Position numbers and translations under genes: made by a program. The notes beneath the pieces are model-generated. The model saw only the letters and a list, made by a program, of their open reading frames with translations, had not been told where the DNA came from and ran no database searches. A DNA stretch of 64,000 nucleotides, taken from assembly GCA_048884965.1 (NCBI GenBank), contig JBHLQH010000001.1, forward strand, positions 32,001-96,000, written 5' to 3'. Below are positions 1-64,000 of the stretch, in pieces. This stretch comes from Candidatus Thorarchaeota archaeon (GTDB lineage: Archaea; Asgardarchaeota; Thorarchaeia; Thorarchaeales; Thorarchaeaceae). How positions within the stretch are numbered: the first letter of the stretch is position 1; each line of letters starts with the position of its first letter.

Positions 1-1470
1 CCAAATCATTGCGATACCTGCATCGTCCGCCGCAGTAATCGATTCCGCATCTCGAATTGATCCTCCTGGAGCAATGATAGCTGTTACTCCTTTGGATGTT
101 GCCGCATCAATCGAATCGCGATAAGGAAAGAAAGCGTCTGAAGCCATCACAGCTCCTTTGGCTCGTTCTCCAGCTCTTTGTAATGCTAGCTCTACTGCTG
201 CGATTCTAGAGGATTGTCCCATGCCAACTCCAAGAGTCTTTGTACCCTTAGAAACGACAGCAGCATTAGACTTTGCATACTTTACAACTTTCCATGCAAA
301 TAGCAGACTTGCTAACTCGTCGTCTGTTGGTTGACGCTTTGATACAACGGTCAGGTCCTCAAGGGTTAGAGTACGTAGATCTGATGGTTGCACAAGGATA
401 CCATTCGGTACTAGCTTGATTGAATGCTCTGGAATTGAATACTCTTGAAACTTGCAGAGAATGATATTCTTCTTTTTCGTAAGAATCTCAAGGGCAACAT
501 TATCGTACTCAGGCGCGATGATTGCATCAACGAACATGGCGTTGAGCTTTGCTGCCAGGCTCGCTGTGATTGTGCGATTGAATCCCATTGCCGATCCAAA
601 TGCTGATAGGTTATCCGTCGCGAATGCATCATCGAATGCTTGTTCGATGTCTGATGCAGAGGCAAAACCGCAGGGGCTGGTATGCTTGATGATTGCGCAA
701 GATGGCTCCCTATTCTCCGATAATATTCCGATTGCTGCATTGAAATCGACAAGGTTGTTGAAGGACACCTCTTTTCCATGGATTTGCTGGTAGAATGGGG
801 CAGAGCCCGGATTCAGATAGTAACTCGCAGGTTGGTGCCAGTTCTCTCCATAACGTAGCTCTTGGGGTCTTTCAAATCCCAAGAGGAAATTCTCTGGGAC
901 CTCAATCCCCATCGAGAGATATCTACTGATAGCAATGTCATACTTTGCGGTATGAAAGAATGCTTTCCTAGCCAATTCCTTCCTCAATTCAATTGAGATG
1001 GTATCTGTCACTATTGCTTCTGAAACTCTCAAATAATCCTCCGGCGAGCTGACCACTAGGACCTCGTGATAGTTCTTGGCCGCTGCCCGAAGGAGGGTCA
1101 CTCCTCCTATGTCTATATTCTCGATGGCTTCCATGAGATCGTGTTGCTCTGATATGACCTTCTCAAATGGGTATAGATTGACCACGACAAGTCCAACGGG
1201 CTTGATGTTCAGTGACGAAAGCTCTTCCATATGACTCTCAGTTCCTAGGATTCCTCCCATAATAGCTGGATGCAAGGTCTTGACCCGGCCATCCAAAATT
1301 TCTGGGAATTGCGTGACGCTTGAAACGGTACTGACAGGTATGCTTGAGGTCTCAAGAATCTCAGCTGTCTTTCCTGTGCTTACGAACTCAAAATGAGAGG
1401 AGATGCTCTTACACAAGTCAACGATTCCTGTCTTATCAAAGACACTGATTATTGCCTTTCTTCTCTCCAA
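1..1470 (-). CDS. purH: Bifunctional AICAR transformylase/IMP cyclohydrolase (3' end runs off the window)
   Basis: Absent from the ORF track; read by hand on the minus strand. TTG start at 1470 (MERRKAIISVFDKTG) with GGTG RBS. PurH motifs GRVKTLHP, NLYPF, ENIDIGG, LRYGENWHQ, KHTSPCG, KSNA, GMGQSSR, MASDAFFP, IAPGGSIRD. Confidence 0.95.
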   Translation of the reverse strand, partial: MERRKAIISVFDKTGIVDLCKSISSHFEFVSTGKTAEILETSSIPVSTVSSVTQFPEILDGRVKTLHPAIMGGILGTESHMEELSSLNIKPVGLVVVNLYPFEKVISEQHDLMEAIENIDIGGVTLLRAAAKNYHEVLVVSSPEDYLRVSEAIVTDTISIELRKELARKAFFHTAKYDIAISRYLSMGIEVPENFLLGFERPQELRYGENWHQPASYYLNPGSAPFYQQIHGKEVSFNNLVDFNAAIGILSENREPSCAIIKHTSPCGFASASDIEQAFDDAFATDNLSAFGSAMGFNRTITASLAAKLNAMFVDAIIAPEYDNVALEILTKKKNIILCKFQEYSIPEHSIKLVPNGILVQPSDLRTLTLEDLTVVSKRQPTDDELASLLFAWKVVKYAKSNAAVVSKGTKTLGVGMGQSSRIAAVELALQRAGERAKGAVMASDAFFPYRDSIDAATSKGVTAIIAPGGSIRDAESITAADDAGIAMIW

Positions 1471-1477
1471 TATGAAA

Positions 1478-1531
1478 CACCATCGATAGGTGGAATCCTT
1501 TTGCATTCCGAGAGTGTCTCTCCTCATGCAA
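1478..1531 (-). promoter_or_regulatory. Structured purH 5' leader (two hairpins, one covering the RBS)
   Basis: TTGCAT(1501-1506)/ATGCAA(1526-1531) encloses GAGAG/CTCTC. CACC(1478-1481)/GGTG(1489-1492) pairs the RBS. TATA-like TTTATTTA at about 1557-1564 on the minus strand. Confidence 0.4.
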
Positions 1532-1585
1532 CCCCTTTCTCGCTCGCTTGGATGCCTAAATAAATTGATTGCTCCATAAGCAGTA

Positions 1586-1888
1586 TCATGTATCCCATTG
1601 AGCATCGTCTAGGACATATTGAGAGCCAATCGCTCCTTGACTAATTGCACCATCAGAAGACACTTCTGGATCTGGAATATACTTCTCGTACCTAACAACA
1701 CCCTTCACTGAAATCCGCATGCCTCTTATTACATCATCCCATGATCCAAGGTGGCGGATGTATATGACCTCATTTTGAGGAAGGACGATGAGGGCCCCGC
1801 CCTTTCCGTTCTCTGCGATGCCTTCCAGAACTACCTCTTCACCTATCATGTCACGCAACGATTTTTGATTCATTTGTAATCGATTCAT
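1586..1888 (-). CDS. Hypothetical protein (small, OB-fold-like beta protein)
   Basis: 100-aa ORF, co-oriented with neighbours, RBS-like AGGTAGAGA upstream. Confidence 0.7.
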   Translation of the reverse strand: MNRLQMNQKSLRDMIGEEVVLEGIAENGKGGALIVLPQNEVIYIRHLGSWDDVIRGMRISVKGVVRYEKYIPDPEVSSDGAISQGAIGSQYVLDDAQWDT

Positions 1889-1913
1889 ATCTCTACCTTA
1901 TCAGATTACTTGT

Positions 1914-2834
1914 TCATCTGTCAGTCCCTACATAAACGATTGCTGAGAATTCTTCCTTTACTTCAAATCCAGTTTTTTCATAGAGGAACTTGGCTGGATT
2001 TGATAGGGTAACAGCAAGATGTATCGATCGTATCGACTCATCCGAACCCAAGTATGAAAGTAATGTATTTACAAAGAGTGCCTTTCCTAAACCTCTCCCT
2101 TGATAGGTTGGCAATAGACCGATATCGGAAACAGTAACTGTGTCTCCTCCTTTTACGAGCATGCAATATCCAATAATCTCGTTATCCTTCATAAGTACTC
2201 GAGAGGTTCCTTCTATGTATTCACCAAAGGCGTTCTCCTCTACCTTCTTGAGATATTCTACGCCCATTTCCTTTGAGCTGAAGAACTCAGGATAGATTAT
2301 GGCATCGACGTGATCGGTGTTTGCTTTTGCTAGAACCCCGGCCACCTTCCCTCTTTCATCTGGATGATATGGTCTTAGTGCAAATCCTTGAGGTAATGTT
2401 ATCTCTTGATTCCGTAGGAATACTTCCCTACTGACATCCATAGCGGCTCGCTGGTATTCCCTGTAACCTCGAGCTAGAATATCGTTTTTTAGATTCTCCG
2501 TCATCTTCGGAAAATCTACTCTTGTAGGAGGATTATTCACCTCGTTGTAGCACCAGTCAATGATCTTCTTCTCGAGCAGCTTGACGATTTCTTGGTCGAG
2601 CTCTCCATTCATATCATCGACAAAGACTGCAATGATTCTGCCACTAACTTGACCAATGACTCCAAATCCATTGGGGCTTGAATCCTTCGATTCTGTTAGG
2701 CAAACCTTGACATTGCCAGCTTGAACTGCTTCTGAAAGTATATCGAAGAAAGGCTTTGGGAAGTCAATGCCCTCTTGGTATCTTGAAACAATGCTCTCGA
2801 TAGAGCTCAAATCATCCAATGTCAGAACTCTCAT
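1914..2834 (-). CDS. GNAT family N-acetyltransferase (tandem GNAT-like)
   Basis: Acetyl-CoA motif LLPTYQGRGLGKAL and C-terminal NPAKFLYEKTGF. Confidence 0.9.
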   Translation of the reverse strand: MRVLTLDDLSSIESIVSRYQEGIDFPKPFFDILSEAVQAGNVKVCLTESKDSSPNGFGVIGQVSGRIIAVFVDDMNGELDQEIVKLLEKKIIDWCYNEVNNPPTRVDFPKMTENLKNDILARGYREYQRAAMDVSREVFLRNQEITLPQGFALRPYHPDERGKVAGVLAKANTDHVDAIIYPEFFSSKEMGVEYLKKVEENAFGEYIEGTSRVLMKDNEIIGYCMLVKGGDTVTVSDIGLLPTYQGRGLGKALFVNTLLSYLGSDESIRSIHLAVTLSNPAKFLYEKTGFEVKEEFSAIVYVGTDR

Positions 2835-2984
2835 GGTTCTTCGGATTCAGAATTTGATTATAAGCTCGATAGTTCAAAGCAAAAACTACTCACATCAAGG
2901 GCCAATAACTCTTAGATGCTTATGCACTATGCAAAGTTTCAATACTTGCCGTGCCATATCACTAATGCTGGAGGATAGAGAATA

Positions 2985-3374
2985 GTGAAAGAACCCATCG
3001 GCTATAACATCGTGACCTACGGATTGTTTCTACAGAATGAGCAGAAGGATTTCGGAAAGCTACTAGATAAGCCAATCCATGTGAGTGCGATAATCACATG
3101 CCACCCCTCTGACACCAAGGACTTCAAAAAAGCGTATTTCATCTTCGTTGATGGGAAGCACATTCCTGAATTCAAATATCCTGACCATATCCGGGACGAT
3201 GAGAGTGGTGATAGATGCGTCTACATATTCCGTTCCTCTCAATTCTATAGAGAACATGTTGACCTACTAAGGAATGAGAAGCCCATAGCTCTTTGGTGGT
3301 CACAGAAGAATAACACTTGGCAACTGGCAACGGGAAAGAGTGAGCCAGTAGGTGAAGGCGCTGGAGAGCACTAG
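2985..3374 (+). CDS. Hypothetical protein
   Basis: 129-aa ORF, GTG start with GGAGG upstream; C-terminal DLLRNEKP...EPVGEG motif. Confidence 0.75.
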   Translation: MKEPIGYNIVTYGLFLQNEQKDFGKLLDKPIHVSAIITCHPSDTKDFKKAYFIFVDGKHIPEFKYPDHIRDDESGDRCVYIFRSSQFYREHVDLLRNEKPIALWWSQKNNTWQLATGKSEPVGEGAGEH

Positions 3375-3455
3375 GTTCCGGTTATTTGGATCCATTGATG
3401 TTTGAAAAGACTAATCTGCACTCAGAACATATCATAGCCGGAAGGTTGCCTTGCA

Positions 3456-3830
3456 GTGAGTGATTGGGATATAGATGATATCTTTGATGAACTATTCAAG
3501 AACATGAGGCGCTTCATGCAGGACGGAGCCTTGTTCAGGCCGCCTGAGAAATTCAGACACTCTGGTAGCGCTCCTAAATCAGAGGAGATCATCCAATATG
3601 ATGATCATGTTCTATTAGTGATGGAACTCGGGCCCCAGTTCAGCCAAGAGAACACGACTATAGAAATGATACAGCGGGATGAACGTCGGATTTTGGAGAT
3701 CAAATCATTCGTTAATGGTTTGGTCCGGCGATATGGGATGAGCAGCGACATGACTGGTGACTTCGATTGGGATATCCGGAATGGCATGCTAGAAGTCATT
3801 CTGAAGAGAGTACCTCCTGTAAAACATTGA
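3456..3830 (+). CDS. Small heat-shock protein (HSP20/alpha-crystallin)-like protein
   Basis: N-terminal DDIFDELFKNMRRF and C-terminal RNGMLEVILKR resemble archaeal sHSPs; divergent. Confidence 0.65.
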   Translation: MSDWDIDDIFDELFKNMRRFMQDGALFRPPEKFRHSGSAPKSEEIIQYDDHVLLVMELGPQFSQENTTIEMIQRDERRILEIKSFVNGLVRRYGMSSDMTGDFDWDIRNGMLEVILKRVPPVKH

Positions 3831-3928
3831 GATCTGGATTCTCTTCTTTTTGGTTGGAAGGGTAAATAGGGATTACTCCAAGAGATATCTTATTCTGGAT
3901 CCTTACTTCATCCTTTCGTGATTGCGAG

Positions 3929-4759
3929 ATGATATATCAAATCGATGATTTAGAGATGTACTATGAGGTTATAGGATCAGGTACTCCAATCGTGATAATC
4001 CACGGATTTACATTGGACCATCGATCAATGAAGGAGTGTATGGAGCCTATCTTCAATAAGCGCCAAGCCTGGCAACGAATCTATCTTGACTTACCGGGAC
4101 ATGGAAAGACCAAAGGGGTTGAATGGATCAAGAATTCAGATGATATGTTGCATGTGCTGATTGATTTCATTGAAGCCACTATCCCCCGCGAGCGTTTTCT
4201 TGTTGCAGGATTGTCTTATGGAGGCTATCTAGCTCGGGGGTTGATATACAAGAAGATGGATTTGATTGATGGATTACTATTGATTGTTCCAAGGATTGTA
4301 TCGCATCCTTTGAAACGCATACTTCCTCCTCGTATAGTATTTGAGAAGGATGAAAGGTTTCTGTCATCACTTTCCACAATAGAAAGAGAGGGCTTCGAGG
4401 AGATCTCAGTGATTCTGAACGATAGGGTGTTTAATCGGTATTCAAAAGAGATAACCCCTGCAGTGCAGGTCGCAGACAATACCTTCCTGCAACGTTTGGA
4501 CAACACGAAGGACTCTTTCTCATTTGATGTGGATCAGCTGCCTGCCAAATTCGAAAAACCTACTTTGTTTCTGTTGGGGCGGCAGGACCATATTGTAGGA
4601 TACGAGGATGCCTGGAATCTCATCGAGCAATACCCAAGAGCGACCCTTGTAGTTCTAGACAAGGCTGGACATGGACTCCAGATGGAGCAAGTCAATCTCT
4701 TTGAGGTATTAGTAGAGAATTGGCTGGATCGCACTCTTGAGGCAGACTCTATCAAATGA
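3929..4759 (+). CDS. Alpha/beta hydrolase
   Basis: IHG oxyanion motif, DLPGHG, nucleophile GLSYGG, GRQD acid, AGH catalytic His. Confidence 0.92.
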   Translation: MIYQIDDLEMYYEVIGSGTPIVIIHGFTLDHRSMKECMEPIFNKRQAWQRIYLDLPGHGKTKGVEWIKNSDDMLHVLIDFIEATIPRERFLVAGLSYGGYLARGLIYKKMDLIDGLLLIVPRIVSHPLKRILPPRIVFEKDERFLSSLSTIEREGFEEISVILNDRVFNRYSKEITPAVQVADNTFLQRLDNTKDSFSFDVDQLPAKFEKPTLFLLGRQDHIVGYEDAWNLIEQYPRATLVVLDKAGHGLQMEQVNLFEVLVENWLDRTLEADSIK

Positions 4760-4832
4760 AATCCATTCTGAGCGTGCAACGACCAAACAGAACGACTAAA
4801 TACACATTCCTCAATGCAGAAGATGGCTTACC

Positions 4833-6404
4833 ATGGCAAAAGTGAAGATTACTGACACTGTTCTCAGGGATGCACATCAATCCCTCCTTGCTACACGGAT
4901 GAAGACAGAGGATATGATCCCTATATGTGAGAAATTGAACAAGGTCGGATATCACTCATTGGAGATGTTTGGTGGCGCGACCTTCGATTCAATGATGCGT
5001 TTCCTCGACGAGGATCCGTGGGAACGTGTAGAAACCCTCAGCACAGCTATGCCTGACACCAAGATGCAGATGCTCTTGAGAGGACAGAATGTGGTTGGCT
5101 ATCGCAATTATCCTGATGATGTTCTTGAGGCATTCGTCGTTGAAGCAGTCAAGGTTGGCATAGATATCTTCAGAATATTCGACGCTTTAAATGACGTCAG
5201 GAATATGGAAGCCGCAATGAAGTTCGTGAAGCGTGAGGGCGGTCACGTTCAAGCAAGTATCAGCTATACCATAAGCCCTGTGCACACCATTCAGAATTTC
5301 ATTGAAACCTCGAAGACGTTATACGATATGGGTGCAGACTCAATCTGCATCAAGGATATGGCTGGGCTAATATCTCCTCAGGCTGCGTATGATCTTGTAA
5401 AGGGCCTCAAGGAAGAAATCGATATACCTATCCAGCTTCACTCACATTATACAAGCGGTATGGCTGCCATGGCATACCTAAAGGCTGCGGAGGCTGGTGT
5501 AGATGTGGTTGATTGCGCTATCTCTGCCCTATCTATGGCGACCTCCCAACCTGCGACAGAGTCTATCGTTGAAGCCCTTAAGGGCACTCCATACGATACA
5601 GGACTCAATCTCAATCTTTTATCTGAGATCGCAGATTACTTCCGAAAGGTTCGCAGGAAGTACTCCCAATTCGAAGGAGCCCTGAAGGGAGTGGACCCTC
5701 AAGTTCTAGTGTTCCAGATTCCCGGGGGTATGCTCTCAAACTTGGACAACCAGCTGAAGGAACAAGGTGCTTTAGATCGCTATGATGAAGTTCTGGCAGA
5801 AGTTCCACGTGTTCGAGCGGAATTCGGCTATCCTCCTCTTGTTACACCTTCAAGCCAGATTGTTGGCACACAGGCAACCCTCAATGTGATCACGGGAGAA
5901 CGCTATAGCATCATACCTCATGAAGTAAAGCAATACTTCCGTGGATACTATGGAAGACCTCCTGCTCCCGTCGATGAGGAGGTCAAGAAGAAGGCTATTG
6001 GTGATGAGGAACCCCTTTCTGTTCGCCCAGCAGACCTACTCGAACCTGAACTACCCGCAGCAAGAGAGGCTCTCAAAGATATTCCTCATCATTCCCGCGA
6101 CCTCGTATCTTATGCTCTCTTTCCTCAATACGCGTTAGATTTCCTGAAGCGCAAGGCAAAGAAGATCAATCGTGGCACTATGACTCCTGAGCTTGAAGTC
6201 GCACTAATCGCCTCGATACTTCATGTAAGCAACAAGTCATCAGGCGGCCCCATGAGCATTACTATGGCTGGGGACAGCTGGAGTAAGAGTGGTCGTGAGG
6301 CTCTACATGCCGCACGTGCTGGAAGCTGGGAGAAAAATCCATCTGCATGGTCTGTGTCTGGTAGAAAGCATCAGATGCGTCCTCGTACTCAGGGGGGTCC
6401 ATGA
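4833..6404 (+). CDS. Pyruvate/oxaloacetate carboxyltransferase (PycB/OadA/transcarboxylase 5S family), no fused biotin domain
   Basis: RDAHQSLLATRM, GGATFD, LLRGQN, IKDMAG, HSH, QIPGGM, PPLVTPSSQIVG motifs. Confidence 0.92.
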   Translation: MAKVKITDTVLRDAHQSLLATRMKTEDMIPICEKLNKVGYHSLEMFGGATFDSMMRFLDEDPWERVETLSTAMPDTKMQMLLRGQNVVGYRNYPDDVLEAFVVEAVKVGIDIFRIFDALNDVRNMEAAMKFVKREGGHVQASISYTISPVHTIQNFIETSKTLYDMGADSICIKDMAGLISPQAAYDLVKGLKEEIDIPIQLHSHYTSGMAAMAYLKAAEAGVDVVDCAISALSMATSQPATESIVEALKGTPYDTGLNLNLLSEIADYFRKVRRKYSQFEGALKGVDPQVLVFQIPGGMLSNLDNQLKEQGALDRYDEVLAEVPRVRAEFGYPPLVTPSSQIVGTQATLNVITGERYSIIPHEVKQYFRGYYGRPPAPVDEEVKKKAIGDEEPLSVRPADLLEPELPAAREALKDIPHHSRDLVSYALFPQYALDFLKRKAKKINRGTMTPELEVALIASILHVSNKSSGGPMSITMAGDSWSKSGREALHAARAGSWEKNPSAWSVSGRKHQMRPRTQGGP

Positions 6405-6928
6405 TGAGTTCTGATTACGAAATCACACTTGATGACACCAAGTACAAGGTGTCAGTTGAACGTCTTGATGAAGGTGGAATTCTGATTGTAAAGGTCGCTG
6501 ATGAGTGCTATACCATCAAGACTCTGCAAACTGACGAAGGTACGTTCATTGTTAATGATACAACGAACGATTTTTCCATTAGGCTGGTCAAGAAGACTGG
6601 GTCCAAGCTACAACTTGAGTTGGATGACCATCCGCTTGAGGTAGAATGGCAGCGAATCGTCAAGAATCAAGTTACTGCAGCTCCTAAGGCAACGGGTGGA
6701 GGAGGTCCCAAGGTCGCTGGAGGAGTGTATCCTCCAATGCCCGGCAAGATCAGTGAAGTCACCGTGTCCGTCGGGGATGTGGTGAAGCAAGGTCAGACAG
6801 TGTGCATCCTTGAGGCTATGAAGATGTTCAATGAGTTGAAGTCCTCAAAGGCTGGAACCGTCAAGGAAGTCAACGTAGAGCAAGGTTCTGCTGTCACGCC
6901 AAATGACCTTCTGATTCTAATCGAATAG
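6401..6928 (+). CDS. Biotin carboxyl carrier protein
   Basis: PMPG...EAMKM biotinylation motif; start overlaps the upstream stop (ATGA). Confidence 0.93.
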   Translation: MMSSDYEITLDDTKYKVSVERLDEGGILIVKVADECYTIKTLQTDEGTFIVNDTTNDFSIRLVKKTGSKLQLELDDHPLEVEWQRIVKNQVTAAPKATGGGGPKVAGGVYPPMPGKISEVTVSVGDVVKQGQTVCILEAMKMFNELKSSKAGTVKEVNVEQGSAVTPNDLLILIE

Positions 6929-6939
6929 GATGTGATCTT

Positions 6940-8106
6940 GTGAAGCCGGTTCATATCATTGGTGCAGGCATGACCCGCTTTGGCGTCTTGGAAGAATCAA
7001 TCATGAAATTGGTTGAGCAGGCCTCAATGGAAGCGATAAGCACCTCTGGTACTGCTGGAGAGACATTCAATCATGTCCTTGTTTCGTGTCAGAATTCTGA
7101 TGAGTTCACAGGAGTAGGCCATCTTTCAACTCTGACTGCAGATAGACTTGGTCTGATTCCGGCTGGTGCGACACGAATTGAGAGCGGACCATCTTCTGGT
7201 TCAAGCGCTTTTGAGGTGGGTTGTGCAATGATTGCCTCGTCAATGGCAGACCTCGTGCTTGTCGTTGGTGTTGAGAAGATGTCCGAGGTAGAGCGAGGGA
7301 TTGCGTCTCGGATACTTGCCAAGATGATGTCGAACGAGAACGAGACCCAGTATGGTGCGACACCTACTGCGCTAGCAGCTATGATTACGCGACGATATAT
7401 GCACGAGTATGGATTGACTCGTGATGAGCTTTCACTGGTTCCAGTAAAAGCCCACAAGAATGGAACAAAGAACCCTCTGGCACACTTTCAGAAGGAAATT
7501 GATGTTGAGAAGGTTAGCAATGCTAGAATTGTCGCGGATCCCTTGACCCTTTATGATTGTTGCCCGACCTCAGATGGAGCAGCTGCCGTCGTTCTTGCTT
7601 CGCAGAAGATGACAGAAACTCTAGGAGCACACGATGACTCAGTCAAAGTTCTTGGTATTGGTCATGCAACAGATTATCACGCGGTACAACATAGGCGTTC
7701 AATGACTTCCTTCAATGCAACGGTCGAAGCTGCGAAGAGAGCATTTGATATGGCGAACTTGACTCCAGATAGAATCAATGTTTGTGAGATACATGATGCG
7801 TTCTCCATCTTGGAGATTGTGGACATGGAGGACATAGGACTAGTTGATCGAGGAACTGCAATCCAAGCGATAAAGGATGGACGGACTTCTGTTGATGGAG
7901 ATCTTCCTATCAATACGACAGGAGGTCTAAAAGCGCGAGGTCATCCTACTGGAGCTACCGGACTAGCTCAGATTCATGATATCTTTCAACAGCTGACGGG
8001 TACTGCTCCAAAGGAATTGCAGGTAGCGGACCCAGAAATTGGTTTGACCCACAATATTGGTGGATTTGGGAACAATATGGTTGTCGCCATTTTTGCTAAT
8101 CACTAA
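6940..8106 (+). CDS. Thiolase-family protein (archaeal/SCP2-type), catalytic Cys absent
   Basis: GVEKM, NPLAHF, CCPTSDGAAA, EIHDAF, GHPTGATG motifs; ESGPSSG where E.ACASG is usual. Confidence 0.88.
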   Translation: MKPVHIIGAGMTRFGVLEESIMKLVEQASMEAISTSGTAGETFNHVLVSCQNSDEFTGVGHLSTLTADRLGLIPAGATRIESGPSSGSSAFEVGCAMIASSMADLVLVVGVEKMSEVERGIASRILAKMMSNENETQYGATPTALAAMITRRYMHEYGLTRDELSLVPVKAHKNGTKNPLAHFQKEIDVEKVSNARIVADPLTLYDCCPTSDGAAAVVLASQKMTETLGAHDDSVKVLGIGHATDYHAVQHRRSMTSFNATVEAAKRAFDMANLTPDRINVCEIHDAFSILEIVDMEDIGLVDRGTAIQAIKDGRTSVDGDLPINTTGGLKARGHPTGATGLAQIHDIFQQLTGTAPKELQVADPEIGLTHNIGGFGNNMVVAIFANH

Positions 8107-8178
8107 ACTGATGTAGTACATCAGATCGAGAGCAAGCTTTTTCAAACATCCTGCCCCTCAATAAACCAGGTTATTGCA

Positions 8179-8502
8179 GTGGAGATTGCAGCTTCGAAAT
8201 GTATGTATTGTGAGAATGTCATCATACCTCCAAGAAGCATTTGTCCCTATTGTGGCCCAGAATCGCAAGAATTGGTTGAGATATCTGTTGAGCCCACTGG
8301 CGAGGTTGTAAGCTATACTTCTCTTGAACGACCTCCGGAGGGATTTGACCCGCCTGTTGTGCTAGCACTAGTACAGACAAATTCTGGAGCAACAATTCTC
8401 TGCCTTGGATCGAAGGATGAGATCGAAGGCACAAAGATTGGAAGTCAAGTTTCTATAACGAAAGATTCCCAAGGACGCTTCCTCTACAAACTTGAGAAAT
8501 AG
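8179..8502 (+). CDS. DUF35 family Zn-ribbon/OB-fold protein (thiolase partner)
   Basis: CxxC...PPR..CPxC plus OB-fold (GEVVSYT...P.VLALV); directly follows the thiolase. Confidence 0.88.
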   Translation: MEIAASKCMYCENVIIPPRSICPYCGPESQELVEISVEPTGEVVSYTSLERPPEGFDPPVVLALVQTNSGATILCLGSKDEIEGTKIGSQVSITKDSQGRFLYKLEK

Positions 8503-8507
8503 AAGGA

Positions 8508-8596
8508 ACACCACGGGAAGGGGCAAGTCCGAAGAATGCCCCTTGTTTTCACACGAGTTTCGGGGACCGAAAAAGCCAAACTCGTAACCGTGATGT
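8508..8596. other. Candidate structured RNA / double-hairpin element
   Basis: Hairpins AAGGGGCA/TGCCCCTT (8518-8544) and ACGAGTTT/AAACTCGT (8553-8585), closed by ACACCACGG/CCGTGATGT. Confidence 0.55.
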
Positions 8597-8630
8597 GTAA
8601 TAGTATTACATGGAAAGTAATATAATACTT
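8596..8630. promoter_or_regulatory. Palindromic operator candidates upstream of the RHH gene
   Basis: TGTAATA-G-TATTACA (8596-8610) and AAGTA-N6-TACTT (8615-8630), both containing GTAATA. Confidence 0.5.
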
Positions 8631-8684
8631 ACGTGTTCTACCATACCTGAAGTGTAGCGGATTTCGACGATTGGAAGTGTGTCT

Positions 8685-9035
8685 ATGTCTGAAAAAGAGG
8701 GAGAAGTGAACGAGCTCCAGATGAGTATTCGCGAGGAATTACTGGGCAGAGCCTCAGAAGAGAAATTCGGTCTCAAGAAACGCGAGATCTCTGTAATGAC
8801 AAGAATGAACGCAGAAATTGTGGAGATACTAGATGCCCTTGTTGAGTTAGAGATTTTCAAGAGCCGTTCTGAAGCAGTTGCTGCTCTGATTGAGAATGCA
8901 ATTCACTCAAAGAAGCGTCTCTTCGGCGAGATACGAAGCCAAGCAGTAGACATCCGAAAGAAACGAGAAGCTGCTAGGCACCTTGCTGTTCAGACTATTC
9001 AAATCATGAGAAAAGAAGCAGAGGAAGAAGAATAG
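8685..9035 (+). CDS. Ribbon-helix-helix (CopG/Arc/MetJ-like) regulator
   Basis: VMTRMNAEIVEILDALVELEIFKSRSEAV is a typical RHH signature; ATG at 8685. Confidence 0.8.
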   Translation: MSEKEGEVNELQMSIREELLGRASEEKFGLKKREISVMTRMNAEIVEILDALVELEIFKSRSEAVAALIENAIHSKKRLFGEIRSQAVDIRKKREAARHLAVQTIQIMRKEAEEEE

Positions 9036-9090
9036 GGTAGTTCGTTAGGAATTTAAGGGCCAGTTTTCTGTGGAACTTCAGGGTTTGACA

Positions 9091-10254
9091 ATGGTTGACT
9101 ATCTTAGCAATGTTCTATGGACTGAAGAAGAGATTGAGTTCAGAAAGAAGGTCCGCGAATTCTGTGACAAGGAAATCTATCCGATTGCGGATGAGATTGA
9201 CAAAGGACCCTATCCACGTGAGCTGATCAGGAAAATTGGTCAAGCTGGTTTCATGGGTGTACACCATGACAAAGAGTCAGGTGGAACTGCAAAGGGTCTC
9301 TCCTTCGAAATAATCGTGGCTGAGGAGATATCTGCTGCCAATGGTGGTCTGGATATGGCTAGAATGGCATCAACCACGCTCTACGGAATGCCTCTCAAGG
9401 TCTTTGGCACACCTGAGCAGAAGAAGAAGTATCTTGAGCCTGTGGTCAGAGGTGATAAGATCGGATGCATCGGTATCACAGAGCCTGAAGTTGGTTCAGA
9501 TACTGCAGGAATGAAGACACGCGCCGAGAAGGATGGCGATGAATGGGTCCTCAATGGTGAGAAACGATTCATTACCAATGGCAGTCAAGCAGACTATATG
9601 TGTGCATTCGCTATTACAGATCCATCCGTAAAGTCCAAGGATGGAATGTCTGCCTTCATTGTACCTACAGACACAAAAGGATTCAGTGTCGTACAAGACC
9701 ATGACTTGCTGGGCATGAAATCAGCAAGGGTATCTTGGTTGAAACTTGAGGATGTACGACTTGGTTCTGAGATGTTGCTTGGTAAGGAAGGACAGGGTTT
9801 CCACATACTTATGGACGAGTTGGACAGCGAGCGAACTGCAATAGCAGCCGAAGCTATCGGATATGGTAGAACCCCCTATGAGGTTGCAGTGAAGTACTCG
9901 AATGAACGAAAGCAATTTGGCCGAGAGATTAGACAATTCGAAGGTGTTAGCTTCAAGATAGCAGACATGGCGATGCGACTTGAGGCAGGACGTGCCTTGA
10001 CCTTGACTGCGGCACGAATGTACGACAAGGGAATGAAAATCACAAAGCAGGCGTCTATCGCCAAGTTGTACACAACTGAAGCAGCGATAGCGATCGCGAA
10101 CGATGCATTGCAGATTCTTGGAGGGATGGGTTACACTACTGATTATCCTGTCGAGAGATTCTTGCGTGATGCTCGGCTTATGACCATCGGTGGCGGAACT
10201 GCTGAGATCCTCAGATTCCTTATCCAACGTGAAGTCTACAAAGAGATGCTATAA
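9091..10254 (+). CDS. Acyl-CoA dehydrogenase
   Basis: ITEPEVGSD, LNGEKRFITNG, RKQFG, QILGGMGY, RDAR...IGGGTAEI; ATG at 9091. Confidence 0.95.
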   Translation: MVDYLSNVLWTEEEIEFRKKVREFCDKEIYPIADEIDKGPYPRELIRKIGQAGFMGVHHDKESGGTAKGLSFEIIVAEEISAANGGLDMARMASTTLYGMPLKVFGTPEQKKKYLEPVVRGDKIGCIGITEPEVGSDTAGMKTRAEKDGDEWVLNGEKRFITNGSQADYMCAFAITDPSVKSKDGMSAFIVPTDTKGFSVVQDHDLLGMKSARVSWLKLEDVRLGSEMLLGKEGQGFHILMDELDSERTAIAAEAIGYGRTPYEVAVKYSNERKQFGREIRQFEGVSFKIADMAMRLEAGRALTLTAARMYDKGMKITKQASIAKLYTTEAAIAIANDALQILGGMGYTTDYPVERFLRDARLMTIGGGTAEILRFLIQREVYKEML

Positions 10255-10258
10255 AATC

Positions 10259-10325
10259 AATGGGGGCTGTAAACCCCCATTCTTTCATTCTAAAAGAAAA
10301 AGTGAGAGTTGGGTTATCCCAACTC
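10259..10325. terminator. Pair of hairpins between convergent genes
   Basis: AATGGGGG/CCCCCATT (10259-10281) and GAGTTGGG/CCCAACTC (10306-10325). Confidence 0.6.
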
Positions 10326-12102
10326 AAATTTTCACAATTGCTATGATTCTGAATTCATCACCAATCATTTCAAGGGTTGCTGTGAATTCATCACCAATCT
10401 GCAAATTGAGCAATGTGTACCAATCTGTAAGATTCATCCATGCCTTAGCACCGACGATGTACTCGTATGTTGAGTTATCGGTACCGAGGACAATATGGGT
10501 GTCTCCATTGTCGACGTAGGAAGTGATACCCGTTACATTTGCGCTAAGAATGAAGTTATCAGTTGGCTCCACAATTACCTCACCGCCGACTTCGCCGATG
10601 TAGCCCTCTCTCACAGTCTTGACCAGATTCGCTCCTGTCAATGGTCCTGATCGCTCAAGTGTATATGAGATGGTAACATCTGCGGCGTCAGCCATAGCAA
10701 ATGCATGAAGACGAATATCTGATATGTAGAATTCCTCACTATCAGAATCATAGTATCCATCGTACCAATAGATTGGGCAATACCATGCGAATCTGTATGT
10801 TGTAGCATCGACCTGTACTGGGTAGAGGAGGGGCATTGCGCCAAAGTAGCTGCCTGATACAGGATCTGGAAATTGCTTGATCACTTCATTTATGGCTGCA
10901 TCACCACTCGAGAAGCCCGCGGCACTAAGATCATGATAGAATATTCCATCATTCGTTCCTCTGATAAAACCGCTAAGAGCAAGGTTGGAAGCACCAGGAG
11001 GATTAATGGCTATCAGTGCCTCAACACGATCTGTGTCTGGATTGATGATATATCGAGTATCCTCAGTCATCTCAAGACGATCATTCGAAGGTGGGATTAC
11101 CCAGAGGAAGCCGCCTGCAAAGAGGTCGAATCCTTCTCCACGACGATATCCTCCCCAACGCATGATATCTCGTTCAAGCCACTCTTCACTATACACTTGG
11201 GTTACCCAATTTGGCGTTGTATCTACTGTATCATATGTGACAATAGTACCATTCTGGCAGTATACTATTGGTCCCAAAGGTCTCTCGACGAAATCCCATC
11301 CTAACTGAGTTCGAGTCTGGATATACACGAGATTACCAAGTGGATCCCAAGTCGGGTATGCATACTCATAGGAATTGGTCATGTCATTGAGATAATTGCC
11401 AAACTGGATGTTCTTATCCCAGAAGAGGCCTTCTCCTACTGGTATCTGTACATCCGTGATTAACTCAATCAAAGAAGGATCATTTGCATCAACAACTATC
11501 AATGCCTTAACAAAGTTCTCGGAAAGCACGTTCGTCGAGACCACCACACATACCCATACCAACCTGTCATTCCGTGTAGTGATATGTGCATTTGCGATCT
11601 CAATATTCGAACCAATGGACGCGAACTGCTGCCTCGCTACAAATTGGGCATACTCTGATGTCACAAGTCTGACATGGTTGTCTTCGATTGGAGACTCAAA
11701 TAATGGATCTGAACTCTGAGAGATCATGTCATCGACATATTCAGCATTAGCGACATCAGCTGTCCAACCAATTATCCCTGAGAATATTGGCATGACTATG
11801 ATGATTATTAGCCCAAAGCAAATGAATGGAACTCGAGCTCCTTCCATAATATCTTCTATCTGGTTTGGTCTGAAGCCTCCGGAGAATAGCATCAGAAGTG
11901 CGAAGCTCATAATCAAACTGATTAATGCCCATGGGAGGACCATCATGCTAAGGACACATATTATCGCCCATGCGCCAGTTCCCCAGATCAATCTGAGAGG
12001 AAGCCACTTCAATAGGCGATTGAACCTAAGCATACCTGGTTCATATGGAACCGGGATTGCATGTACAATTAGTGAAATCAATAGAAACAGCATTACATTC
12101 AT
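10324..12102 (-). CDS. Hypothetical membrane protein (N-terminal TM helices, large extracytoplasmic domain)
   Basis: 592 aa, about 4 hydrophobic N-terminal segments, acidic beta-rich remainder with N-x-S/T sequons. Confidence 0.8.
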   Translation of the reverse strand: MNVMLFLLISLIVHAIPVPYEPGMLRFNRLLKWLPLRLIWGTGAWAIICVLSMMVLPWALISLIMSFALLMLFSGGFRPNQIEDIMEGARVPFICFGLIIIIVMPIFSGIIGWTADVANAEYVDDMISQSSDPLFESPIEDNHVRLVTSEYAQFVARQQFASIGSNIEIANAHITTRNDRLVWVCVVVSTNVLSENFVKALIVVDANDPSLIELITDVQIPVGEGLFWDKNIQFGNYLNDMTNSYEYAYPTWDPLGNLVYIQTRTQLGWDFVERPLGPIVYCQNGTIVTYDTVDTTPNWVTQVYSEEWLERDIMRWGGYRRGEGFDLFAGGFLWVIPPSNDRLEMTEDTRYIINPDTDRVEALIAINPPGASNLALSGFIRGTNDGIFYHDLSAAGFSSGDAAINEVIKQFPDPVSGSYFGAMPLLYPVQVDATTYRFAWYCPIYWYDGYYDSDSEEFYISDIRLHAFAMADAADVTISYTLERSGPLTGANLVKTVREGYIGEVGGEVIVEPTDNFILSANVTGITSYVDNGDTHIVLGTDNSTYEYIVGAKAWMNLTDWYTLLNLQIGDEFTATLEMIGDEFRIIAIVKI

Positions 12103-12163
12103 GTAGAAACCTCATCGCTGCTAAGACTTATTCTAGCAGATGTAGGGAACCTATTAGCATTTT

Positions 12164-12670
12164 CTACATTGATTTCTGTGCCTTATACCAAGGTACGGCA
12201 CCACCTGCTCGAAGGATTTCCAGCATCTTAACAGGAATCCTTCCCCCAGAAAGGGTGTCCCCTGTAGCGAGATTAATGACAGTACCGCTCTGAAGATCGA
12301 CTCGTATCCTATCACCATCATTCAAGTGTTTGGTCACATCCTTGACCACAAGTGCAGGGATTCCAATATTGAATGCGTTACGATAGAAAATCCTTGCAAA
12401 TGATTCCGCGATGACACACCGAATGCCTACTGTCTGCAGTACCATTGGTGCCTCTTCTCGGGAGGAGCCACTGCCAAAATTTCTCCCTCCCACAATCACA
12501 TCTCCTTCTTCCACATTATTCACAAAATCAGGTCTAATGACCTCGAACGTATGTTTCGCCATTTCCTCGTAATCTAGGAGTTGCAGGTATCTGCCTTGGA
12601 TTATTTGGTCTGTGTTTATATCGTCTCCAAAGAGAATAGCCTTTCCTTCAATGTTATCCGAGAATGACAT
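12164..12670 (-). CDS. leuD: 3-isopropylmalate dehydratase/homoaconitase small subunit
   Basis: DINTDQI, NFGSGSSRE, AESFARIFYRNAFNIG; could be the hacB/dmdB paralogue. Confidence 0.85.
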   Translation of the reverse strand: MSFSDNIEGKAILFGDDINTDQIIQGRYLQLLDYEEMAKHTFEVIRPDFVNNVEEGDVIVGGRNFGSGSSREEAPMVLQTVGIRCVIAESFARIFYRNAFNIGIPALVVKDVTKHLNDGDRIRVDLQSGTVINLATGDTLSGGRIPVKMLEILRAGGAVPWYKAQKSM

Positions 12671-12675
12671 GATTC

Positions 12676-13941
12676 CTACACCTCCCTGGGGTCAGTGATT
12701 CTTCCGGTGATTGCACTTGCAGCAACTGTCGCTGGTGACGCAAGATACACAATTGAAGTAGGATCACCCATCCTTCCTTGGAAGTTTCTATTTGTGCTAG
12801 AGATGCACACCTCGTTAGGTCCAAGCACTCCTAGGTGCCCACCAATACATGCACCACATGTACTATTGGTAACGATCGCTCCTGATTCCAGTAGTATCTC
12901 AATAATGCCGTCCTTAAGGGCTGCTATGTAAGTCGCTCTACTTGCGGGTGTAATGATAAGTCGTGTATCTTGATGAACTTGGTTTCCTCTCAATATCTGA
13001 GCTGCAATCGATAGGTCTTCGAGTCTCCCATTTGTACAGGAACCGATGAATGCCTGATCTATCTCAATATCTCCTATCTCCGGGATTGGTCTACTGTTCG
13101 CCGGACTATGTGGTTTAGCTACCATTGGTTCTAATGAATTCTTATTCACTTCATATGATAGAGATTCGATATATTCAGCTCCTACATCTGGCATTGTGGC
13201 CTTCCATCTCTTCTCGGGTGCGTACCGCTTAATCCATTCCTCAACATGCCTATTGACTGGCATAATGCCACATTTGGCTCCAGATTCTACCGTCATGTTG
13301 CACATCGTCATCCTGGATCCGACCGATAAGTTGTCTATCAAAGATCCAAAGAATTCCATAGATTGATAGTTTGCTCCATCTGTACCTAGGTCGGTCACAA
13401 TCTTCAGCATGAGGTCCTTGCTCATAACCCTCTTTGGAAGCTCTCCATTGATATCGATTCTTAGCGCTTCTGGAACCCTTAGCCATATCTTCCCCGTTGC
13501 CAGTATCATTGCGCTATCTGTCGCAGCAAGACCTGCTGAGAATGCATTAAAGGCACCATAGGTGGTTGAATGGGAGTCACTACCAATGATTAGCATCCCC
13601 GGCAACGCAAGACCTTCCTCTGCTAGAACCTGATGACAGATTCCACACTCGACATCACAGAAGTGCTTGATTCCTTGCTCTTTAACGAATTGTCTATTTC
13701 TGATGTGAATCTGAGCACTCTCAGTATCTGGGGGCGGTGCCCAATGATCGTTCACGACTAGGACTCTCTCAGGATCCCATACCTTATCGAATGCCATCTC
13801 CTCTAGGATCGGAATGATTCTAGATCCTAGGACCTCATGGACCATGATGAGGTCGACTGATGCATCTACAATATCTCCCGCACATGCCCTACCATCTTCT
13901 GTGTGTGAAGCAATGATCTTTTCAGCTAGAGTTTGTGGCAT
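12676..13941 (-). CDS. leuC: 3-isopropylmalate dehydratase/homoaconitase large subunit
   Basis: GICHQV, DSHSTTYGA, IGSCTNGR, CGACIG (4Fe-4S ligands), STNRNFQGRMG. Confidence 0.85.
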   Translation of the reverse strand: MPQTLAEKIIASHTEDGRACAGDIVDASVDLIMVHEVLGSRIIPILEEMAFDKVWDPERVLVVNDHWAPPPDTESAQIHIRNRQFVKEQGIKHFCDVECGICHQVLAEEGLALPGMLIIGSDSHSTTYGAFNAFSAGLAATDSAMILATGKIWLRVPEALRIDINGELPKRVMSKDLMLKIVTDLGTDGANYQSMEFFGSLIDNLSVGSRMTMCNMTVESGAKCGIMPVNRHVEEWIKRYAPEKRWKATMPDVGAEYIESLSYEVNKNSLEPMVAKPHSPANSRPIPEIGDIEIDQAFIGSCTNGRLEDLSIAAQILRGNQVHQDTRLIITPASRATYIAALKDGIIEILLESGAIVTNSTCGACIGGHLGVLGPNEVCISSTNRNFQGRMGDPTSIVYLASPATVAASAITGRITDPREV

Positions 13942-13947
13942 TACCTA

Positions 13948-15111
13948 TCATCCTCTTGATCTCTCTTCAATTATTCTGATGATATCATTAGTGACATCTA
14001 AGGTTGAAGCAGGAGTGACATTACTCCATCTATCCGTACAGATGTCATAGGTTCTCACTTTTCCTTCTCTGAGAACGGAGGCAACAGCAACATCTATGAT
14101 TCGAGAAGCTTGAAGCATGCTTTGATCATTATATTGTGAACCCAACCATTCCAACATCATCATACATGAAAGGATGGCTGCTATTGGATTTGATATCATC
14201 TTTCCATAGTGCTTTGGTGCTGAACCGTGAACAGGTTCGAACACAGCCTTGTCGTAGCCAATACTTCCCGCTGGGGCCATTCCCAATCCTCCCTGAATGG
14301 CAGCACCTAGGTCTGTGATGATATCCCCAAATGCATTTGGTGCCACTACGACATTGTAGAACTCTGGCTTGCGAATTAGCCATTGCGTGAAGGCATCAAT
14401 ATAGGCATAGTCCCTGGTGATTTCTGGATAGCCTTCCCCCACTTCGTTGAAGCATCTTCTAAAGAGCTGACATCCTGCAAGTAGATTACTCTTATCTACA
14501 CAAGTCACTCGCTTTACGGAATCTACTGGAGCTCCAGTGCTCTTCATAGCTAGGTCGAATGCATACTTACTCACACGTATGCTCGCCTTTCTTGATATCA
14601 CTCGTTTGTCTATTACGACCTCTGCATCCTCAAATCTTGAAGGAGCTTCTTGAGGAGCATAGAGCCCTTCGGTGTTCTCTCTGACCATTATCATATTTAC
14701 ATGACGATGATCTTTTCCCGCAAGAGGTGTTGGTACGCCTTCATAGAGCTTGACTGGTCTGACGTTCGCAAATAGCTCAAGTTCTATCCTGAGACCTATC
14801 ACAACACTGTATCCTGCAAGATGTCCATCAGGTCTACGCACTGAGTTTCCTTCTGGTGTTGTAGCTCCCACTGCACCTAGCAAAATGGCATCTGCTTCAT
14901 TCTTTGTGAAGTCCTCTGCTTCTTGAGACCACTCTCGTTTATTCCTAAGGAAATATTCTCCTCCACACTCAAACTCGTGAACTTCAAGTTGAATACCTGG
15001 AACTTCATTCTCCAAAGTCTTGAGGACTCTCAATGCTTCCGGTATTACTTCCCGTCCAATCCCGTCCCCTGGAAGAGCTGCAATCTTGTATGATCTTGGC
15101 AAAAGAATCAC
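13948..15111 (-). CDS. leuB: Isocitrate/isopropylmalate (beta-decarboxylating) dehydrogenase
   Basis: PGDGIG, NVRP, RENTEGLY, VDKSN, N.FGDIITD, EPVHGSAP; substrate specificity uncertain. Confidence 0.75.
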   Translation of the reverse strand: MILLPRSYKIAALPGDGIGREVIPEALRVLKTLENEVPGIQLEVHEFECGGEYFLRNKREWSQEAEDFTKNEADAILLGAVGATTPEGNSVRRPDGHLAGYSVVIGLRIELELFANVRPVKLYEGVPTPLAGKDHRHVNMIMVRENTEGLYAPQEAPSRFEDAEVVIDKRVISRKASIRVSKYAFDLAMKSTGAPVDSVKRVTCVDKSNLLAGCQLFRRCFNEVGEGYPEITRDYAYIDAFTQWLIRKPEFYNVVVAPNAFGDIITDLGAAIQGGLGMAPAGSIGYDKAVFEPVHGSAPKHYGKMISNPIAAILSCMMMLEWLGSQYNDQSMLQASRIIDVAVASVLREGKVRTYDICTDRWSNVTPASTLDVTNDIIRIIEERSRG

Positions 15112-15471
15112 CTAGTAGCTGCCGAGCCATCCTAAATTCTTCCCTTTGTCATCGAATAGACTGACCATTGTATCCATTCTCTCTCCATCATGATACCTAA
15201 TTCGACAACTGATGGTGAAATCCTTCCTACATTTCTCGCATTTGACTTTCCAATTCTCTGTCACTTCTTCTGTTCCATTCCTGGTAATCTCTGCTGGATT
15301 TGACGATACATCTAGAAGTGTTAACTCATTTCCATCACAGTCATATGTGCACTCCTTGAGGGGGATACTTTCCATTCCCCTTCTTCCCAAAGCTACAAAC
15401 ACAGTATTTGGTAGCTCGTCAAGTGTTCTATCTTCAATCAAAGATTTCACCAGCTGATACTCAATCACCAT
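15112..15471 (-). CDS. Hypothetical protein, putative Zn-binding (CxxxC, CxxC)
   Basis: 119 aa, CTYDC and CEKC; abuts the dehydrogenase start. Confidence 0.75.
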   Translation of the reverse strand: MVIEYQLVKSLIEDRTLDELPNTVFVALGRRGMESIPLKECTYDCDGNELTLLDVSSNPAEITRNGTEEVTENWKVKCEKCRKDFTISCRIRYHDGERMDTMVSLFDDKGKNLGWLGSY

Positions 15472-15505
15472 TACGGATAAATGAACCTGTCTACAATGGT
15501 ATACT

Positions 15506-16411
15506 ATGCGATTGGTTACGTATTCCAGGTTAGGAGTTCCTTCAATCGGAGTCGAGCTTGAGGAAGGTATCTTGGATATTCCTGAGGCCGCTTCACGTTT
15601 CGGTCGTATGCATCATGTGCATGGGAAGCTATTTCCAAGCACCATGATGGATCTACTCCAATGGCCTGCAGGGGTCGAAGTCGTTCAGCAGATTCTGGAT
15701 ACATATAATGAATCTGAGCCAGAAGAGAAACCTCTTCTTTACAGACTTTCATCTGTAAGGCTTCTCGCACCAATTGAACGTCCTGGCAAGATTGTAGCCT
15801 TAGGTTTGAACTATAAGGATCACATCGAGGAAACTGAACGGGAGATTCCCAAGGTTCCTGTCATGTTCGCAAAATTTCCGAGCTCAGTCATTGGACCTGA
15901 TGATGAGATTATTATCCCATTAGTAAGTAAGAAGATCGATTGGGAGGTCGAGCTTGGAATAGTAATAGGTCGCAATTGTAAGGCTGTTTCCGAGGAAGAT
16001 GCTCTGGATTACATTGCTGGATACACTATTCTCAATGATGTGACTGCAAGAGACATACAGAAGCACGATGGGGGACAGTGGGTCAGAGGTAAATCAATAG
16101 ACACCTTTTGTCCCATGGGACCCTGCATTGTGACTGCTGATGAGCTTGGAGATGGCTCAGGACTAAGACTACAAACAAAGGTGAATGGAGTGATTAAGCA
16201 AGACTCTAGTACTTCAGAGCTGCTGTTCAATGTCCCTCAAATCATCGCCTATCTCTCACAATCATTCTCATTTGAACCAGGAGATGTCATTGCGACAGGA
16301 ACCCCCTCTGGTGTTGGTTTTGCACGAAATCCTCCGGAGTATCTAAAGCATGGCGATGTTGTGGAGCTTTCAATTGAGAAGATTGGGATTCTTCGTAACA
16401 CAGTTGTCTAG
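15506..16411 (+). CDS. Fumarylacetoacetate hydrolase (FAH) family protein
   Basis: GLNYKDH, DWEVELG, NDVTARD, W..GKS.DTFCPMGP, PGDVIATGTPSGVG. Confidence 0.93.
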   Translation: MRLVTYSRLGVPSIGVELEEGILDIPEAASRFGRMHHVHGKLFPSTMMDLLQWPAGVEVVQQILDTYNESEPEEKPLLYRLSSVRLLAPIERPGKIVALGLNYKDHIEETEREIPKVPVMFAKFPSSVIGPDDEIIIPLVSKKIDWEVELGIVIGRNCKAVSEEDALDYIAGYTILNDVTARDIQKHDGGQWVRGKSIDTFCPMGPCIVTADELGDGSGLRLQTKVNGVIKQDSSTSELLFNVPQIIAYLSQSFSFEPGDVIATGTPSGVGFARNPPEYLKHGDVVELSIEKIGILRNTVV

Positions 16412-16417
16412 GATTCT

Positions 16418-18706
16418 TTACTGTTTGAATACCACTCTCAGAATTTGTCCTTTCTTGAATTTGTGCTTCACAGCTACAACTTCTGGAGCTATCTCTTCAA
16501 AACCAATTTTCTCATCATCAACATATGCGCGTGATGGTATCCATTGATCACTGAACACGAAGAAGATTGACTCTTCTTGTCTGGAGTTCTTCTTGATTTT
16601 CATACTCAGCTCTTTGCCTCCATCGTTCCAATCCACATCGCTAAGCTCGACTGCGCCTTGGGTGAAATGGATGCTGGTGCTAAGGATTGAGGGGATCTCA
16701 CTCTCTGGTCGTATCACAAGTAGCTTGCTGGTGTGCGGCTTGAGGCCAAATATCGCAATCTGCTCCTCTGAGAGTCCATGGTACTCCTGATTCCAGAAGT
16801 CGAACACATGATGAGGAACACTAGGGTCTAATCCTATTGTTTCAAGTAGAACAGAAATATCGATTGGTGTTTCATTCAGATTGATGAGTCCTAGAACCAC
16901 CCACTTCCCACTAGGATTCTCGAGAGTTAGTGCAAATATCGATGGGTTCTCCTTCTCAAATGCATCAATTGCTCTTGCAGTCTTTCGATAGGGTGGTAGT
17001 ACCTTATCAATGAATGCTAGTCGTTCTTCGGAAACCTCCATCATTCTATCACTAAGCAGGATAGCTCCGCCACTAAGAGCAACGACGTTTAACCAGAGCT
17101 TGACCTCTTCTTCAGTTAACTCATTATCATCCTGCCTTACAAGTACACAATCGGGATCGTTTACCCAGAGTCGGTCATGCATGACTGCCCGTGTCATAGT
17201 ATTCACCGAGCACTCATAGACCCCGCCTCCCCAGTCATACCTCCAGTGAGTGGCGATGTCCGTTCCAATTCTCATCATATTGACCATACCAATACATGGA
17301 CCTAAGGGTGCTCCACATCCTAATATCATATCGTCACCTACGGCCTCTCTGATAACTTCAAGCCCCCTACGGATTGCTTGCGCCCGTGTTATCTTGGAAT
17401 CATGTCGTTGCCCAAGAAGTGCCGCATGATATAGGAAGTCTATCTTGAAATACTCAAATCCATCCTGTTTGAGCTTAGTGAATATGCCTTTGATATGCTT
17501 GAGCACCTTAGGATTGGTTAGGTCAAGTGCGTGATAGTTTCCAAGCCAGAGGGGATTCTCTCCCACAACAATGGGGTTGTTATCATGGTCCCGGACGAAC
17601 CAGTCTCGCTTATCTTTGAAAATCTCGGAGTGCTCAGAAGCAACAAAGGGTGCTGTCCAGACTCCCGCGCGGTATCCTTTCTCTTTTATTTTCTTGACAA
17701 GAGCAGCAAGACCGCTCCCAAATCTAGAATTCTCATCCCAATCTCCAACCTTCATTTGATAGCCATCATCGATCTGTATCCATTCAATTTCCTTGCCAAA
17801 TCGATTAGCTAGGAAGTCAGTATTCTCAATAATCTCTCCCTCGTCTGGCATGGTGTAGTAGAAATACCAGCTGCACCATCCAGCAGGAACATTCTTCCAT
17901 TTTATTGCATTCATCCGTTGTGATACGAAATCCATGTACTCCTCCAAGCTCTGATACGCATTTTTGCTGTAGAGAACAAGTGTTTCTTCTGACACGATTG
18001 TATCCTTCTCGGTGACGGGAAGATTATCGGCATGGGATGTTGCTGCAATAAGTGCCAATCTCGACTTCTCCTCATTCCTTCCCCGTGCTGATACTGTGGA
18101 TAACTGATCCGCCATTGTAGTAAAGCCAATTACCAAAGCATCCTCTGTAGCAGTATTCTTCAGGATTGAGTAGTAATGACTCAAATTCTCTCCTACATCT
18201 ATTGGATGCGATTGGCTCAGTTCCCATGAATGAAATCCATTCCTGAAGAATCGTAGGTCGCTCTTTTTCCAACCTGTCACTATTCGAGATGCATCATCGA
18301 CATCTATTACTAGAGTATCTATTGATTTTACGAGAACCTCATTAGCTCTATTTCGATATTGAACCACTATCGAGAAACCAGAGACCTTGTCATAGACTGA
18401 GAGTTTGATGCTAAGATCGGCAGTCTTCTCAACATCTTGAACTTTAAGTACGACCGACTTTCCCTTGATTCTTTCTTCCTGAAAATCGAGCGCGCTGAAT
18501 GATTTGTAGACCATCTTCCGTGAATCGAAGACCTCCCTATCAGTATGGATCAGTACATAACCCTTTGAGAAACAAATAACATTCTCATTGTTAGAAGTGA
18601 GAGAGATGTATCCTAGACGTGTATCATAAATCACTGTGACGATTCCATTGGTAAGATGGATTGAATTTTCACCCACGTCGACCTTGCATGCTTGGTCTTC
18701 ATTCAT
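16418..18706 (-). CDS. Alpha-galactosidase (GH36/GH27 clan-D)
   Basis: GWCSW, IQIDDGY, YFKIDF (nucleophile), MRIGTD (acid/base), NDPD. Confidence 0.88.
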   Translation of the reverse strand: MNEDQACKVDVGENSIHLTNGIVTVIYDTRLGYISLTSNNENVICFSKGYVLIHTDREVFDSRKMVYKSFSALDFQEERIKGKSVVLKVQDVEKTADLSIKLSVYDKVSGFSIVVQYRNRANEVLVKSIDTLVIDVDDASRIVTGWKKSDLRFFRNGFHSWELSQSHPIDVGENLSHYYSILKNTATEDALVIGFTTMADQLSTVSARGRNEEKSRLALIAATSHADNLPVTEKDTIVSEETLVLYSKNAYQSLEEYMDFVSQRMNAIKWKNVPAGWCSWYFYYTMPDEGEIIENTDFLANRFGKEIEWIQIDDGYQMKVGDWDENSRFGSGLAALVKKIKEKGYRAGVWTAPFVASEHSEIFKDKRDWFVRDHDNNPIVVGENPLWLGNYHALDLTNPKVLKHIKGIFTKLKQDGFEYFKIDFLYHAALLGQRHDSKITRAQAIRRGLEVIREAVGDDMILGCGAPLGPCIGMVNMMRIGTDIATHWRYDWGGGVYECSVNTMTRAVMHDRLWVNDPDCVLVRQDDNELTEEEVKLWLNVVALSGGAILLSDRMMEVSEERLAFIDKVLPPYRKTARAIDAFEKENPSIFALTLENPSGKWVVLGLINLNETPIDISVLLETIGLDPSVPHHVFDFWNQEYHGLSEEQIAIFGLKPHTSKLLVIRPESEIPSILSTSIHFTQGAVELSDVDWNDGGKELSMKIKKNSRQEESIFFVFSDQWIPSRAYVDDEKIGFEEIAPEVVAVKHKFKKGQILRVVFKQ

Positions 18707-18777
18707 TCAAAGATGCCTCCAGTCTACAATTTGGCGGACCAGAGTCCTCTTATGCTTTACCCGAGGTCAAGGCAGGC

Positions 18778-19329
18778 TTATTCAAGCTGTTGTGCTCTCT
18801 GCATAGCCACATCTGCTTCAGAATACTCGAAAAGCTTCTTGTGAGCATTAGCCAGCATCTCCCAAGCTTCTCTATCCTTTGACTGCATTTTCATGTAATA
18901 GCTAAGGTACATCTTCACTCCTTCATAATCATCAAGCTTCTCACTACATTTCGCAGCATAGAACAGTGCACGTTTGTGATTCATCTCAGAGCCCATGACC
19001 TTCCTAAAAACCTGCAGGGCTTCCTTCCATTCTTCGTTGCTATAGAAGTCCAACCCCTCTTCAAATACAATCTCCAATTCTCCGTATTCTGGAATCTTCA
19101 TAGCTACTGACATAGTGAATAGGGAGGATGTGCAGCATATCAATATCATACCGATGATAACTCCAAGTCCTAGAATTGTCGCTGGCGGAGCAAAATACGG
19201 TAAGTATCCCCAGCCAACTGCCCAAGCTGTAATCACTGATCCCAGAATAATAAGTAATCCTGCCAAACCCACACGTTTGGCTTTTCTGGTTCCTCCTTGT
19301 TCAGGAGTGCCATTTGGTTCAGGCATCAT
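18778..19329 (-). CDS. Two-TM membrane protein with C-terminal TPR repeats
   Basis: Likely start ATG 19329 (MMPEPNG), avoiding overlap with the upstream gene; two hydrophobic helices, then TPR-like helices. Confidence 0.78.
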   Translation of the reverse strand: MMPEPNGTPEQGGTRKAKRVGLAGLLIILGSVITAWAVGWGYLPYFAPPATILGLGVIIGMILICCTSSLFTMSVAMKIPEYGELEIVFEEGLDFYSNEEWKEALQVFRKVMGSEMNHKRALFYAAKCSEKLDDYEGVKMYLSYYMKMQSKDREAWEMLANAHKKLFEYSEADVAMQRAQQLE

Positions 19330-19381
19330 AAATGAACACATCCAATGTCTCCTGCGAGATTCGCCTTTTAGATGTAATGAA

Positions 19382-20041
19382 TCAATCAATCTTCTTCTTT
19401 TCATCGACAAAATCCTTGTCGAAATCCTCTTTGATTTTCTGAATCTTCTTGAGATGCTCTTCTTCTGCCTTCTTTGCTTCCAATCTATCTCGTGCAACAT
19501 CAATCCATTGTAACACTCTATGTGCCAGCTGAGGTTTCAACTGCATAGCGAGTTCCGCATACGCTATAGCCCTCTCATCATCTTCTTCAATGAAGTGACA
19601 ATTAGCCTTATTATAGAAAGCCTCCGCATATGTAGGATGCAGCGCTACTGCTCGTGTATATGCTTCCAGAGCCTTTTGTCCTTGTGTAAGTCGGGAGTAG
19701 CAGTTGCCCAGGTTATTCCATCCTTCTGGATCCTCTGGGTTGATTTCGAGCGCTTTCTCATAGCATACTTGTGCTGCCTTGAAATCTGCTAGATTATAAA
19801 GTGAATTCGCTTTGTTGAACCATATCTCGAAAATTCCATTATCGATTGAGAGAGCTTCATCATATGCAATAACGGCTTCTTCGTCCCTATTCAATTCACT
19901 CAAAACATATCCCAAGTTATACCATCCTTCAAGAGACTCAGGATGTGACTCGAGGAAGTCTTTGAGTACTTTCTCTGCCTCTTTATGCTCTCCTTTCTCT
20001 ATCAGAAGAATAGCATTATCAATGGGATTATTGTCAATCAT
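19382..20041 (-). CDS. Tetratricopeptide repeat protein
   Basis: Repeated WYNLG/WFNKA/WNNLG/FYNKA 34-aa TPR units. Confidence 0.92.
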   Translation of the reverse strand: MIDNNPIDNAILLIEKGEHKEAEKVLKDFLESHPESLEGWYNLGYVLSELNRDEEAVIAYDEALSIDNGIFEIWFNKANSLYNLADFKAAQVCYEKALEINPEDPEGWNNLGNCYSRLTQGQKALEAYTRAVALHPTYAEAFYNKANCHFIEEDDERAIAYAELAMQLKPQLAHRVLQWIDVARDRLEAKKAEEEHLKKIQKIKEDFDKDFVDEKKKID

Positions 20042-20086
20042 TAGGCACCCCCCTCTTTCTGAGGGGATAAGCCTTTGGAATCGTAC

Positions 20087-20524
20087 CTAATCTGTCTTTG
20101 CAGTTCTACGGGCAGCAATAGTGAGGAAAATTCCTATCCAACCCATCGTTTGAGCGGCGATAACAAGAAAGTCCCATGCTGCTGTAGCTCCTGAGAGCCA
20201 TATGAGCTCGACCAATTTGATTATCAATCCGATTAAGCTCATCCCAACTGCGATTCCAATAATGAACCTTCCAGTCCCAATTCTATCAGTCGTTAGCATA
20301 TAGCCTCCAATTATGGCTCCTATGCCTCCACTCAATGCTAGAATAGTTAGAATCCAGATCAATCCATTGACAATTGGAGTCATCGCTAGAAGCTCGGGGA
20401 TTTCTGTAATCAAATCCAAATATGCAAAGAATCCTATGCTTCCTGTTATTCCCTCTAAGAAGAGGATGATACCTCCAATCATTGCCAAGGCAAACGAGTG
20501 TTTATTCTTCAAATCAAATGCCAC
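20087..20524 (-). CDS. Hypothetical four-TM membrane protein
   Basis: 145 aa, Gly-rich hydrophobic helices. Confidence 0.78.
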   Translation of the reverse strand: MAFDLKNKHSFALAMIGGIILFLEGITGSIGFFAYLDLITEIPELLAMTPIVNGLIWILTILALSGGIGAIIGGYMLTTDRIGTGRFIIGIAVGMSLIGLIIKLVELIWLSGATAAWDFLVIAAQTMGWIGIFLTIAARRTAKTD

Positions 20525-20547
20525 CGCAGAGAAATATTGGAGCTACC

Positions 20548-21429
20548 TTATCTTTCTGGCGCCATATCATCAAACTTGCTGTACGCCTTGCCTCTTCTGA
20601 ATGTCGATGGAACCAAGTTACAGCAATCGCGTAGCAATGTAATCGCGTTGTCAATTCCATCTCCGATCATCTGTGGAGAATGTGCATCAGATCCAACGGT
20701 AATAGTATCTATACCCCTTGAAACCAGACTTTGAATGAGGTCTTTCGATGGATGTGGCTCAACTTGTCCTTTTCTCCAAGAAGAAGTATTGACCTCGAAA
20801 CCTACATTATACTTCAGCATTTTCTTCGCGAGATCGTCGATGTGTGGTTTCCATAAATCAAAGATAGGCCTGCCATACGAATCTTCACCATATCTCCTGT
20901 AAAGGTCTAGATGTCCAAGGACATTGACCATTGAGGTTTCAACTGTGTCTTGTAGTATTGAGAAGTAAAGATTTCCCATCTCTTCAAGGGTATATCGAGA
21001 GTAGATTACCTCTGCATCTTCTTTCTTGGATATGGCTAAGTGATCAATTAGATGCATCGAACCAATAACAAGATCCCATTCCGCCCGCATGAAACTTTCT
21101 GATAGATTGTCAATGACCCCTGGGTAGATATCCAACTCTGCACCCATCAATACGACTAGCCCAATTTCCGAGTACTTGTCTCCTGCAGTTCGTATTGCAT
21201 TTTCATAATCCTCAATCCACTCTTGAGAATGGACATCTATTGCTCTACCATTGACCGAAATGACACAATCTTCTGTTACTGGATCCGTATCGACGTGAGT
21301 TGTGAATGCGATCTCTTTCAGACCTTTTTTGACCGCCTCACTACAAAACTCCTCGATTGAGCCAATGGCATCAAAGGAATAATTCGGGTGAATATGGTAG
21401 TCGATCATTGGAAGATCAATCCTGTCCAT
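20548..21429 (-). CDS. Histidinol-phosphatase HisJ family (PHP domain)
   Basis: DYHIH, GSMH, GHLD, EVNT, GSDAH metal-binding motifs. Confidence 0.85.
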   Translation of the reverse strand: MDRIDLPMIDYHIHPNYSFDAIGSIEEFCSEAVKKGLKEIAFTTHVDTDPVTEDCVISVNGRAIDVHSQEWIEDYENAIRTAGDKYSEIGLVVLMGAELDIYPGVIDNLSESFMRAEWDLVIGSMHLIDHLAISKKEDAEVIYSRYTLEEMGNLYFSILQDTVETSMVNVLGHLDLYRRYGEDSYGRPIFDLWKPHIDDLAKKMLKYNVGFEVNTSSWRKGQVEPHPSKDLIQSLVSRGIDTITVGSDAHSPQMIGDGIDNAITLLRDCCNLVPSTFRRGKAYSKFDDMAPER

Positions 21430-21462
21430 TTACTTTATTCTACTTATTGTTCGGGGAATGTA

Positions 21463-22683
21463 CTACTCTTCAATCGCTAGGACAACAGGGGATTCACTTG
21501 TCTTGGGAGCGTCCTTCAGAAATAGTGCTGTAATGGCTGCTAGACCTGATACAACAACCAGGAATACTATTGAGGTAGCTAGTCCATAGACATCTCCAAT
21601 CCATCCAAAAACTGCTGGAGACACTGCTCCAGGAATGGCACCGATTGAGAAGAGGAGTCCGAAAGCAAGTCCTTGCTTTTCAGTTGGAGAAACCTCGGTT
21701 TCAAATGCTTGCCCCGGAGGAACACCAAAGAAGTAGATGAACCCTATTCCGACCAGTACTAGAATGAGAGGTAACGGATCAAGTGAGAGGTTTAGCAATA
21801 AGAACAGAGGGACCATGCTTAGTACTGACAGGAACATATATGGTACTCTACTTCCAGACCTGTCAGAAATTGGAGCAGATACAAGCTCTCCAAAGAGACC
21901 TGCTGTCAACATGATTGCTGTAAGAGACCCTGCCCATACAGGCTCATAGCCATAACTATCAACAAGATAGATTGGCATCATGAGCGTAGTGCATCTGAAT
22001 GGAATACCTCTCAGGCCCATGAATAATATTACGACGAAGAAGTTACGCGTCCAGCCAACCTGTTCCTTTTGCTCATTGTCATTTCCATTGGCGATATCAA
22101 TTCGTGTTTGATTATCGGCGTATCTCATGAGTACGAGAATTGGGAAGAATATGGCAATGCCCATCAGACCAAGTGTGAAGAGAGGTTCTCGCCATCCGCC
22201 AAAGAGAACGAGAAGGGAAACACCAAGGAAGGGGATGATTGCCATTCCAATCAGTCCACCTGCTGCATTGAAGCCAACGGCTTTCGCTCGTGCTGTCTTT
22301 GGGAATTTCGCTGAGATTGCAGGGAATGCGGATGGATGGTAGCCCGAAACTGCCAAACCAAGAGCTATTTGCGTACCTAGAAGGAACACGAAGCTAGTGG
22401 CGAAGCTTTCAACAAGCATCACCAAGCCTGATAGAATGACGCTAACGGATATGAAGAGATCTCGTAGACCTTTATCTCCAAGATATCCTACAATTAGGTG
22501 TGCAGAGGTCATAGTAACGATAACAGCACTAGTAAGAGTGCCTACCTCTGTCAGGGTGAGTGACAACTCATCTCGAATCAGTGGGAGAAATGGAGAGAGA
22601 GCTCCCGTGTACATGTGATTAATTAGATGTGACAATGTACATGCGATGAGCACACCATAGGAAGCCTTGGTTATCTTGGACAA
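21463..22683 (-). CDS. MFS transporter
   Basis: About 12 TM, GYLGDK motif A, YHP; likely TTG start at 22683 with GGAGA RBS (the ORF track extends to 22815). Confidence 0.88.
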   Translation of the reverse strand: MSKITKASYGVLIACTLSHLINHMYTGALSPFLPLIRDELSLTLTEVGTLTSAVIVTMTSAHLIVGYLGDKGLRDLFISVSVILSGLVMLVESFATSFVFLLGTQIALGLAVSGYHPSAFPAISAKFPKTARAKAVGFNAAGGLIGMAIIPFLGVSLLVLFGGWREPLFTLGLMGIAIFFPILVLMRYADNQTRIDIANGNDNEQKEQVGWTRNFFVVILFMGLRGIPFRCTTLMMPIYLVDSYGYEPVWAGSLTAIMLTAGLFGELVSAPISDRSGSRVPYMFLSVLSMVPLFLLLNLSLDPLPLILVLVGIGFIYFFGVPPGQAFETEVSPTEKQGLAFGLLFSIGAIPGAVSPAVFGWIGDVYGLATSIVFLVVVSGLAAITALFLKDAPKTSESPVVLAIEE

Positions 22684-22767
22684 ATCACAATAGTCTCCTG
22701 TGTTGGAGCCAGAGCCAGCACCTGAGATATGTAAATGTGATGATAAGGTCCATATCGAAGACGAATA

Positions 22768-22843
22768 GGGAAAAAGAAGGAAATATGCGGAAAGCTGATG
22801 ACTAGGTAAACCCAATCATCAGCACATCCGACTTCGACTCGGT
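22768..22843 (-). other. Structured intergenic element/terminator with U-rich tail
   Basis: GCTGATGA/TCATCAGC stem (22794-22823) extended by G-U pairs, followed on the minus strand by TTTCC...TTCTTTTT. Confidence 0.5.
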
Positions 22844-22927
22844 TTTTTGTATGTTAGGCTTGTACATCCTCCCTTTTAAACTTCCGAAACAAAGCAATCA
22901 AAGTGTGCAGGGAAGCACAATGGCACT

Positions 22928-24901
22928 CTAGAGAATATCAGAGAGCCAAAGACCAATTCTAAGCGCCAATAAGTCATCATCCAATGAGGCATAATTACCT
23001 CGAATTCCCCAATTATCAATGAAGAAATTGGTTCCAGTTATGACAAGTCTACCTCCTGCATTTCCTTCATAGCATGCAAGTACGGTATGTCCTGAGTAAC
23101 TTGCCAATCGGGTATAGCTTGCATTCGTTATCACAGAAGCACCCAGATAGTCGAAGGAATTTACTCCCGCCGTAATTGCGTGTGCATCTATTGAGGTTAC
23201 TTCGATTACGTTGCCTGTTGCTGGAATCGTGTTCGTAGTCATGGATGCTCCAGTCCACATCAGAAACTCGTTCAGTGATGATATATCCAAGGTTCGGTTG
23301 CTTAGTGCTGTGACAAAGATACCTCCACCATTCATGAAGTACTCTTCGTAAGCGTCTATCTCATCTGGAGTGAAGGGAATTGAGAATCTTGTTGGATTGG
23401 TATAATCAGTCTCATTTGTATCCCATGCGCATGGGTCCAAGAGAAATACTGCATCGAAATTAGACAAGTAGTCACTTGTAAGGTAACTTCTATCTCTAAT
23501 CTCTGTCACAGAAATATCGTTCTCAGAAAAATGAATGTAGAGTTCCTTGAACTGTCCATAGACAGTATCAATTGTCCAAGGAGTATGAGTGATATCAAAG
23601 GCGATTCGTGCTTCTGGACTTCGTGGAGATATATTGATTGCCAAAGAATCGCTTGAGTACTGATCAGCGAAGGTGATGGTTCCAATAATAAGATCTGATG
23701 CTGCAGGAACATGGATAGTGATAGGAACTAGTGCCGTTTGGTTTATCACCATACTTGTTGGCACCTCGACAATATCCTCTGAAATCCCTGATATGGAGAT
23801 ATCAAATATCGCAATGGTCGATGTTGTTATCTCTACCTCAAATGTATAGTTATCACCCAAGAATAGAGTTTCAAAATCCAGTGGTAGGGACTCAACATCG
23901 AGATATGTAAGACGTGGCAGATCATCGTGAATTGCTGCATCATCCAGAACGTTCTTTGATTCTTGTAGATTCGCCTTTCCAGCTCCCACAACATATTCGG
24001 GTTCATCAAGAGGTGTAGCTCCAGCCAGAAGAGCTGCTGTTATCGATCCCGGTGTGTATGAATAATCATTGGCAATGCAATGCTCAATGAGTTCTACAAC
24101 ATATGCTGCAATCTTGGGCGAAGCGAAGCTTGTACCGTAGTATATCGCACTTGTCGTTTCGACATAACCCTCTATTGCGATGTCTGGTTTCATGTACCTT
24201 TCCGCTGTTGGACCCCAACTTGAATAATAGGCTGCGACTCCGTTCTCATCCAAAGCTCCTACTGAGATTACCTTGGAGTAGACGCTTGGAGAGCTTATGC
24301 TTGTTCCTGGAAGGCCAGAATCGCCCTCATTGCCTGCCGCAGATACTACAATAACCCCTCTCGACCAAGCGTACTCAGCAACCGACTCAAGTGGGTCTCC
24401 TACAGTTGGCGAGGAACCAAGGCTAAGATTAATGATGCTGCAGTTTTGCTCAATCGCCCAATAGATTGCCGCGATCAGCGCCTCTGCAGTAGCGTATCCC
24501 GATGAGTCGATGACCTTTGCGACAACGATCCTTGCGCTATCACTATTTTGAACTAATGCACGAGTCACCATGGTGCCATGTCTGACATTATTCCCAGCTC
24601 CATCATCAGGATTCGAATCCGCAGTAGAAGTATCCGTGGTTTCATAGCCATACTGTGGAAGAATGAAACTCCGTTCAGCAACTACTCTCCCTGAAGTGGA
24701 GAAATCTTGGTCAAGTCCTGAATCAACAATTGCGACTCGAATGTTTCCATCAGTTGTAGGATTGATATTGAATGGAATGAGCTGGAAAATCGCAACTATT
24801 CCTGTTGAGATGACGATCAGTAAAATGATAATTACTGCAGCAATCTTTGTTCCAGTAGATTTAGTGGATTGCTCAGGTGGTGTATCCCAGTATAAGGCCA
24901 T
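22928..24901 (-). CDS. Membrane-anchored S8 subtilase with Ig-like and GATase-like (GldG/IFT52-type) C-terminal domains
   Basis: Triad IVDSG, RHGT, GTSFAS; oxyanion AAGNEG; N-terminal TM; C-terminal RIAFDITH...GGRLVITG. Confidence 0.9.
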   Translation of the reverse strand: MALYWDTPPEQSTKSTGTKIAAVIIILLIVISTGIVAIFQLIPFNINPTTDGNIRVAIVDSGLDQDFSTSGRVVAERSFILPQYGYETTDTSTADSNPDDGAGNNVRHGTMVTRALVQNSDSARIVVAKVIDSSGYATAEALIAAIYWAIEQNCSIINLSLGSSPTVGDPLESVAEYAWSRGVIVVSAAGNEGDSGLPGTSISSPSVYSKVISVGALDENGVAAYYSSWGPTAERYMKPDIAIEGYVETTSAIYYGTSFASPKIAAYVVELIEHCIANDYSYTPGSITAALLAGATPLDEPEYVVGAGKANLQESKNVLDDAAIHDDLPRLTYLDVESLPLDFETLFLGDNYTFEVEITTSTIAIFDISISGISEDIVEVPTSMVINQTALVPITIHVPAASDLIIGTITFADQYSSDSLAINISPRSPEARIAFDITHTPWTIDTVYGQFKELYIHFSENDISVTEIRDRSYLTSDYLSNFDAVFLLDPCAWDTNETDYTNPTRFSIPFTPDEIDAYEEYFMNGGGIFVTALSNRTLDISSLNEFLMWTGASMTTNTIPATGNVIEVTSIDAHAITAGVNSFDYLGASVITNASYTRLASYSGHTVLACYEGNAGGRLVITGTNFFIDNWGIRGNYASLDDDLLALRIGLWLSDIL

Positions 24902-25121
24902 GGTGATTCCTCAATGAATTGTCTATCCCGTCAAGGAGCCCAATCTAGGAAGATTGATGAACTTGTCGAACACGGAATTCGTACTCTTGAAGACTTATTA
25001 AGAAGCTTCAAAAGGTATTCCATCCATTCATCTAGTAGCTAGTGGTACGGAAGGGTTGATTACAAGATTATTTATCAATGCCAAATCATGCAAGCATAGT
25101 ATACTTTGTGAGGTACTGACA

Positions 25122-28073
25122 TTGTCTGAACAGCATTCCACCATTGTTGATGAATCAAAGATTATGAAATATCATGCGATGACTTCAGACGAAGTTCTTC
25201 AGGCTTTGTCAGTGAATCCTGAAATAGGTCTCACAGATGAAGAGATTCGGTCACGACAGGCGCAATACGGTCCTAATCAGATTCCGAAAATCAAAGGATC
25301 AATTTGGAAGATCTATATAGCTCCTATTCTTAACTGGCTGATTACAATCTACCTGCTCAGCTCTTTCGCCCTTGTTTTCCTAGCCCTCGCCTTTCCTACA
25401 GATCAATCACAGCTTGGTCAGGCGATATTCTGGCTGGCAATTGTTGCAGTGAATGCTATTGTCGCCATTTTCCAGCAGTATCGCGCACAGAAGAAATTAG
25501 AAGCTTTGGAAAAACTCTCTGCAGGTGATGCAAGAGTACTTCGAAATGGTGAGGAAACAACCATCGACCCTGTAGAAATCGTGCCTGGTGATGTCCTGAA
25601 ACTTGAGCAAGGGGATCGAATCCCTGCGGATGGCAGGATTATTACAAGTTCAAATCTATCAGCAAATGAAGCTTCTCTCACTGGTGAGAGTGTTCCGGTT
25701 GTCAAGAGTGCCTCATCACTTGCAGAAGATGGTGCTCCACTGACAGATATGCATAATATGCTCTTCTTTGGCACATACATTTCCACAGGAGTCGCAAAGG
25801 TTGTTGCCACTACTATTGGTGGATCAACCGAGATAGGGAAGATACAGGGCACCCTTGAGGAGCTAAATACTGGTGATATTCCCTTGAGAAAGAAGGTCAA
25901 TCTACTTGCAAAATATCTAGGGATTGCCGCTTTGGTTTTGATGTTTATTTCCATAACATGGGCAATTTTCTTTAGTCCATTGTTTACGGGTTCTGCAGGC
26001 ATTTCTGAATTCGACGCAATTATTGATACCATTGCAGCAGGGATAACAAAAGCAATGACCATCATGCCAATTAACATCCCTCTCCTAACAACAATTGTTC
26101 TCCTAACTGGCGTTCTGGCAATGGCAAAACGTGGTGTGATTATTCGTGATCTATCGGCAGTAGAAAGTCTAGGTCGGGTTAGTGTGATTTGCTCAGACAA
26201 GACTGGCACAATGACGAAGAATGAGATGATGGTTGAATATATCTGGGATACTGAGCGTCTTTACACTATTACTGGTGATGGATACGAACCTCGTGGGGAA
26301 ATATTGAAGCTGAAAGCAAATGCAAATAGTGAGGATTTGAGCTTGGAAAACGCTTCGCCCCTAGTTGGAGTCGAATCATATGATAATTTGAGGTTACTCC
26401 TTCTTTGTGGAGGGATCAATAATGATTCCGCACTTAGTGTAAAGGAGATTCCCGGTCAGGGCTTATCATATATCCCAATAGGTGATCCAACTGATGCAGC
26501 TCTTCTTACGTTATTCAGAAAGAGTGGTATTGATGAGGTAGAAGCAAAGGAGAAGTATCCCATAGTAATGGACTTTCCATTCGATTCTCAATTGAAGCGG
26601 ATGTCGAAAATCACTGGGTCTGAAACAAAGTATGTTCTATTCACTAAAGGCGCAACAGAGGTAGTGTTACCTCGTTGCACGCATTTCAATAATTCTGGAA
26701 AATCTGCAATCATAAACGATCCCATGATTAAGCAGATCACCACGCTCACTGAAGGTTTTGCATCCAAGGGATATCGAGTAATCTCACTTGCATATCGCTC
26801 GATGGATGATTTGCCATCAACTCATCATTTACGGGATGAGGTGGAGAAGAATCTTGTCTATCTAGGGTTTGCATGCATTGTTGACCCACCCAGAGATGGA
26901 GTCAAGGAAGCTGTGGATGAATGTCACAGTGCGGGAATTAATGTTATTATGATCACTGGTGATGCAGCTGCGACAGCGCAGACGATTGCGAAGAATTTGA
27001 ATATCTATGAGGAAAATTCTATTGCTGTCGAAGGTGGCGAAATTGGTACGCTTTCTGATGATGATTTCGCACGAGTCAATGTATTTGCCCGAGTCAATCC
27101 TGAGCACAAGCAGATAATCGTTGAACGATATCAGGATCAGCGAAAGGTTGTCGCAATGACAGGCGACGGCGTGAATGACGCTCTAGCTCTTGCAATGAGT
27201 GATGCAGGGATTGCGATGGGTATCACAGGGACCGATGTAGCGAAGGAAGCTGCTGATCTTGTAATCACAGATGATAGCTTCTCATCCATCGTCACTGGGG
27301 TTCATGAAGGTCGTGGTCTTTTCAACAAAATTAGAATGATGGTCTTCTTCTATATTGCCATCAACCTTTTCGAATCAGTGATTTTCTTTGGTGCACTTTT
27401 CCTCTTACCAGCAGGGTTCAATATGCTCACATCGTGGCAAAGTCTGCTTCTAGTAGCGACGACCCATTCTTTCCCCGGACTCGCGCTTGTCTTTGACAAA
27501 ACCTCACCAAGGGCAATGGAAGAGAAACCTCGTGATAGTGAGGATATAATAACGCGAAAACTCGCTAAGTTCATGGCAATTGGTGTTTTCCTAATGGTCA
27601 TTGGTGCTGCTATCGTTTACACTCTTGCTTTCAACGCTCAGCCTGGTGACCTCCTCTATGCTGTGCCTGAGAACCTCACTGGGTGGTATAATGAAGCATC
27701 AACTACTTTACCTGATGATTGGACCATTCAAACTGCAAAAGCTACGACTATGTTACTTACAATCATACTGATTTTTGAAAGCACTTTGGTGCTTATTATC
27801 AGAAGAATAAATCTGCCCTTCCACAAGTCAGTTTCTGAACCTGGTATAATCAGGTATGTTGTCTTGCTGGGTTTGATAGTCCTTGCATTCCTACTCTTAA
27901 TGTACGTCCCAGTGGCTCAGGAGATACTTGTAGGAGCCTTACCTGGATTTGAATTCTACTTCCTCCCCCTCACCACACTTGATTGGACGATTTGCATTCT
28001 CGCTACGCTTCCTGCGTTGATTGCACTTGAGGCATACAAAGCATCGTATCGAAGACGAGGAGAGCCACTATAG
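25122..28073 (+). CDS. P-type ATPase (P2A/SERCA-like scaffold, atypical transport site)
   Basis: TGES, DKTGT, KGA, DPPR, MITGD, TGDGVND motifs, about 10 TM; likely TTG start at 25122 with GAGGT RBS. Confidence 0.93.
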   Translation: MSEQHSTIVDESKIMKYHAMTSDEVLQALSVNPEIGLTDEEIRSRQAQYGPNQIPKIKGSIWKIYIAPILNWLITIYLLSSFALVFLALAFPTDQSQLGQAIFWLAIVAVNAIVAIFQQYRAQKKLEALEKLSAGDARVLRNGEETTIDPVEIVPGDVLKLEQGDRIPADGRIITSSNLSANEASLTGESVPVVKSASSLAEDGAPLTDMHNMLFFGTYISTGVAKVVATTIGGSTEIGKIQGTLEELNTGDIPLRKKVNLLAKYLGIAALVLMFISITWAIFFSPLFTGSAGISEFDAIIDTIAAGITKAMTIMPINIPLLTTIVLLTGVLAMAKRGVIIRDLSAVESLGRVSVICSDKTGTMTKNEMMVEYIWDTERLYTITGDGYEPRGEILKLKANANSEDLSLENASPLVGVESYDNLRLLLLCGGINNDSALSVKEIPGQGLSYIPIGDPTDAALLTLFRKSGIDEVEAKEKYPIVMDFPFDSQLKRMSKITGSETKYVLFTKGATEVVLPRCTHFNNSGKSAIINDPMIKQITTLTEGFASKGYRVISLAYRSMDDLPSTHHLRDEVEKNLVYLGFACIVDPPRDGVKEAVDECHSAGINVIMITGDAAATAQTIAKNLNIYEENSIAVEGGEIGTLSDDDFARVNVFARVNPEHKQIIVERYQDQRKVVAMTGDGVNDALALAMSDAGIAMGITGTDVAKEAADLVITDDSFSSIVTGVHEGRGLFNKIRMMVFFYIAINLFESVIFFGALFLLPAGFNMLTSWQSLLLVATTHSFPGLALVFDKTSPRAMEEKPRDSEDIITRKLAKFMAIGVFLMVIGAAIVYTLAFNAQPGDLLYAVPENLTGWYNEASTTLPDDWTIQTAKATTMLLTIILIFESTLVLIIRRINLPFHKSVSEPGIIRYVVLLGLIVLAFLLLMYVPVAQEILVGALPGFEFYFLPLTTLDWTICILATLPALIALEAYKASYRRRGEPL

Positions 28074-28090
28074 AGCATTTCAAGGGTAGT

Positions 28091-30046
28091 GTGATGATTC
28101 TGCAATTTGTTCTTCTAGATGATCCATTCTGGCCCCTTCTCATAGCATTGGCAATATTCCTACTTGTCGTTGGAAGCTTCATCAAGCTTCAGACTCGGAA
28201 ACGGGATGGAATGGTCGAGCAAATCAATCAACTACTGCTATCAAGACCATCTGTGTCCTTAACGGAGCTTATTCACCACCTTGACACAAAACGCATGGAC
28301 CGAAAAACTCTGACTGGGCTCATTCAAAGATCCAATGCCGCAATTATGAGTTTCTCGAAGACTTCAGTCATATCTTCAATTCTTCTGAGTGCACGATTAA
28401 AGGAGAATCTCGTGAACAATTCGATTATTTATGTTGACAAGGAAGCCAACCGCTGGGATGTTGCTCCAAATGAGATTGAACGAATTGTGGGGGATATCAG
28501 CCAGCGAGAGGGTCTTGATGTTCTTCTTACTAAAGATGGCGATTATCTACTAGTTCCGGATTTGAAAGATCGAATACGTGAGTCTCTGGAATTACAGGGG
28601 CGAGCTGACATTATCGCTGAATCTCAGAGATTGCGTGTTGATGTTGATGAGTTGGTTCAACTTGTTAGGAGTTGGGGTTGGTATGTTTGGCAATCTTCAG
28701 CAGGTTCCCTCTACTCAGTAAAATGGCTTCTTGATACTCTTGAAAGAAGTGTTGCACGAACCGGATACCTGGATCTTGATACAGAATCCACACGGTTAGA
28801 TTTGACGCCAAATGATATCATGAGGGTTGTTAGTCTCTACAAGTGGGATTTTGTAGAAGCATTTGACAATCGAATAATCCCTGCGCATCTACTTCAAGAG
28901 CAATTGCTATCACGTCTTGAACGATTCGGATCTTTGAACATAAATGAAGAAGCTAACAGATTAAAGATCTCTCCTGAGGGATTACAGCGAGTACTAAAGA
29001 AGCTGGGACTCACTCTTATTACCACGCATGATGGATCCGTTATGACACTTGAGCAGATTAGGCAGGAATTGCTTGATGATGCTGATCTTGCAGGTATTAT
29101 CTCTGCTGAGGAATCTGCTGGAAGACTTGGAATCGAGGAGGGCCTAGCGAGTAGAATTCTTGGGAATCATTCAGGTGTGAGAAAACTAAAGGACGGCCGA
29201 TATGCTTCCTATCGCGCTCTCAGGAGCTACATCTTGGAAGAAGTAAGGAAGACTGGAATCATCTATACAGATAAAATGGAGAAAGATTGGCTAGTGAATC
29301 GAATTGAGCTGGCTGCTCTTTTAAAACGATTTGGACTTAAGATCACTCTTACAAAGTCAGGGAACTACCTCTCGATATCGTGGCTTCGGAGAAGGTTGGG
29401 AGATTCATTACAGGTCGGAGAGGCACTCAATCCAAGTGAGCTGGCACAACGATACGATACTGAGATTAATGTCATCGAATCAATTGTCGCAACCATCCAG
29501 ACAGACACACTGATCGATGGAGAGGGAATGATGATATCTCGGAATGCTCTATACAATGAATTGGAATCCCAATTCCACAATATGGGAATTCTTCGTCCAT
29601 ATACTATTGCATCAGAGAGGGGATTAGACATTGCAGATATCCAGAAGACCCTCCAACCTCTTACATCTGCATCATTTAGGACCGAAGAAGATGCAATGGT
29701 AAGCAAGATTTGGCTTCTGAGGAAGATACAGGAAGCATTGAAGCAGAAAGGTATCTTTGACCTTACGACTCTGTGTGAAGGCATGCAACTGAATTATGAC
29801 ATAGTCCATTCTGAGATTGAATCTCGTTTGTCTGAAGACGACAGGCTACTGGAGAGCTGTGGTGTGATTGTTGCAGCAAAGTGGATCGCTATTCTAAAGA
29901 ATCTCGCAAAGGAGGAGGGCTCTATAGATGTGACAAAGTTTGCCGCCTCTCAAGACATTCCCAAAAAATCTGCACTCTGTGTTCTTCGAGCACTCCTACA
30001 GGGGGTATATCTTCCATCTAATGATAGCTATTTCACAAAGACCTAA
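28091..30046 (+). CDS. TM-anchored tandem winged-helix protein, UFL1/DDRGK1-like
   Basis: N-terminal TM, then about 11 units of about 57 aa (G.h.h...A..L.h....h...h + beta-hairpin T.DG.Yh); resembles the UFL1 N-terminal region as recalled. Confidence 0.7.
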   Translation: MMILQFVLLDDPFWPLLIALAIFLLVVGSFIKLQTRKRDGMVEQINQLLLSRPSVSLTELIHHLDTKRMDRKTLTGLIQRSNAAIMSFSKTSVISSILLSARLKENLVNNSIIYVDKEANRWDVAPNEIERIVGDISQREGLDVLLTKDGDYLLVPDLKDRIRESLELQGRADIIAESQRLRVDVDELVQLVRSWGWYVWQSSAGSLYSVKWLLDTLERSVARTGYLDLDTESTRLDLTPNDIMRVVSLYKWDFVEAFDNRIIPAHLLQEQLLSRLERFGSLNINEEANRLKISPEGLQRVLKKLGLTLITTHDGSVMTLEQIRQELLDDADLAGIISAEESAGRLGIEEGLASRILGNHSGVRKLKDGRYASYRALRSYILEEVRKTGIIYTDKMEKDWLVNRIELAALLKRFGLKITLTKSGNYLSISWLRRRLGDSLQVGEALNPSELAQRYDTEINVIESIVATIQTDTLIDGEGMMISRNALYNELESQFHNMGILRPYTIASERGLDIADIQKTLQPLTSASFRTEEDAMVSKIWLLRKIQEALKQKGIFDLTTLCEGMQLNYDIVHSEIESRLSEDDRLLESCGVIVAAKWIAILKNLAKEEGSIDVTKFAASQDIPKKSALCVLRALLQGVYLPSNDSYFTKT

Positions 30047-30136
30047 TCCGACATATATAATATATATTGATTCAAATTGATATTGGAATCCTATATATTG
30101 TGATGAATATATCTATCAAACTGGAGAGATCCATCA

Positions 30137-30991
30137 TTGGTTAGAACAACAACCTTCAAGATTCGTCAGATGAAAGAGAAAGGCAAAAAGATAGTCATGC
30201 TTACTGCTTATGATACTCCGACCGCTAAAATTCTAAGTGATGTAGGTGTAGACATCATCCTAGTTGGGGATTCAGTAGGCAACTCTTTGTTAGGATATGA
30301 AAGTACCGTCCCTGTTACTCTTGATGACATTATCCATCATTGTGCTGCTGTTTCAAGAGCAAAGCCAAGTAGTCTCATTGTGGGAGATATGCCTTTCATG
30401 AGCTACAAGGTAAGCGTCGAGCAGGCTCTGGCGAACTGCGCCATGATGTTGCAGAAAGGAGGTGCGGAAGCTGTCAAGATCGAAGGTGCAGGGCGAGTTG
30501 TTGATATTGTTTCAGCTGTTGTTGATTCAGGAATTCCTGTGATGGGGCATATCGGTCTTACACCTCAATCCATCTATGAACTAGGAGGATATCGTGTTCA
30601 AGGAAGAACAGCTGATGCAACTGAGAAGCTTGTCGAACAAGCTCTTGCCTTGCAAAATGCAGGTGCATTCTCTCTTGTGATAGAACTGGTTCCAACAGAA
30701 ACAGCAAAAGCAATCACAGAAGCTATTGATATTCCCACTATAGGCATCGGAGCCGGACCTCATTGTGATGGACAGGTGCTAGTTCTTTGGGATATGCTAG
30801 GACTTTTTGAGGACTTCAAGCCTAAGTTTCTCAAGAAATATGCGAATGTAGGAGAGGTCATCCGTACCGCTGTTGCGGATTATTCAAGTGAGGTACGAGA
30901 TGGGACTTTTCCTGCAAAGGAACACAGCTTTGAGATGTCAGAAGAAGAGTCTGGTCGTCTCTACGGACGCGTAAAGCCAAATAAAGAGTAG
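30137..30991 (+). CDS. panB: 3-methyl-2-oxobutanoate hydroxymethyltransferase
   Basis: MLTAYD, LVGDS, GDMPFMSY, KIEG, GHIGLTPQS, TIGIGAG; TTG start with GGAGAG RBS. Confidence 0.96.
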   Translation: MVRTTTFKIRQMKEKGKKIVMLTAYDTPTAKILSDVGVDIILVGDSVGNSLLGYESTVPVTLDDIIHHCAAVSRAKPSSLIVGDMPFMSYKVSVEQALANCAMMLQKGGAEAVKIEGAGRVVDIVSAVVDSGIPVMGHIGLTPQSIYELGGYRVQGRTADATEKLVEQALALQNAGAFSLVIELVPTETAKAITEAIDIPTIGIGAGPHCDGQVLVLWDMLGLFEDFKPKFLKKYANVGEVIRTAVADYSSEVRDGTFPAKEHSFEMSEEESGRLYGRVKPNKE

Positions 30992-30993
30992 AG

Positions 30994-31013
30994 AGAGTCC
31001 CAAAAAGGACTCT
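30994..31013. terminator. Hairpin between convergent panB and DUF1858 genes
   Basis: AGAGTCC-CAAAAA-GGACTCT. Confidence 0.55.
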
Positions 31014-31015
31014 AC

Positions 31016-31231
31016 TTAATTCTCTTTAATGGACTCATTGAGTGCTTCTACAAGCTTATCGGGATCAATACCGTGTGCCAATGCACCTTGCTCAATGTTC
31101 TCATATCTGGCAACTGCGCAGCCATAGCAATGCAAGCCCCATTCCATGAAGGTGCCAGCAGTTTCAGGCCACTTCATTACCACTTCTGCAATCGTATCAG
31201 ATTTCTTAATCGCTTCAGCCATAGTAATCAA
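31016..31231 (-). CDS. DUF1858 domain protein (hybrid-cluster-associated redox disulfide domain)
   Basis: TIAEVV...PET...F...GLHCYGC...ENIEQGALAHG; true start possibly 31222. Confidence 0.88.
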   Translation of the reverse strand: MITMAEAIKKSDTIAEVVMKWPETAGTFMEWGLHCYGCAVARYENIEQGALAHGIDPDKLVEALNESIKEN

Positions 31232-31290
31232 CCTTATTCGGCTTAACTATGTTAAATCGGATATTCTAATCTTTTATACTTTAGGTTGTG

Positions 31291-32292
31291 TCAACCAGCT
31301 TTGATACTATACCGATTGCCTACGCTCCCTTCAACATAGGCTTCTTTCATCTGCACACTCATTTCATGACGCGCTCTCCATCCAGTACAGTGGCATGGGA
31401 CGAGAAGGCTGGGTTCCATGAGTTTCAGGTCACTCACAGTCCTCGAAAGTTTACTTATACCACCGTCCTTTGAAACCTCTGAACCTGCAAGATGAAAACC
31501 ACCAATGATAGCATGAATCCTGTTTTCCCCTGTCAATCGTGATGCTTCTTTTGCTATATTGACGATTCCAGCGTGGCTGCATCCTGATATCACAACTAGT
31601 CCTCTTCCTTTCACCTTTGCGACTAGACTAACGTCTTCCAGGACTTTGCTATCATCTTCCCATTTGCCATCGATCATCATCAGATGTCCCGGTCTTCCTT
31701 CTTCATAGTCTGTAACTCTGGGGATTTCACCTGTTCGTAGAAGCATCCCCCCAGATAGAAGAATAGGATTCGGATTCGAGATAATTATGCCACCAAGCTT
31801 GGAAATCTCCTCTATAGGGAGTATAGGTCTATTCTCGATTATTCTCTCACCTTCCTTCGTCTTCATAGTAGCACCTTTCTTGTAGATCATTCTAGGATGC
31901 AGATACAAAAGTACAGGATGGTGGCAATTCTCTAACACCCATCTTAGTCCTCCATAATGATCATCATGTCCATGTGAGAGGACAATCCCATCAAGTTCAT
32001 TTAATGGAAGACCCAATGACTGCAGATTCGTTGACATATGGATTGTCGATTCACCTGTGTCCAGTAAGATGTTCGATTCCATTCCATTGAGGCTCATTCT
32101 GATCCAGAGCGAGAGTCCTACACCCGCTACCAAGGGGACATCATCATTGACGCTTTCTATGCTCTTCCACTGGAAGAATCGTTGTACATCATCTCTCCTA
32201 GGATTTGACCAGAGCTCGATTGAATTGTCAACTACAGCTGTAACTTCAATACTATCTAATGCTTTCAGGTTGGCGAATTCCATGCTTGGCAC
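31291..32292 (-). CDS. MBL-fold metallohydrolase (MJ0301-like family)
   Basis: LLDTG, LSHGHDDHYGG, GCSHAG, GGFHL, PCHCTG. Confidence 0.88.
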   Translation of the reverse strand: MPSMEFANLKALDSIEVTAVVDNSIELWSNPRRDDVQRFFQWKSIESVNDDVPLVAGVGLSLWIRMSLNGMESNILLDTGESTIHMSTNLQSLGLPLNELDGIVLSHGHDDHYGGLRWVLENCHHPVLLYLHPRMIYKKGATMKTKEGERIIENRPILPIEEISKLGGIIISNPNPILLSGGMLLRTGEIPRVTDYEEGRPGHLMMIDGKWEDDSKVLEDVSLVAKVKGRGLVVISGCSHAGIVNIAKEASRLTGENRIHAIIGGFHLAGSEVSKDGGISKLSRTVSDLKLMEPSLLVPCHCTGWRARHEMSVQMKEAYVEGSVGNRYSIKAG

Positions 32293-32309
32293 CGATTTTT
32301 AATCCAAGG

Positions 32310-32741
32310 TTACAGCAGCATATGGTGCAAGCCCATCTCTCTTAGTACCTCTGGGAAGACTTTGAAGACCGGCTTGATTTTTGAGAGAAGTCCTAGAGCC
32401 TTTGCAATAGAACCTTGCATTTTGACCTCGCCCTTTGCCATGGCAATTGTTGTGTTCAACTTTCCCTGCCAGAACTTGTTCGTTGTTTCGGATGTGCTCC
32501 ATACAACTATCTCAGGTTCTACGTTTGAGTCGAAGCTGAGCGTACCTACCTTTCCATCTGGTCCTGGATTCGCAAAGTCGATTGTAACATGAATCTCTGG
32601 GTTCTCGATATCGAATCTAACTACAATTCCAGATTTCACCAGCTTCTCGAAAACATCCTCCATCTCTAAGACTTTGGGCCAAAATTTCTCAAATACCTGC
32701 TTTAGCTGTTCAGTACTCTCATAGAAGGGCATTGCATCCAT
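32310..32741 (-). CDS. Stand-alone SCP2 sterol/lipid-binding domain protein
   Basis: FWQGKLN...AMAKGEVKMQG SCP2 signature. Confidence 0.85.
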   Translation of the reverse strand: MDAMPFYESTEQLKQVFEKFWPKVLEMEDVFEKLVKSGIVVRFDIENPEIHVTIDFANPGPDGKVGTLSFDSNVEPEIVVWSTSETTNKFWQGKLNTTIAMAKGEVKMQGSIAKALGLLSKIKPVFKVFPEVLREMGLHHMLL

Positions 32742-32787
32742 TCCTCCATATGGATAGTCCCCAAAGGAGGATAGAAGTCTTTTGGAT

Positions 32788-32830
32788 GAAAAAGAGTCCT
32801 TTGGGTGGGACTGTTTTTACCCACCCAAAG
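32788..32830 (-). terminator. Intrinsic-type terminator after the giant surface protein gene
   Basis: 11-bp stem CTTTGGGTGGG/CCCACCCAAAG (32799-32830), then a T-run on the minus strand. Confidence 0.65.
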
Positions 32831-32843
32831 ATTGTGCTCGTAA

Positions 32844-35800
32844 CTACTCTTCCATACTTCTGTCCATCTGCTCTAGGACAGCATCAAGCTCGGCTCTGGT
32901 CATATCCTTCGCGCTCTCAAGAACTTCCTCGATCTGCTCCTTAGGAAGACCTAGCTTAGCAAGTCGCTCACCTACTTCTTGGAGTTCTTCAGCCGTCACC
33001 TTTCTTGTAGCATCTGCTTTCTCAGGTCTCTTCTCGGCAATCTCTTGAGCTCTCCTCGCCCTCTCTTGCTTGATGACCTCATTAAGGAACCCAGGTCTCT
33101 CACTAGGCTTCATTCTTGCAAGATCAGTTCGAAATGCTGCAATATCATCTTCGCCAAGTCCAGTAATTTCAGCAAGCTCCAAGAGAAGTGCTTCTGTTTC
33201 GGGTACATGGAATTCGATGGTCAACATTGGTATCTCATCGATTGGCTTAGAGATGTTGATTGCGTTGAGGCCCTCATTGATGATTCCTTGAATCATGAGG
33301 TTTCTCTCTCGAACTTCTGGTTTTTCAGGAACTTTCGCCTTTGAAAGCGACTTGATCATTCCATTCATGATTCGGATGAGTTTTGGCACACTGTACACCT
33401 TCACCCAGAGCAAGGCTCCAATGAGTGCCAAGATGATGCCAAAGCTACCGCCAAACATAACAATCGTCATGAGTGGATCCGCTGGTGGTGCAGTCACTAT
33501 AACTGTGAAAGCAAGAGTGAGTTGCTCGTAATTCTGACCATTTGAGGCATGAATTACAATTTCGAACTCTCCAGCAGATGGAACTATGAATCCTATGATG
33601 TACTGTCCAGCCGCCTCACCAGGCATCACAGAATAATCACTCTCACCTATGACACCTGTTGCTTGTGTTAGGTAGATATCTGCATCAGTTATTGGTAAGT
33701 TGTGGTCAAGATCCCAATACTCGATCACAATCTGTAGGTATTCTCCACTTAATGCAGTTGCAAAAGTGTTCCCTGACTGAGTTCTGAGATCAGTATCTAT
33801 AGGACGAATTATGATAGTGATTATTGTTGATACACGTGCATAGTTCTCCTTGTTGACTACGATAGTCGCATCGTACGATCCAAGTATTGCTGTGTTTGGT
33901 ATCTCGAAGGTATAGTTACCTGGATTCTCAGAATCCTCTACAAGCACTGCGCCTAGTGCCCATAGGACACTACCATCCGCTCCTGTCACAGGTCTGCCAT
34001 AGACTGTATCATTGATATAGACACTGGCAATCATGGTATCTCCGACAGGAACTTGAATGACATTCAGCACGATGATTTCCATTGTAATCGAACGTACTTG
34101 TAGGGTTGCAGATGTCGTCCTTGTGATGTAGTTGCTCTTTGTTGCTGTCACACGGATGTCGAATGAGGACGGAGCTACCTCAGTACTATCAAGTAGTACT
34201 TTGTAGATACCATTTCCTACCTCTTCCAACACACCAGAGCCGCCTGTCCATACGTACTGGAGAGTGGCATTCTCGATTGGCACCTCATTGTGGACGTCAT
34301 AGTAGCTAAAGAACATCCAGATGGACTGCTCATAGAAGATTGACAACGTTGCGTTCAGGGGTTGAACAGTTGTATCTATTCTCTGTACCTCGAATAGCAT
34401 AGAGAGAGTCGATGTTTCATAGCCCGCTTTGGTCGCAACTATGTACATGCTGAATGTTCCAGCGTACAAGTCTGAAGTAGTCAGTGTGATGTTGTATATG
34501 CCATTACCTTCCTCTACCAATGTTCCGTTGTAATCCGCATCACTGAATCTGAAGACCACTGATGCGCCAAGGATAGGTAGACTCAGGTCAATATTCGAAT
34601 AATTGACCCTAAGCACAACACTTTCACCGAATATAACCCTCAGAGTAGCTTCTCCAATTGGGTTTAGGTCGGTTTCCACAAGTCCAATGTCTAGACTAAA
34701 GTAGATACTTGCTTCAACGTGATTTGATTTGTTGGCTCGTACATATAGGGTGTAGACATTGATATTCACATCGGTTGTATCGATGAATGCTGAATAGTAT
34801 CCAGTCTGGGATGTTGCAGTCAATGTGCCGCTACGTTCACCATCACCAGGGTCCCATCGGTATTCGACTGTCGCCCCTGTAATCGGTCCGAACGCCAAGG
34901 ATTCGAAGTATACCGTGATATTGACAGATTGACCACTAACGACCGAGTATGCATAGATTTCATTCAAGCTTGAGAAATCTGTTTCTAGAACTGAAACAAC
35001 TACAGTAACTTGAATGATTCTTGCCTCGAAATTACTCTTGTTTGCGGTTATTGTGACAATATAGGTTCCAGCCTTAATAATTGAGGAATCAATTGATACG
35101 GTGTAGTTGAGCGCATATTCATCAAATGCGAATTCCATTCCTGAGATAGTAGCTTTGATATCAGCTCCAACAACCATACCACCGAGATCTAAGTTGTCAT
35201 AGTATACGGAGATGTCAATGGTTTCACTCCAATTTAGCTGAATCAATGACGTTTCTGTTGTGAGTTCCGTTCTTGTCTGTCGAAGAACTAGATCGACGAT
35301 CATTGATGCGGATGTATATCTAGTGCGTGTTGCAGTAATGTCATAGGAGTACGTTCCAGCAGGTTGTTGCCAGAGGAAGTAAGTAATATTATATTCTCCA
35401 CCACCCAGCTCTGCGATGGAATACGTACCACCTGGTGCGGTCGTGAATATGGTCGCGCCAGTAATGCCTGTATTATGATCGAGATCTTCGTAGGTGATTA
35501 TCACACTTACATTACTTCCTGCAACAACATTTCCTGCGAAGCTTGCAGAGATTGCAGTTTGAATCCTTCGAACCTCAAACTTCACAGAAGTAGTAGCAGA
35601 TGAATACCCTGTTTTAGTGACTGTAAAGGATACAATATAGTTGACTAGGTTTGTTACACTGGCGGTATAGAGGGTGACACTGAATCCATCCCCCGGAATC
35701 ACTGCCCACGACCATCCATATGGCCAATTGGTGCCAATCGATGCTCCTGTAATGTTGAGAGAATGGTCAGTATCAAAGTAGATAATTGTTACAGCAACTG

Positions 35801-38800
35801 TATCTCCTACTGGAACGACTGATGGATCAGGAGATGATGCAATAGCACTTGTACTGATTAGTCTAATAGTGATGTAGATAGTTGCCGTCTTTGTCAAGTA
35901 GAACGACTTGTTGAATGTGAACTGAGCACTGATTTTACCTGTGGTTGTCACCCACGAAGTATCCAAGGTAATGTTGAATATTCCATTTCCAAGAATTTCG
36001 TATGACCAATACCCGCCTGGCCACGTCGATGATATCGAAGCTCCGAGAATAATCTCCTCATGATCCAAATCATAAAATGTAATGTTCACTAAGGTCGAGT
36101 CTCCAATTGGGACCGTTCCTGGATCGGGAGCGTCTGCCAGTGTTTGAGTGAAGATGCTTCGGATCACAGCTCTGATAATTGTACCATTTGCATCTGGATA
36201 GAATGGTAGTCCTCCACTCCATGTGATGTCAATCTCGAAGTATAGTGCTCCAGTGGTCAAGAATGGAGTGCTATTGATAGTGAACACTATCTTGCCATCT
36301 TCTGGATTCGTGATCGATACTTGGAATGGACCTCCTGGAGTTGTGTTCAGGGGTGTGATATAGGCGTGTACATAGGTATCATTTGCAATACCTGCTCCGG
36401 TGGAGCTGTCTCTGTACCAGACTACGATGACAATGTCATCTCCGATAGGAATTTGGTCAGGAGGCTCATATGAGAGAACTGAACCTGCCCCTGTGATCGT
36501 CACGACGAATTCTATGGTTTGATTCTCGAAGTATGGCTTTCCATTGATCCAAATGAATGAAGCCTCAAATGCAAAATCACCGGTGGATCCAAGTGAGGTG
36601 GCATTGACTAGGACCTGATAAACTCCTGGTGAAGTCTGTGTAATCCACCAATCTACACTCCTATTCAGAGATACTTGCACACCTCCAAGGACTGTATCAT
36701 TGAATATTCCAGTGCTGCTGTCCAAGTCGATGTATCTGAACACAATCGTGATGTTGCTTGTGTAACTTGTTTGGGCGATCGGGTTAATGGTAAGCTGTGT
36801 ATTCCTAGCTCGGATATCCGCATCGATCACTAGGGATTGATCGTCATATCTGTAGGTAGGGTCTCCTGCAACCGATATAGTCAGATTGTATCTTCCGAAA
36901 ATACCGAATTTTGTTGTGTTGATGTGCAGATGATATGTTGCTCCCGAGATGTATTCAATCCAGTAGTAGCTCGAATCAACGGCGGTTCCGTTTACGGCAT
37001 CCAAGGAGAAGAATGCAACAGAGGTTGATATTGCCAGAAGTCCTGCATCTACATCGTAGTACTTTAGAATCACCGTCAAATTGTCACCAAATGGTGTTTC
37101 TTGAGGTGGTGTGTATGTCAATCTAGTCGCTCTTTCTCTTACTTCTACTTGCAGTGATCTTGTCTTGTTCTGATAGAAGGGCTCTCCAGACGATGAGATC
37201 TGTGCAACCAATGAGAATGTATCAACATCTCCAAGAGCACTAGAATCGACTTCGGCAATATACTCACCATTTCCGAGATCAGTAATCCAGTAGTTAGTGT
37301 TCAGAACTAAAGACTCTGCGGCTCCTGCACAGCTAAGTGTGATAGTACTACCAGTGATTCCTGAGGCGGTTATAGTATCTTCAAATGTGAAACTTATCGT
37401 TACATTATCTAGATATGGTGCAGCTCCCTCGACATCATAAGATAGTTGTGTTGGCCTTGCAGTTACTCTTCCAGTCACTGAACGGGGTCCAGCATCCGAC
37501 CAATAGTCTGGTGCATTGAAGGAAACCTGCATCGTATAATCAGTAAGCTGATTCAGAATGCTTGTGTCAAAGCTCACATTGTATTGTCCACTACCGATCT
37601 CAAGCACATTGACTGATGCAGTAGAAAGTCCGGATGGTGTAACGAAGGTAAGTACGATATACGAAATCATTCCCTCAAGTCCTGTGCCATCCGTTCCGTT
37701 ATCGATATCGAGAATTGTAACTATAAAGAAGGAAACCTCATCATAGTATGTAGAATCGGGTGAAGTAGTGCTTAGCTCAACCGATCGATATGCAACTTTC
37801 AGATTGATGCTACGTAGACTATCAGATAACCACCAATCTGTCGAATTGACCTTCAAGCTCAAAACATATGTTGCAGGTGCTCCAAGAGCACTAGTGTCAA
37901 TTTTTACTTCATAGACACCATTGCCCAAGTATGTAACCCAGTAGTTGGCGTCCTTTTCAAGTGTTTCAATGGAGGTTCCACATGAAAGATAGACATTGCC
38001 TGAGGCTATGGCAACTGGAATCGCTCCTTCAATATCGTTGTATGTTACATTGAAGAATGTGAAGTTGCCATAGGGTGTAGCTGGTATTGCCTCGTAATCA
38101 AGGGATGTGACTCGATCTCTAACGCTTCCGGTGATATTCCTTGAAAGTACGCTGTAGTATGGTGAAGATCCAGAGTGGTCGAATTTTATGGTTATTTTGT
38201 AAGAACTGACCATTCCAAGTATCGTTGTGTTGAAAGTGATCCTATACTGTCCGTCACTTCCTAGTACAAAGGATATGATTGGATTGTCACCGATACTAGG
38301 AATCACGAAGGTTGCAGAAATGTATGATTCATTATTGTTGATGAATTCTCCCGTCACACTATCCTGTAATGTTATGTAGAAGGTACTGTTCTCAAGATAT
38401 GCTGTTACATCAGGGAAGTCAATCTCCAGTGTAGCGACTTTCATGTTTATTGTAAGTATCGCAGATACTGCAGTCTGATTCTCGAAGAATGGACTTCCAC
38501 TCCACATAACCGTCATGTTGATACGGACTATTCCCAAGAGACCCGTTCCATCTGTGACGACATATACCTCATAGAAGCCGCCAACGGGAGTTGGATTCAC
38601 TTCGTAGGTGAGTCCATTCAGAACCGAAATAGTCAAACTGCCTCCAGTAATCAATTCGCTATTGTTGTCGAGATCGACATATTTCAGTAGAATCGTTGCA
38701 TTCTCGCCATAGAATACAGGATCCACTACGATCTGCGGAATGGCAGTATCACGCATTCGAACTGTGATGGAAATCAACTTGCTTACTTGATCTTCGTAGT

Positions 38801-41800
38801 ATGGTGCAAGACCTGGATCTGTCCAGTTGATTGTGATCCTGAAGTTGTAGGTAGCATAGGTATCTAGATAGCTAGTGTTCAACAGTAAGAAGAAGGTTGC
38901 ATATCCATTCACGTCATTTCCTTGAACGATTCGAAGAATGGCTATGTCTCCTGTATCTAGTCCGGGTTGAGTTACTGATACTACGGTAATGGCGGTGTTA
39001 ACTCCTATTTCACAATCCACTGGAACTCCTGCATCGAGGTCTCCCCAGTAGAATGTGACGTTGGCACGGTCTCCGTATGGTACGGGATCACTTGGATCCC
39101 ATACGAACTCGGTAGAAGTACCAGTAATCTGGAATCTGATTGAGATTGAGTGGTTCTGATAGTATGGGGCTCCAATGAAGGTCATATTGATCTGAACATT
39201 GGTGTAAGTGAAAGCGATGAATTGATCCGCATCCATCGTGACTACATAGGATCCTGCAGCAGCTCCTTCTGATACTAAGTAATTTGTTTGATTCACTGTG
39301 AGGAAGAGATTCTGTGTGCTGTTAGTTATAGGTGCATTTGCAAGATCTGTATCACTGAAGTAAAGCGTGATCGTCACCTGATCTGTGTATCCAACTGTTC
39401 CAACGGGGTCATATGAGAGTAAGGTATAACGCTCACGAACATACACTCGTACGTAGATCGAAGCATCCTGATAGTTTGGATACGTTCCGGCGTTCTGAGT
39501 TGAAAGCTGCACCCAATAGGTTCCTGGTTTGATGAATGCTGTTGTGTTGATACGTACTTCATAGAGATTTCCTCCTACTTCAGCGATGGACCAGAATCCT
39601 GTGAGACTTGCATTTACAACAATGATAGACGCACCGTTGATTGCAAGACTTGTGTCTAGGTCATAGTATGTCAGCTGGAATGTTGTATTTAGACCGAATC
39701 CTGTTCTTGCAGATGGCTCGGTGAGCTGCAATTCAGTCGAATGCTTCCTGATTGAAACTGTGATTTTGATTACTTTAGAGTCGTAGAATGGAGAGGTGTA
39801 GTCATAGCTTATGTTCAGGTAGACATAATGAGTGCCTATAGCAAGTGTGTTTTCTATGCTAACGCTATAGGTGTCAGATCCGGGTGTCCAAGTAACTGAA
39901 ATTCCCAGAAGATTGGGGTCAGAAATACTTACACCTCCGAATTGGATTCTGACAGCTCCTGTTGAGTTCATTACATCGGCTGCAGTTTCTCCATCTGTAA
40001 CATGTACTACTACTTCAACATCCTCTTCGAATGCTATATTCCCAACAGGATCGTATGTTGCAACAATAGCTCGGTAGAGAACTCGTAGTGTGAACTGAAC
40101 TTGTGCATTGTTCTCAAAACGCACGCCGGTGTAGGTCATCTGAGCTGTAATTGAATATGTTCCAGGCTTTAGGAAAGCAGTAGTATTCAGTACAACGTCA
40201 TATGTCCCATCACCATTATCTATGATAGTGTAATTACCTGTGAGAGTCAGTCCCGCACTCGTCAAAGTAAGAGTGTTCCCGAACATCGTTGTATGTTCAT
40301 CATCAATTAGATCATAGTAGGTAAATGTCATGGTGACATTTGAGCTGAAGTAGGTTGGTGATGCAGGGGTGTATTGTAATTGAGTGGGTCTTGTAGTTAT
40401 AGTCAAGGATACCAGTCTGGTCTGATTCTGGTAGAACGGAGCACCAATCCAAGTCACGTTCAACTGCAGATATACAGTACCAGTTGTACCAACAGATGAA
40501 GTATCTACAATCACCGTCCAAGTTCCTGAATCGTACTCAAGCCAATATGTCAACCCTGGATTGTTAAGTTGCACAAACAGCTGGGTCGAGTTCAGTATCT
40601 TTGTATTAGTGGGTGAATCAAAGTATGAAAATGAGAGTGTCGCATTCTCGTCAAACGCAGTGTTTTGAGGTGGAGTGACATCGACAAGAGTTGTTCTGTA
40701 GAGTATTGTCACTGTAAGGGAAAGTGTCTGATTCTCATTGTATGGTGCTGCAGTTGGAGTCCAATTCAAGTAGACCTTGATTGTATACGATCCATCTGCT
40801 CCAAACAACGAGGAATTCAGCTCGAAGCGATATAGTCCACCACCTACGGTAGTGATCTTGAAATCAGATGTATCGATTGAAGTTCCAAGAACAAAAGCAA
40901 AGGCGTATACATCGCTTGTATCATTCTCCACGCCCTCTGAGGCTTGTGTCATCTCATAGTATAAGGTGAAGTTGATGAAATCACCATAGTATACCGCCTG
41001 AGGAGCTATTGATACGCTTAGGTCCGTATCAGTACCTTGCAGCTCTACCGAGAATGTACGATACAAGCTCTCATATTTCGCGACTCCAGTCCAATTGAAG
41101 AAGACAGTAAAGGACATGGTGAATATTCCGCCAAATTGATCTGCTGGGATTTTAACAATGTAGTGTCCTGTTCCCAGTGCAAGGTTGTCACTAACAAAGA
41201 AGATAGCCCATCCAGTGGTCGAATTCGGGAATGTGTAGGAAACCGATACTGCAATTTCTTGAGTGACATTGGAAATGCCCGATCCAACAGTAATATCCTC
41301 GTAGAACAGATAAACTGAGATATTCGAACCAATGTCTGTTGGAACCACTGCCTCATCGAATGAGAGGAATGAATCATGTGTGATTACAACAATGACTATG
41401 ATCACATACGCATCCTCATATCCAGATTTGGTGAAATTAATTCGAATTGGATACGAGCCTAATACTGTAGAGTCAATTGTTTCTAGCGTGAATTCATAGA
41501 CTCCGGTAACAGATGATGTATTTGAAATGGTCAAGGTCGAATTGGATAGGATGGTATCTGCGTTGATTCCAACACTGTGATCTACATCAGAATATTGAAC
41601 TGTGAACACTATGTTTGTCCCAAGAGGTACATTAAATCGATACCCTGAGGCTATGGCCTCTGTATCTGTAACTCTGATTCTGAACCTTACTGTCGTAGAA
41701 GCGTCCTCATAGTTCGTTCTTTGCATTGTGAGGATGACAATATTGTCACCAAGTGATAGGCTTGTTGTGACCATTGTAATCCTGTAGTAGCCTTCACTAA

Positions 41801-44800
41801 TCCACATCACTGTGAAGTCAGTATCCTCGACGAGATCTGTTCCATTGAGAAGGATTGTCGAAGCATTTACCAGTACTCCACCTAGGTCTCTGTCCCTGAA
41901 TTGCGCATAGAAGATAAGAGTGTCACCTGAGGGTACGGGATCCGGAGTGGGAGCATAGGACTCAGTGTATCTCTCTCTGATATCAATGGTAACACTTCCA
42001 GCAGAATTTGAGTAGAATTTTGTAGGTCCTGAACCCGAAGTAGTAACACTGATTGTTCTTGTGTAAGTGCCAATGGACCAATCATCAGTGGTGAGATTCA
42101 CGGAAAAGACTCCACCGGCATAGATCCAGTTTGCTGATGTGAACACTTGTCCTCCAATGACGATCTGAGTGATATTGGTCTCACCAATAATCAGTGATGC
42201 ATTATTCAGATCTTGTATCGTAATCGAGATTGCTGTATTGTCAGAATAGGGTGTTGCTGGTGGTCTTGTAGCTAGTACTGATAATCCATGGCTTACAACC
42301 TGTATCAATACTGTGGAGGCACTGTTCTGATAGTACTTGTATCCTAAGGATGATGTTGTTAATGAAAGGGAATAGAAGGCGGTGCCGATGCTCCACTCTG
42401 AAGTGTCAAGTGCACAGATGTATGTACCTGCATCGAATGTCCAATTGGCAGATGTGAAGGTCTGACCTGCAATGATCACTTGAGATACATTGCCTTCATT
42501 GATGGACAGACTAGTATTGTCAAGGTCAATCAAAGAGAATGAAATATTTGTCTTCCAACTCCATGGAGTAGCAGATGGGGTTGTTACAGTTATGCCTATG
42601 AGATGTGCTCGAATCTCGATTGTTACACTGCTAGTTCGATCATTGTACATCTTGATTGGTGCTATTGCAGTGGTAACCGCAACTGCATACGAACCTGTAC
42701 CTATCACCCAATCACTGGTATCTACAACAACTGTGAAGACTCCTGCAGAGTAGCTCCATGATGATGAAGTGAATACATACCCTGCGACCACTATCTGTGT
42801 GATGTTTGCTTCATTGACGATGAATGATTCATTATCCAGATCGATGATTGTGATATCTAGAGTCGTCTTCCAGCTCCAAGGAGTTGCTGCAGGACGGTCG
42901 ACTGATACCGATAGGATATGCCTTCGAACTTGAATTGTTAATGTACTAACACCATTGAAATAATACTTAATGGGTGTTGAGCTTGTTGTTACACTGACTT
43001 GTAGTACTGTGGTTCCTATATTCCAAGAAGAGGAATCTACAATCACATAGAATGTCCCATCTGAATATACCCATTCTGAGGAAGTGTAGATGACACCTCC
43101 TATGGTGATCTGCGTGATATTCGCCTGCGAAATATCTAATGTGGAGTTATCGCCATCAATCAATGTGATTGAAACATTGGTCTTCCAACTCCATGGTGTT
43201 GCAGATGAAGTAGTTGCTGAAACTACCATGGAGTGTGCCTTGATCGTAATTAGAACACTTCCTGATCTATCATTATAGTATCGTGCCGGTGTATCCAAGC
43301 AGTTTACTGATACCACATAGGAATTGCTAGAAATGGTCCATGATGAAGTATCCACGAAGAAGCTGAAAACGCCGTCATTGTATGTCCAATCCGCAGACGT
43401 GAAGACTTGCCCGTCCACAATGATTTCAGTTACATTGCTAGGATTAACCGTCAAGGTTGAATTATCAAGATCTGTCAACGAAACTGTAACATTCGTCTTC
43501 CATCCCCAAGGAGTCTGTCCAACGGGATTTGCAGTGATACCAATGTCATGTGATCGAATCACGATTTGTGCAGCACCCAAGCCATCATCGAAATACTTGG
43601 ACAAACCTGAGCCTGCGCTTGTGACAGTTATTGTGACCGAGTAGGTTCCCACATCCCAGCTTCGCGTGTCCATCCAAAATGCTATGGATGCTACACCTGT
43701 ACTGTCATCGTAAGTCCAGTTAGCACTTGCATATAGATAGGTTCCGTAAATTGAGCTTATCTCCACTGTGCTAATGTTTCCTTGTGATATGATTATAGAT
43801 GAATTGTCTGTGTCAACAAAAGAAATGTTCATCCAAGTTCTCCAACCCCATGGAGTTTCACTGGGTGGAATGGATGAAACTCGAGTATGATGTGCTCTTA
43901 CTGTGACAGTGAGTTCAAGATTCTTTTCTTGATGCCCAGTTGCAGATGCTTGAATGAGAATCGTGTATTCACCAGGAGTCACACTTTCTGTGTTGAAGGT
44001 TACTTGCCAGATATCAAGAGATGAATTATATGTTGGACCACTCTGAGTTCCCACAACTGTTTGAGCTGGCCAGTTGGAAGTGATTGAGATGTCTGGTGCT
44101 GTATTATCAATAGGTCTGTTTGCAACAAAATCGAAGAGATCGATGCTATAGCTAAATGCGCTACTATGAGAGGCATCAATCCTGGCTTTGATAACTCCTG
44201 AGCCATCTATGAAGTGACTTGGATTTGTAGTTCTCCAAGTAAGTGTTGTATCGATTATTGGATGGTAGTCGCTAATGATTTCGACCCATGATGTAGATGT
44301 TACATTGTAGGCGTAGACAGAGCCAGACGTGATGGTCGTACTGAATTTTCCTTCAATCTTGAAAGTAAGTGTACTGATATCACCTACAGCAAAGTTGTAT
44401 GGGTCTATATCAGTGGTAAGAGTAACAGAGATTTGATTTCCCACACTAGAAACAACTGTATAGACATTATTTGATGTGAACGTATTGGTTTCATCTGGTG
44501 ATGCTGGACTTCCAGGACTTGCAGAGATTCCATCAGGATTCATTGCGATAGTGTCTTCATACGCGATATAGATTGTCTTTGAGTTTCCCCACGCAATTTC
44601 ATAGTCTGTGGTTGGAGTCTGTAGATTCTTGGGTGAGTATAGGGTTGTCTTTTCCTGAATCTCAATAGTAATACCTGAAGTTTCTGCGTAATCGTAGTAT
44701 GATTTGGTGGCATTGATATTAACTGAATATCCTCCGATCACCGCGAGTGAAGTATCCACATATCCTGCGTACCATCCATTTCCAGCATATCCCATATTAT

Positions 44801-46655
44801 CTGAACCATAGGTCCAATCAAAGTATAGGGTTGCACCAGATATGCCCAATCCTGTTTCTGAATCGATATATTTGACTCGAACTGAAACAGTATCCCCTCT
44901 GAATGCTTGATAGACTGCGGCTTCAATCTCTAGTTCAGTGTGATGGTATATGTAGAAGTACCTTCGCATCTCACCTACTGCTGTACCATTGGACCAGACC
45001 GCAACAGCAGTAACTGGTCCTGCCAACCAAGTGTGTTGGATTGTAATGTTTCCATTTGTGGTGTTCTGGAAAGTGACCAAGCCTTCTGAGTTAAGTGCCT
45101 GTCCAGATTCGGAATATATGAGCTGTTCCTCTGTGTCATAGAAACTAATGGAGCTTATTCCAGCTGTGGTTGGTGGAGAGGAGAATCCATCAAGATATGT
45201 CACATTGACCCTTAGGAACGATCCCGGATAGAAATTCGAGTCTTCTGCCCACGATGATGTGTATTTCTCAAAGCTCATGGCATCGGCATAATTGGGTGCT
45301 GTTGCTGCCAAGGTCCAAGTTCCATAGTGTGGAGTTCCAGATGCCCCAGTTGAATATACATCGCAGAACAGTATACCCAAAGAGCTGTAGAATGTTGCAT
45401 TATAGTATGTAGTTCCAATCAACTGGAGATCGTTATAGGCATCTCGTACCTCCGACATCGTCCAATCATATGGGATTGATACGTTGAAATGTTGGTATGT
45501 GAATGGATATGCCATTTCTCGTGCAGTGAACGCTGCATTCCAATTTGCCAAGGTCCCATTCGATACAGTATAGATGTTTTGATCTAAATGACTATTCTTC
45601 TGTAGATGCATGAGCAACTCAAGATTAAATTCGGTGCCCGTTTCATTTGAGAGGAATTCAAGTCTTATACTATCACTCCAATTCCCTGTTAGGGTCGCAT
45701 ATCCTTTGCCTCCGCCACCAGTCACAAAGGACTCCTGATTAGAGATCTGATCTGCATCTCTGGCTTCTAGCTCAACCACTTCCGCCAATCGAGATGTCTT
45801 TAGAGTCAAACTAACATTATCACATGTCAGGGTAGCTGTAGTCTGGAACTGTGTCTCGGCCCATCCCTGAATGCCTAGTGCGATCACAAGATTTCCGGGG
45901 AACGTATACTGACTCAAGGGGAGCGGTACTGAATAGGTTTGCCAATCTTGACTGACTGAGAACCGCTCACCTCCAGTAGGGAGTTCCCAGATTGTCCCAT
46001 TCACAAAGAGGTATGGCTGTGCATTCTGACCATTGGTACCTGAGCTCGTATCAATCTTATAGGTGACATTTAGAATAGCTGAAGCCGTTCCGCCCTCGGA
46101 AACAGATACCGTTTGATTCCATGAACCCCAGTAGTCGTACTTGACCTTTCCGCCAGAAACTCGTGTGATGCTGACCCAATCGTTGATTGTGTCGTATGCT
46201 TCAGAAAGAACATTTGGTGTATCCTGATTCTCATATGCCCAATAATTGATAGAGGAGAAATCGCCCTCTTGAACCCAATCGGTAAGGTGGTACATTTGCG
46301 AGCTTATTGCGGTGATTTGAGTAGTATACCATCCTTCCGGTATATCATATGTCTGGGAGTAGAAAGTTGTTGAGTCATTTGCGCGAGCTGTCCTATCCGG
46401 AAACGTTCCACTTGCATACTCTTTAACGCTAAGAAGCGAACCTAGTCCAGTTGTACTTGTCGGAATATTTGATAAGAATGATTGCTCAGCTGGTTTGATT
46501 TCATCAAATACAGACTCATCATCACCGAAATTAGACGACTCCTTTATTGCAGGATTATCAGGTGAGATGAAACCTGAGAGTGAGAATAGCACTAATAGGC
46601 TCAAAACAATGAGGGTCTTCTGTGTAGCTCGCATTACATACAACCTCTGATTCAC
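32844..46655 (-). CDS. Giant (4603 aa) cell-surface protein: signal anchor, beta-sandwich head, more than 30 Ig-like repeats, C-terminal TM, cytoplasmic tail
   Basis: N-terminal hydrophobic segment; repeated Y.D...G.h.GA...G.G.Y...h.T...G.Y.h.h.A....Y units of about 100-120 aa; many N-x-S/T sequons; TM at about 33395-33478; charged helical tail. Confidence 0.92.
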   Translation of the reverse strand: MNQRLYVMRATQKTLIVLSLLVLFSLSGFISPDNPAIKESSNFGDDESVFDEIKPAEQSFLSNIPTSTTGLGSLLSVKEYASGTFPDRTARANDSTTFYSQTYDIPEGWYTTQITAISSQMYHLTDWVQEGDFSSINYWAYENQDTPNVLSEAYDTINDWVSITRVSGGKVKYDYWGSWNQTVSVSEGGTASAILNVTYKIDTSSGTNGQNAQPYLFVNGTIWELPTGGERFSVSQDWQTYSVPLPLSQYTFPGNLVIALGIQGWAETQFQTTATLTCDNVSLTLKTSRLAEVVELEARDADQISNQESFVTGGGGKGYATLTGNWSDSIRLEFLSNETGTEFNLELLMHLQKNSHLDQNIYTVSNGTLANWNAAFTAREMAYPFTYQHFNVSIPYDWTMSEVRDAYNDLQLIGTTYYNATFYSSLGILFCDVYSTGASGTPHYGTWTLAATAPNYADAMSFEKYTSSWAEDSNFYPGSFLRVNVTYLDGFSSPPTTAGISSISFYDTEEQLIYSESGQALNSEGLVTFQNTTNGNITIQHTWLAGPVTAVAVWSNGTAVGEMRRYFYIYHHTELEIEAAVYQAFRGDTVSVRVKYIDSETGLGISGATLYFDWTYGSDNMGYAGNGWYAGYVDTSLAVIGGYSVNINATKSYYDYAETSGITIEIQEKTTLYSPKNLQTPTTDYEIAWGNSKTIYIAYEDTIAMNPDGISASPGSPASPDETNTFTSNNVYTVVSSVGNQISVTLTTDIDPYNFAVGDISTLTFKIEGKFSTTITSGSVYAYNVTSTSWVEIISDYHPIIDTTLTWRTTNPSHFIDGSGVIKARIDASHSSAFSYSIDLFDFVANRPIDNTAPDISITSNWPAQTVVGTQSGPTYNSSLDIWQVTFNTESVTPGEYTILIQASATGHQEKNLELTVTVRAHHTRVSSIPPSETPWGWRTWMNISFVDTDNSSIIISQGNISTVEISSIYGTYLYASANWTYDDSTGVASIAFWMDTRSWDVGTYSVTITVTSAGSGLSKYFDDGLGAAQIVIRSHDIGITANPVGQTPWGWKTNVTVSLTDLDNSTLTVNPSNVTEIIVDGQVFTSADWTYNDGVFSFFVDTSSWTISSNSYVVSVNCLDTPARYYNDRSGSVLITIKAHSMVVSATTSSATPWSWKTNVSITLIDGDNSTLDISQANITQITIGGVIYTSSEWVYSDGTFYVIVDSSSWNIGTTVLQVSVTTSSTPIKYYFNGVSTLTIQVRRHILSVSVDRPAATPWSWKTTLDITIIDLDNESFIVNEANITQIVVAGYVFTSSSWSYSAGVFTVVVDTSDWVIGTGSYAVAVTTAIAPIKMYNDRTSSVTIEIRAHLIGITVTTPSATPWSWKTNISFSLIDLDNTSLSINEGNVSQVIIAGQTFTSANWTFDAGTYICALDTSEWSIGTAFYSLSLTTSSLGYKYYQNSASTVLIQVVSHGLSVLATRPPATPYSDNTAISITIQDLNNASLIIGETNITQIVIGGQVFTSANWIYAGGVFSVNLTTDDWSIGTYTRTISVTTSGSGPTKFYSNSAGSVTIDIRERYTESYAPTPDPVPSGDTLIFYAQFRDRDLGGVLVNASTILLNGTDLVEDTDFTVMWISEGYYRITMVTTSLSLGDNIVILTMQRTNYEDASTTVRFRIRVTDTEAIASGYRFNVPLGTNIVFTVQYSDVDHSVGINADTILSNSTLTISNTSSVTGVYEFTLETIDSTVLGSYPIRINFTKSGYEDAYVIIVIVVITHDSFLSFDEAVVPTDIGSNISVYLFYEDITVGSGISNVTQEIAVSVSYTFPNSTTGWAIFFVSDNLALGTGHYIVKIPADQFGGIFTMSFTVFFNWTGVAKYESLYRTFSVELQGTDTDLSVSIAPQAVYYGDFINFTLYYEMTQASEGVENDTSDVYAFAFVLGTSIDTSDFKITTVGGGLYRFELNSSLFGADGSYTIKVYLNWTPTAAPYNENQTLSLTVTILYRTTLVDVTPPQNTAFDENATLSFSYFDSPTNTKILNSTQLFVQLNNPGLTYWLEYDSGTWTVIVDTSSVGTTGTVYLQLNVTWIGAPFYQNQTRLVSLTITTRPTQLQYTPASPTYFSSNVTMTFTYYDLIDDEHTTMFGNTLTLTSAGLTLTGNYTIIDNGDGTYDVVLNTTAFLKPGTYSITAQMTYTGVRFENNAQVQFTLRVLYRAIVATYDPVGNIAFEEDVEVVVHVTDGETAADVMNSTGAVRIQFGGVSISDPNLLGISVTWTPGSDTYSVSIENTLAIGTHYVYLNISYDYTSPFYDSKVIKITVSIRKHSTELQLTEPSARTGFGLNTTFQLTYYDLDTSLAINGASIIVVNASLTGFWSIAEVGGNLYEVRINTTAFIKPGTYWVQLSTQNAGTYPNYQDASIYVRVYVRERYTLLSYDPVGTVGYTDQVTITLYFSDTDLANAPITNSTQNLFLTVNQTNYLVSEGAAAGSYVVTMDADQFIAFTYTNVQINMTFIGAPYYQNHSISIRFQITGTSTEFVWDPSDPVPYGDRANVTFYWGDLDAGVPVDCEIGVNTAITVVSVTQPGLDTGDIAILRIVQGNDVNGYATFFLLLNTSYLDTYATYNFRITINWTDPGLAPYYEDQVSKLISITVRMRDTAIPQIVVDPVFYGENATILLKYVDLDNNSELITGGSLTISVLNGLTYEVNPTPVGGFYEVYVVTDGTGLLGIVRINMTVMWSGSPFFENQTAVSAILTINMKVATLEIDFPDVTAYLENSTFYITLQDSVTGEFINNNESYISATFVIPSIGDNPIISFVLGSDGQYRITFNTTILGMVSSYKITIKFDHSGSSPYYSVLSRNITGSVRDRVTSLDYEAIPATPYGNFTFFNVTYNDIEGAIPVAIASGNVYLSCGTSIETLEKDANYWVTYLGNGVYEVKIDTSALGAPATYVLSLKVNSTDWWLSDSLRSINLKVAYRSVELSTTSPDSTYYDEVSFFIVTILDIDNGTDGTGLEGMISYIVLTFVTPSGLSTASVNVLEIGSGQYNVSFDTSILNQLTDYTMQVSFNAPDYWSDAGPRSVTGRVTARPTQLSYDVEGAAPYLDNVTISFTFEDTITASGITGSTITLSCAGAAESLVLNTNYWITDLGNGEYIAEVDSSALGDVDTFSLVAQISSSGEPFYQNKTRSLQVEVRERATRLTYTPPQETPFGDNLTVILKYYDVDAGLLAISTSVAFFSLDAVNGTAVDSSYYWIEYISGATYHLHINTTKFGIFGRYNLTISVAGDPTYRYDDQSLVIDADIRARNTQLTINPIAQTSYTSNITIVFRYIDLDSSTGIFNDTVLGGVQVSLNRSVDWWITQTSPGVYQVLVNATSLGSTGDFAFEASFIWINGKPYFENQTIEFVVTITGAGSVLSYEPPDQIPIGDDIVIVVWYRDSSTGAGIANDTYVHAYITPLNTTPGGPFQVSITNPEDGKIVFTINSTPFLTTGALYFEIDITWSGGLPFYPDANGTIIRAVIRSIFTQTLADAPDPGTVPIGDSTLVNITFYDLDHEEIILGASISSTWPGGYWSYEILGNGIFNITLDTSWVTTTGKISAQFTFNKSFYLTKTATIYITIRLISTSAIASSPDPSVVPVGDTVAVTIIYFDTDHSLNITGASIGTNWPYGWSWAVIPGDGFSVTLYTASVTNLVNYIVSFTVTKTGYSSATTSVKFEVRRIQTAISASFAGNVVAGSNVSVIITYEDLDHNTGITGATIFTTAPGGTYSIAELGGGEYNITYFLWQQPAGTYSYDITATRTRYTSASMIVDLVLRQTRTELTTETSLIQLNWSETIDISVYYDNLDLGGMVVGADIKATISGMEFAFDEYALNYTVSIDSSIIKAGTYIVTITANKSNFEARIIQVTVVVSVLETDFSSLNEIYAYSVVSGQSVNITVYFESLAFGPITGATVEYRWDPGDGERSGTLTATSQTGYYSAFIDTTDVNINVYTLYVRANKSNHVEASIYFSLDIGLVETDLNPIGEATLRVIFGESVVLRVNYSNIDLSLPILGASVVFRFSDADYNGTLVEEGNGIYNITLTTSDLYAGTFSMYIVATKAGYETSTLSMLFEVQRIDTTVQPLNATLSIFYEQSIWMFFSYYDVHNEVPIENATLQYVWTGGSGVLEEVGNGIYKVLLDSTEVAPSSFDIRVTATKSNYITRTTSATLQVRSITMEIIVLNVIQVPVGDTMIASVYINDTVYGRPVTGADGSVLWALGAVLVEDSENPGNYTFEIPNTAILGSYDATIVVNKENYARVSTIITIIIRPIDTDLRTQSGNTFATALSGEYLQIVIEYWDLDHNLPITDADIYLTQATGVIGESDYSVMPGEAAGQYIIGFIVPSAGEFEIVIHASNGQNYEQLTLAFTVIVTAPPADPLMTIVMFGGSFGIILALIGALLWVKVYSVPKLIRIMNGMIKSLSKAKVPEKPEVRERNLMIQGIINEGLNAINISKPIDEIPMLTIEFHVPETEALLLELAEITGLGEDDIAAFRTDLARMKPSERPGFLNEVIKQERARRAQEIAEKRPEKADATRKVTAEELQEVGERLAKLGLPKEQIEEVLESAKDMTRAELDAVLEQMDRSMEE
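41975..43875 (-). repeat. Six tandem Trp-rich Ig-like repeats, 315-bp period
   Basis: W(G/S)W-equivalent codons begin at 43842, 43500, 43185, 42870, 42555 and 42240. Confidence 0.85.
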
Positions 46656-46785
46656 TGGACATTTGTTCAGGGTACCTACTCTGACATACTGTCATATAGA
46701 ACGGTCCCAGTCTCTAAGAGAAATGATTATGCGCTAATATAAGCTAATCTTGAATCTATATGTTCGATTTTTCGTAAAACGCTCG

Positions 46786-46817
46786 AAAAAAAGAAGTCGT
46801 CTGGAGGGTATCCAGAC
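46786..46817 (-). terminator. Hairpin plus T-run after glnA
   Basis: GTCTGGA/TCCAGAC (46799-46817), then TTCTTTTTTT on the minus strand. Confidence 0.6.
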
Positions 46818-46833
46818 ACCTTGCATTTATTTA

Positions 46834-48144
46834 TCAAAAAGTGAGGTATTCCTCAATTTCCCATTTTGATATTTGAGTAATATCGGAGTTATTCTCAGCC
46901 TCAGAATATCGTTCCCACTCCGTACGTTTGAGTTCTAGGAATTCGTCTAATATTCTGCTCCCGAGGATTCTTCGTATCGCTATTGTATTCGCCAGCTCAT
47001 CCAACGCAGATGTAAGTGATGCTGGGAGAGAATCGACGTTTGCATCTTCGTGAAACAGGTCTTTTGTTGTGGGCTTTGGAGGTGTAAGCTGAGCATTTAC
47101 ACCATCCATACCTGAGGCAAGGATCGCAGCTAATGCAAGATGAGGACTTGAGGAAGGGTCCGGGCATCTGAACTCGATTCTTGCAGCTGCCTGAGATCCA
47201 TTGAAATGTGGGACTCTAAGCATGGATGTCCTATTCTTAGGACCCCATGCAATTCTTGTTGGTGCCTCAAAGCCTGGTACCAACCTCTTGAATGAATTGA
47301 CAGTTGGGGCAACGATTGCAGATAGGGCTCCTGCATGCTTCAGAATTCCTGCAATGTATCGCTCTCCGAGTGAGGATATCCTTGAAGCCTCTCCTGATGC
47401 AAATACATTTGATCTCAAGTCTTCAGTCCAAAGACTTTGATGAATGTGCATCCCACTGCCATTCATTCCTTCAAATGGCTTAGCCATAAAGGTCGCAATT
47501 AATCCATGCCTATGAGCGACCTCGGAGATTACATGCTTCCCAAGCATCAACCAGAGTGCAGCTTGCTCTGCAGTCGTGTGCCTGAAACCAATCTCATGTT
47601 GTCCTCGGGCAACTTCATGATGGTGTGTTGTCGTTTCTATGCCCATTCCTTTGAGGGCTTGAATTGACTCCCTTCGTACCTTGTGACCACTATCATCTGA
47701 TCCACTTGAGAAGTATCCTCCTCGATCAGCAGGAACGATACTTTCTCCATCTTTCCTTACAAGGAAGAACTCAAGTTCAAAGCCAACTATAAGCTCAAAT
47801 CCCTGCTTTCGCACTTCAGCGACGACCTTTGATAGAACCTGTATTGGGTCACAGTCATGAGGTTTCCCCGATGTTTCATATACAGCACAGGGAACGATTA
47901 CCATCGATGTATCCCAAAGAGCTGAAAGGGGTTCCTTGACAGTTGGTCGAAGGACAAGATCACTAGAGTTCACATTTGCGTAGCCGGGTACCGATGATCC
48001 ATCAAAGCAGATTCCCTCTTGAAACACTTCTTCTAGTCTGTCTGAGGAAATCTCAATGCAGTATGTCTTCCCTAGGATTGATGTGAAGAGAATTCGTATG
48101 AATTCGAATTCGTGGTCTTGTTTTCTTTCCATCTCGTTCACCAT
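46834..48144 (-). CDS. glnA: Glutamine synthetase type I
   Basis: FDGSS, ELEFF, HHEVA.GQHE, FMAKP...NGSGMH, KRLVPGFEAP, NRT...R.P, RIEFRCPD. Confidence 0.88.
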   Translation of the reverse strand: MVNEMERKQDHEFEFIRILFTSILGKTYCIEISSDRLEEVFQEGICFDGSSVPGYANVNSSDLVLRPTVKEPLSALWDTSMVIVPCAVYETSGKPHDCDPIQVLSKVVAEVRKQGFELIVGFELEFFLVRKDGESIVPADRGGYFSSGSDDSGHKVRRESIQALKGMGIETTTHHHEVARGQHEIGFRHTTAEQAALWLMLGKHVISEVAHRHGLIATFMAKPFEGMNGSGMHIHQSLWTEDLRSNVFASGEASRISSLGERYIAGILKHAGALSAIVAPTVNSFKRLVPGFEAPTRIAWGPKNRTSMLRVPHFNGSQAAARIEFRCPDPSSSPHLALAAILASGMDGVNAQLTPPKPTTKDLFHEDANVDSLPASLTSALDELANTIAIRRILGSRILDEFLELKRTEWERYSEAENNSDITQISKWEIEEYLTF

Positions 48145-48197
48145 ATAGAATGTAGCAACTCTTCACAATCGTGGTATAAGATTATTCCAACAAAATC

Positions 48198-48253
48198 GGA
48201 AAAGATTTCAGTAAATTTTCATATTCTATGGTCATGACTGAAAGATTTTCAGT
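48198..48253. promoter_or_regulatory. Lrp/FFRP-type binding boxes between glnA and the Lrp gene
   Basis: GGAAA-AGA-TTTCA (48198-48210) and ACTGAAA-GAT-TTTCAGT (48237-48253). Confidence 0.6.
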
Positions 48254-48767
48254 AAAACTCGATAAAATTGATCTTGAGATTATCGATCTTTTACAAGAGA
48301 ATGCCCGGATGAAGATTGGGGATATAGCTGCAAAGGTCAACAAGGGCATCTCAACCGTGCATAATAGAATCAAGGCACTTGAAGAAGCTGGAGTCATAAA
48401 GCAATATACTGCCTTAATCGATGGTGCATCCGTTGGACGTCCAACAATCGCCATGGTTTTGATAACCGTCAGGTATCGAGTGCCCGGAAGAAGAGATGTC
48501 ATATCTCAAAGAGAATTCTGCAAGGAGATAGCAGAACACCCTTTCGTACAATCCGTTCATGTTCTTAGCGGAGAGTTTGATGTTCTTCTCAAAGTACGAA
48601 CTCACGATGTTGAGGAGATGAATAGATTCATCGTGGATTTTCTACGGCAGATGCCTGCAGTCGACAGGACGCTTACGATGTTTGTAATGGATACCTATCT
48701 TGACTCGAATAGAATCCGTTTGAATGCAAAAATACCAAAGGTCAAGAGCGCTCAATCAAAACAATAG
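48228..48767 (+). CDS. Lrp/AsnC family transcriptional regulator
   Basis: LDKIDLEII..LQENAR...IA...STVHNRIKALEEAGVI HTH; SGEFD RAM domain. Confidence 0.93.
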   Translation: MVMTERFSVKLDKIDLEIIDLLQENARMKIGDIAAKVNKGISTVHNRIKALEEAGVIKQYTALIDGASVGRPTIAMVLITVRYRVPGRRDVISQREFCKEIAEHPFVQSVHVLSGEFDVLLKVRTHDVEEMNRFIVDFLRQMPAVDRTLTMFVMDTYLDSNRIRLNAKIPKVKSAQSKQ

Positions 48768-48854
48768 GCATCAATTGGAGTGATATTTTGAGCACATTCA
48801 AACACACGCAGATTCCTTATCTGTTTTCATGATAGGGATAGGTTCGATGTTCAG

Positions 48855-49412
48855 ATGACTGCTCAGATACCTGATGAGTTTCGGTATGAAGGTGAGACTT
48901 ATGATCTGGTTGGCCTTGATGGTTCAGGTCTGTATACTCCCAATGATTTTGGTCTGGAAACCTATTCTAGCTGTACTGCATGCTGGAGAGGCTATATTAT
49001 GCACTATGATTGTGTTGATGATATGCTGATTCTAGATTCAATGGATGCAAACGTGAAGGAGCTTCACGAGGTCAACGGCGTAATGCCTGGTAAGGGTAAG
49101 AATTTCATGAAATACACCTATAATGATCTCCGATTGAAGACCAAGTTTACTGGAACAATGTTACTTGCAAGGAACTTTATTCAGGAGATGTACGTACACA
49201 TGGGCTATCAAAGACCTATGGCATATCGTACCGTCTATGAGCTAACTGTGGTCAATGGTGATATCACGAAAGTGGAGGATCTCTCAGAGCGCATGGAGAG
49301 GATGCGAAAAGAAGATCCAGGTAGAGACGCCCAACCTAGAGACCCAAGTGAGGTCCGCGAATGGATCGAGCGGACCTTCTCCTTGGATTATGAGCCAACT
49401 GATGACAGTTGA
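48855..49412 (+). CDS. Conserved-looking hypothetical protein
   Basis: 185 aa, MTAQIPD...CTACWRGY motif. Confidence 0.8.
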   Translation: MTAQIPDEFRYEGETYDLVGLDGSGLYTPNDFGLETYSSCTACWRGYIMHYDCVDDMLILDSMDANVKELHEVNGVMPGKGKNFMKYTYNDLRLKTKFTGTMLLARNFIQEMYVHMGYQRPMAYRTVYELTVVNGDITKVEDLSERMERMRKEDPGRDAQPRDPSEVREWIERTFSLDYEPTDDS

Positions 49413-49473
49413 AGATTTGTACCCCAAGGATAATATCTAGGATTCCACTCAAATCACCGGGGTCGGAGTCCTA

Positions 49474-51351
49474 ATGCAGTCCTCTTCAATTAAGAAATCC
49501 CTAATCGTCATTGGTTTGATAATCTCGATTGTAGGTTTTGGGGCGCACTTCATTAATCCTGGGAGTAGCTATAGCAAGATTGGAACCCTTGTTTCACCCT
49601 ATGGGACTGCTGCTATTCATGTTGATGCCTATACTACTGGAGGTAACTACGCTTTTAGATTGGATGTCTTGGGACCAGAAATTGGACGCACTCCACAATT
49701 CGAAGTCTTCCTAATAGATTTCAGTCAGTACAGTCTTTATCAGAGCGGTACATCAATAGAGGATTTGGATATACTGTTCAGCTTCAGTAATCAATCTAGA
49801 GGAACCTATACTGATACTGTCACCTTTGTCGATTCCTACCTTGTGATTCTTAGCTATGAGAATAAAACCTATTCGTGGAATGCCTATTACTCATTGACTC
49901 CAGATACGCATTTTCCAACACTACTCATTGGTTTCACTGGACTTCTCGTAATACTGGTGGGGTGCGCAATCTTCTTCGAAGGATGGAAGCGATACTTCTG
50001 TCTAGGTGTCAGCATAAATGTAGTGTTCTTCATAATTCGAACATTCACTTTAGTTAGCTATAGTCTAGGCCTTCCAGATATCTTCAATACAACTTTTCAC
50101 GTGGAGATGTATAACGATTACCAGTACTTCTACTTGTCATGGATTCCCCAGCTCCTCGAAGGATCATATCCCTACGGCGGTGATTTGTACTACTATATCT
50201 ATGGACCTCTCTGGATATACATCGTTTCGATCTTTGGGTATATTCCCTCGTGGCTACCTGGTGTGCCATTATTCATCTTCAATATGGCTACAGGTGCGGT
50301 CGTACAGAAAATAGTCCTGAATCTATCAGGTGATGAAAAGAAATCCATCTTTGCTATGATGATATATCTACTCAATCCTATCACTGTGATATATGGCAGT
50401 TTCATGTGGTTGAATCCAACAATATACACTTTCTTCTGTAGTCTATCATTCCTCTTCGCGTTGGAGGACAAGAACCGATATGCCATCGGAACTTTGGCTA
50501 TTGCAACACTTATGAAGCAGTTCTCAGTCATCTTCTTTCCTTTGTTATCTTTGTACCTGATTAAGAAGTATCAAGCCACTATGAAGGAAGGAATTCGTCA
50601 GTTCTTCGAATACACGATCATTTACACTATGGTTGTGATGATAGGTTCACTCCCCTTCCTAATCATCGATGCTGAAGGCTATTTATTTTGGATGATACTC
50701 GGAAATACTGGATCGGTCGAGAGGTTGATGGTATTCATTCCAGACCTTTGGATGCCCGTTCACTTCAATACCTTCTTCCTCTGGTTGGGAGTACCCGCTT
50801 GGTTCACTGACATCATGGCATGGTTACTAATCTACTATATCCCGTTGATTGTCTGTGCCATTGGTTTGTATGGCGGATACATCTTGTTCAAACCATCCGT
50901 CAACGATACGGATGATTTCAAGCTCAGAAGTAAGCGACTGTTCACACAGCTCATCATATTGGCATTTCTAGCGGTGCTATGTGTCCAGCTATTCTATCCA
51001 AGAGGTTCATACAAGTTCTATCTTCTAACATTGATGCCATTTGCTGCGGTTCTCTATGACATCAAAGATTTCCAATTCTCCTCCAATGATTCATTTAGAT
51101 TTCATCCATTCTATCTTTTCACTCTCGTTATGACCTTTGCAGTCTTCTTCTGGTATCGCTTTGTGTACTTCTGGATACTTGCGCTATGGGGCTTGTTCTA
51201 CATGTACCTTAATCGCAATATGCTGTTGGAACAAGGTGCACTATCCAGCGATAGTGAACATGATGATTATGCATTTTTCATTGAGGAGTCGATAAAGGAA
51301 GAAATCGAAGAGATGGAAGGGTCCTCAACAGATTGTGAAACAGCTTCCTGA
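49474..51351 (+). CDS. Polytopic GT-C superfamily glycosyltransferase (GT87/PIG-M-like) with extra N-terminal extracellular domain
   Basis: First-loop acidic motif YNDYQ, PY.D..Y.YGP, LLNP, KQF; more than 10 TM. Confidence 0.72.
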   Translation: MQSSSIKKSLIVIGLIISIVGFGAHFINPGSSYSKIGTLVSPYGTAAIHVDAYTTGGNYAFRLDVLGPEIGRTPQFEVFLIDFSQYSLYQSGTSIEDLDILFSFSNQSRGTYTDTVTFVDSYLVILSYENKTYSWNAYYSLTPDTHFPTLLIGFTGLLVILVGCAIFFEGWKRYFCLGVSINVVFFIIRTFTLVSYSLGLPDIFNTTFHVEMYNDYQYFYLSWIPQLLEGSYPYGGDLYYYIYGPLWIYIVSIFGYIPSWLPGVPLFIFNMATGAVVQKIVLNLSGDEKKSIFAMMIYLLNPITVIYGSFMWLNPTIYTFFCSLSFLFALEDKNRYAIGTLAIATLMKQFSVIFFPLLSLYLIKKYQATMKEGIRQFFEYTIIYTMVVMIGSLPFLIIDAEGYLFWMILGNTGSVERLMVFIPDLWMPVHFNTFFLWLGVPAWFTDIMAWLLIYYIPLIVCAIGLYGGYILFKPSVNDTDDFKLRSKRLFTQLIILAFLAVLCVQLFYPRGSYKFYLLTLMPFAAVLYDIKDFQFSSNDSFRFHPFYLFTLVMTFAVFFWYRFVYFWILALWGLFYMYLNRNMLLEQGALSSDSEHDDYAFFIEESIKEEIEEMEGSSTDCETAS

Positions 51352-51393
51352 TTCCATTCATTATTTATGGACACATGAGCTGGATATGACTCA

Positions 51394-54300
51394 GTGGTTG
51401 AGAATATGACAGTGAAGAAGCAGGAGCGTCCTGATTTCGACGAGCGTCAAGCAAGAACGATCGCCAATGATCTTTTTGGCATCACTGGATCGTTCAGCGA
51501 GCTTCCAAGTGAGAGGGACCGAAATTTCCTCATCTATATCGATGCCACGCCAAGATATATCCTTAAGATATCTGCGGCCTTTGACACACTAGGAATTATC
51601 GATTTTCAGAACAAAGCAATTGCATACATTCTGGCAAAGAATCCCGATTTCTCAGCTCCTCTTGTAGTTCCGTCACTCGATGGTGACCTTATCTCCACTG
51701 TTGACGACTCTGCTGGTATTCCGCACTACGTTCGCCTGCTCACCTATGTTCAAGGGCGGGTCTTTGCAAAAGCCAATCCTCACACTGATGATCTTCTATT
51801 TGACTATGGTAGATTCCTTGGTTCCCTAACATTCGCTCTCGATGGATTCGACCATCCTGAAACGCACCGTGACTTTGTCTGGGACCTGAAGAACGCACCT
51901 AGAATCGTCGCAGAAAGAAGAGAACTAGTGCATGACAGAGAACGAAAGCATATCGTAGATCAGATATACTCCCTCTTCGACTCGGAAGTTGTCCCTCACT
52001 TCAGATACCTACGAACAAGCGTTGCCCACAATGATGCAAATGACTACAATGTGCTTGTTGACAATCATTGGTCCAATGAGACAAGAAGATTCGGAATTAT
52101 TGACTTTGGTGACATGATCCACACTGTTACTATTTCTGATTTGGCAATTGGTATTGCCTATGCAGTTCTCGATAAGCAAGATCCCCTTTCTACAGCCATG
52201 AGAATAGTTGCAGGATATCATAGTATCTATCCTCTCACTGAGGATGAACTACAAGTCCTGTTTCCCATGGTCTGTATGCGGCTCACTACTAGCGTCTGTA
52301 TGTCAGCATACCAGATCACTCTAGAGCCTGAGAATGAATATCTTCGAGTATCAGAAGCCCCAGCTTGGAGGGCTCTCGATAAACTAAAGGATATCCATCC
52401 TCGCCTTGCATGGTATGCATTCAGAAGTGCCTGTGGATTGTCACCACATCCTAAAGGTGATCAATTGCTTCATTGGCTCGAGCAGAATCAACGATCCTTC
52501 TCACGAATGCTTGATACTAACTGGAACAATAGTGTGATAATAGATCAAAGTGTAGGTAGCCTTGACTATGGAAATCCCATTGAGGTAGAAGATTTCAACA
52601 GATTCTCAGAGTGGATACAAGCCAAGATGAGAAAGAAGAATGCAGCTATCGGAATAGGTCGATATGATGAAGCACGACTGATACAGACTGGTCTCTCAAA
52701 GCTAGGTTTGGAGCCGCGAAGCATACACTTGGGAATTGACATATTTACAGCAAGTGGTTCTCCAGTGTATGCACCGTTGGATGGAACAGTCCATACACTT
52801 CGAAACAACGATATGCTTCCTGACTTCGGACCAACCATCATACTGCTACATAAGATCGATGCAGAGACTGAGTTCTACACACTCTATGGACATTTATCAG
52901 TCGATTCGATTGAACATTTGATTCCCGGTCAGATTGTAAGGCAGGGTGAATCACTTGGTCGGATTGGCGAGTATCCTGAGAATGGAGGTTGGCCTCCTCA
53001 TTTACATTTTCAGATAATCTTGGATATGTTAGACTTTACAGGGGACTACTATGGTTCTTGTTCTCCAAACCAAAGACCTCTTTGGCTCGGACTCTGTCCA
53101 GATCCCAATCTTATCATGGGAATACCCTCCAGTAAATTACCCGAGCCGCTCCTTACGAAGGATAAGATAATTGACATTCGCCACGAGCACTTTGGTAAGA
53201 ATCTAAGCTTATCCTATGATAAACCCTTGAAGATAGTCCGAGGATTCATGCAGTACCTCTATGATGACGATGGTCGCACCTACCTTGATGTAGTCAATAA
53301 TGTTCCCTCGGTTGGACATTCCCATCCACGAGTCGTAGAAGCATTGCAGGATCAAGCAAAGGTCCTTTGCACGAACACTCGATACCTACATGACAATCTT
53401 GCCAGATATGTTGAAGCGCTCTGTGCGAAATTCCCTGCACCTCTAAGCGTGTGCTTCCTTGTAAACAGCGGAAGTGAAGCGAATGAGTTGGCCATTCGAC
53501 TGGCAAAGGCACATACAAAGCGTGACGGGTTCATCGTTCTTGAAGGAGGGTATCATGGCAACACTGAAACTCTTGTTGAACTCAGTCACTACAAGCACAG
53601 TGGTCCTGGAGGGCTTGGTACTCCCACTAATGTGGAAGTCGTATCGAATGCAGACATGTATCGGAGTCCATATGGATCTGATAAGGCTGCAGGCAATATG
53701 CACGCTGAAGATGTGGGAAAGGGTATCAAGCGACTTGGAGAGAAAAAACATCCAATTGCTGCCTTCTTGTGCGAACCTGTTATGAGTTGCGGAGGACAAA
53801 TTGTATTCCCTCCTGGCTATCTCGAATCTGTCTATAAGATTGTTCGAGATGCAGGAGGCGTATGCATTGCTGATGAAGTACAGATTGGATTCGGACGAAT
53901 GGGTACTCATTTCTGGGGATTCGAAACTCAGAATGTGATTCCTGATATTGTCACACTTGGAAAACCTATTGGTAATGGTCACCCGATCGGAGCTGTAGTC
54001 ACAACACCAGAAATTGCAGCATCCTTTGCAACAGGAATGGAGTTCTTCAGTACCACAGGGGGTAACACGGTTTCATGTCATGTTGGTCTTGCTGTCCTCG
54101 AAATCATAGAGGATGAAAGACTGCAAGAATACGCATTAGATGTGGGGACATATTTCAAAGAGAGTCTAATCAAGTTGAAAGAGCGACATCAATTAATCGG
54201 TGATGTTAGAGGGTATGGACTCTTTCTGGGTGTCGAGCTAGTTCGACCTGGTGATGAGCTGCCTCCTGCAAGAGAGGAATCCTATTACATTGTGAACAGA

Positions 54301-54456
54301 ATGAAGCAAATGGGAGTATTGCTTAGTGTTGATGGCCCCCTCCACAATGTTCTGAAGATCAAACCTCCACTATGTTTCACTAAAGAGAATGTGGATGAAG
54401 TTATTTCCAAACTCGACATCGTATTGAGTGAGGACTTTCCAAGACAATCACTTTGA
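51394..54456 (+). CDS. Fusion: phosphotransferase (APH/choline-kinase-like) + M23 peptidase-like + class III PLP aminotransferase/phospho-lyase
   Basis: HNDANDYN...DFGD; HLGID...YGH...PHLHF; NSGSEAN, DEVQIGFGR, TLGKPIG. Confidence 0.9.
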   Translation: MVENMTVKKQERPDFDERQARTIANDLFGITGSFSELPSERDRNFLIYIDATPRYILKISAAFDTLGIIDFQNKAIAYILAKNPDFSAPLVVPSLDGDLISTVDDSAGIPHYVRLLTYVQGRVFAKANPHTDDLLFDYGRFLGSLTFALDGFDHPETHRDFVWDLKNAPRIVAERRELVHDRERKHIVDQIYSLFDSEVVPHFRYLRTSVAHNDANDYNVLVDNHWSNETRRFGIIDFGDMIHTVTISDLAIGIAYAVLDKQDPLSTAMRIVAGYHSIYPLTEDELQVLFPMVCMRLTTSVCMSAYQITLEPENEYLRVSEAPAWRALDKLKDIHPRLAWYAFRSACGLSPHPKGDQLLHWLEQNQRSFSRMLDTNWNNSVIIDQSVGSLDYGNPIEVEDFNRFSEWIQAKMRKKNAAIGIGRYDEARLIQTGLSKLGLEPRSIHLGIDIFTASGSPVYAPLDGTVHTLRNNDMLPDFGPTIILLHKIDAETEFYTLYGHLSVDSIEHLIPGQIVRQGESLGRIGEYPENGGWPPHLHFQIILDMLDFTGDYYGSCSPNQRPLWLGLCPDPNLIMGIPSSKLPEPLLTKDKIIDIRHEHFGKNLSLSYDKPLKIVRGFMQYLYDDDGRTYLDVVNNVPSVGHSHPRVVEALQDQAKVLCTNTRYLHDNLARYVEALCAKFPAPLSVCFLVNSGSEANELAIRLAKAHTKRDGFIVLEGGYHGNTETLVELSHYKHSGPGGLGTPTNVEVVSNADMYRSPYGSDKAAGNMHAEDVGKGIKRLGEKKHPIAAFLCEPVMSCGGQIVFPPGYLESVYKIVRDAGGVCIADEVQIGFGRMGTHFWGFETQNVIPDIVTLGKPIGNGHPIGAVVTTPEIAASFATGMEFFSTTGGNTVSCHVGLAVLEIIEDERLQEYALDVGTYFKESLIKLKERHQLIGDVRGYGLFLGVELVRPGDELPPAREESYYIVNRMKQMGVLLSVDGPLHNVLKIKPPLCFTKENVDEVISKLDIVLSEDFPRQSL

Positions 54457-54467
54457 ACGAACAGATG

Positions 54468-54500
54468 GAGTGAATGTACAAGCCATTCACTCACATTTTT
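54468..54500. terminator. Hairpin plus T-run between convergent genes
   Basis: GAGTGAATG/CATTCACTC (54468-54492), then ACATTTTT. Confidence 0.6.
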
Positions 54501-55964
54501 CTACTCGATTTCTTCAGGTGTTCCCTCTATGATTTCAACTTGCTCTCCTGGATAATCTTGAGGTGTACTGACAGATGTCGGAATCGGATAGTTGAATGAC
54601 TTTCTGATTAATATCACCCCAAATAGTGATATCGCTGAGAGGATCAAAAACGTCGTTGGAAATCCAATATTGGATAGCATCTCTCCACTTGCTAACATGA
54701 GTGGTATAGATGTGATCATTATTAGAGTTGGCTGAAGTGAATATACACTGTTTCTAATTTTATTGGGAATGACATCAATCAATACTCTTTGTGTCAATAT
54801 GCCACCAAAGGTGCCCATTAGAAATCCAAATACAAAGAGGATGAATACTACAACTAGAGCTGGTATTGATTCTACAGGCACTTCTAGTAAAACGAAGCTT
54901 GATCCTGGCCAGGTCAATTGGAGCAGGTTTGTCGCATCGAGTGGTGGTGGAAGAAGAATGAGTAGTCCAGCCATAATCAGTAGGGGAAAAGTACTTCCTA
55001 TCTGAAGCAAACGAAATCGAGGAATCCATTTGCTTGGCTCGAATTTCATTGCCCATATCCCCGAACGGTCTTGTAGGGGTACCTGTGGGACATACATGAA
55101 CGTTCGAAACGAGGCTGTTGCGATATCTGAAATGAGATATAGGTAGTAGAATGGAAATAGAATAAGCGAACCATATACCATACCTACAGCTGCCATGAGA
55201 ATTTGACCTGCCATTATATAGATGATGAATGAATCTGATATCATAAATCTGGCACCCTCTCTTAGCAGGGCGATGTAATTTCCTTCATCTCTGCTTTCCT
55301 GACGCTTCTCTTGCACTTCTGGGAGATCATTCAGAAACCGAAGAACAATGATTGCTAAGATGATGTATGCTACGGCCTGCAGCTGGAACACCCAAGTTCT
55401 GCCTAATGTATAGGCCAGCCAGCTCCCTGGGATCAATACAATGGTATTGGCTAGTCCAAAGAGCATTCCTAGCTTTCCTTGAAACACACCATACTGTTTC
55501 CTACCTTCATCATTTGGATAAGCTTCTCGAAAGTTGGTATCGAACCATGCATCCCATGCACCACTTTCTTGGGAAAGCGCAATACCGAACAAGGCATAGA
55601 TTGCAACGAAAATGGGATACGGTGACATTGGCGTTACTGCTGACGAAAGCCAGAACATGAGGGCATAGCAAAACATTGCAGAAGCAATCACATACTTCTG
55701 CCCTATGTGATCACCCAAAGCTCCTGTAGGATAATCCAAGAGTGTTTGCAGCCCAAGCTGAATGACCACCAATATACCTACTTTGGCGAGACCTGCAACA
55801 TAATCCCCACCACCAAGCTGCTCAGCAATGAAGATTAGCCAAAAGGTGGTGCTAATTGAGAATGTCATTGCATAGGTTGGATTTAGAACTGCGAGGATTT
55901 TTGCAAACCTGATTGCTCTCGTAGGTGCCTCTTCCAATCCGAAGAATCTAGCGAACCTTGACAT
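54501..55964 (-). CDS. MFS transporter
   Basis: DYPTGALGD.IG, SGAWDAW motifs, about 12 TM; likely ATG start at 55964. Confidence 0.85.
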   Translation of the reverse strand: MSRFARFFGLEEAPTRAIRFAKILAVLNPTYAMTFSISTTFWLIFIAEQLGGGDYVAGLAKVGILVVIQLGLQTLLDYPTGALGDHIGQKYVIASAMFCYALMFWLSSAVTPMSPYPIFVAIYALFGIALSQESGAWDAWFDTNFREAYPNDEGRKQYGVFQGKLGMLFGLANTIVLIPGSWLAYTLGRTWVFQLQAVAYIILAIIVLRFLNDLPEVQEKRQESRDEGNYIALLREGARFMISDSFIIYIMAGQILMAAVGMVYGSLILFPFYYLYLISDIATASFRTFMYVPQVPLQDRSGIWAMKFEPSKWIPRFRLLQIGSTFPLLIMAGLLILLPPPLDATNLLQLTWPGSSFVLLEVPVESIPALVVVFILFVFGFLMGTFGGILTQRVLIDVIPNKIRNSVYSLQPTLIMITSIPLMLASGEMLSNIGFPTTFLILSAISLFGVILIRKSFNYPIPTSVSTPQDYPGEQVEIIEGTPEEIE

Positions 55965-56108
55965 TATAATCACATACCAGCGAGGTACGATGGATATAAG
56001 TTTGCTTAACAAAGCATACATGATACATACCTTTGTATAACTTACCTTATTGCAAACATACATATACAAGAGTTCCATGGAGATATTTAGATATCAGAGG
56101 GACTATTG

Positions 56109-57617
56109 ATGGAATCGTACACGAAACTTATGGAACGCGTAAAAGAAATCACACTAATTGGAACCGCAACAGGTTTTCTTAACTGGGATATGCTCACATA
56201 CATGCCTCCTCGTGGAGCCCAACTTCGAGGTGAGCAGTTGGGTGCTATGACAAGGATTATTCAGAGAATGCAAACCTCCCCTGAATACGCTGATCTACTG
56301 TTGAGGTCTGAGAAAGAAGTCGACGATTCCAACGCACTAGAATCGAGAAACCTCAAGATTCTACGAAAGAATTACGAAGTTGCCAGATCACTTCCTGAAG
56401 ATTTGGTAGCTGAAATCGCGAAGCAAAGAGCGATATCAAATCAAGCATGGGGAAAAGCTAGGTCGGAATCTAAGTGGAAGATATTTGAACCCGAACTTGA
56501 AAAAACGTTTGAGCTTTCAAAGAAAGCAGCAGAGCTCACTATGGATGCGAAAGGCGCATCAACTCTATATGATAGTCTTCTTGATGATTTCGAACCTGGG
56601 ATGAACTCGGAACAAGTTGCTTCTGCATTTAGTGAACTTAGGAAGGGCTTAGTACCTTTGGTGCGAGACCTGACAGAGAAGTGCTCCAAGTTGGAAAGGT
56701 CCAAGATTTCGAAGTCGATTCCGAAGGAGATTCAAAAGAAGGTTGTACTAGATGTGGCTGATACTATTGGCTTTGACACAACCTCTGCAACATCGGGGGC
56801 AAGAATTGATGAAGCCGCCCATCCGTTCACCATGGGTTACTTTGATGATCTACGCATAACAACGAGATATATTGAAGATAATCCCCTAGCTGCAGTTGCT
56901 GCTCTCATGCATGAAGCAGGACATGGGATATATGAGCAATCCTTCAATCCTGATTGGATGTTCCAACCAATTGGCACAATGGCGAGTCTAGGTATTCATG
57001 AATCAATCTCTCGATTCTATGAGAATATGGTGGGGCGCTCGAAAGAATTCTGGACATACTATCTACCACGCTTTAACGACCTTACAGATGGAGCATTCAG
57101 AGATATCTCGATTGATGAATTGATGCCTCTTATCAATAATGTTGGACCCTCAAAGATTCGCGTCGAAGCAGATGAGGTCACCTATTCGCTTCATGTCATC
57201 ATCCGGTTTGAAATCGAACAAGCTCTCTTCAATGGTGAAATCGAAATCAAGGAGCTTCCTCTAATCTGGAATGAGAAGTATTCAGAGTACTTGGGAGTTA
57301 ACATAGAGACTGATGCAGAGGGAGTACTTCAAGACTCACATTGGTCCGCAGGAATGTTTGGATATTTTCCAACCTATGCTCTTGGTAATTTATACAATGG
57401 GATGTGGTATCACAAGATGTCCCAAGACCGACCAAGTTGGAAACAGGATTTGCAGGAAGGCATCATAGATACTGCGTACTCATGGCTCAAAGAGAATGTC
57501 ATGTATAAGGCCAATCTTTACGATCCCAGTGACTTGGTATACGATGTTACGGGGCAAAAACTGACAGGAAAACCCTTCTTGAATTATCTTGAGGATAAAT
57601 ATTCGGCCATATTTTGA
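56109..57617 (+). CDS. Carboxypeptidase M32 (Taq family)
   Basis: HPF, HEAGH (HExxH), HESIS, IRVEADE, QDSHW, GYFPTYALG. Confidence 0.95.
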   Translation: MESYTKLMERVKEITLIGTATGFLNWDMLTYMPPRGAQLRGEQLGAMTRIIQRMQTSPEYADLLLRSEKEVDDSNALESRNLKILRKNYEVARSLPEDLVAEIAKQRAISNQAWGKARSESKWKIFEPELEKTFELSKKAAELTMDAKGASTLYDSLLDDFEPGMNSEQVASAFSELRKGLVPLVRDLTEKCSKLERSKISKSIPKEIQKKVVLDVADTIGFDTTSATSGARIDEAAHPFTMGYFDDLRITTRYIEDNPLAAVAALMHEAGHGIYEQSFNPDWMFQPIGTMASLGIHESISRFYENMVGRSKEFWTYYLPRFNDLTDGAFRDISIDELMPLINNVGPSKIRVEADEVTYSLHVIIRFEIEQALFNGEIEIKELPLIWNEKYSEYLGVNIETDAEGVLQDSHWSAGMFGYFPTYALGNLYNGMWYHKMSQDRPSWKQDLQEGIIDTAYSWLKENVMYKANLYDPSDLVYDVTGQKLTGKPFLNYLEDKYSAIF

Positions 57618-57670
57618 GCAAATCGTTTAAGATAGGATAGACCCAAAGAGGATAGTGGATTCTTGAAGAA

Positions 57671-58417
57671 GTGATGTACTCAATGACTAGCGAGCTTCCT
57701 GACACTCTTAGAGGTATCAACCTGACCAAGGAAGGAAAGAAGCCTATGGAGAAAACTATTCGTATCTCCAATCCTCAGAAGGCTGACGTTATCGCTGAAG
57801 CTGCTAGAGGTACTATCCTTCGTATACTACGTGCAGGAATCGAAGACACCCTCACTGAAGAGCATGTTGACCCCTCTACCAAAACACGGACCATCATCCA
57901 GAAACAAGTGATTCGAGATGCTCTATCTGTGTCCGAGATTGTCAAAATATCAAAGACTTTCGAAGAAGGAAAGAATCCCCTGACCAAGAGTCAAGTCTAT
58001 CATCATCTTCCAATATTGATTGAGTATAGCTATGTTGTGCACTATGGATCTGTAAGCACAGGCAAGAGGAGTACGGACTACTATCGGAGAACTGCAAATC
58101 TTTTCATCTTTGAATCATTTCCTAGAGATGATTGGAAGAAATTTGAGGAAACGCTTACTCGAATAATCGACGAGACAATAGAAGTCTTTGGTTTTAATGT
58201 GACTGGTTCTGAGAGGAGGGAACTCATACAACTAGCAATGAAGACATCTGAGATAGAGCATGAATCATATCAGCGAGTGATTCCCCTCGCCCAGGGTGAC
58301 ATTGCAAATCCGGATTTCGAAAGCCTACTTCGAGCAGTTATTGCCACAGATGCTTCTGGATCTGATGAATGGGTCAATGCTAGAAGACGAATGAGGGAGA
58401 TTTTCTTCAAGAAATAA
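57671..58417 (+). CDS. Winged-helix (ArsR-like) transcriptional regulator
   Basis: ARGTILRIL...LSVSEIV...SQVYHHLPIL...YYRRTA; start may be ATG 57683. Confidence 0.75.
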   Translation: MMYSMTSELPDTLRGINLTKEGKKPMEKTIRISNPQKADVIAEAARGTILRILRAGIEDTLTEEHVDPSTKTRTIIQKQVIRDALSVSEIVKISKTFEEGKNPLTKSQVYHHLPILIEYSYVVHYGSVSTGKRSTDYYRRTANLFIFESFPRDDWKKFEETLTRIIDETIEVFGFNVTGSERRELIQLAMKTSEIEHESYQRVIPLAQGDIANPDFESLLRAVIATDASGSDEWVNARRRMREIFFKK

Positions 58418-58456
58418 TATCTCATTTTGTCTAGATTATCTGAGGAATAGTACAGA

Positions 58457-58474
58457 CGGGAGCAAAGGCTCCCG
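58457..58474. terminator. Hairpin between convergent genes
   Basis: CGGGAGC-AAAG-GCTCCCG. Confidence 0.55.
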
Positions 58475-58496
58475 CCATCGTTTCAGAACTACTATA

Positions 58497-60948
58497 CTAT
58501 CCATAGTAATAGTCAGACACACTTGATGGTGCTCCTCCAGCACGGTTCCTACAGATTATACTGCTGAGAATTACAATGACCACTAGACTACCGATTGTGA
58601 TACTGATTATTAGAATATCACCTCCAAATGGAAGTGCGACCTCTAGCAGACTCACATATACGGTGTCTGAGTCATAGTTTCCTGAAGTATCCCAAACGAC
58701 GACAGTGATGTTGTAGATACCAGGGACTAAGTCCGCAGACAGAACATAGGTAAGATTCTCTCCACTTGTCCAAGTACCACTTGAAACCAAAGTGCCATTT
58801 TGGTATATCTCATAGTTGAACGGAAGTAGGTCCGTTGGTTGCCATGTGATATCAATGCTAGGTGTACTGATATCTACTTCGAAATCAGGTGGATGATTGA
58901 GTATCGGGTTTGTAGTATCAACGACAGTAACAGTTACTGAGTCAATGGCCACATTATCGTAATCATCAACGACCTCAATGGTATAGATATACGTTCCAAT
59001 GTCCAATCCATCAATGTCGATGCTTATCGTTCCATCTGCCCAAGTACTTGTCTGAATTATCTCTGAATCCAAACTTATGGAATACGTATCCGGATTGAGA
59101 TCTGATAGAGTCCAAGAGATACCATTACCAGATGAACCATATTCATATTCGATATTCTCCGGCGAGCTCGTCACTGGTTCAGTGGTGTCTACAACTGTCA
59201 CGATCACTGTATCTTTAGCCCAATTGCCTGAAGTATCTGTCACAACTATTGTGAAATTATACTCATCTATGGCTAATCCATCGATATCAAGCACTATAGA
59301 CCCTGATGACCACGAAATGCTGGGATTGGGAGATCCATCTATGTAGATGGTATACTCATCTGGATAGATATCTGAAGATGTCCAGATAATAGAATGTCCT
59401 GTGGTTCCATACTCATAGATAATATCCAGTGGATGCCCCAATGTTGGTTCTGTGGTGTCAAGCACCGTTACAAACACGGTGTCTACGAGTCTTATGCCGC
59501 CCGCACCATTTACAACAGCTGTATAGTTGTAAACGCCTGGAGATAGATTGTCGATATCTTGCACAAGCTGAGTACCACCTGGCCATGGTCCTGATCGCAG
59601 GAGACCTCCTTCCATGTATACTTCAAAGGATGTAGGAGTAAATTTAGCAACTGTCCAAATCAGATCATGTCCCGTTGTACCTGCTTCATATTCAGCATCC
59701 TCTGGTGAGTCTATCGCAGGTTGTGATGATTCGATTTGTGAAATGCACTGGTAGTTGAGGTATATCTCATCAACAAACATTGGGGACAGTGGATCAGACG
59801 AAAAGCGAGAACTTGCTATGGCAATGTAAAAGATCTCTCGATTAAAATCTGCGTCAGAGAGTCCAGCAAGGATATCTTGTCCAACTCCCTCAACACCGAC
59901 CATTAATCCAAGCTCTGTGTAGCTGACATTCATCATTCCTCCAAAGTATGTCCACGTTACTGGATATCCTGATCCATAGCTTGTACGAGACTCATTTTCA
60001 AAGACATAGCTAATCCCATATGCCCCTTGAGAATAATCTACCCAACCATCGGAGAAGCTGAAGAATAAAACAGGATTTCTATTCTGGTCCCCTAGCATCA
60101 CCATTTGATATCCCACGTATGATGCAACTGAATTATCTACCTCGAAGATAGCTGAGAGGTTATTGATATCTCTTACACGTAGTTTGTTTGGTAATTCGTA
60201 TTCGAATACAGGACCATGATATCCAGTTCCTGTTGGGATGTCTGAAATTGATAGAACGGATCCATCTGAAGATAGTGTTCCTCCTACCATATTCCATGGC
60301 ACCCATGAAATATTCCAGTCTTCATTGTAGACGAATCCAGTTGTATTCGAACAGTCATGATACCATGACAGGCTGTTGGGGTACCATACTCCATGATTTG
60401 GTTCATTGGCTATCCATTTTCTGATGTAAACATCATCAATCCAAGATTGGTACGCATTATTGCCATAGAAAACTAGTGATTTTAGTGTTGTAGAATTGAT
60501 GGTCCAAGAATCATAGACCTCTCTCATAGTAATCTGACCCATAAGTGCACTATCTTTCCAAGCCCACATAGTTGAATTGGACATTTGCTGAGCTGCTTCA
60601 ACTCTGTGCCATGTATCATCTGCTACAAAGCTATTCTCGGGCCAGGGATTGTCTGAATTGCTGTAGTATGTGATATCATCCTCGAAGATGACCCCCCGAT
60701 GTACCCAGTGTGCCCGATTCATGGATTGCGTGTTTGGGGTCGAAAGGAGCTGTTTCATCCTGCGAAATCCAACCATCTACAGATGAGCAATCATCATGCC
60801 AAGTGTTCGTGCTTGGATGGAATGACTCTTCAAGCTGCTGATCTTCCCCCTCGATCGCAGAATTTCTCCAATCACTTGCAAAAATCGGTGTTGCCAAAAT
60901 TATTAAGAATATGATAGTCAGTAGATATTCTTTCTCATGCCCTCTCAT
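58497..60948 (-). pseudogene. Frameshifted cell-surface protein gene (signal peptide, beta-sandwich domains, 4 Ig-like repeats, C-terminal TM)
   Basis: The signal-peptide ORF (ATG 60948, stop 60676) and the 58497-60776 ORF differ by one base of frame, with the junction near a G6 run (60692-60697). DTT.P...P....YE.G repeats; C-terminal TM. Confidence 0.72.
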
Positions 60949-61014
60949 AATAGTCACACACACGAATTAGGAGAACATGGATATATTTGCTATGAGTCTG
61001 CTTTCCTGGTGTTC

Positions 61015-61524
61015 TTATCTATCCGTTGCCATCCTCAGACTCGCTCCAATCCGTGAGAGAAATTGACTTTCGTTCGGCAGCAAACCAACGAAAGAAAGCC
61101 TGTTGTTGATTGAGAATATAGGCGCAGAAGAACCGATGAATTCCGAGAATGCTGGTTCGTCAAGTGCTGAAGGATTTCCACTACCTCGAAGTGCCGCATT
61201 GAGCCATTCGCGCGCCTGTTCGATGTCATCTTTAGAACCATAGGATGCGATTCTGATACAGATGCTGTTCCCAAATTTCTCTTCTGCTTTCCTCAATAGC
61301 TGTTTAATTTTGATCATTGGATCCTTTATTCCAATAGGTATCACTATTTCATCAGCTGTTGATGTAGATGAATTCAGAGGAGTAGACGAATCACCACAAG
61401 AATCCGATTCCTCAAAAGCCGGATCCTCTTCTATTATTCCGATTCCCGGAATTGGCGGGAAGACGATGATTGTCACTTCCTCAAGACACTCTTCATCTGT
61501 CATAATCTCAATCATCGATACCAA
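61015..61524 (-). CDS. Hypothetical protein, thioredoxin-like fold (ArsD-like layout)
   Basis: C-terminal APIFSINNRLSFVG.LP cis-Pro/beta-hairpin pattern; no CxxC. Confidence 0.6.
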   Translation of the reverse strand: MVSMIEIMTDEECLEEVTIIVFPPIPGIGIIEEDPAFEESDSCGDSSTPLNSSTSTADEIVIPIGIKDPMIKIKQLLRKAEEKFGNSICIRIASYGSKDDIEQAREWLNAALRGSGNPSALDEPAFSEFIGSSAPIFSINNRLSFVGLLPNESQFLSRIGASLRMATDR

Positions 61525-61614
61525 TTGATATAGTATTATTGATACGATGATTTCTGCAAAGTTTTATTTTATCTGAAAGGCCAATCTTTAGTGCGGGTTT
61601 GGAGGTAAATCAGT

Positions 61615-62460
61615 ATGCACGCTGAAAATGATGGTTCGTTATCATCTCATTTAGTTCTTCAAGTGTACGGAGCTTCTGCAGCTTGTGTAAGGTCTCAACG
61701 TGACTCCATCATGGGCGTTGAAGCTGGCAAGAATGTTGTACGCTCGCCAGAAACAGGATTAGTCTTGGTTGATCCCGAGATATATTCAACCGCTAAATGT
61801 GGGGGTGATTTAGTATGTCCCGGCTCAACTGGAAGTGGAGAAGGTGAGCTTGTATGTCTGATAGTCATTGCCGTCCTGATGTCGGTCTTTGCAATTGTCT
61901 GGGCCGCGGTAATGATTACATTCTCGATTGTAACATTCGGAGGCTTCATTCGAAGAAGATATCGCACTCTTATTGAGATCCATAAAGAGAATAGAGAATT
62001 CCTTGGTAAGTTGGCCATTCTCTTGATTCGGAATGGTGGCGTATTGAAGTACTCTGTAGGTCGTTCCTATCACGACAACTGGGTACGTTCCACCTTTACC
62101 TCGTTCAAGAGAATGAAATACATTAGACAGGCAAGCCTCCTACTTGGGTTGATTTGGGGAATCATAGAAATCGCTTTCAAAGCCTATACCTTGGTTGATC
62201 ACCTATTCACCTATGATCTGTGGCCTTTCCGATATGTCATGATTCTGATCTTTGCACCGCTGATACTATACACTCCCGTGCTGGAATGGAGGTTCCGAGT
62301 AGCGTTCTCGGATGGGAAGGACATCGTTGAGCAGCTCATTCATGAAGAACCTCTCTTCAATCCTGATCACGCGATGCAATTCTCACAGAAACCTTCCGTG
62401 GTGACTATGCCCACTCGCATCAAATCACCCATAACGAGATTCGAGGACTTCGATTCGTAA
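61615..62460 (+). CDS. Hypothetical membrane protein (about 3 TM)
   Basis: 281 aa, GGAGGT RBS, hydrophobic segments, Cys/Gly-rich N-terminal part. Confidence 0.75.
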   Translation: MHAENDGSLSSHLVLQVYGASAACVRSQRDSIMGVEAGKNVVRSPETGLVLVDPEIYSTAKCGGDLVCPGSTGSGEGELVCLIVIAVLMSVFAIVWAAVMITFSIVTFGGFIRRRYRTLIEIHKENREFLGKLAILLIRNGGVLKYSVGRSYHDNWVRSTFTSFKRMKYIRQASLLLGLIWGIIEIAFKAYTLVDHLFTYDLWPFRYVMILIFAPLILYTPVLEWRFRVAFSDGKDIVEQLIHEEPLFNPDHAMQFSQKPSVVTMPTRIKSPITRFEDFDS

Positions 62461-62523
62461 TGGACAATCATTAAATGCCATAGACTGTTAGGTCTAGAGT
62501 ACTTTGGTGACTTTCCCTATGGA

Positions 62524-63897
62524 ATGAGAATGATGAGCTCGAGGAAGTTATTGATAGGCATTATCTTGGCTGGTTTGATCGCTTCAGGTCTTGTCATAGC
62601 CTTACAAATGGCTACGCTAGAACCTCCGGTGGAAACTGATGCTCCTCCCATACTATCTATCTCAGCACCCTTGGAACGTACTGTTATTTCAGGCGTTGTA
62701 GTCTTCGATGTAACAATCACCGACGAGGAGAATCTAACGGCGGATGTTTATATAAACGGTGAATTTCGGGCATCTTCAAATGACTATGCGTGGGACACAT
62801 CCCTAGACCCAGACGGACGCCACACTGTTCGGGTATTCGTGCAAGACAGCTCTGGGCAATCTGACAGCGACCATTTCGAAGTAAGCATCAATAATGTAGA
62901 AGAGCGACCCTCCTTTGATGGATTATTGAAGATAATGGCCTACAACATCAAAGAGTCTGGACTCAATGATGATTGGATAGAGATTATAAAACAGGAGAAT
63001 CCAGATATCGCGGTGCTTGTAGAAACTGGCACCTTTGATGACACTTCAAATGAGCTTCTAAACGCAGCTACAAGTGAATTGAATGCCTATTTCGAGGATG
63101 AATCTCCGTATGATGCATACACCGCTCAAAACGTCATTTATTCCACAACTGGTGAGGCGATACTCAGCAGATTCCCTGTGACTGCCTTCAACCAGATTGA
63201 TTTTGCTTCTCTTGATGATGGAACCAGATACTATGTCACTCATGATTTCATAGAAGCTGTGCTAGATATCAACGGAACCGACGTTCATGTCTTTGGTGCT
63301 CACCTGAAAGCTTCAGGAGGTGAGGCCAATCAAGAACGAAGGGAGGCTGAGATGGAAGGAATCCTCAACTATATTGATGAACTCGGGAATGTCCCTGTTC
63401 TTTACATGGGCGACCAGAACTCCTTTTCTCCAGATGACAATGGATCTTTAGCTCCATCCACAACGATGCTTCTTGGTTATGGTCCTATGACAATGCTGCT
63501 GTATCCAGATGACCCAAATTACGGAATCTATGCCTCCAAGTTGCATAACTTCACGGATGTTTTTCGCGAATTGAACCCCGAAGACCCCGGTTACACATTT
63601 GGAGGTCAAGACGGGACTCCCTATATGAGGATAGACTATATCATCGCCAATTCATTCTTTGATGGAATGTTCCTCAACTGCTCCGTAGTTGATGGTTCAG
63701 TTGCTGATTCAGCATCCGATCATTATGCTGTCACTGCTTGGCTGAATTTCTCATATGGCATCAATGAGAATCCTAGTTTGCAGGATGTGCTTAGTGAGGT
63801 CTCAGCTCATGTGTTTGGTCATTGCAATGATTATTCAAATCCTGACTCTGTTTCAATAGATGTCTTAGTCTGTCTACCTGCCGAAAAGAAGGGTTAG
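62524..63897 (+). CDS. Membrane-anchored endonuclease/exonuclease/phosphatase (EEP) with Ig-like domain
   Basis: N-terminal TM; Ig-like DTS...DG.H; EEP motifs MAYNI, PDI.VLVE, ILSRFP, HLK, MGDQN, RIDYI, SDH. Confidence 0.88.
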   Translation: MRMMSSRKLLIGIILAGLIASGLVIALQMATLEPPVETDAPPILSISAPLERTVISGVVVFDVTITDEENLTADVYINGEFRASSNDYAWDTSLDPDGRHTVRVFVQDSSGQSDSDHFEVSINNVEERPSFDGLLKIMAYNIKESGLNDDWIEIIKQENPDIAVLVETGTFDDTSNELLNAATSELNAYFEDESPYDAYTAQNVIYSTTGEAILSRFPVTAFNQIDFASLDDGTRYYVTHDFIEAVLDINGTDVHVFGAHLKASGGEANQERREAEMEGILNYIDELGNVPVLYMGDQNSFSPDDNGSLAPSTTMLLGYGPMTMLLYPDDPNYGIYASKLHNFTDVFRELNPEDPGYTFGGQDGTPYMRIDYIIANSFFDGMFLNCSVVDGSVADSASDHYAVTAWLNFSYGINENPSLQDVLSEVSAHVFGHCNDYSNPDSVSIDVLVCLPAEKKG

Positions 63898-64000
63898 GAG
63901 CTTTTGAAGCCCCTTGTATTATTATAGTCTAATTATCTGAAGGGGCTCTGACCATGTAATGATCCACGATATTCTTCTTCCTGACAAGCGGGATAAGAAG

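Follow-up and report, generated by a model that had tools for sequence, protein, structure and literature searches.

A recurrent subtilase, P-type ATPase and winged-helix gene order in one Thorarchaeota family and its likeness to eukaryotic ER/Golgi proteins

Site-1 protease, SERCA-type pumps and UFL1/DDRGK1 all act at the eukaryotic ER/Golgi. In a Thorarchaeota contig, three neighbouring genes encode an S8 subtilase, a P-type ATPase and a protein with an array of winged helices (hereafter the WH protein), each of which resembles a eukaryotic ER/Golgi protein, and the locus raises the question of whether they work together as a "proto-ER" machine, which is unproven, or are simply neighbours. 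Our analysis, made on a window of 64,000 nucleotides (the whole stretch of DNA analysed) and on related genomes, leads us to favour, with a probability of about 0.55, the view that the locus represents an inherited gene order within one Thorarchaeota family, holding a probable ATPase-WH transcript, and not a demonstrated three-part machine.

Gene order and spacers

The S8 gene (22928-24901, minus strand, 657 aa) is divergent from the ATPase gene (25122-28073, plus strand, 983 aa), which is followed on the same strand by the WH gene (28094-30046) and then by panB (ketopantoate hydroxymethyltransferase; 30137-30991, plus strand; Pfam 1e-114), our synteny calibrator. An ORF check of the window gave reading frames for all three genes that match their earlier placement. 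The first-pass annotation had described three membrane-anchored neighbours around a divergent spacer, and the ORFs, structural models and Pfam matches confirm this; with the S8 gene ending at 24901 and the ATPase gene starting at 25122, the spacer covers 24902-25121. The ATPase frame is open from 25056, and the TTG at 25122 is the start indicated by orthologues and by the database's 983-aa call. The WH gene starts at either GTG 28091 or ATG 28094, the latter being that of the database's 650-aa call (P0004), and the 17 bp said to separate it from the ATPase gene is correct for the GTG and becomes 20 bp for the ATG (28074-28093, plus strand).

The same order, with S8 divergent from ATPase and WH, recurs in every related genome that bears the WH gene, and the arrangement is thus not due to chance. 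It lies in a wider block in which melibiase, TPR, PHP and MFS genes (named by Pfam) and S8 are followed by the divergent ATPase, an optional WH gene and panB, and this block is also present in loci L002-L004. An alignment of four orthologous spacers showed that the S8-ATPase spacer contains conserved short motifs: GAACTTGTCGAA (24959-24970, plus strand), with GAACYTGTCGRA recurring exactly at the corresponding position in L002-L004; CTTCAAAAGG (25006-25015, plus strand), exact in L002-L004 and also in L040 and L057, which belong to genomes of genus g11 that have no WH gene; and a block GATTACAAG..ATTTATCAATG (25058-25080, plus strand) with a TATA-like box some 45 bp before the ATPase start, which may be the ATPase promoter. 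Since motifs are common to distant genera, S8 and ATPase could share regulation, a point that weighs against our favoured reading. The ATPase-WH spacer is too short for a promoter and has no T-run, and the spacer upstream of panB is AT-rich with TATA-like boxes. In relatives, the ATPase-WH gap varies between a 14-bp overlap and about 42 bp. A gap that is short here and stays short in relatives makes an ATPase-WH operon plausible, and judging from sequence the two genes probably form one two-gene transcript.

Structural relatives of the protease and the pump

The S8 gene product matches the Pfam Peptidase_S8 family (PF00082) at 1e-31, and its Asp-His-Ser triad and oxyanion Asn (D60, H108, N191 and S258) are invariant among 13 orthologues. 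In the structural model (pLDDT 80), an N-terminal helix (residues 16-41) that forms the transmembrane anchor is followed by the catalytic domain (residues 52-320; 23942-24748, minus strand) and, on the secondary structure of the model, by an Ig-like beta-sandwich (321-430) and a GATase1/GIFT-like alpha/beta domain (431-657; together 22931-23941, minus strand). The likening of this protein to Site-1 protease (S1P, MBTPS1/SKI-1; PDB 8uw8, 9csd) was well founded. By Foldseek the model matches human S1P best (7.7e-33, about 745 columns), and residues 52-657 superpose as a rigid body on human S1P 210-874 with a VIA Z of 38.7 and an rmsd of 3.3 Å over 543 residues (22% identity), compared to a Z of about 31 over 235 residues for subtilisins. 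The S1P fit takes in the Ig-like and GATase-like part, the subtilase, Ig-like and GATase-like domains having the same order and relative orientation in both proteins. The best shape matches in the Atlas are likewise eukaryotic S1P clusters (TM 0.72 and 0.62, versus 0.54 for the best prokaryotic subtilase cluster), and the C-terminal part matches DUF4350/GIFT modules and eukaryotic clusters of the third and fourth MBTPS1 domains. As modelled, the thorarchaeal protein is S1P-like across its whole ectodomain structure.

It differs from S1P in sequence and in anchoring. Its catalytic domain is nearest in sequence to subtilisins BPN'/E, S1P not being among the top 60 matches, and the MBTPS1_3rd and MBTPS1_4th Pfam models (PF23094, PF23090) give no match. 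It has no prodomain, the catalytic domain beginning about 10 residues past the transmembrane helix, and in the model it is anchored N-terminally and lacks a C-terminal transmembrane anchor with a short basic tail, whereas the S1P anchor is C-terminal. An Asgard homologue from another family (P0262) has a pro-region, a C-terminal transmembrane helix and a basic tail, QRRTRVR. The thorarchaeal S8 protein is predicted to be an active, outward-facing, N-terminally anchored subtilase, whose most likely role would be to trim surface or secreted proteins.

The ATPase shares with the P2A Ca2+-ATPases (LMCA1, SPCA/PMR1, SERCA) a full set of P-type domains (Pfam cation-ATPase N, E1-E2, hydrolase and C-terminal domains), a 10-transmembrane layout and the motifs DKTGT (the phosphorylation motif; 26196-26210, plus strand), TGES and GDGVND, all invariant in the orthologue alignment. 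Its best PDB sequence matches are Listeria LMCA1 (1e-119) and SPCA1 (2e-103). The pump had been called atypical, and its transport site bears this out. In the alignment to LMCA1, M4 has PINIP (26067-26081, plus strand) in place of PEGLP or PEAL, with Ile at the position of SERCA E309, and M6 reads TTHSFP (T-T-H at 27459-27467, plus strand), with His at the position of the Ca2+-binding Asp of LMCA1 and SERCA (D800); neither the M4 Glu (PEGL) nor the M6 Asp of the cation site is thus present at the aligned positions. The protein passes the generic NCBIfam P-type model alone and scores under every equivalog cut-off (460 versus 798 for the PMR1-type and 420 versus 703 for the SERCA-type). PINIP and the M6 His are invariant in alignment A3 and across Thorarchaeota matches, and six other Asgard families retain the altered site, with M4 reading PIN[IL][PV], or PITIP in one locus. 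The ATPase belongs to an Asgard-wide P2-like pump family with an ion site rebuilt from Asn in M4, Asn and Glu in M5 and His in M6, and probably exports a cation other than Ca2+.

The winged-helix protein and the UFM1 pathway

The model of the WH protein (pLDDT 86) consists of one transmembrane helix and about 10 tandem UFL1-type winged helices, with a partial eleventh at the C-terminus. The anchor itself (residues 14-33; 28130-28189, plus strand), behind which comes a basic cluster, is part of a helix spanning residues 14-51 that is followed by KLQTRKR and leads without a break into the first winged helix. A hydrophobic stretch at the N-terminus and then a basic run are found in all 25 orthologues, and from these the positive-inside rule suggests an N-out/C-in topology, with an extracytoplasmic tail of only about 13 residues. 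Conservation is lowest in the transmembrane region (0.46) and highest in WH2-4, and WH3 is the best conserved repeat (0.68), with an invariant aromatic wing, W-G-W-Y-V-W (28673-28690, plus strand), that includes W195, G196, Y198 and W200, each invariant among the orthologues. The protein would hold a cytoplasmic rod of UFL1-type winged helices, some 600 residues long, at the membrane.

The earlier description of this protein as UFL1/DDRGK1-like stands for UFL1 and fails for DDRGK by sequence. The Pfam PF09743 model is matched over two stretches at 31.0 bits (cut-off 23.2), other Pfam matches being weak HTH or B5 ones only; the five best Foldseek matches are all to UFL1 chains (best 2.7e-12), and UFL1 constructs are the only PDB sequences matched by the WH family profile. 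The DDRGK model (PF09756) and the UFL1 C-terminal families (PF23659 and PF25870, found in Atlas rows of eukaryotic UFL1) give no match to the WH protein at E <= 0.1. Genome-wide (95.7% complete), PF09756 has sub-threshold matches only, elsewhere than the WH gene. In architecture, the WH protein is akin to the UFL1-DDRGK1 scaffold of the human UFM1 E3 ligase (PDB 8b9x, 8c0d, 8qfc, 8ohd), which is also a tandem winged-helix array held at the membrane by one N-terminal transmembrane helix; in humans this is supplied by DDRGK1, with which the WH protein would share a cytoplasmic winged-helix part behind the anchor. It differs in being a single polypeptide of about 10-11 repeats, the human scaffold being made of two proteins, and in belonging to a genome with no detected UFM1, UFC1 or UfSP: six-frame searches of this genome with PF03671, PF08694 and PF07910 found nothing at E <= 1, although Ufm1 relatives recognisable by structure only, such as have been reported for Asgard archaea (PMC12962969), could escape such searches. 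The N-terminus of the WH protein is its transmembrane anchor, so that it has no free N-terminal helix of the UFC1-binding type. It is such a free helix by which UFL1 binds the E2 enzyme UFC1.

The nearest structure cluster to the WH protein in the Atlas consists of Asgard proteins of about 800 aa of the DDRGK/UFL1/PCI type, which are probably the Asgard relatives of UFL1 and DDRGK1 noted previously (PMC10183829). They have UFL1-like winged-helix repeats and, like the WH protein, are confined to Asgard archaea; the one protein read, from G272, differs in being soluble and carries zinc ribbons at its N-terminus and a beta-rich domain at its C-terminus. PF09756 is matched in families f17, f21 and f22 and, in family f1, to which all WH-bearing genomes belong, by two small ORFs only; in the three genomes for which both positions are listed (G170, G174 and G175) the PF09756 protein is encoded on a contig other than that of the ATPase.

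Winged helices are classic nucleic-acid binders, and the WH protein could instead be a membrane-tethered regulator that binds DNA or RNA and is possibly freed by proteolysis, like membrane-bound transcription factors. The next best structural match after UFL1 is the RNA-binding C-terminal array of SelB (PDB 1lva, 2uwm), also an elongated binding module of several tandem winged helices; repeats 1, 5, 7 and 11 of the WH protein are basic, and a Site-1-like protease gene adjoins. The SelB match is far weaker than that to UFL1 (Foldseek about 1e-5 versus 3e-12), has no counterpart in sequence by the family profile, and concerns four repeats that end a soluble GTPase and bind SECIS RNA. Moreover, the array is acidic overall, its pI of 5.5 not favouring general RNA binding, and the only Pfam DNA-binding regulator family seen is a sub-threshold DeoR-type HTH (16.8 bits versus a cut-off of 21). 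A tail of about 13 residues leaves nothing for an outside protease to trim, and the S8 gene is retained in genomes without the WH gene. We consider this regulatory role very unlikely. The most likely role of the WH protein would be that of a docking scaffold, independent of UFM1, for a large cytoplasmic partner, for which homology offers the ribosome or an RNP as a lead, although the acidic pI weighs against this reading too.

Distribution and linkage across Asgard genomes

The three genes differ in phyletic range. Homologues of the ATPase are found Asgard-wide, in 310 of the 400 genomes of the phylum, and its orthologues (>= 59% identity) in 72 of the 85 genomes of family f1; the S8-ATPase pairing is confined to that family; and 24 of the 400 genomes, all in f1 and from 10 of its genera, carry the WH gene. 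The first-pass annotation had proposed co-occurrence of PINI-type ATPases with the WH protein as a check, and the ATPase is by far the more widespread of the two. As to synteny across Asgard genomes, another of its checks, the WH-bearing relatives in f1 keep the gene order; the S8-ATPase pairing fails in genus g14 and does not extend beyond the family. S8 adjoins the ATPase gene in 10 of the 11 f1 loci without the WH gene, lies more than 120 kb away from it in G386 (genus g14), and is not beside it in seven loci from six other families; nor are the S1P-like and DDRGK/UFL1-like proteins of other Asgard families.

These distributions bear directly on the idea of a single S8-ATPase-WH module for membrane quality control or homeostasis that would have foreshadowed ER functions in archaea. 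In its favour, S8-ATPase divergence is kept in most f1 genera, with conserved spacer motifs, and each of the three proteins finds its closest structural counterpart at the ER/Golgi, a striking coincidence if their functions are unrelated and one that counts against our preferred reading. The differing ranges, the broken pairing, the repeated loss of the WH gene (see below), the equal linkage of panB, the failure to find the UFM1 pathway and the separate locations of the related proteins in other families all speak against a dedicated module, as does topology, S8 probably facing outwards and the WH array probably being cytoplasmic. We regard such a module as highly improbable. Nearly as improbable, in our estimation, is a related reading, in which the WH array is a single-chain counterpart of DDRGK1-UFL1 in archaea that docks ribosomes or another large complex to the cell membrane without UFM1 and shares a task in membrane-protein homeostasis with the neighbouring remodelled pump and S1P-like protease; if true, the locus would be a surviving piece of a pre-ER membrane toolkit.

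In the approximately 20 genomes with both genes on one contig, spanning 10 genera, WH is immediately downstream of the ATPase gene on the same strand, its start lying no further than a few tens of bp from the end of the ATPase gene in orthologues down to about 30% identity. No WH gene was found apart from an ATPase gene, the other WH-array proteins retrieved belonging to different families. Single-pass partners of P2 ATPases include phospholamban, FXYD and beta subunits, and the WH protein might similarly serve the pump as an accessory, regulatory or localising subunit, or tether it to a cytoplasmic structure. The constant closeness of the two genes, with its short gap, is equally expected of a real functional pair and counts against the inherited-synteny reading. 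However, the transmembrane helix, the only possible intramembrane contact with the pump, is the least conserved part of the WH protein, the ATPase is far more widespread than WH, and panB matches the positional fidelity of WH. In the 16 loci that reach far enough, panB follows the WH gene, directly in 15, and in the 11 f1 loci without a WH gene it follows the ATPase gene, usually 60-150 bp on and in one case after a small ORF, with no WH remnant detected between them; one or the other holds for all f1 loci extending far enough. As panB is as position-faithful as WH, linkage alone is uninformative at this depth. We therefore find the proposal of the WH protein as an accessory subunit or scaffold of the ATPase to be unsupported, and a functional pair in the broader sense rather unlikely, though deserving of more weight than a three-part module. 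Under the inherited gene order that we favour, the WH gene is most likely dispensable and has been lost repeatedly. WH-bearing and WH-less genomes are interleaved on the ATPase tree, and congeneric pairs differ in its presence (G382 with and G384 without; G320 with and G321 without), the sister genomes without WH keeping an almost unchanged ATPase; those of G382 and G384 are on end branches of about 0.06.

Distribution and linkage of the three genes

Our analysis showed that the locus brings together an old, Asgard-wide P-type ATPase, an S8 subtilase that is paired with it only in the Thorarchaeota family to which the window belongs (f1), and a winged-helix (WH) gene that occurs in part of this family and is often lost. 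All three reading frames were confirmed where the first-pass annotation had placed them. The subtilase gene lies on the minus strand (22928-24901) and is separated by a divergent spacer (24902-25121) from the ATPase frame, which opens at 25056, has its start at TTG 25122 according to orthologues and the 983-aa database call, and stops at 28073. The WH gene (up to 30046) follows this stop after 17-20 bp, with its start at GTG 28091 or at ATG 28094, the latter being that of the 650-aa database call. The source genome is 4.09 Mb in size and 95.7% complete, and where relatives of the three proteins carry a name, they are from Thorarchaeota. The gene order is melibiase, two TPR proteins, an unknown gene, PHP, MFS and the subtilase, then, divergently, ATPase, WH and panB, encoding ketopantoate hydroxymethyltransferase (30137..30991, plus strand). 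Beyond panB, genes for a metallo-beta-lactamase and then an SCP2 protein occupy the minus strand, and three related contigs repeat most of this order around the trio. A 4603-aa ORF (32844-46655, minus strand) lies three genes downstream of the trio.

The proposal that the three proteins form a joint 'proto-ER' module for membrane quality control or homeostasis is not sustained by these comparisons, since their ranges differ and panB is linked to the ATPase just as tightly. Of the 85 f1 genomes, 72 have an ATPase orthologue, and homologues extend to 310 of the 400 genomes of the phylum; the WH gene is present in 24 of these 400, all of them in f1 and spread over 10 of its genera. The WH family as a whole comprises 14 close clusters, and a set of 1.84 billion proteins contains about 17 full-length members. 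Wherever both genes share a contig (about 20 genomes), WH comes immediately after the ATPase, in the same orientation. The pairing of subtilase and ATPase is confined to f1: the two adjoin each other in 10 of the 11 f1 loci that have no WH gene and are not adjacent in seven loci from six other families. In one genome of genus g14 (G386), they are more than 120 kb apart. The WH gene is followed by panB in all 16 loci that extend far enough (directly in 15), and in the 11 f1 loci lacking WH, panB comes after the ATPase, usually at 60-150 bp, with a small ORF between them in one case and no trace of a WH remnant. Since panB is equally tightly linked to the ATPase, and since gene order is also kept for functionally unrelated genes, adjacency alone says little here; this negative result means that conserved adjacency at this depth is no proof of function.

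In 18 ATPase loci lacking a WH gene, a family HMM gave no match at E <= 10. The C-terminal 420 columns of the ATPase yielded a tree in which genomes that have WH are interleaved with genomes that lack it; parsimony requires seven changes in its presence, and well-supported branches make at least two of these unavoidable. Two congeneric pairs (G382/G384 and G320/G321) differ in the WH gene, and the end branches of the G382 and G384 ATPases measure about 0.06.

The ATPase and WH genes are likely to be co-transcribed, given how close together they lie and that no promoter would fit ahead of WH; panB, unlike WH, has its own AT-rich spacer with TATA-like boxes. The divergent spacer between subtilase and ATPase contains short blocks that have been conserved although the proteins of the genomes compared share only 44-67% identity. 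These include GAACTTGTCGAA (24959-24970), conserved across genomes, CTTCAAAAGG (25006-25015), also found in genomes of genus g11 that have no WH gene, and, in front of the ATPase, a TATA-like block (25058-25080) that is again conserved across genomes, all of which may be promoter or regulator sites.

An Asgard-wide pump with an altered transport site

The ATPase has the full P-type domain set in Pfam and is closest to the P2A pumps (LMCA1 at 1e-119, SPCA1, then SERCA). It scores under every NCBIfam equivalog cut-off. In alignment with LMCA1, its M4 motif is PINIP, as opposed to PE(G/A)L in Ca2+ pumps, and its M6 motif, TTHSFP, has a histidine where LMCA1 has an aspartate; the M5 asparagine and glutamate are kept. 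The M4, M5 and M6 site residues are invariant across the Thorarchaeota family, six other Asgard families, whose homologues are 42-48% identical, retain the M4 motif as PIN[IL][PV] (PITIP in one locus), and the M6 histidine is kept in the loci of other families wherever the motif can be read. Judged by this conservation, within Thorarchaeota and beyond, the transport site is deliberately different and not decayed. The PINIP/His pumps form a family that ranges over the whole Asgard phylum. In family f22, a second, paralogous P-type ATPase, with a PINLP motif and the M6 histidine, stands in tandem before the PINIP ATPase (L055:7220-9400 and L056:3-2237).

The subtilase and Site-1 protease

By sequence, the catalytic domain of the S8 protein is nearest to subtilisins BPN' and E. 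Pfam recognizes the subtilase domain only (1e-31), together with a weak ThuA-like signal towards the C-terminus; the Pfam MBTPS1 domains match neither this protein nor its 12 aligned orthologues, and eukaryotic Site-1 protease (S1P, MBTPS1) is not among its best 60 PDB sequence matches. The verdict 'not S1P-like' drawn from these searches was overturned, for the overall architecture, by fold searches with an AlphaFold model (13 orthologues; pLDDT 80, pTM 0.76). Human S1P is its best whole-protein match (Foldseek 7.7e-33, about 745 columns), the runner-up protein covering only 434 columns, and VIA-align superposes residues 52-657 on S1P 210-874 with Z 38.7 and an rmsd of 3.3 A over 543 residues (22% identity). 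By shape, the closest ESM Atlas clusters are those of eukaryotic S1P (TM 0.72 and 0.62), against 0.54 for the best cluster of prokaryotic subtilases. The original description of an S1P-like protease holds for the structure of the whole ectodomain.

All 13 orthologues share the catalytic residues D60, H108, N191 and S258 without exception. Unlike S1P, the window protein is anchored at its N-terminus and has no prodomain. The family is broader than a word-based search had indicated, with a full-length orthologue in another family of the same order (G311) and a 1213-aa homologue, P0262, in another Asgard family (G002:C1, L060:1682-5323, minus strand), with which all three domains align at 26% identity. 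P0262 consists of a signal or anchor, a pro-region, the S8 domain, an Ig-like domain, a GIFT/GATase-like domain (Pfam 1e-9), a beta-rich part and a C-terminal TM helix; with its pro-region and this helix followed by a basic tail (QRRTRVR), it has the full S1P layout. The S1P-like architecture could also be an independent assembly, since the Ig + GATase/GIFT module is found fused to other enzymes in bacteria. A eukaryotic origin of S1P-type subtilases has been proposed in one study (PMC6713707). Our literature search found no report of an S1P-like ectodomain in Asgard archaea, nothing linking MBTPS1 with them and no detailed description of Thorarchaeota subtilases. The match over the whole ectodomain makes an archaeal origin of S1P testable by phylogeny. 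In G311 (C48), of the sister family, the subtilase orthologue adjoins a 699-aa protein (L061:3875-5974) with a weak match to PMT_2, a GT-C glycosyltransferase family, and not the ATPase.

A membrane-anchored UFL1-type winged-helix array

The WH protein had been described as UFL1/DDRGK1-like, and its likeness to UFL1 is supported. The sequence reaches 31.0 bits with Pfam E3_UFM1_ligase (PF09743), whose cut-off is 23.2, a profile built from 13 orthologues has only two PDB matches at E <= 10, both UFL1 constructs (8b9x, 5.7e-5, and 8c0d), UFL1 chains take Foldseek ranks 1-5 (2.7e-12 to 3.9e-8) ahead of SelB, and Atlas searches agree. Pfam finds no DDRGK domain in the protein. Also missing are the free N-terminal helix of UFL1 and any match to its C-terminal Pfam families. 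In the model (pLDDT 86), a TM helix (14-51) precedes ten winged helices, each some 55 residues long, and an incomplete eleventh. WH2-4 are the most conserved part, with an invariant W-G-x-Y-x-W wing. Taken as a whole the array is acidic (pI 5.5); four of its repeats are basic. Each of the 25 orthologues, down to 30% identity, has a hydrophobic stretch at the N-terminus and a basic run after it, which implies an N-out/C-in topology. The idea that the subtilase releases the WH protein by regulated intramembrane proteolysis was rejected, as only about 13 residues would lie outside and as the subtilase persists in genomes without WH.

The array would thereby face the cell interior, and we favour, with a probability of about 0.55, the reading that it acts as a dispensable scaffold on the inner face of the membrane, independently of UFM1. 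The main rival, a genuine partnership between the ATPase and the WH protein, seems to us unlikely, and an obligate ATPase subunit is disfavoured, because WH has been lost repeatedly beside an unchanged ATPase and because its TM helix is the least conserved region of the protein. As for UFM1 itself, models of Ufm1, UFC1 and UfSP matched nothing at E <= 1 in a six-frame, sequence-based search of the source genome, which structure-only relatives could escape, and DDRGK gave sub-threshold matches only. On structural grounds, nine Asgard clades have been reported to possess Ufm1-like proteins (PMC12962969), and UFL1 and DDRGK1 are said to have originated in Asgard archaea, before UFM1 (PMC10183829). 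The WH family bears on the role of such proteins without UFM1, as a membrane-anchored, single-chain version that is directly testable for binding to ribosomes or partners.

Proteins of about 800 aa of the DDRGK/UFL1 type are found in families f17, f21 and f22, with PF09756 (DDRGK) above cut-off (L062, on G272:C59, and L063-L065); the one that was read, from G272, is soluble, with N-terminal zinc ribbons, four to five winged helices and a C-terminal beta-rich domain. PF09756 matches occur in 57 of 135 f22 genomes and also in f17 and f21, and in f1 are confined to two small ORFs. These genes and the ATPase are on different contigs wherever positions were listed. Four further proteins with similar WH repeats (P0159, P0160, P0167 and P0175) belong to other families; no ATPase occurs on the contigs of P0159 and P0160, the two contexts read. 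Elsewhere, WH-like repeats belong to unrelated architectures, some of which combine the array with PKD, NosD, laminin-G, TPR or STAND NTPase domains, and in the very large proteins P0155, P0164, P0170 and P0176 (1068-3539 aa) as many as 12 stretches match the array profile. From these many stretches and varied fusions, the WH repeat is a widely reused module.

Follow-up and report, generated by a model that had tools for sequence, protein, structure and literature searches.

P-type ATPases are understood better than most transporters, and their textbook substrate determinants are the positions occupied in SERCA by E309, N796 and D800. The fungal ENA Na+ pump NcENA1, with the segments IPASL, ENIAQ, TSGLPD and ...WELVDMRRS, has the non-acidic A343 and S856 at the E309 and D800 positions and retains the TM5 Asn (N819) and the TM8 Glu, with mutagenesis in support (PMC10779151). 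P6 (CtpE-type) pumps, prokaryotic and outside P1-P5, have been proposed as a separate family that lost the TM6 Asp on a Ca2+-pump-like scaffold; the field's main review, which also describes the extra Asp in the A-domain motif of P4 pumps, expects further prokaryotic P-type families (PMC10654040). For Asgard archaea, a transporter survey reported a putative Ca2+ ATPase in 5/5 proteomes and took this as support for Ca2+ signalling (PMC7997004); neither that survey nor an ER-calcium paper discusses an altered site. Here we describe a clade of pumps, named 'Ca2+-transporting ATPase' in the databases, in which all three determinants are rewritten and the catalytic machinery is kept.

The pump, P0001, is encoded at 25122..28073 of the window (the whole 64,000-nucleotide stretch of Candidatus Thorarchaeota DNA that was analysed), on the forward strand, as are all features given below. 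Translation of 25122-28073 ran without interruption through 983 aa, and a database record holds a 983-aa protein identical to the product. The start codon is TTG at 25122. A ribosome-binding-like GAGGT (25110..25114) lies 7 nt 5' of it, and further 5' of the gene an alignment of five related genomes revealed a TATA-like box, ATTTATCAAT (25070..25079), which may be the promoter element of the pump gene. GAGG was kept in the five aligned upstream regions, and GAGGT and the TATA-like sequence were both conserved in four related genomes. An alternative longer open reading frame, from 25056, has its start upstream of the TATA-like box. An Rfam scan of the upstream region gave sub-threshold noise only, with no riboswitch, including those of the NiCo and Mn types.

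P0001 is an intact E1-E2 (P-type) ATPase with a SERCA-like fold and ten helices. Five Pfam domains were found (E1-E2_ATPase, Hydrolase, Cation_ATPase, Cation_ATPase_N and Cation_ATPase_C), and the score against TIGR01494, the P-type superfamily model (HAD-IC), was 267.8 bits, above the cut-off of 62.3. The P-type motifs DKTGT, TGES, KGA, DPPR, TGD and GDGxND were all present, in agreement with the original prediction that the cytoplasmic catalytic motifs are intact. The A-domain dephosphorylation motif TGES (residues 187-190; 25680..25691) was located by motif search and alignment and stood as LTGES in the query and its close homologues, so that the A domain is indeed not of the P4-type DGET kind. 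DKTGT, which contains the phosphorylated Asp359 (residues 359-363; 26196..26210), was invariant in the family alignment. In the alignment the hinge motif GDGVND (residues 681-686; 27162..27179) was followed by ALAL, not APAL; the residue after the hinge motif was Leu in 26/31 family members versus Pro in 97/99 PEGL pumps. The predicted model (pLDDT 81.9) showed the TM4 helix broken and unwound at residues 315-317. Foldseek matched SERCA1a/2b and SPCA1 at a TM-score of 0.70-0.77 over ~1000 aligned columns, and the 50 best fold matches were SERCA, SPCA, LMCA1 and the Na,K- and H,K-ATPases. By Foldseek and the model, the fold and ten-TM architecture of P0001 are P2A-like.

The TM4 segment reads IMPINIP, and its Ile had been placed 42 residues before the Asp of DKTGT. 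This was exact in the translation and motif positions (Ile317 at 26070, Asp359 at 26196; 359-317 = 42). Within TM4, PINIP covers residues 316-320 (26067..26081), with I317 at the position of SERCA E309 and N318 at that of G310. TM5 carries INLFE (residues 747-751; 27360..27374), in which N748 corresponds to SERCA N768 and E751 to E771, and TM8 carries IFE (residues 884-886; 27771..27779), in which E886 corresponds to E908; retention of both motifs was seen in the translation and the alignment, as predicted. In TM6, VATTHSFP (residues 778-785; 27453..27476) places V778 at the N796 position and H782, encoded at 27465, at the D800 position. HMMER alignment to Listeria LMCA1 set IMPINIPLL over AIPEALSSI and LLLVATTHSFP over LFINLVNDSLP, which upheld the two TM6 replacements; because of it, the changes of Glu to Ile, Asn to Val and Asp to His hold by alignment and not by eye alone.

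The altered site is a property of the family. PEGL was found in none of its close relatives: IMPINIP stood in each of the 120 nearest homologues, which have 61-83% identity and are named Thor- or Promethearchaeota, and so in 121/121 sequences with the query (61-100% identity). The pattern is therefore no accident, and a sequencing error or a private mutation is rejected. The TM6 His was present in nearly all of these 121 sequences. Beyond them, the signature P-[IVFWL]-N-[ILF]-P, together with a TM5 Glu, a TM6 His and a TM8 Glu, was common to ~30 clusters formed at 50% identity. In TM4, Pro and an aliphatic or aromatic residue at the E309 position were each found in 31/31 family members, and Asn in 28/31. 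TM5 had Asn in 27/31 and Glu in 31/31, TM6 had His at the D800 position in 30/31, and the N796 position was filled by Y, F, V, I, T or A. The PEGL comparison pumps have at site II the canonical E (98/99), N (96/99) and D (91/99). The TM8 Glu was kept by 29/31 family members; the PEGL pumps have Gln there in 54 cases and Glu in 36. Family-specific changes outside the site were a Q56-like residue to Pro, an E109-like residue to Gln, and APAL to ALAL. In the cytoplasmic entry region, the family has Gln where PEGL pumps have an invariant acidic residue. This pattern suggests that the side chains of Ca2+ site II have been lost, E309 being replaced by I, V, F or W and N796 by hydrophobic residues, and that the shared Asp, D800, has become His. 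N318, N748, E751, H782 and E886 appear to make up a conserved polar cluster at SERCA site I and the cavity centre; judging from the SERCA equivalents, the five residues would lie close together in space. The equivalent of SERCA T799 varies in the family (T 8, V 8, A 5, S 4), so the site is not simply a retained site I.

We consider it about 75% probable, from these residue comparisons, that P0001 is a single-site cation pump, neither a two-Ca2+ pump nor a flippase. The pump looks active because its catalytic motifs are intact and strongly conserved, and with E309, N796 and D800 replaced it probably carries something other than the usual two Ca2+. That much of the predicted active pump with a lost site II and another substrate is upheld; the lipid among the proposed substrates is not. 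NcENA1, a working pump without the E309 and D800 carboxylates, is a precedent that counts for a single-site pump. In E1, one small cation per cycle would enter the Glu-Glu-His-Asn-Asn site from the cytoplasm, after which Asp359 would be phosphorylated. In E2P the cation would be released outside, protons on the Glu/His cluster would return as counter-ions, and TGES would catalyse dephosphorylation.

A lipid flippase, or an intermediate on the way to the eukaryote-only P4 (or P5) families, is extremely improbable. The E309 position is hydrophobic, as in P4 PISL, the host is an Asgard archaeon, and the free trees, which cover non-eukaryotic pumps, place the family on a deep branch that excludes the P2A, P2C and P3 pumps sampled. 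However, Ile at this position, which had been taken as a P4 hallmark, does not single out P4: P-V-A-[LQ]-P, together with TGES, was found in 5/5 archaeal P3A pumps that scored above the TIGR01647 cut-off, and fungal ENA Na+ pumps have IPASL (PMC10779151). Nor did the profiles favour a P2-to-P4 intermediate. TIGR01652 (P4; cut-off 431) gave 108.5 bits for P0001 and 86-126 for the family, versus 75-103 for ordinary PEGL pumps, and the P5 profile gave 198-240 bits for the family versus 248-274 for PEGL pumps, no better a fit in either case. TGES stands in place of DGET, the hinge is GDGVND, the buried Glu751 and Glu886 are kept in all or almost all members, the fold is that of SERCA and SPCA with no P4 pump among the 50 best matches, and no Cdc50-like or other conserved membrane partner was seen in six gene neighbourhoods.

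The fold and the best profile and sequence matches are those of Ca2+ pumps, as is the name that databases give the family, and these would fit a Ca2+ (or Mg2+) pump with a single remodelled site. Single-site Ca2+ pumps exist, such as LMCA1, SPCA and PMCA, but those known keep site II (E309, N796 and D800), the very part that is lost here. Moreover, all Ca2+-pump models scored far under their cut-offs: P0001 reached 460.8 bits versus 798.3 with TIGR01522 (PMR1 type) and 419.8 versus 703.4 with TIGR01116 (SERCA type), and the P2A profiles gave 396-541 bits on other family members. The same genome already encodes two canonical PEGL/NLxTD pumps, besides two CPC metal pumps. We regard Ca2+ (or Mg2+) as a quite improbable substrate, and the label 'Ca2+-transporting ATPase' is probably wrong for the PxNxP/His family.

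A family-level copy was found in ~210/301 sampled genomes of the phylum, spread over 13/30 families (E <= 1e-180; hand count); the clade is thus present in about two-thirds of the sampled genomes, housekeeping-like and beside canonical Ca2+ pumps. The source names of its members were Thor-, Odin-, Hel- and Promethearchaeota, with one Korarchaeota label. P2C-like pumps (AIDxGIDIIPS) occurred both in a family of genomes without strong PxNxP/His matches (f19) and in one with them (f13). A scan of genome contigs with the family alignment, keyed to the universal DKTGT and GDGVND motifs, brought up 80 loci for ordinary P2 pumps spread over many phyla and was uninformative on the taxonomy of the family. 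In the six neighbourhoods there was no conserved metal regulator, chaperone, metal-binding tail or ion-related gene. With neither neighbours nor upstream region carrying ion-related signals, genomic context is of no help with the substrate. An obligate family-wide partnership with the downstream 651-aa gene was considered and rejected: that gene adjoins the pump gene in only 12/30 genomes of the same taxonomic family and is absent in more distant members.

For the cation of the proposed single site, a divalent transition metal (Mn2+, Fe2+, Zn2+, Co2+ or Ni2+) heads our ranking as a tentative candidate; it would be held by His782, Glu751 and Glu886 with Asn318, Asn748 or water, and exported with counter-transport of two H+. 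Whereas the residue at the adjacent N796 position changes freely, the His is kept in 30/31 family members, a pointer to a chemical role for the His rather than mere removal of charge. The charge of a 2+ ion would be balanced by the two carboxylates, and the set of one invariant His, two carboxylates and two amides is typical of N/O metal sites; sites of His, Glu and Asn are typical of the ZIP, CDF and P1B-4 metal transporters. Since the other metal pumps of the genome are both CPC-type, export of Mn or Fe is not obviously covered by them. Against a metal stand the six contexts with no metal-binding tail, chaperone or metal regulator, the upstream region with no NiCo or Mn riboswitch, and the distribution of the gene, which is near-universal and housekeeping-like, not island-like. 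To our knowledge, no P2/P3-type scaffold has a His-based transition-metal site.

An Na+ (or K+) efflux pump resembling fungal and protist ENA/P2D, in which the alkali cation would be exchanged for Glu/His-borne protons, comes a close second and is likewise tentative. ENA, too, lacks the E309 and D800 carboxylates and has the TM5 Asn, the T799 equivalent and the TM8 Glu (PMC10779151). TIGR01523 (P2D/ENA) aligned to P0001 in one stretch, end to end, over residues 16-978 with 398.6 bits, and net negative charge is lowered in the family, the entry region included. A housekeeping-like spread in Asgard archaea, which are largely sediment-dwelling, would also suit an alkali cation. However, the TIGR01523 score is under both its cut-off of 645 and the P2A scores, and a representative search yielded no ENA-like sequences intermediate between the family and PEGL pumps. 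An invariant His would moreover be an unusual ligand for alkali cations; ENA has Ser at that position.

Proton transport, which we think unlikely, would use the Glu-His pair, hydrogen-bonded to Asn, as proton acceptor and donor, by analogy with Asp684, Asn106 and Arg655 of the plant P3A pump. Such a scheme is consistent with the aliphatic E309-position residue between two prolines, which archaeal P3A pumps share (PVALP or PVAQP), and with a cavity that is poor in acidic residues and has a single ionisable base. TIGR01647 (P3A), however, gave P0001 only 322.7 bits versus a cut-off of 615.5, and the TM6 Asp and TM5 Arg are both absent; in the archaeal P3A references these places hold DD and R. 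True P3A pumps were found in 45/301 genomes of the phylum and share many of them with the family (e.g. G041, G058, G174 and G034), a weak argument against the same function; the trees also keep the family apart from P3.

The trees covered the family together with non-eukaryotic PEGL, P2C-like, P3 and P1B pumps. They placed the family near the base of P2/P3, outside the PEGL clade, which was set apart from it with a support of 99 (starred), and did not unite the family with P3. The query fell inside the PxNxP/His clade, also with starred support. In the free trees a branch with support of 97-99 (starred) united the PEGL, P2C-like and P3 pumps to the exclusion of the family. An AU test did not reject a tree with the family, PEGL and P2C pumps together versus P3 and P1B (p 0.53); we therefore do not claim that the family lies outside P2. 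We conclude that the PxNxP/His pumps form a deep clade, strongly conserved and found largely in Asgard archaea, that is separate from the canonical PEGL Ca2+ pumps. A bolder proposal, speculative and to be held with little confidence, is that they are a family-level P-type lineage of P6-like rank that arose no later than the P2/P3 split and survives almost exclusively in Asgard archaea, and that its His-Glu-Glu-Asn site carries a substrate new to the SERCA-like scaffold, for example Fe2+ or Mn2+. Knowing what the pump carries would extend the P-type repertoire by a new ion-site design and would put right inferences on ion homeostasis in those archaea that are most closely related to eukaryotes.

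Among known systems, the best sequence matches of P0001 are the P2A pumps Listeria LMCA1 (6zhf/6zhh), human SPCA1 and SERCA1/2 (404, 350 and 344 bits, respectively), with which it has in common the catalytic motifs, the N- and C-terminal cation-ATPase domains, the TM5 N..E pair and the TM8 Glu. The family differs from P2A in having PINIP for PEGL, a hydrophobic residue for N796, His for D800, Gln for the entry-region Glu and ALAL for APAL, and it stays under all P2A cut-offs and outside the PEGL clade. With the P2D/ENA pumps of fungi, mosses and protists it shares a SERCA-like scaffold, non-acidic E309 and D800 positions (I317 and H782) and a retained TM5 Asn and TM8 Glu (N748 and E886); ENA differs in having Ala/Ser in TM4, Ser at the D800 position and the additional D860 and D892, where the family has Ile/Asn in TM4 and His in TM6. 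The resemblance to ENA, read from aligned residues, is a likeness of pattern and logic, and we do not claim a link by ancestry. P3A pumps, archaeal ones as well as plant AHA2 and fungal Pma1, likewise have TGES, an aliphatic residue between the prolines and few acidic residues in the cavity, but are ~820 aa long, whereas P0001 has 983 aa and a SERCA-like C-terminal half. P6 pumps, finally, are bacterial, keep PEGL and have Ile at the Asp position, whereas the present family is Asgard-archaeal, is changed in both TM4 and TM6, and has His there.

The pump gene (window 25122–28073, + strand) is an uninterrupted frame of 983 codons, and the public record holds an identical protein of 983 aa. Five Pfam domains (Cation_ATPase_N, E1-E2_ATPase, Cation_ATPase, Hydrolase and Cation_ATPase_C) mark the product as a type II-like P-type ATPase, and it passed the NCBIfam superfamily model TIGR01494 (268 bits, cut-off 62). 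Each catalytic motif was located in the 983-aa translation (TGES at 187, DKTGT at 359, KGA at 509, DPPR at 588, TGD at 612, GDGVND at 681), in agreement with the original prediction that the cytoplasmic machinery is intact. A GAGGT seven bases before the TTG at 25122 and a TATA-like ATTTATCAAT at 25070–25079, both conserved in four related genomes, support this codon as the start. Two more upstream blocks conserved in related genomes, GAACTTGTCGAA and AAGCTTCAAAAGG (window 24950–25020, + strand), could represent operators, or else the divergent protease gene's promoter.

The ion site was compared with that of the Listeria Ca2+ pump LMCA1. HMMER placed IMPINIPLL over AIPEALSSI and LLLVATTHSFP over LFINLVNDSLP; against the Ca2+-pump consensus, TM4 carries the changes E→I and G→N, and TM6 carries N→V and D→H. 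This pairing bears out the substitutions E309→I, N796→V and D800→H (SERCA numbering) read earlier from the sequence, and the coordinates of that reading were exact (Ile317 at codon 26070, 42 residues before Asp359 at 26196; His782 at 27465). The residues it held to be kept, N768 and E771 in TM5 and E908 in TM8, correspond to N748, E751 and E886. In SERCA, E309 and N796 serve site II, D800 is shared between the sites, and N768, E771 and E908 serve site I. Judged by alignment and homology with SERCA, the pump therefore appears to have lost the site II side chains and the shared Asp while retaining those of site I.

The altered site is characteristic of the family rather than accidental. IMPINIP was found in all 120 best database relatives (61–83% identical; where named, Thorarchaeota or Promethearchaeota), and TTHSFP in TM6 and an INLFE-like TM5 in nearly all of them. 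Among 1.84 billion cluster representatives, a search found ~30 further clusters with the same signature, down to ~33% identity, after which the next-best matches were ordinary PEGL/N..TD pumps. Residues were counted in 31 family representatives and 99 PEGL-type pumps. The first Pro of TM4, counted in the family only, was invariant (31/31). The E309 position was aliphatic or aromatic in 31/31 (E in 98/99 PEGL-type pumps), the G310 position Asn in 28/31 (G in 92/99), and the D800 position His in 30/31 (D in 91/99), whereas the N796 position varied freely among hydrophobics (Y, F, V, I, T or A; N in 96/99). Glu was kept at the E771 position in 31/31 (90/99) and at the E908 position in 29/31, where PEGL-type pumps have Q (54) or E (36 of 99). 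Outside the site, the family has Pro in TM1 where Gln is conserved in 93/99 PEGL pumps and Gln in TM2 where Glu is found in 99/99, positions that we take to be SERCA Q56 and E109, and its hinge reads GDGVNDALAL rather than APAL. The representative search also returned natural fusions of two P-type ATPases (1500–1700 aa; proteins P0161, P0164, P0200 and others); in P0161, HMA_2 and an initial E1-E2/hydrolase unit, whose TM motif is C-P-x, precede a complete P2-like unit (residues 782–1676).

Subfamily profiles all scored the pump under their cut-offs, in the order P2A > P2D > P2B > P2C > P3A > P3B > P5 > P1B > P4, and the closest solved structures by sequence were LMCA1, SPCA1 and SERCA, then Na,K-ATPase. 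An AlphaFold model computed on the family alignment (pLDDT 81.9, pTM 0.72) has TM4 broken at 315–317, as in all P-type pumps; its best 50 Foldseek matches comprised SERCA1a/2b, SPCA1, LMCA1 and Na,K- and H,K-ATPases (TM 0.6–0.77), with no P4 pump among them. FastTree set the PEGL clade apart among 65 sequences (support 99). Two IQ-TREE (PMSF) trees took the P1B pumps of the window's genome as root and widened the sampling by one MgtA-like pump, three of P2C-like type and archaeal P3A pumps above the TIGR01647 cut-off; in both, a branch with support 97–99 united PEGL, P2C-like and P3 sequences to the exclusion of the family, though grouping the family with P2 against P3 was not rejected by the AU test (p 0.53). 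From these trees, built without eukaryotic P2D, P4 and P5 sequences, the safest description of the family is a lineage that branches deep, at the base of the P2/P3 radiation or close to it, without being nested within the clade of Ca2+ pumps. A published survey filed Asgard P2-like pumps as putative Ca2+-ATPase (PMC7997004). We found no literature on the clade or its ion site, and it may overlap a TCDB 'uncharacterised P-ATPase' family.

By name, family members come from Thor-, Odin-, Hel- and Promethearchaeota and from one MAG labelled Korarchaeota, a label that may be unreliable since an Arf/Ras-family GTPase gene lies in the pump neighbourhood. Within the phylum sample, 271/301 genomes had a match at E ≤ 1e-100 and about 210/301 (hand count), in 13/30 taxonomic families, at E ≤ 1e-180, a range reached by family members only, although the most distant PFNFP/PWNFP subgroup could still sit in families with only weaker matches. 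One genome has a tandem pair (G025:C86:1223-7486), each 46% identical to the query. The window's genome (4.09 Mb, 99 contigs) encodes five P-type ATPases: the pump, two canonical pumps with AIPEGLP/NLxTD and two heavy-metal pumps of the CPC type. The pump thus represents a further, specialised paralogue rather than a Ca2+ pump in decay. At least two taxonomic families of the phylum, one with strong matches to the pump family and one lacking them, encode P2C pumps resembling Na,K-ATPase (PEGLQ/PEALQ, HNWAE, AIDxGIDIIPS).

Divergent from the pump (window 21463–24901, – strand) lie two genes, one for an MFS transporter and one for a subtilase of family S8 (657 aa, 22928–24901). A 651-aa ORF (28091–30046, + strand) begins 17 bases downstream, with an N-terminal hydrophobic membrane anchor followed by repeats weakly matching UFL1 (E3_UFM1_ligase, PF09743, 2.6e-7). 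The arrangement is intact in CP070761.1, a complete genome of the phylum, where the pump, recorded under the name Thorarchaeota, is 63% identical and its stop overlaps the start of the next gene. The 651-aa gene adjoins the pump in only 12/30 genomes from the same taxonomic family; beside more distant members it was absent in the neighbourhoods examined, which marks it as a lineage-specific neighbour rather than a component of the pump. Further along, a giant 4603-aa ORF (32844–46655, – strand) had no Pfam match at E ≤ 1e-5.

The family-specific polar residues N318 and H782 would cluster with the site I residues. Together with the loss of site II, this suggests that a cluster of Glu, Glu, His, Asn and Asn binds one ion per cycle and that protons carried by Glu and His act as counter-ions; Asp359 would be phosphorylated and TGES would dephosphorylate it, both being unchanged. 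An invariant His next to a position (N796) that varies freely points to a chemical role for the His, as metal ligand or proton carrier, which favours a transition metal or H+. A transition metal of the Mn2+, Fe2+ or Zn2+ type is our first, tentative choice, despite a housekeeping-like distribution without metal-resistance context. That distribution speaks for Na+ or K+, as do the similarity to ENA pumps and the entrance's loss of negative charge, and we place this possible substrate second; a substrate of some class other than those weighed here is doubtful. Transport of H+, with the His as carrier, seems unlikely and is weakly disfavoured by the co-occurrence of bona fide P3A pumps with the family. 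Such P3A H+-ATPases were found in 45/301 phylum genomes, with TIGR01647 scores up to 1077 bits. Ca2+ or Mg2+ is improbable.

Of the original interpretation, the altered, probably non-Ca2+ cation site finds support; the P2-to-P4 intermediate does not, and this reading, like that of a lipid flippase, is very improbable. The Ile at the E309 position, taken as the P4 lead, is not P4-specific: archaeal P3A proton pumps have P-V-A-[LQ]-P with TGES (5/5 examined), and the fungal Na+ pump NcENA1 has IPASL. Profile scores, compared with those of ordinary PEGL pumps as a test of relative affinity, indicate no pull to P4 (family 86–126 bits, PEGL pumps 75–103) or P5 (198–240 against 248–274). The two conserved membrane-buried glutamates would suit cation binding better than a lipid groove, and the neighbourhoods examined contained no conserved Cdc50-like or other partner. 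In the A domain the pump has TGES, whereas an additional Asp is present at this place in P4 pumps (PMC10654040).

Follow-up and report, generated by a model that had tools for sequence, protein, structure and literature searches.

The winged-helix (WH) spine of the eukaryotic UFM1 ribosome E3 ligase is formed jointly by two proteins, DDRGK1 (UFBP1) and UFL1, which together provide an N-terminal membrane anchor, a helical stalk, a cytosolic body and a continuous tandem array of WH units, including a composite WH built from two halves. The C-terminal helical domain (CTD) of UFL1 occupies the tRNA sites of the 60S subunit. To our knowledge, no UFMylation components other than UFL1 and DDRGK1 have been traced to Asgard archaea. 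Six of the seven WH domains of UREL contact the 60S subunit, the exception being UFBP1 WH1' (PMC10937380), and the alpha1 helix of UFL1 is required for UFC1 binding (PMC10702826, PMC10937380).

UFL1 and DDRGK1 are reported to predate UFM1 in Asgard archaea, and a UFM1-independent role has been proposed for them (PMC10183829). Asgard homologues of both are already published, as is a Loki-type Zn-finger/DDRGK/UFL1/adaptin/Vps28 protein (asCOG cog.003822; bioRxiv 10.1101/2020.10.19.343400; Makarova et al. 2024, PMC10936438, supplementary file 9). What is new in the thorarchaeal protein described here is its architecture, a transmembrane (TM) segment combined with eleven WH units.

A membrane-anchored array of eleven winged-helix units

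The gene lies at 28091..30046 on the + strand of the window, the whole 64,000-nt stretch of Candidatus Thorarchaeota DNA that was analysed, and is an intact ORF of 651 aa (P0001). Its probable start is the ATG at 28094, with an AGGG motif upstream, and its stop codon occupies 30044-30046; the database gene call also starts at the ATG at 28094 and gives 650 aa (P0002). The original prediction had described a protein here, quoting peptides from it, with an N-terminal TM segment and about 11 WH repeats. The ORF exists and contains all of the quoted strings in the right order, and both structural elements were recovered in the analyses that follow.

The sole strong hydrophobic segment of the protein is aa 13-31 (28127..28183, +; Kyte-Doolittle hydropathy 2.59), which is helical in both structural models and corresponds to an N-terminal TM helix in most homologues. 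Acidic residues precede this segment and the basic cluster KLQTRKR follows it, from which an N-out/C-in orientation is predicted. The TM helix is accordingly predicted from its flanks to act as a reverse signal anchor, with a short acidic N-tail outside, and the protein to be a single-pass membrane protein with the bulk of its WH units in the cytoplasm. The basic juxtamembrane cluster and a short stalk helix together span aa 32-51 (28184..28243, +), as indicated by the AF2 models, charge and conservation; the cluster is kept in most of 20 homologues, and in the AF2 model the stalk helix is continuous with the TM helix. An N-terminal TM anchor followed by a cytosolic C-terminal body, a feature of DDRGK1/UFBP1, is thus present by hydropathy and charge distribution, and it is conserved in homologues.

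In the AF2 model of the whole protein (pLDDT 86), residues 14-51 form a helix, after which come 11 consecutive H-H-H-beta-beta units of about 55 aa each. A separate model covering the N-terminal part (pLDDT 87.7) also renders the TM segment as a helix. In the predicted models every WH unit is complete inside one chain, and there is no partial WH awaiting completion in trans. WH1 (aa 52-95; 28244..28375, +) is basic, with a net charge of +4, and is divergent in sequence from the other repeats. WH2 (aa 96-155; 28376..28555, +) carries an invariant W122 and the wing LDVLLTKDGDYLLVP, and is followed by eight further homologous repeats of 54-57 aa, mostly acidic, which make up WH3-WH10 (aa 156-595; 28556..29875, +). 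WH11 (aa 596-651; 29876..30043, +) consists of three helices without a wing and is basic, its last residues (645-651) being disordered.

A conserved Gly reappears along the array at intervals of 54-56 residues, and hhalign finds WH2-WH10 homologous to one another, mostly at 80-98% probability. Judged from these alignments, the repetition of WH2-WH10 lies far beyond chance. Seven of the 11 WH units are net acidic in this protein (8 of 11 in the mean of a 20-sequence family alignment), and the cytoplasmic part as a whole has a net charge of -8 and a pI of 5.7; its basic portions are WH1, WH7, WH11 and the stalk.

Relationship to UFL1 and DDRGK1

Pfam matched the protein to PF09743 (E3_UFM1_ligase) at 31.0 bits, against a gathering cut-off of 23.2 (E 2.6e-7), with the best stretch at aa 482-582, within WH3-WH10. 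The same model matched 13 of 13 family members (best E 5.3e-15) and gave no match above cut-off in the control genomes. When a family profile was compared with all PDB sequences, the sole significant match was 8b9x, a DDRGK1-UFL1 chimera (E 1.4e-8), and the alignment crosses the DDRGK1/UFL1 junction; UFL1 (8c0d_A) was found at E 0.0054 in another family-profile search of the PDB. UFL1 was reached by family profiles only, a search of the PDB with the single sequence returning nothing useful. One segment had originally been said to recall the UFL1 N-terminus, and it is exactly that segment which HMMER aligns to UFL1 and 8b9x.

Structural comparison gave the same order of relatives. UFL1 chains were at the top of the Foldseek results (8qfc_B, 2.7e-12; 8ohd_A, 2.8e-11; 9gy4_E, 2.7e-10), UFL1 or the chimera accounted for each of the best five hits (2.7e-12 to 3.9e-8), and SelB was found at 1.2e-5. 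The N-terminal model matched 8b9x at 1e-8 and SelB at 4.2e-5, leaving the order of UFL1 before SelB unchanged, and UFL1 outranked SelB 10^3- to 10^6-fold. Foldseek and profile comparison had been proposed at the outset as a means of distinguishing UFL1 from generic WH, SelB and ESCRT-II domains, and UFL1 chains came first both ways. The TM-scores of the Foldseek hits were low (0.17-0.42), with large rmsd, and SelB, RPC82 and ESCRT-II were also among the structural matches. VIA-align superposed the full model on 8b9x with a Z of 12.9, and the N-terminal model with a Z of 10.8, pairing 229 of 256 residues (model 32-265 to chain 0-253). Neighbours in the ESM Atlas were UFL1 clusters with scores below 0.9, which serve as a lead only.

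The reach of the sequence searches was limited to archaea in two cases: an exhaustive profile search returned archaeal WH arrays only, with no eukaryotic UFL1 at E <= 1e-3, and a word-based search with the Loki alignment returned Asgard proteins only, with no eukaryotic UFL1 or DDRGK1. On the profile and Foldseek matches described above, the resemblance to UFL1 is true homology.

In sequence, the composite pWH'/pWH of DDRGK1 and UFL1 is matched best by WH2 (query 116-187 to 8b9x 93-166, 26 bits with the family profile), so that the composite WH corresponds to one complete, single-chain domain in the thorarchaeal protein. WH1 occupies the position of DDRGK1 WH1' by structural colinearity, and no sequence support for this equivalence was found by Pfam in 13 members or by comparing an N-terminal profile with the PDB. 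That profile (aa 32-158) matched only the 8b9x junction (E 0.0044, with spurious KdsB matches at similar E) and did not match WH1'. In a test of the layout in which WH1' is followed by a half-WH, the structures were colinear (Z 10.8) and the junction was aligned, but WH1 was unmatched and other registers scored equally. The proposed fusion-like layout is supported by the TM-stalk-WH1-WH4 part, for which 229 of 256 residues of the chimera are aligned, and by the sequence match that spans the junction.

A one-to-one register between the repeats was sought and abandoned as not fixable, since the alignments disagree: the full model aligns to 8b9x at 142-378, HMMER picks 116-187 for the junction, and hhalign picks 239-485 against the Loki proteins. 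The ambiguity arises because the array is periodic, and WH2 is favoured as the equivalent of the composite WH by the HMMER and N-terminal VIA results only.

Comparison with other winged-helix arrays

The thorarchaeal protein and DDRGK1-UFL1 differ in several respects. The former is one chain in which the composite WH is a single domain, whereas the latter is two chains; it has 11 WH units rather than seven, and it is without the UFL1 alpha1 helix, CTD, PTC loop, DDRGK motif and UFIM of the eukaryotic pair. Its stalk is about 20 aa long, compared with roughly 180 aa in DDRGK1, and the geometry at the membrane must therefore differ from that of UREL.

The Loki-type protein is likewise a single-chain Asgard protein with a homologous WH array (hhalign 88.6%, E 2.6e-6), in which DDRGK-like and UFL1-like parts are contiguous. 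Unlike the TM-anchored thorarchaeal protein, it is a soluble protein that lacks a TM segment and begins with zinc fingers at its N-terminal end, and it has about 5-6 WH units rather than 11. It also carries an adaptin-ear-like domain and a Vps28 C-terminal domain, whereas the thorarchaeal type has no accessory domains: neither of these domains nor zinc fingers were found in it by Pfam or in the AF2 model. Loki-type proteins score much higher against the Pfam models (PF09743, 64-74 bits; PF09756, 47-56 bits; plus PCI) and occur in 62 of 68 genomes of their own family, while the thorarchaeal type is patchy. By these scores, the thorarchaeal protein is not UFL1's nearest relative in Asgard archaea; the Loki-type proteins of Lokiarchaeia outscore it.

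The best structural match other than UFL1 is the C-terminal array of SelB, with four tandem WH domains (WH1-WH4; PDB 1lva, 2uwm). SelB has a GTPase/EF body, binds SECIS RNA and shows no sequence-level relation to the thorarchaeal protein, in which Pfam found no EF-Tu-like GTPase domain. Homologous WH arrays are also found immediately cytoplasmic of a TM segment in archaeal receptor-like proteins (P0033, P0039, P0043, P0047, P0054), which have signal peptides, large ectodomains (PKD, NosD/beta-helix, laminin-G) and shorter arrays; the thorarchaeal protein, by contrast, is essentially without an ectodomain. A shorter homologous array follows directly after the membrane segments of the 2-TM, ~385-aa proteins of Asgard family f16 (L065). 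Membrane-proximal WH arrays thus recur among distant relatives and in family f16.

Ligase features and UFM1 machinery

No UFC1-binding alpha1 helix is present: in the models and in the 8b9x alignment, helix 2 of WH2 leads directly into helix 3 at aa 122-126. No Pfam match to the UFL1 C-terminal domain was obtained, and the protein ends after WH11, the model showing WH units up to the end. The DDRGK motif is absent from 20 of 20 aligned members, and PF09756 (DDRGK1/UFBP1) did not match the protein at E <= 10; among family members it matched 1 of 13, at E 0.11. Weak, sub-threshold DDRGK matches elsewhere in the genome were set aside as generic wHTH domains, since 9 of 14 control genomes are matched by the same model.

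As first reported, the window has no UFM1 or UFC1 gene, and the same is true of the whole genome (95.7% complete), in which Pfam matched no Ufm1, UFC1, UQ_con, UFSP (Peptidase_C78), CDK5RAP3 or ubiquitin; nor did Pfam Ufm1 exceed its cut-off in any of 301 Asgard genomes, these negatives being valid at Pfam sensitivity only, which structure-level Ufm1 homologues would escape. Such homologues, invisible to Pfam, have been described in nine Asgard clades (Köstlbacher et al. 2026, PMC12962969). The genome also encodes a small, unannotated ubiquitin-like candidate (C20:45061-45360) that ends in ...MSG-VR, belongs to no Pfam family, and has CdhD, acetyl-CoA and ABC-transporter genes as neighbours.

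Genomic context and distribution

A P2-type cation ATPase gene (25161..28073, +) ends ~20 nt upstream of the WH gene on the same strand, and panB (ketopantoate hydroxymethyltransferase; 30137..30991, +) lies downstream. No terminator-like site separates the ATPase stop from the WH gene, or the WH gene from panB; the next terminator-like hairpin lies 3' of panB at 30994-31013, and the three genes probably form one transcription unit. The ATPase and WH genes are neighbours at each of the 11 loci examined, which come from 9 genera. This adjacency carries little weight, because the whole ~12-gene block is equally syntenic, including the unrelated panB, MFS and PHP genes.

The WH gene was found in 24 of 80 sampled genomes of one Thorarchaeial family (~30%), whereas an ATPase orthologue (58-78% identity) was found in 76 of the 80. 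Where the WH gene is missing, the ATPase has panB as its immediate downstream neighbour; the WH gene thus shows clean presence or absence between the two. Since it is absent from ~70% of the family genomes, it has no core translation function. The function of the array is dispensable in many Thorarchaeia, and the patchy distribution cautions that it is accessory and that the protein is a side branch and not a direct ancestor. The protein is genuinely related to the DDRGK1-UFL1 backbone, but as a side branch. The initial description of it as ancestor-like is not supported, the family being confined to 24 of 80 genomes and scoring below the Loki-type proteins against PF09743.

Discussion

On balance, the reading we consider probable is that the protein serves as a non-catalytic WH scaffold, keeping some large partner from the cytosol close against the inner face of the membrane. 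The anchor would place a rod of eleven WH domains in the cytoplasm, and this rod is homologous to the spine to which DDRGK1 and UFL1 both contribute; the anchor, the stalk and the putative equivalent of the composite WH lie in one chain here and are divided between two proteins in eukaryotes. As an E2-binding helix, a UFL1 CTD, a DDRGK motif and recognisable UFM1, UFC1 or ubiquitin machinery are all missing, a non-catalytic scaffold is the most likely function, and it is from this pattern that we infer docking. The foremost candidate for the partner is the large ribosomal subunit, by analogy with UREL, where the 60S subunit is contacted by six of seven WH domains; we hold this particular partner to be clearly less likely than not, and the mostly acidic WH units disfavour broad rRNA contact. 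A more specific version, which we regard as rather unlikely, is that the single chain keeps a pre-fission DDRGK1-UFL1 state, docking large subunits or ribosome-translocon complexes at the membrane without UFM1 conjugation in a manner ancestral to UFMylation at the ER.

Other readings give the array a different task. It could act as an E3-like adaptor in a hidden ubiquitin-like conjugation pathway, for instance one built on a divergent Ufm1, with another way of recruiting an E2: no E3 of this kind is known besides the UFL1-type scaffold, structure-based Ufm1 homologues exist in nine Asgard clades (PMC12962969), and at least one small unannotated ubiquitin-like candidate is encoded in this genome. 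That candidate, however, is unassigned in Pfam and has an unrelated gene context, the alpha1 helix that is essential in the eukaryotic ligase (PMC10702826) is missing, and the Pfam searches for UFC1, UQ_con, Peptidase_C78 and CDK5RAP3 in the genome, and for Ufm1 in 301 Asgard genomes, were negative, which leaves such an adaptor improbable. We give as little credence to a membrane-tethered DNA- or RNA-binding protein, for example a tether for the chromosome or a specific RNA that acts through classical wHTH contacts. The best single-domain matches are to Z-alpha, PurR, BirA, IclR, ScpB and SelB (Z 7.5-9.4), but values of this size for a single WH are at a level that VIA-align itself calls common; and while WH1, WH7, WH11 and the stalk are basic, most WH units and the cytoplasmic part overall are acidic, and the family assignment is to protein-binding WH domains of the UFL1/PCI type.

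An accessory or regulatory subunit of the upstream cation ATPase is suggested by the shared strand, the ~20-nt gap without a terminator, the adjacency in 11 of 11 loci and the location of both proteins in the same membrane. The ATPase is nonetheless far more widespread than the WH gene and is followed directly by panB where that gene is missing, and the synteny of the block takes in unrelated genes to the same degree; an obligate ATPase partner was dismissed because of the phyletic pattern and because the WH gene is cleanly present or absent, and a subunit role of any kind is highly doubtful. The least probable reading, at the very bottom of our range, is a generic WH repeat protein whose likeness to UFL1 is convergent, with no specific evolutionary relation. 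Low TM-scores with large rmsd, the presence of SelB, RPC82 and ESCRT-II among the matches, and an exhaustive profile search that stopped short of eukaryotic UFL1 would all fit convergence, but PF09743 is above cut-off in every family member and in no control, the chimera is the sole significant PDB sequence match, and the Loki-type proteins form a bridge. A reading by convergence alone is thereby largely refuted.

As a scaffold, the protein would be a natural, minimal one: it consists of an anchor, a stalk and WH domains and lacks an E2-binding helix, accessory domains and a detectable UFM1 system. Stripped of ligase features in this way, it is a clean object from which to learn what the WH spine alone binds. 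It also resembles the fusion that structural biologists engineered to crystallise the human DDRGK1-UFL1 pair, and its continuous array lends support to an origin of the composite WH of DDRGK1-UFL1 through the splitting of an array that was once continuous. If the pre-fission docking reading were true, the protein would represent the ancestral function on which eukaryotes built the UFMylation of ribosomes at the ER.

The membrane anchor and the winged-helix array

The gene occupies window positions 28091-30046 (+) and comprises 651 codons without interruption; the database record carries the identical 650-aa protein, starting from the ATG at 28094 and annotated as a hypothetical protein. One strong hydrophobic segment (residues 13-31; 19-residue Kyte-Doolittle mean 2.59) is flanked by LLDDP on its N-terminal side and by KLQTRKR on its C-terminal side, and this basic cluster is kept in most of 20 homologues. 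This charge pattern marks the segment as a probable reverse signal anchor, with the short N-terminal tail predicted to lie outside and the remainder in the cytoplasm.

An AlphaFold2 model (alignment of 13 sequences; mean pLDDT 86) contained a single long helix, residues 14-51, comprising the transmembrane (TM) segment and a stalk. It was followed by 11 consecutive helix-helix-helix-hairpin, or winged-helix (WH), units: WH1 (52-95), WH2 (96-155), WH3 (156-209), WH4 (210-264), WH5 (265-319), WH6 (320-373), WH7 (374-428), WH8 (429-483), WH9 (484-538), WH10 (539-595) and WH11, which lacks the wing (596-651). A second model, of residues 1-265, was concordant (pLDDT 87.7, pTM 0.70). Conserved glycines are spaced with a period of 54-56 residues, and profile-profile comparison of the 11 units found WH2-WH10 homologous to one another, mostly at 80-98% probability, with weaker homology for WH11 and a divergent WH1. 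The original prediction of an N-terminal TM segment and about 11 WH repeats, whose quoted peptide strings are all present in the reading frame, is therefore confirmed far beyond chance by the hydropathy, the models and the internal repeat homology.

Homology to UFL1 and the question of a fusion

The protein scored 31 bits against the UFL1 family PF09743 (cut-off 23.2), which matched 13/13 aligned family members (best E 5.3e-15). Searched against all PDB sequences, the first family profile retrieved two chains only, an engineered DDRGK1-UFL1 chimera (8b9x) and UFL1 (8c0d_A); when the profile was broadened to 20 more diverse sequences, the chimera was the sole significant match (E 1.4e-8). The top-scoring stretch aligned residues 116-187 with chimera residues 93-166 (26 bits), and is exactly the resemblance to the UFL1 N-terminus that had been pointed out at first. 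It takes in the last DDRGK1 residues of the chimera, IAW, which align to the invariant W122, pairs LEVVHTLDGKEYITP with LDVLLTKDGDYLLVP in the partial WH domain of UFL1, and ends in UFL1 WH1 with HVRGGRVNIV against ELQGRADII.

In structural comparisons with Foldseek, UFL1 chains headed the PDB matches (8qfc_B 2.7e-12, 8ohd_A 2.8e-11, 9gy4_E 2.7e-10, 8b9x 1.6e-8), above SelB (1.2e-5), RPC82 and ESCRT-II, and the N-terminal model gave the same order (8b9x 1e-8, UFL1 about 2e-7, SelB 4.2e-5). VIA-align placed residues 32-265 of that model on chimera residues 0-253 (229/256 aligned; Z 10.8, about 2 units above generic single-WH matches). Mere convergence is a very unlikely source of the likeness, and other WH proteins do appear lower in the ranking; the preference for UFL1 over generic WH, SelB and ESCRT-II domains, set beforehand as the test, is present in Pfam, the PDB profile search, Foldseek and VIA-align, and UFL1 chains are thus the best matches by both profile and structure.

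The protein was also proposed to resemble a single-chain DDRGK1-UFL1 fusion. The UFL1 homology stands, and a colinear layout has support from the topology, the HMMER placement of the junction at WH2/WH3 and the N-terminal structural alignment. The DDRGK1 half fared less well: profile searches found no sequence match between WH1 and DDRGK1 WH1', the DDRGK1 family PF09756 matched 1/13 family members only (E 0.11), and 20/20 aligned members lack the DDRGK motif. Since the array is periodic, other registers score equally well: the full model also aligns to the chimera at 142-378 (Z 12.9), hhalign against related Lokiarchaeal proteins selects residues 239-485, and the wing motif x-D/S-G-x plus hydrophobic residues is repeated in WH2, WH5, WH6 and WH7. 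Colinearity is therefore moderately supported, though unproven repeat by repeat.

Asgard relatives

PF09743 exceeded its cut-off in 102/301 Asgard genomes. The strongest matches (50-72 bits) were proteins of about 790 aa in 62/68 genomes of one family (f9) labelled Lokiarchaeota/Promethearchaeota, in which PF09756 (47-56 bits) lies directly upstream of PF09743 (64-74 bits); they also match PCI and end in a C-terminal Vps28 domain. This architecture was already published by Liu et al. and is catalogued by Makarova et al. 2024 (PMC10936438) as asCOG cog.003822; it explains why Picchianti et al. 2023 state that UFL1 and DDRGK1 are both of Asgard origin and older than UFM1. The Loki type lacks a TM helix and starts with zinc fingers, whereas the Thorarchaeial type is TM-anchored. 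In residues 1-100 of Loki-type proteins (loci L020-L033), the pattern CxxC...CxxC...CxxH...HxC recalls an AN1-type zinc finger, and another cluster of Cys residues comes after it; of three proteins scanned with Pfam, one had a weak Zn_ribbon_Top1 match. The two types match by hhalign (88.6% probability, E 2.6e-6); the Thorarchaeial protein is a more divergent relative of the Loki type, and other Asgard proteins are closer to UFL1.

Membrane anchoring of UFL1-like arrays recurs among relatives. In six distant homologues (P0033, P0039, P0043, P0047, P0053, P0054) the array immediately follows a TM helix, and a signal peptide plus ectodomains of PKD, NosD/beta-helix or laminin-G type come before that helix; the layout is thus receptor-like, with the UFL1-like array as the cytoplasmic tail. 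A second, shorter kind is a 384-aa protein of family f16 (L065:479-1630:+, genome G058) that has two TM helices at its N-terminus and matches PF09743 over profile positions 32-200; three further f16 genomes encode similar proteins of 387-397 aa. Other distant matches fuse the array to a STAND NTPase (P0046) or TPR (P0052). Soluble proteins of family f5 (L061-L064; about 252-269 aa) match only distal PF09743 (profile about 115-265), each encoded next to a divergently oriented KaiC/RecA-like P-loop ATPase gene.

Distribution and genomic context

Homologues at 52-79% identity come from metagenome-assembled genomes labelled Candidatus Thorarchaeota; each is about 650 aa long and has a PF09743 match. 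When 1.8 billion cluster representatives were searched exhaustively with a profile, 17 full-length clusters were found. Among 301 genomes sampled from the phylum, the full-length family was confined to the window's own family, f1 (21/76 genomes); a broader profile detected the gene in 24/80 f1 genomes and 11/16 genera, including three with weak partial matches only (G063, G108, G116). Full-length copies occur in nine genera.

The gene has an AGGG motif 5' of its start codon and lies about 20 nt after the stop of a P2-type cation ATPase gene (25161-28073, +); panB begins 90 nt 3'. No terminator-like hairpin was found from the ATPase stop codon to the gene or from the gene to panB, the first lying beyond panB. 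The ATPase-WH-panB order is kept at 11/11 loci in nine genera, and an accessory subunit of the ATPase, an unlikely alternative, would suit this arrangement; the whole block of about 12 genes (18778-32741; loci L042-L051), including PHP, MFS, P-type ATPase, panB, metallo-beta-lactamase, SCP2 and a divergently oriented S8 subtilase, is equally syntenic across nine Thorarchaeial genera. The WH gene is the sole member cleanly present or absent: the ATPase orthologue occurs in 76/80 f1 genomes as against 24/80, and panB directly follows the ATPase in eight genomes lacking the gene (L052-L059). It is therefore a clean presence/absence polymorphism, and this distribution excludes an obligate partner of the pump. 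The source genome (a MAG of 4.09 Mb, 99 contigs, 95.7% complete) encodes ATPase paralogues at C5:167555-170302 and C1:202794-205232 (36% identity), and a giant reading frame of 4603 aa (32844-46655, -) follows the WH gene at a distance of a few genes.

Proposed function

The UFL1 C-terminal domain and UFIM are both absent from the protein, and at the position of UFL1 alpha1, the UFC1-binding helix, WH2 helix 2 runs straight to helix 3. An adaptor of a cryptic ubiquitin-like conjugation system is an unlikely rival reading. By Pfam, the source genome contains no Ufm1, UFC1, UQ_con, Peptidase_C78, CDK5RAP3 or ubiquitin, so that the lack of UFM1 and UFC1 noted for the window extends genome-wide at that sensitivity; the DDRGK model gave sub-threshold wHTH matches only, and it also matches 9/14 control genomes. 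Ufm1 exceeded the Pfam cut-off in 0/301 Asgard genomes, an absence limited in weight because Köstlbacher et al. 2026 (PMC12962969) report, from structural modelling, that nine Asgard clades have homologues of Ufm1. A membrane-tethered nucleic-acid binder is a further, unlikely alternative; the cytoplasmic part has a net charge of -8 and a pI of 5.7.

At C20:45061-45360 (+) of the source genome (L060:8074-8364) lies a small candidate ubiquitin-like protein, unannotated and about 93-96 aa long, which has no Pfam family and ends in ...RLMSGVR. Its neighbours, CdhD, an acetyl-CoA hydrolase/GNAT fusion, a ParA-like ATPase and an ABC transporter, form an unrelated context.

Asgard UFL1 and DDRGK1 homologues are known already; what is new is the Thorarchaeial TM plus 11-WH architecture, no description of which was found in the literature searched. 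The protein is a cytoplasmic rod of 11 WH units, about 20 residues off the membrane, homologous to the spine of the eukaryotic UFM1 ribosome E3 ligase (UREL) and devoid of ligase features. On the 60S subunit every UREL WH domain is in contact save WH1' of UFBP1 (DDRGK1) (PMC10937380), and by analogy the large ribosomal subunit is the leading candidate partner. This assignment is tentative and on balance doubtful, because seven of the 11 WH units, and eight in the mean over the family, are net acidic, only a short stalk is present and the gene is missing from most relatives. The protein would most likely act as a non-catalytic docking scaffold.
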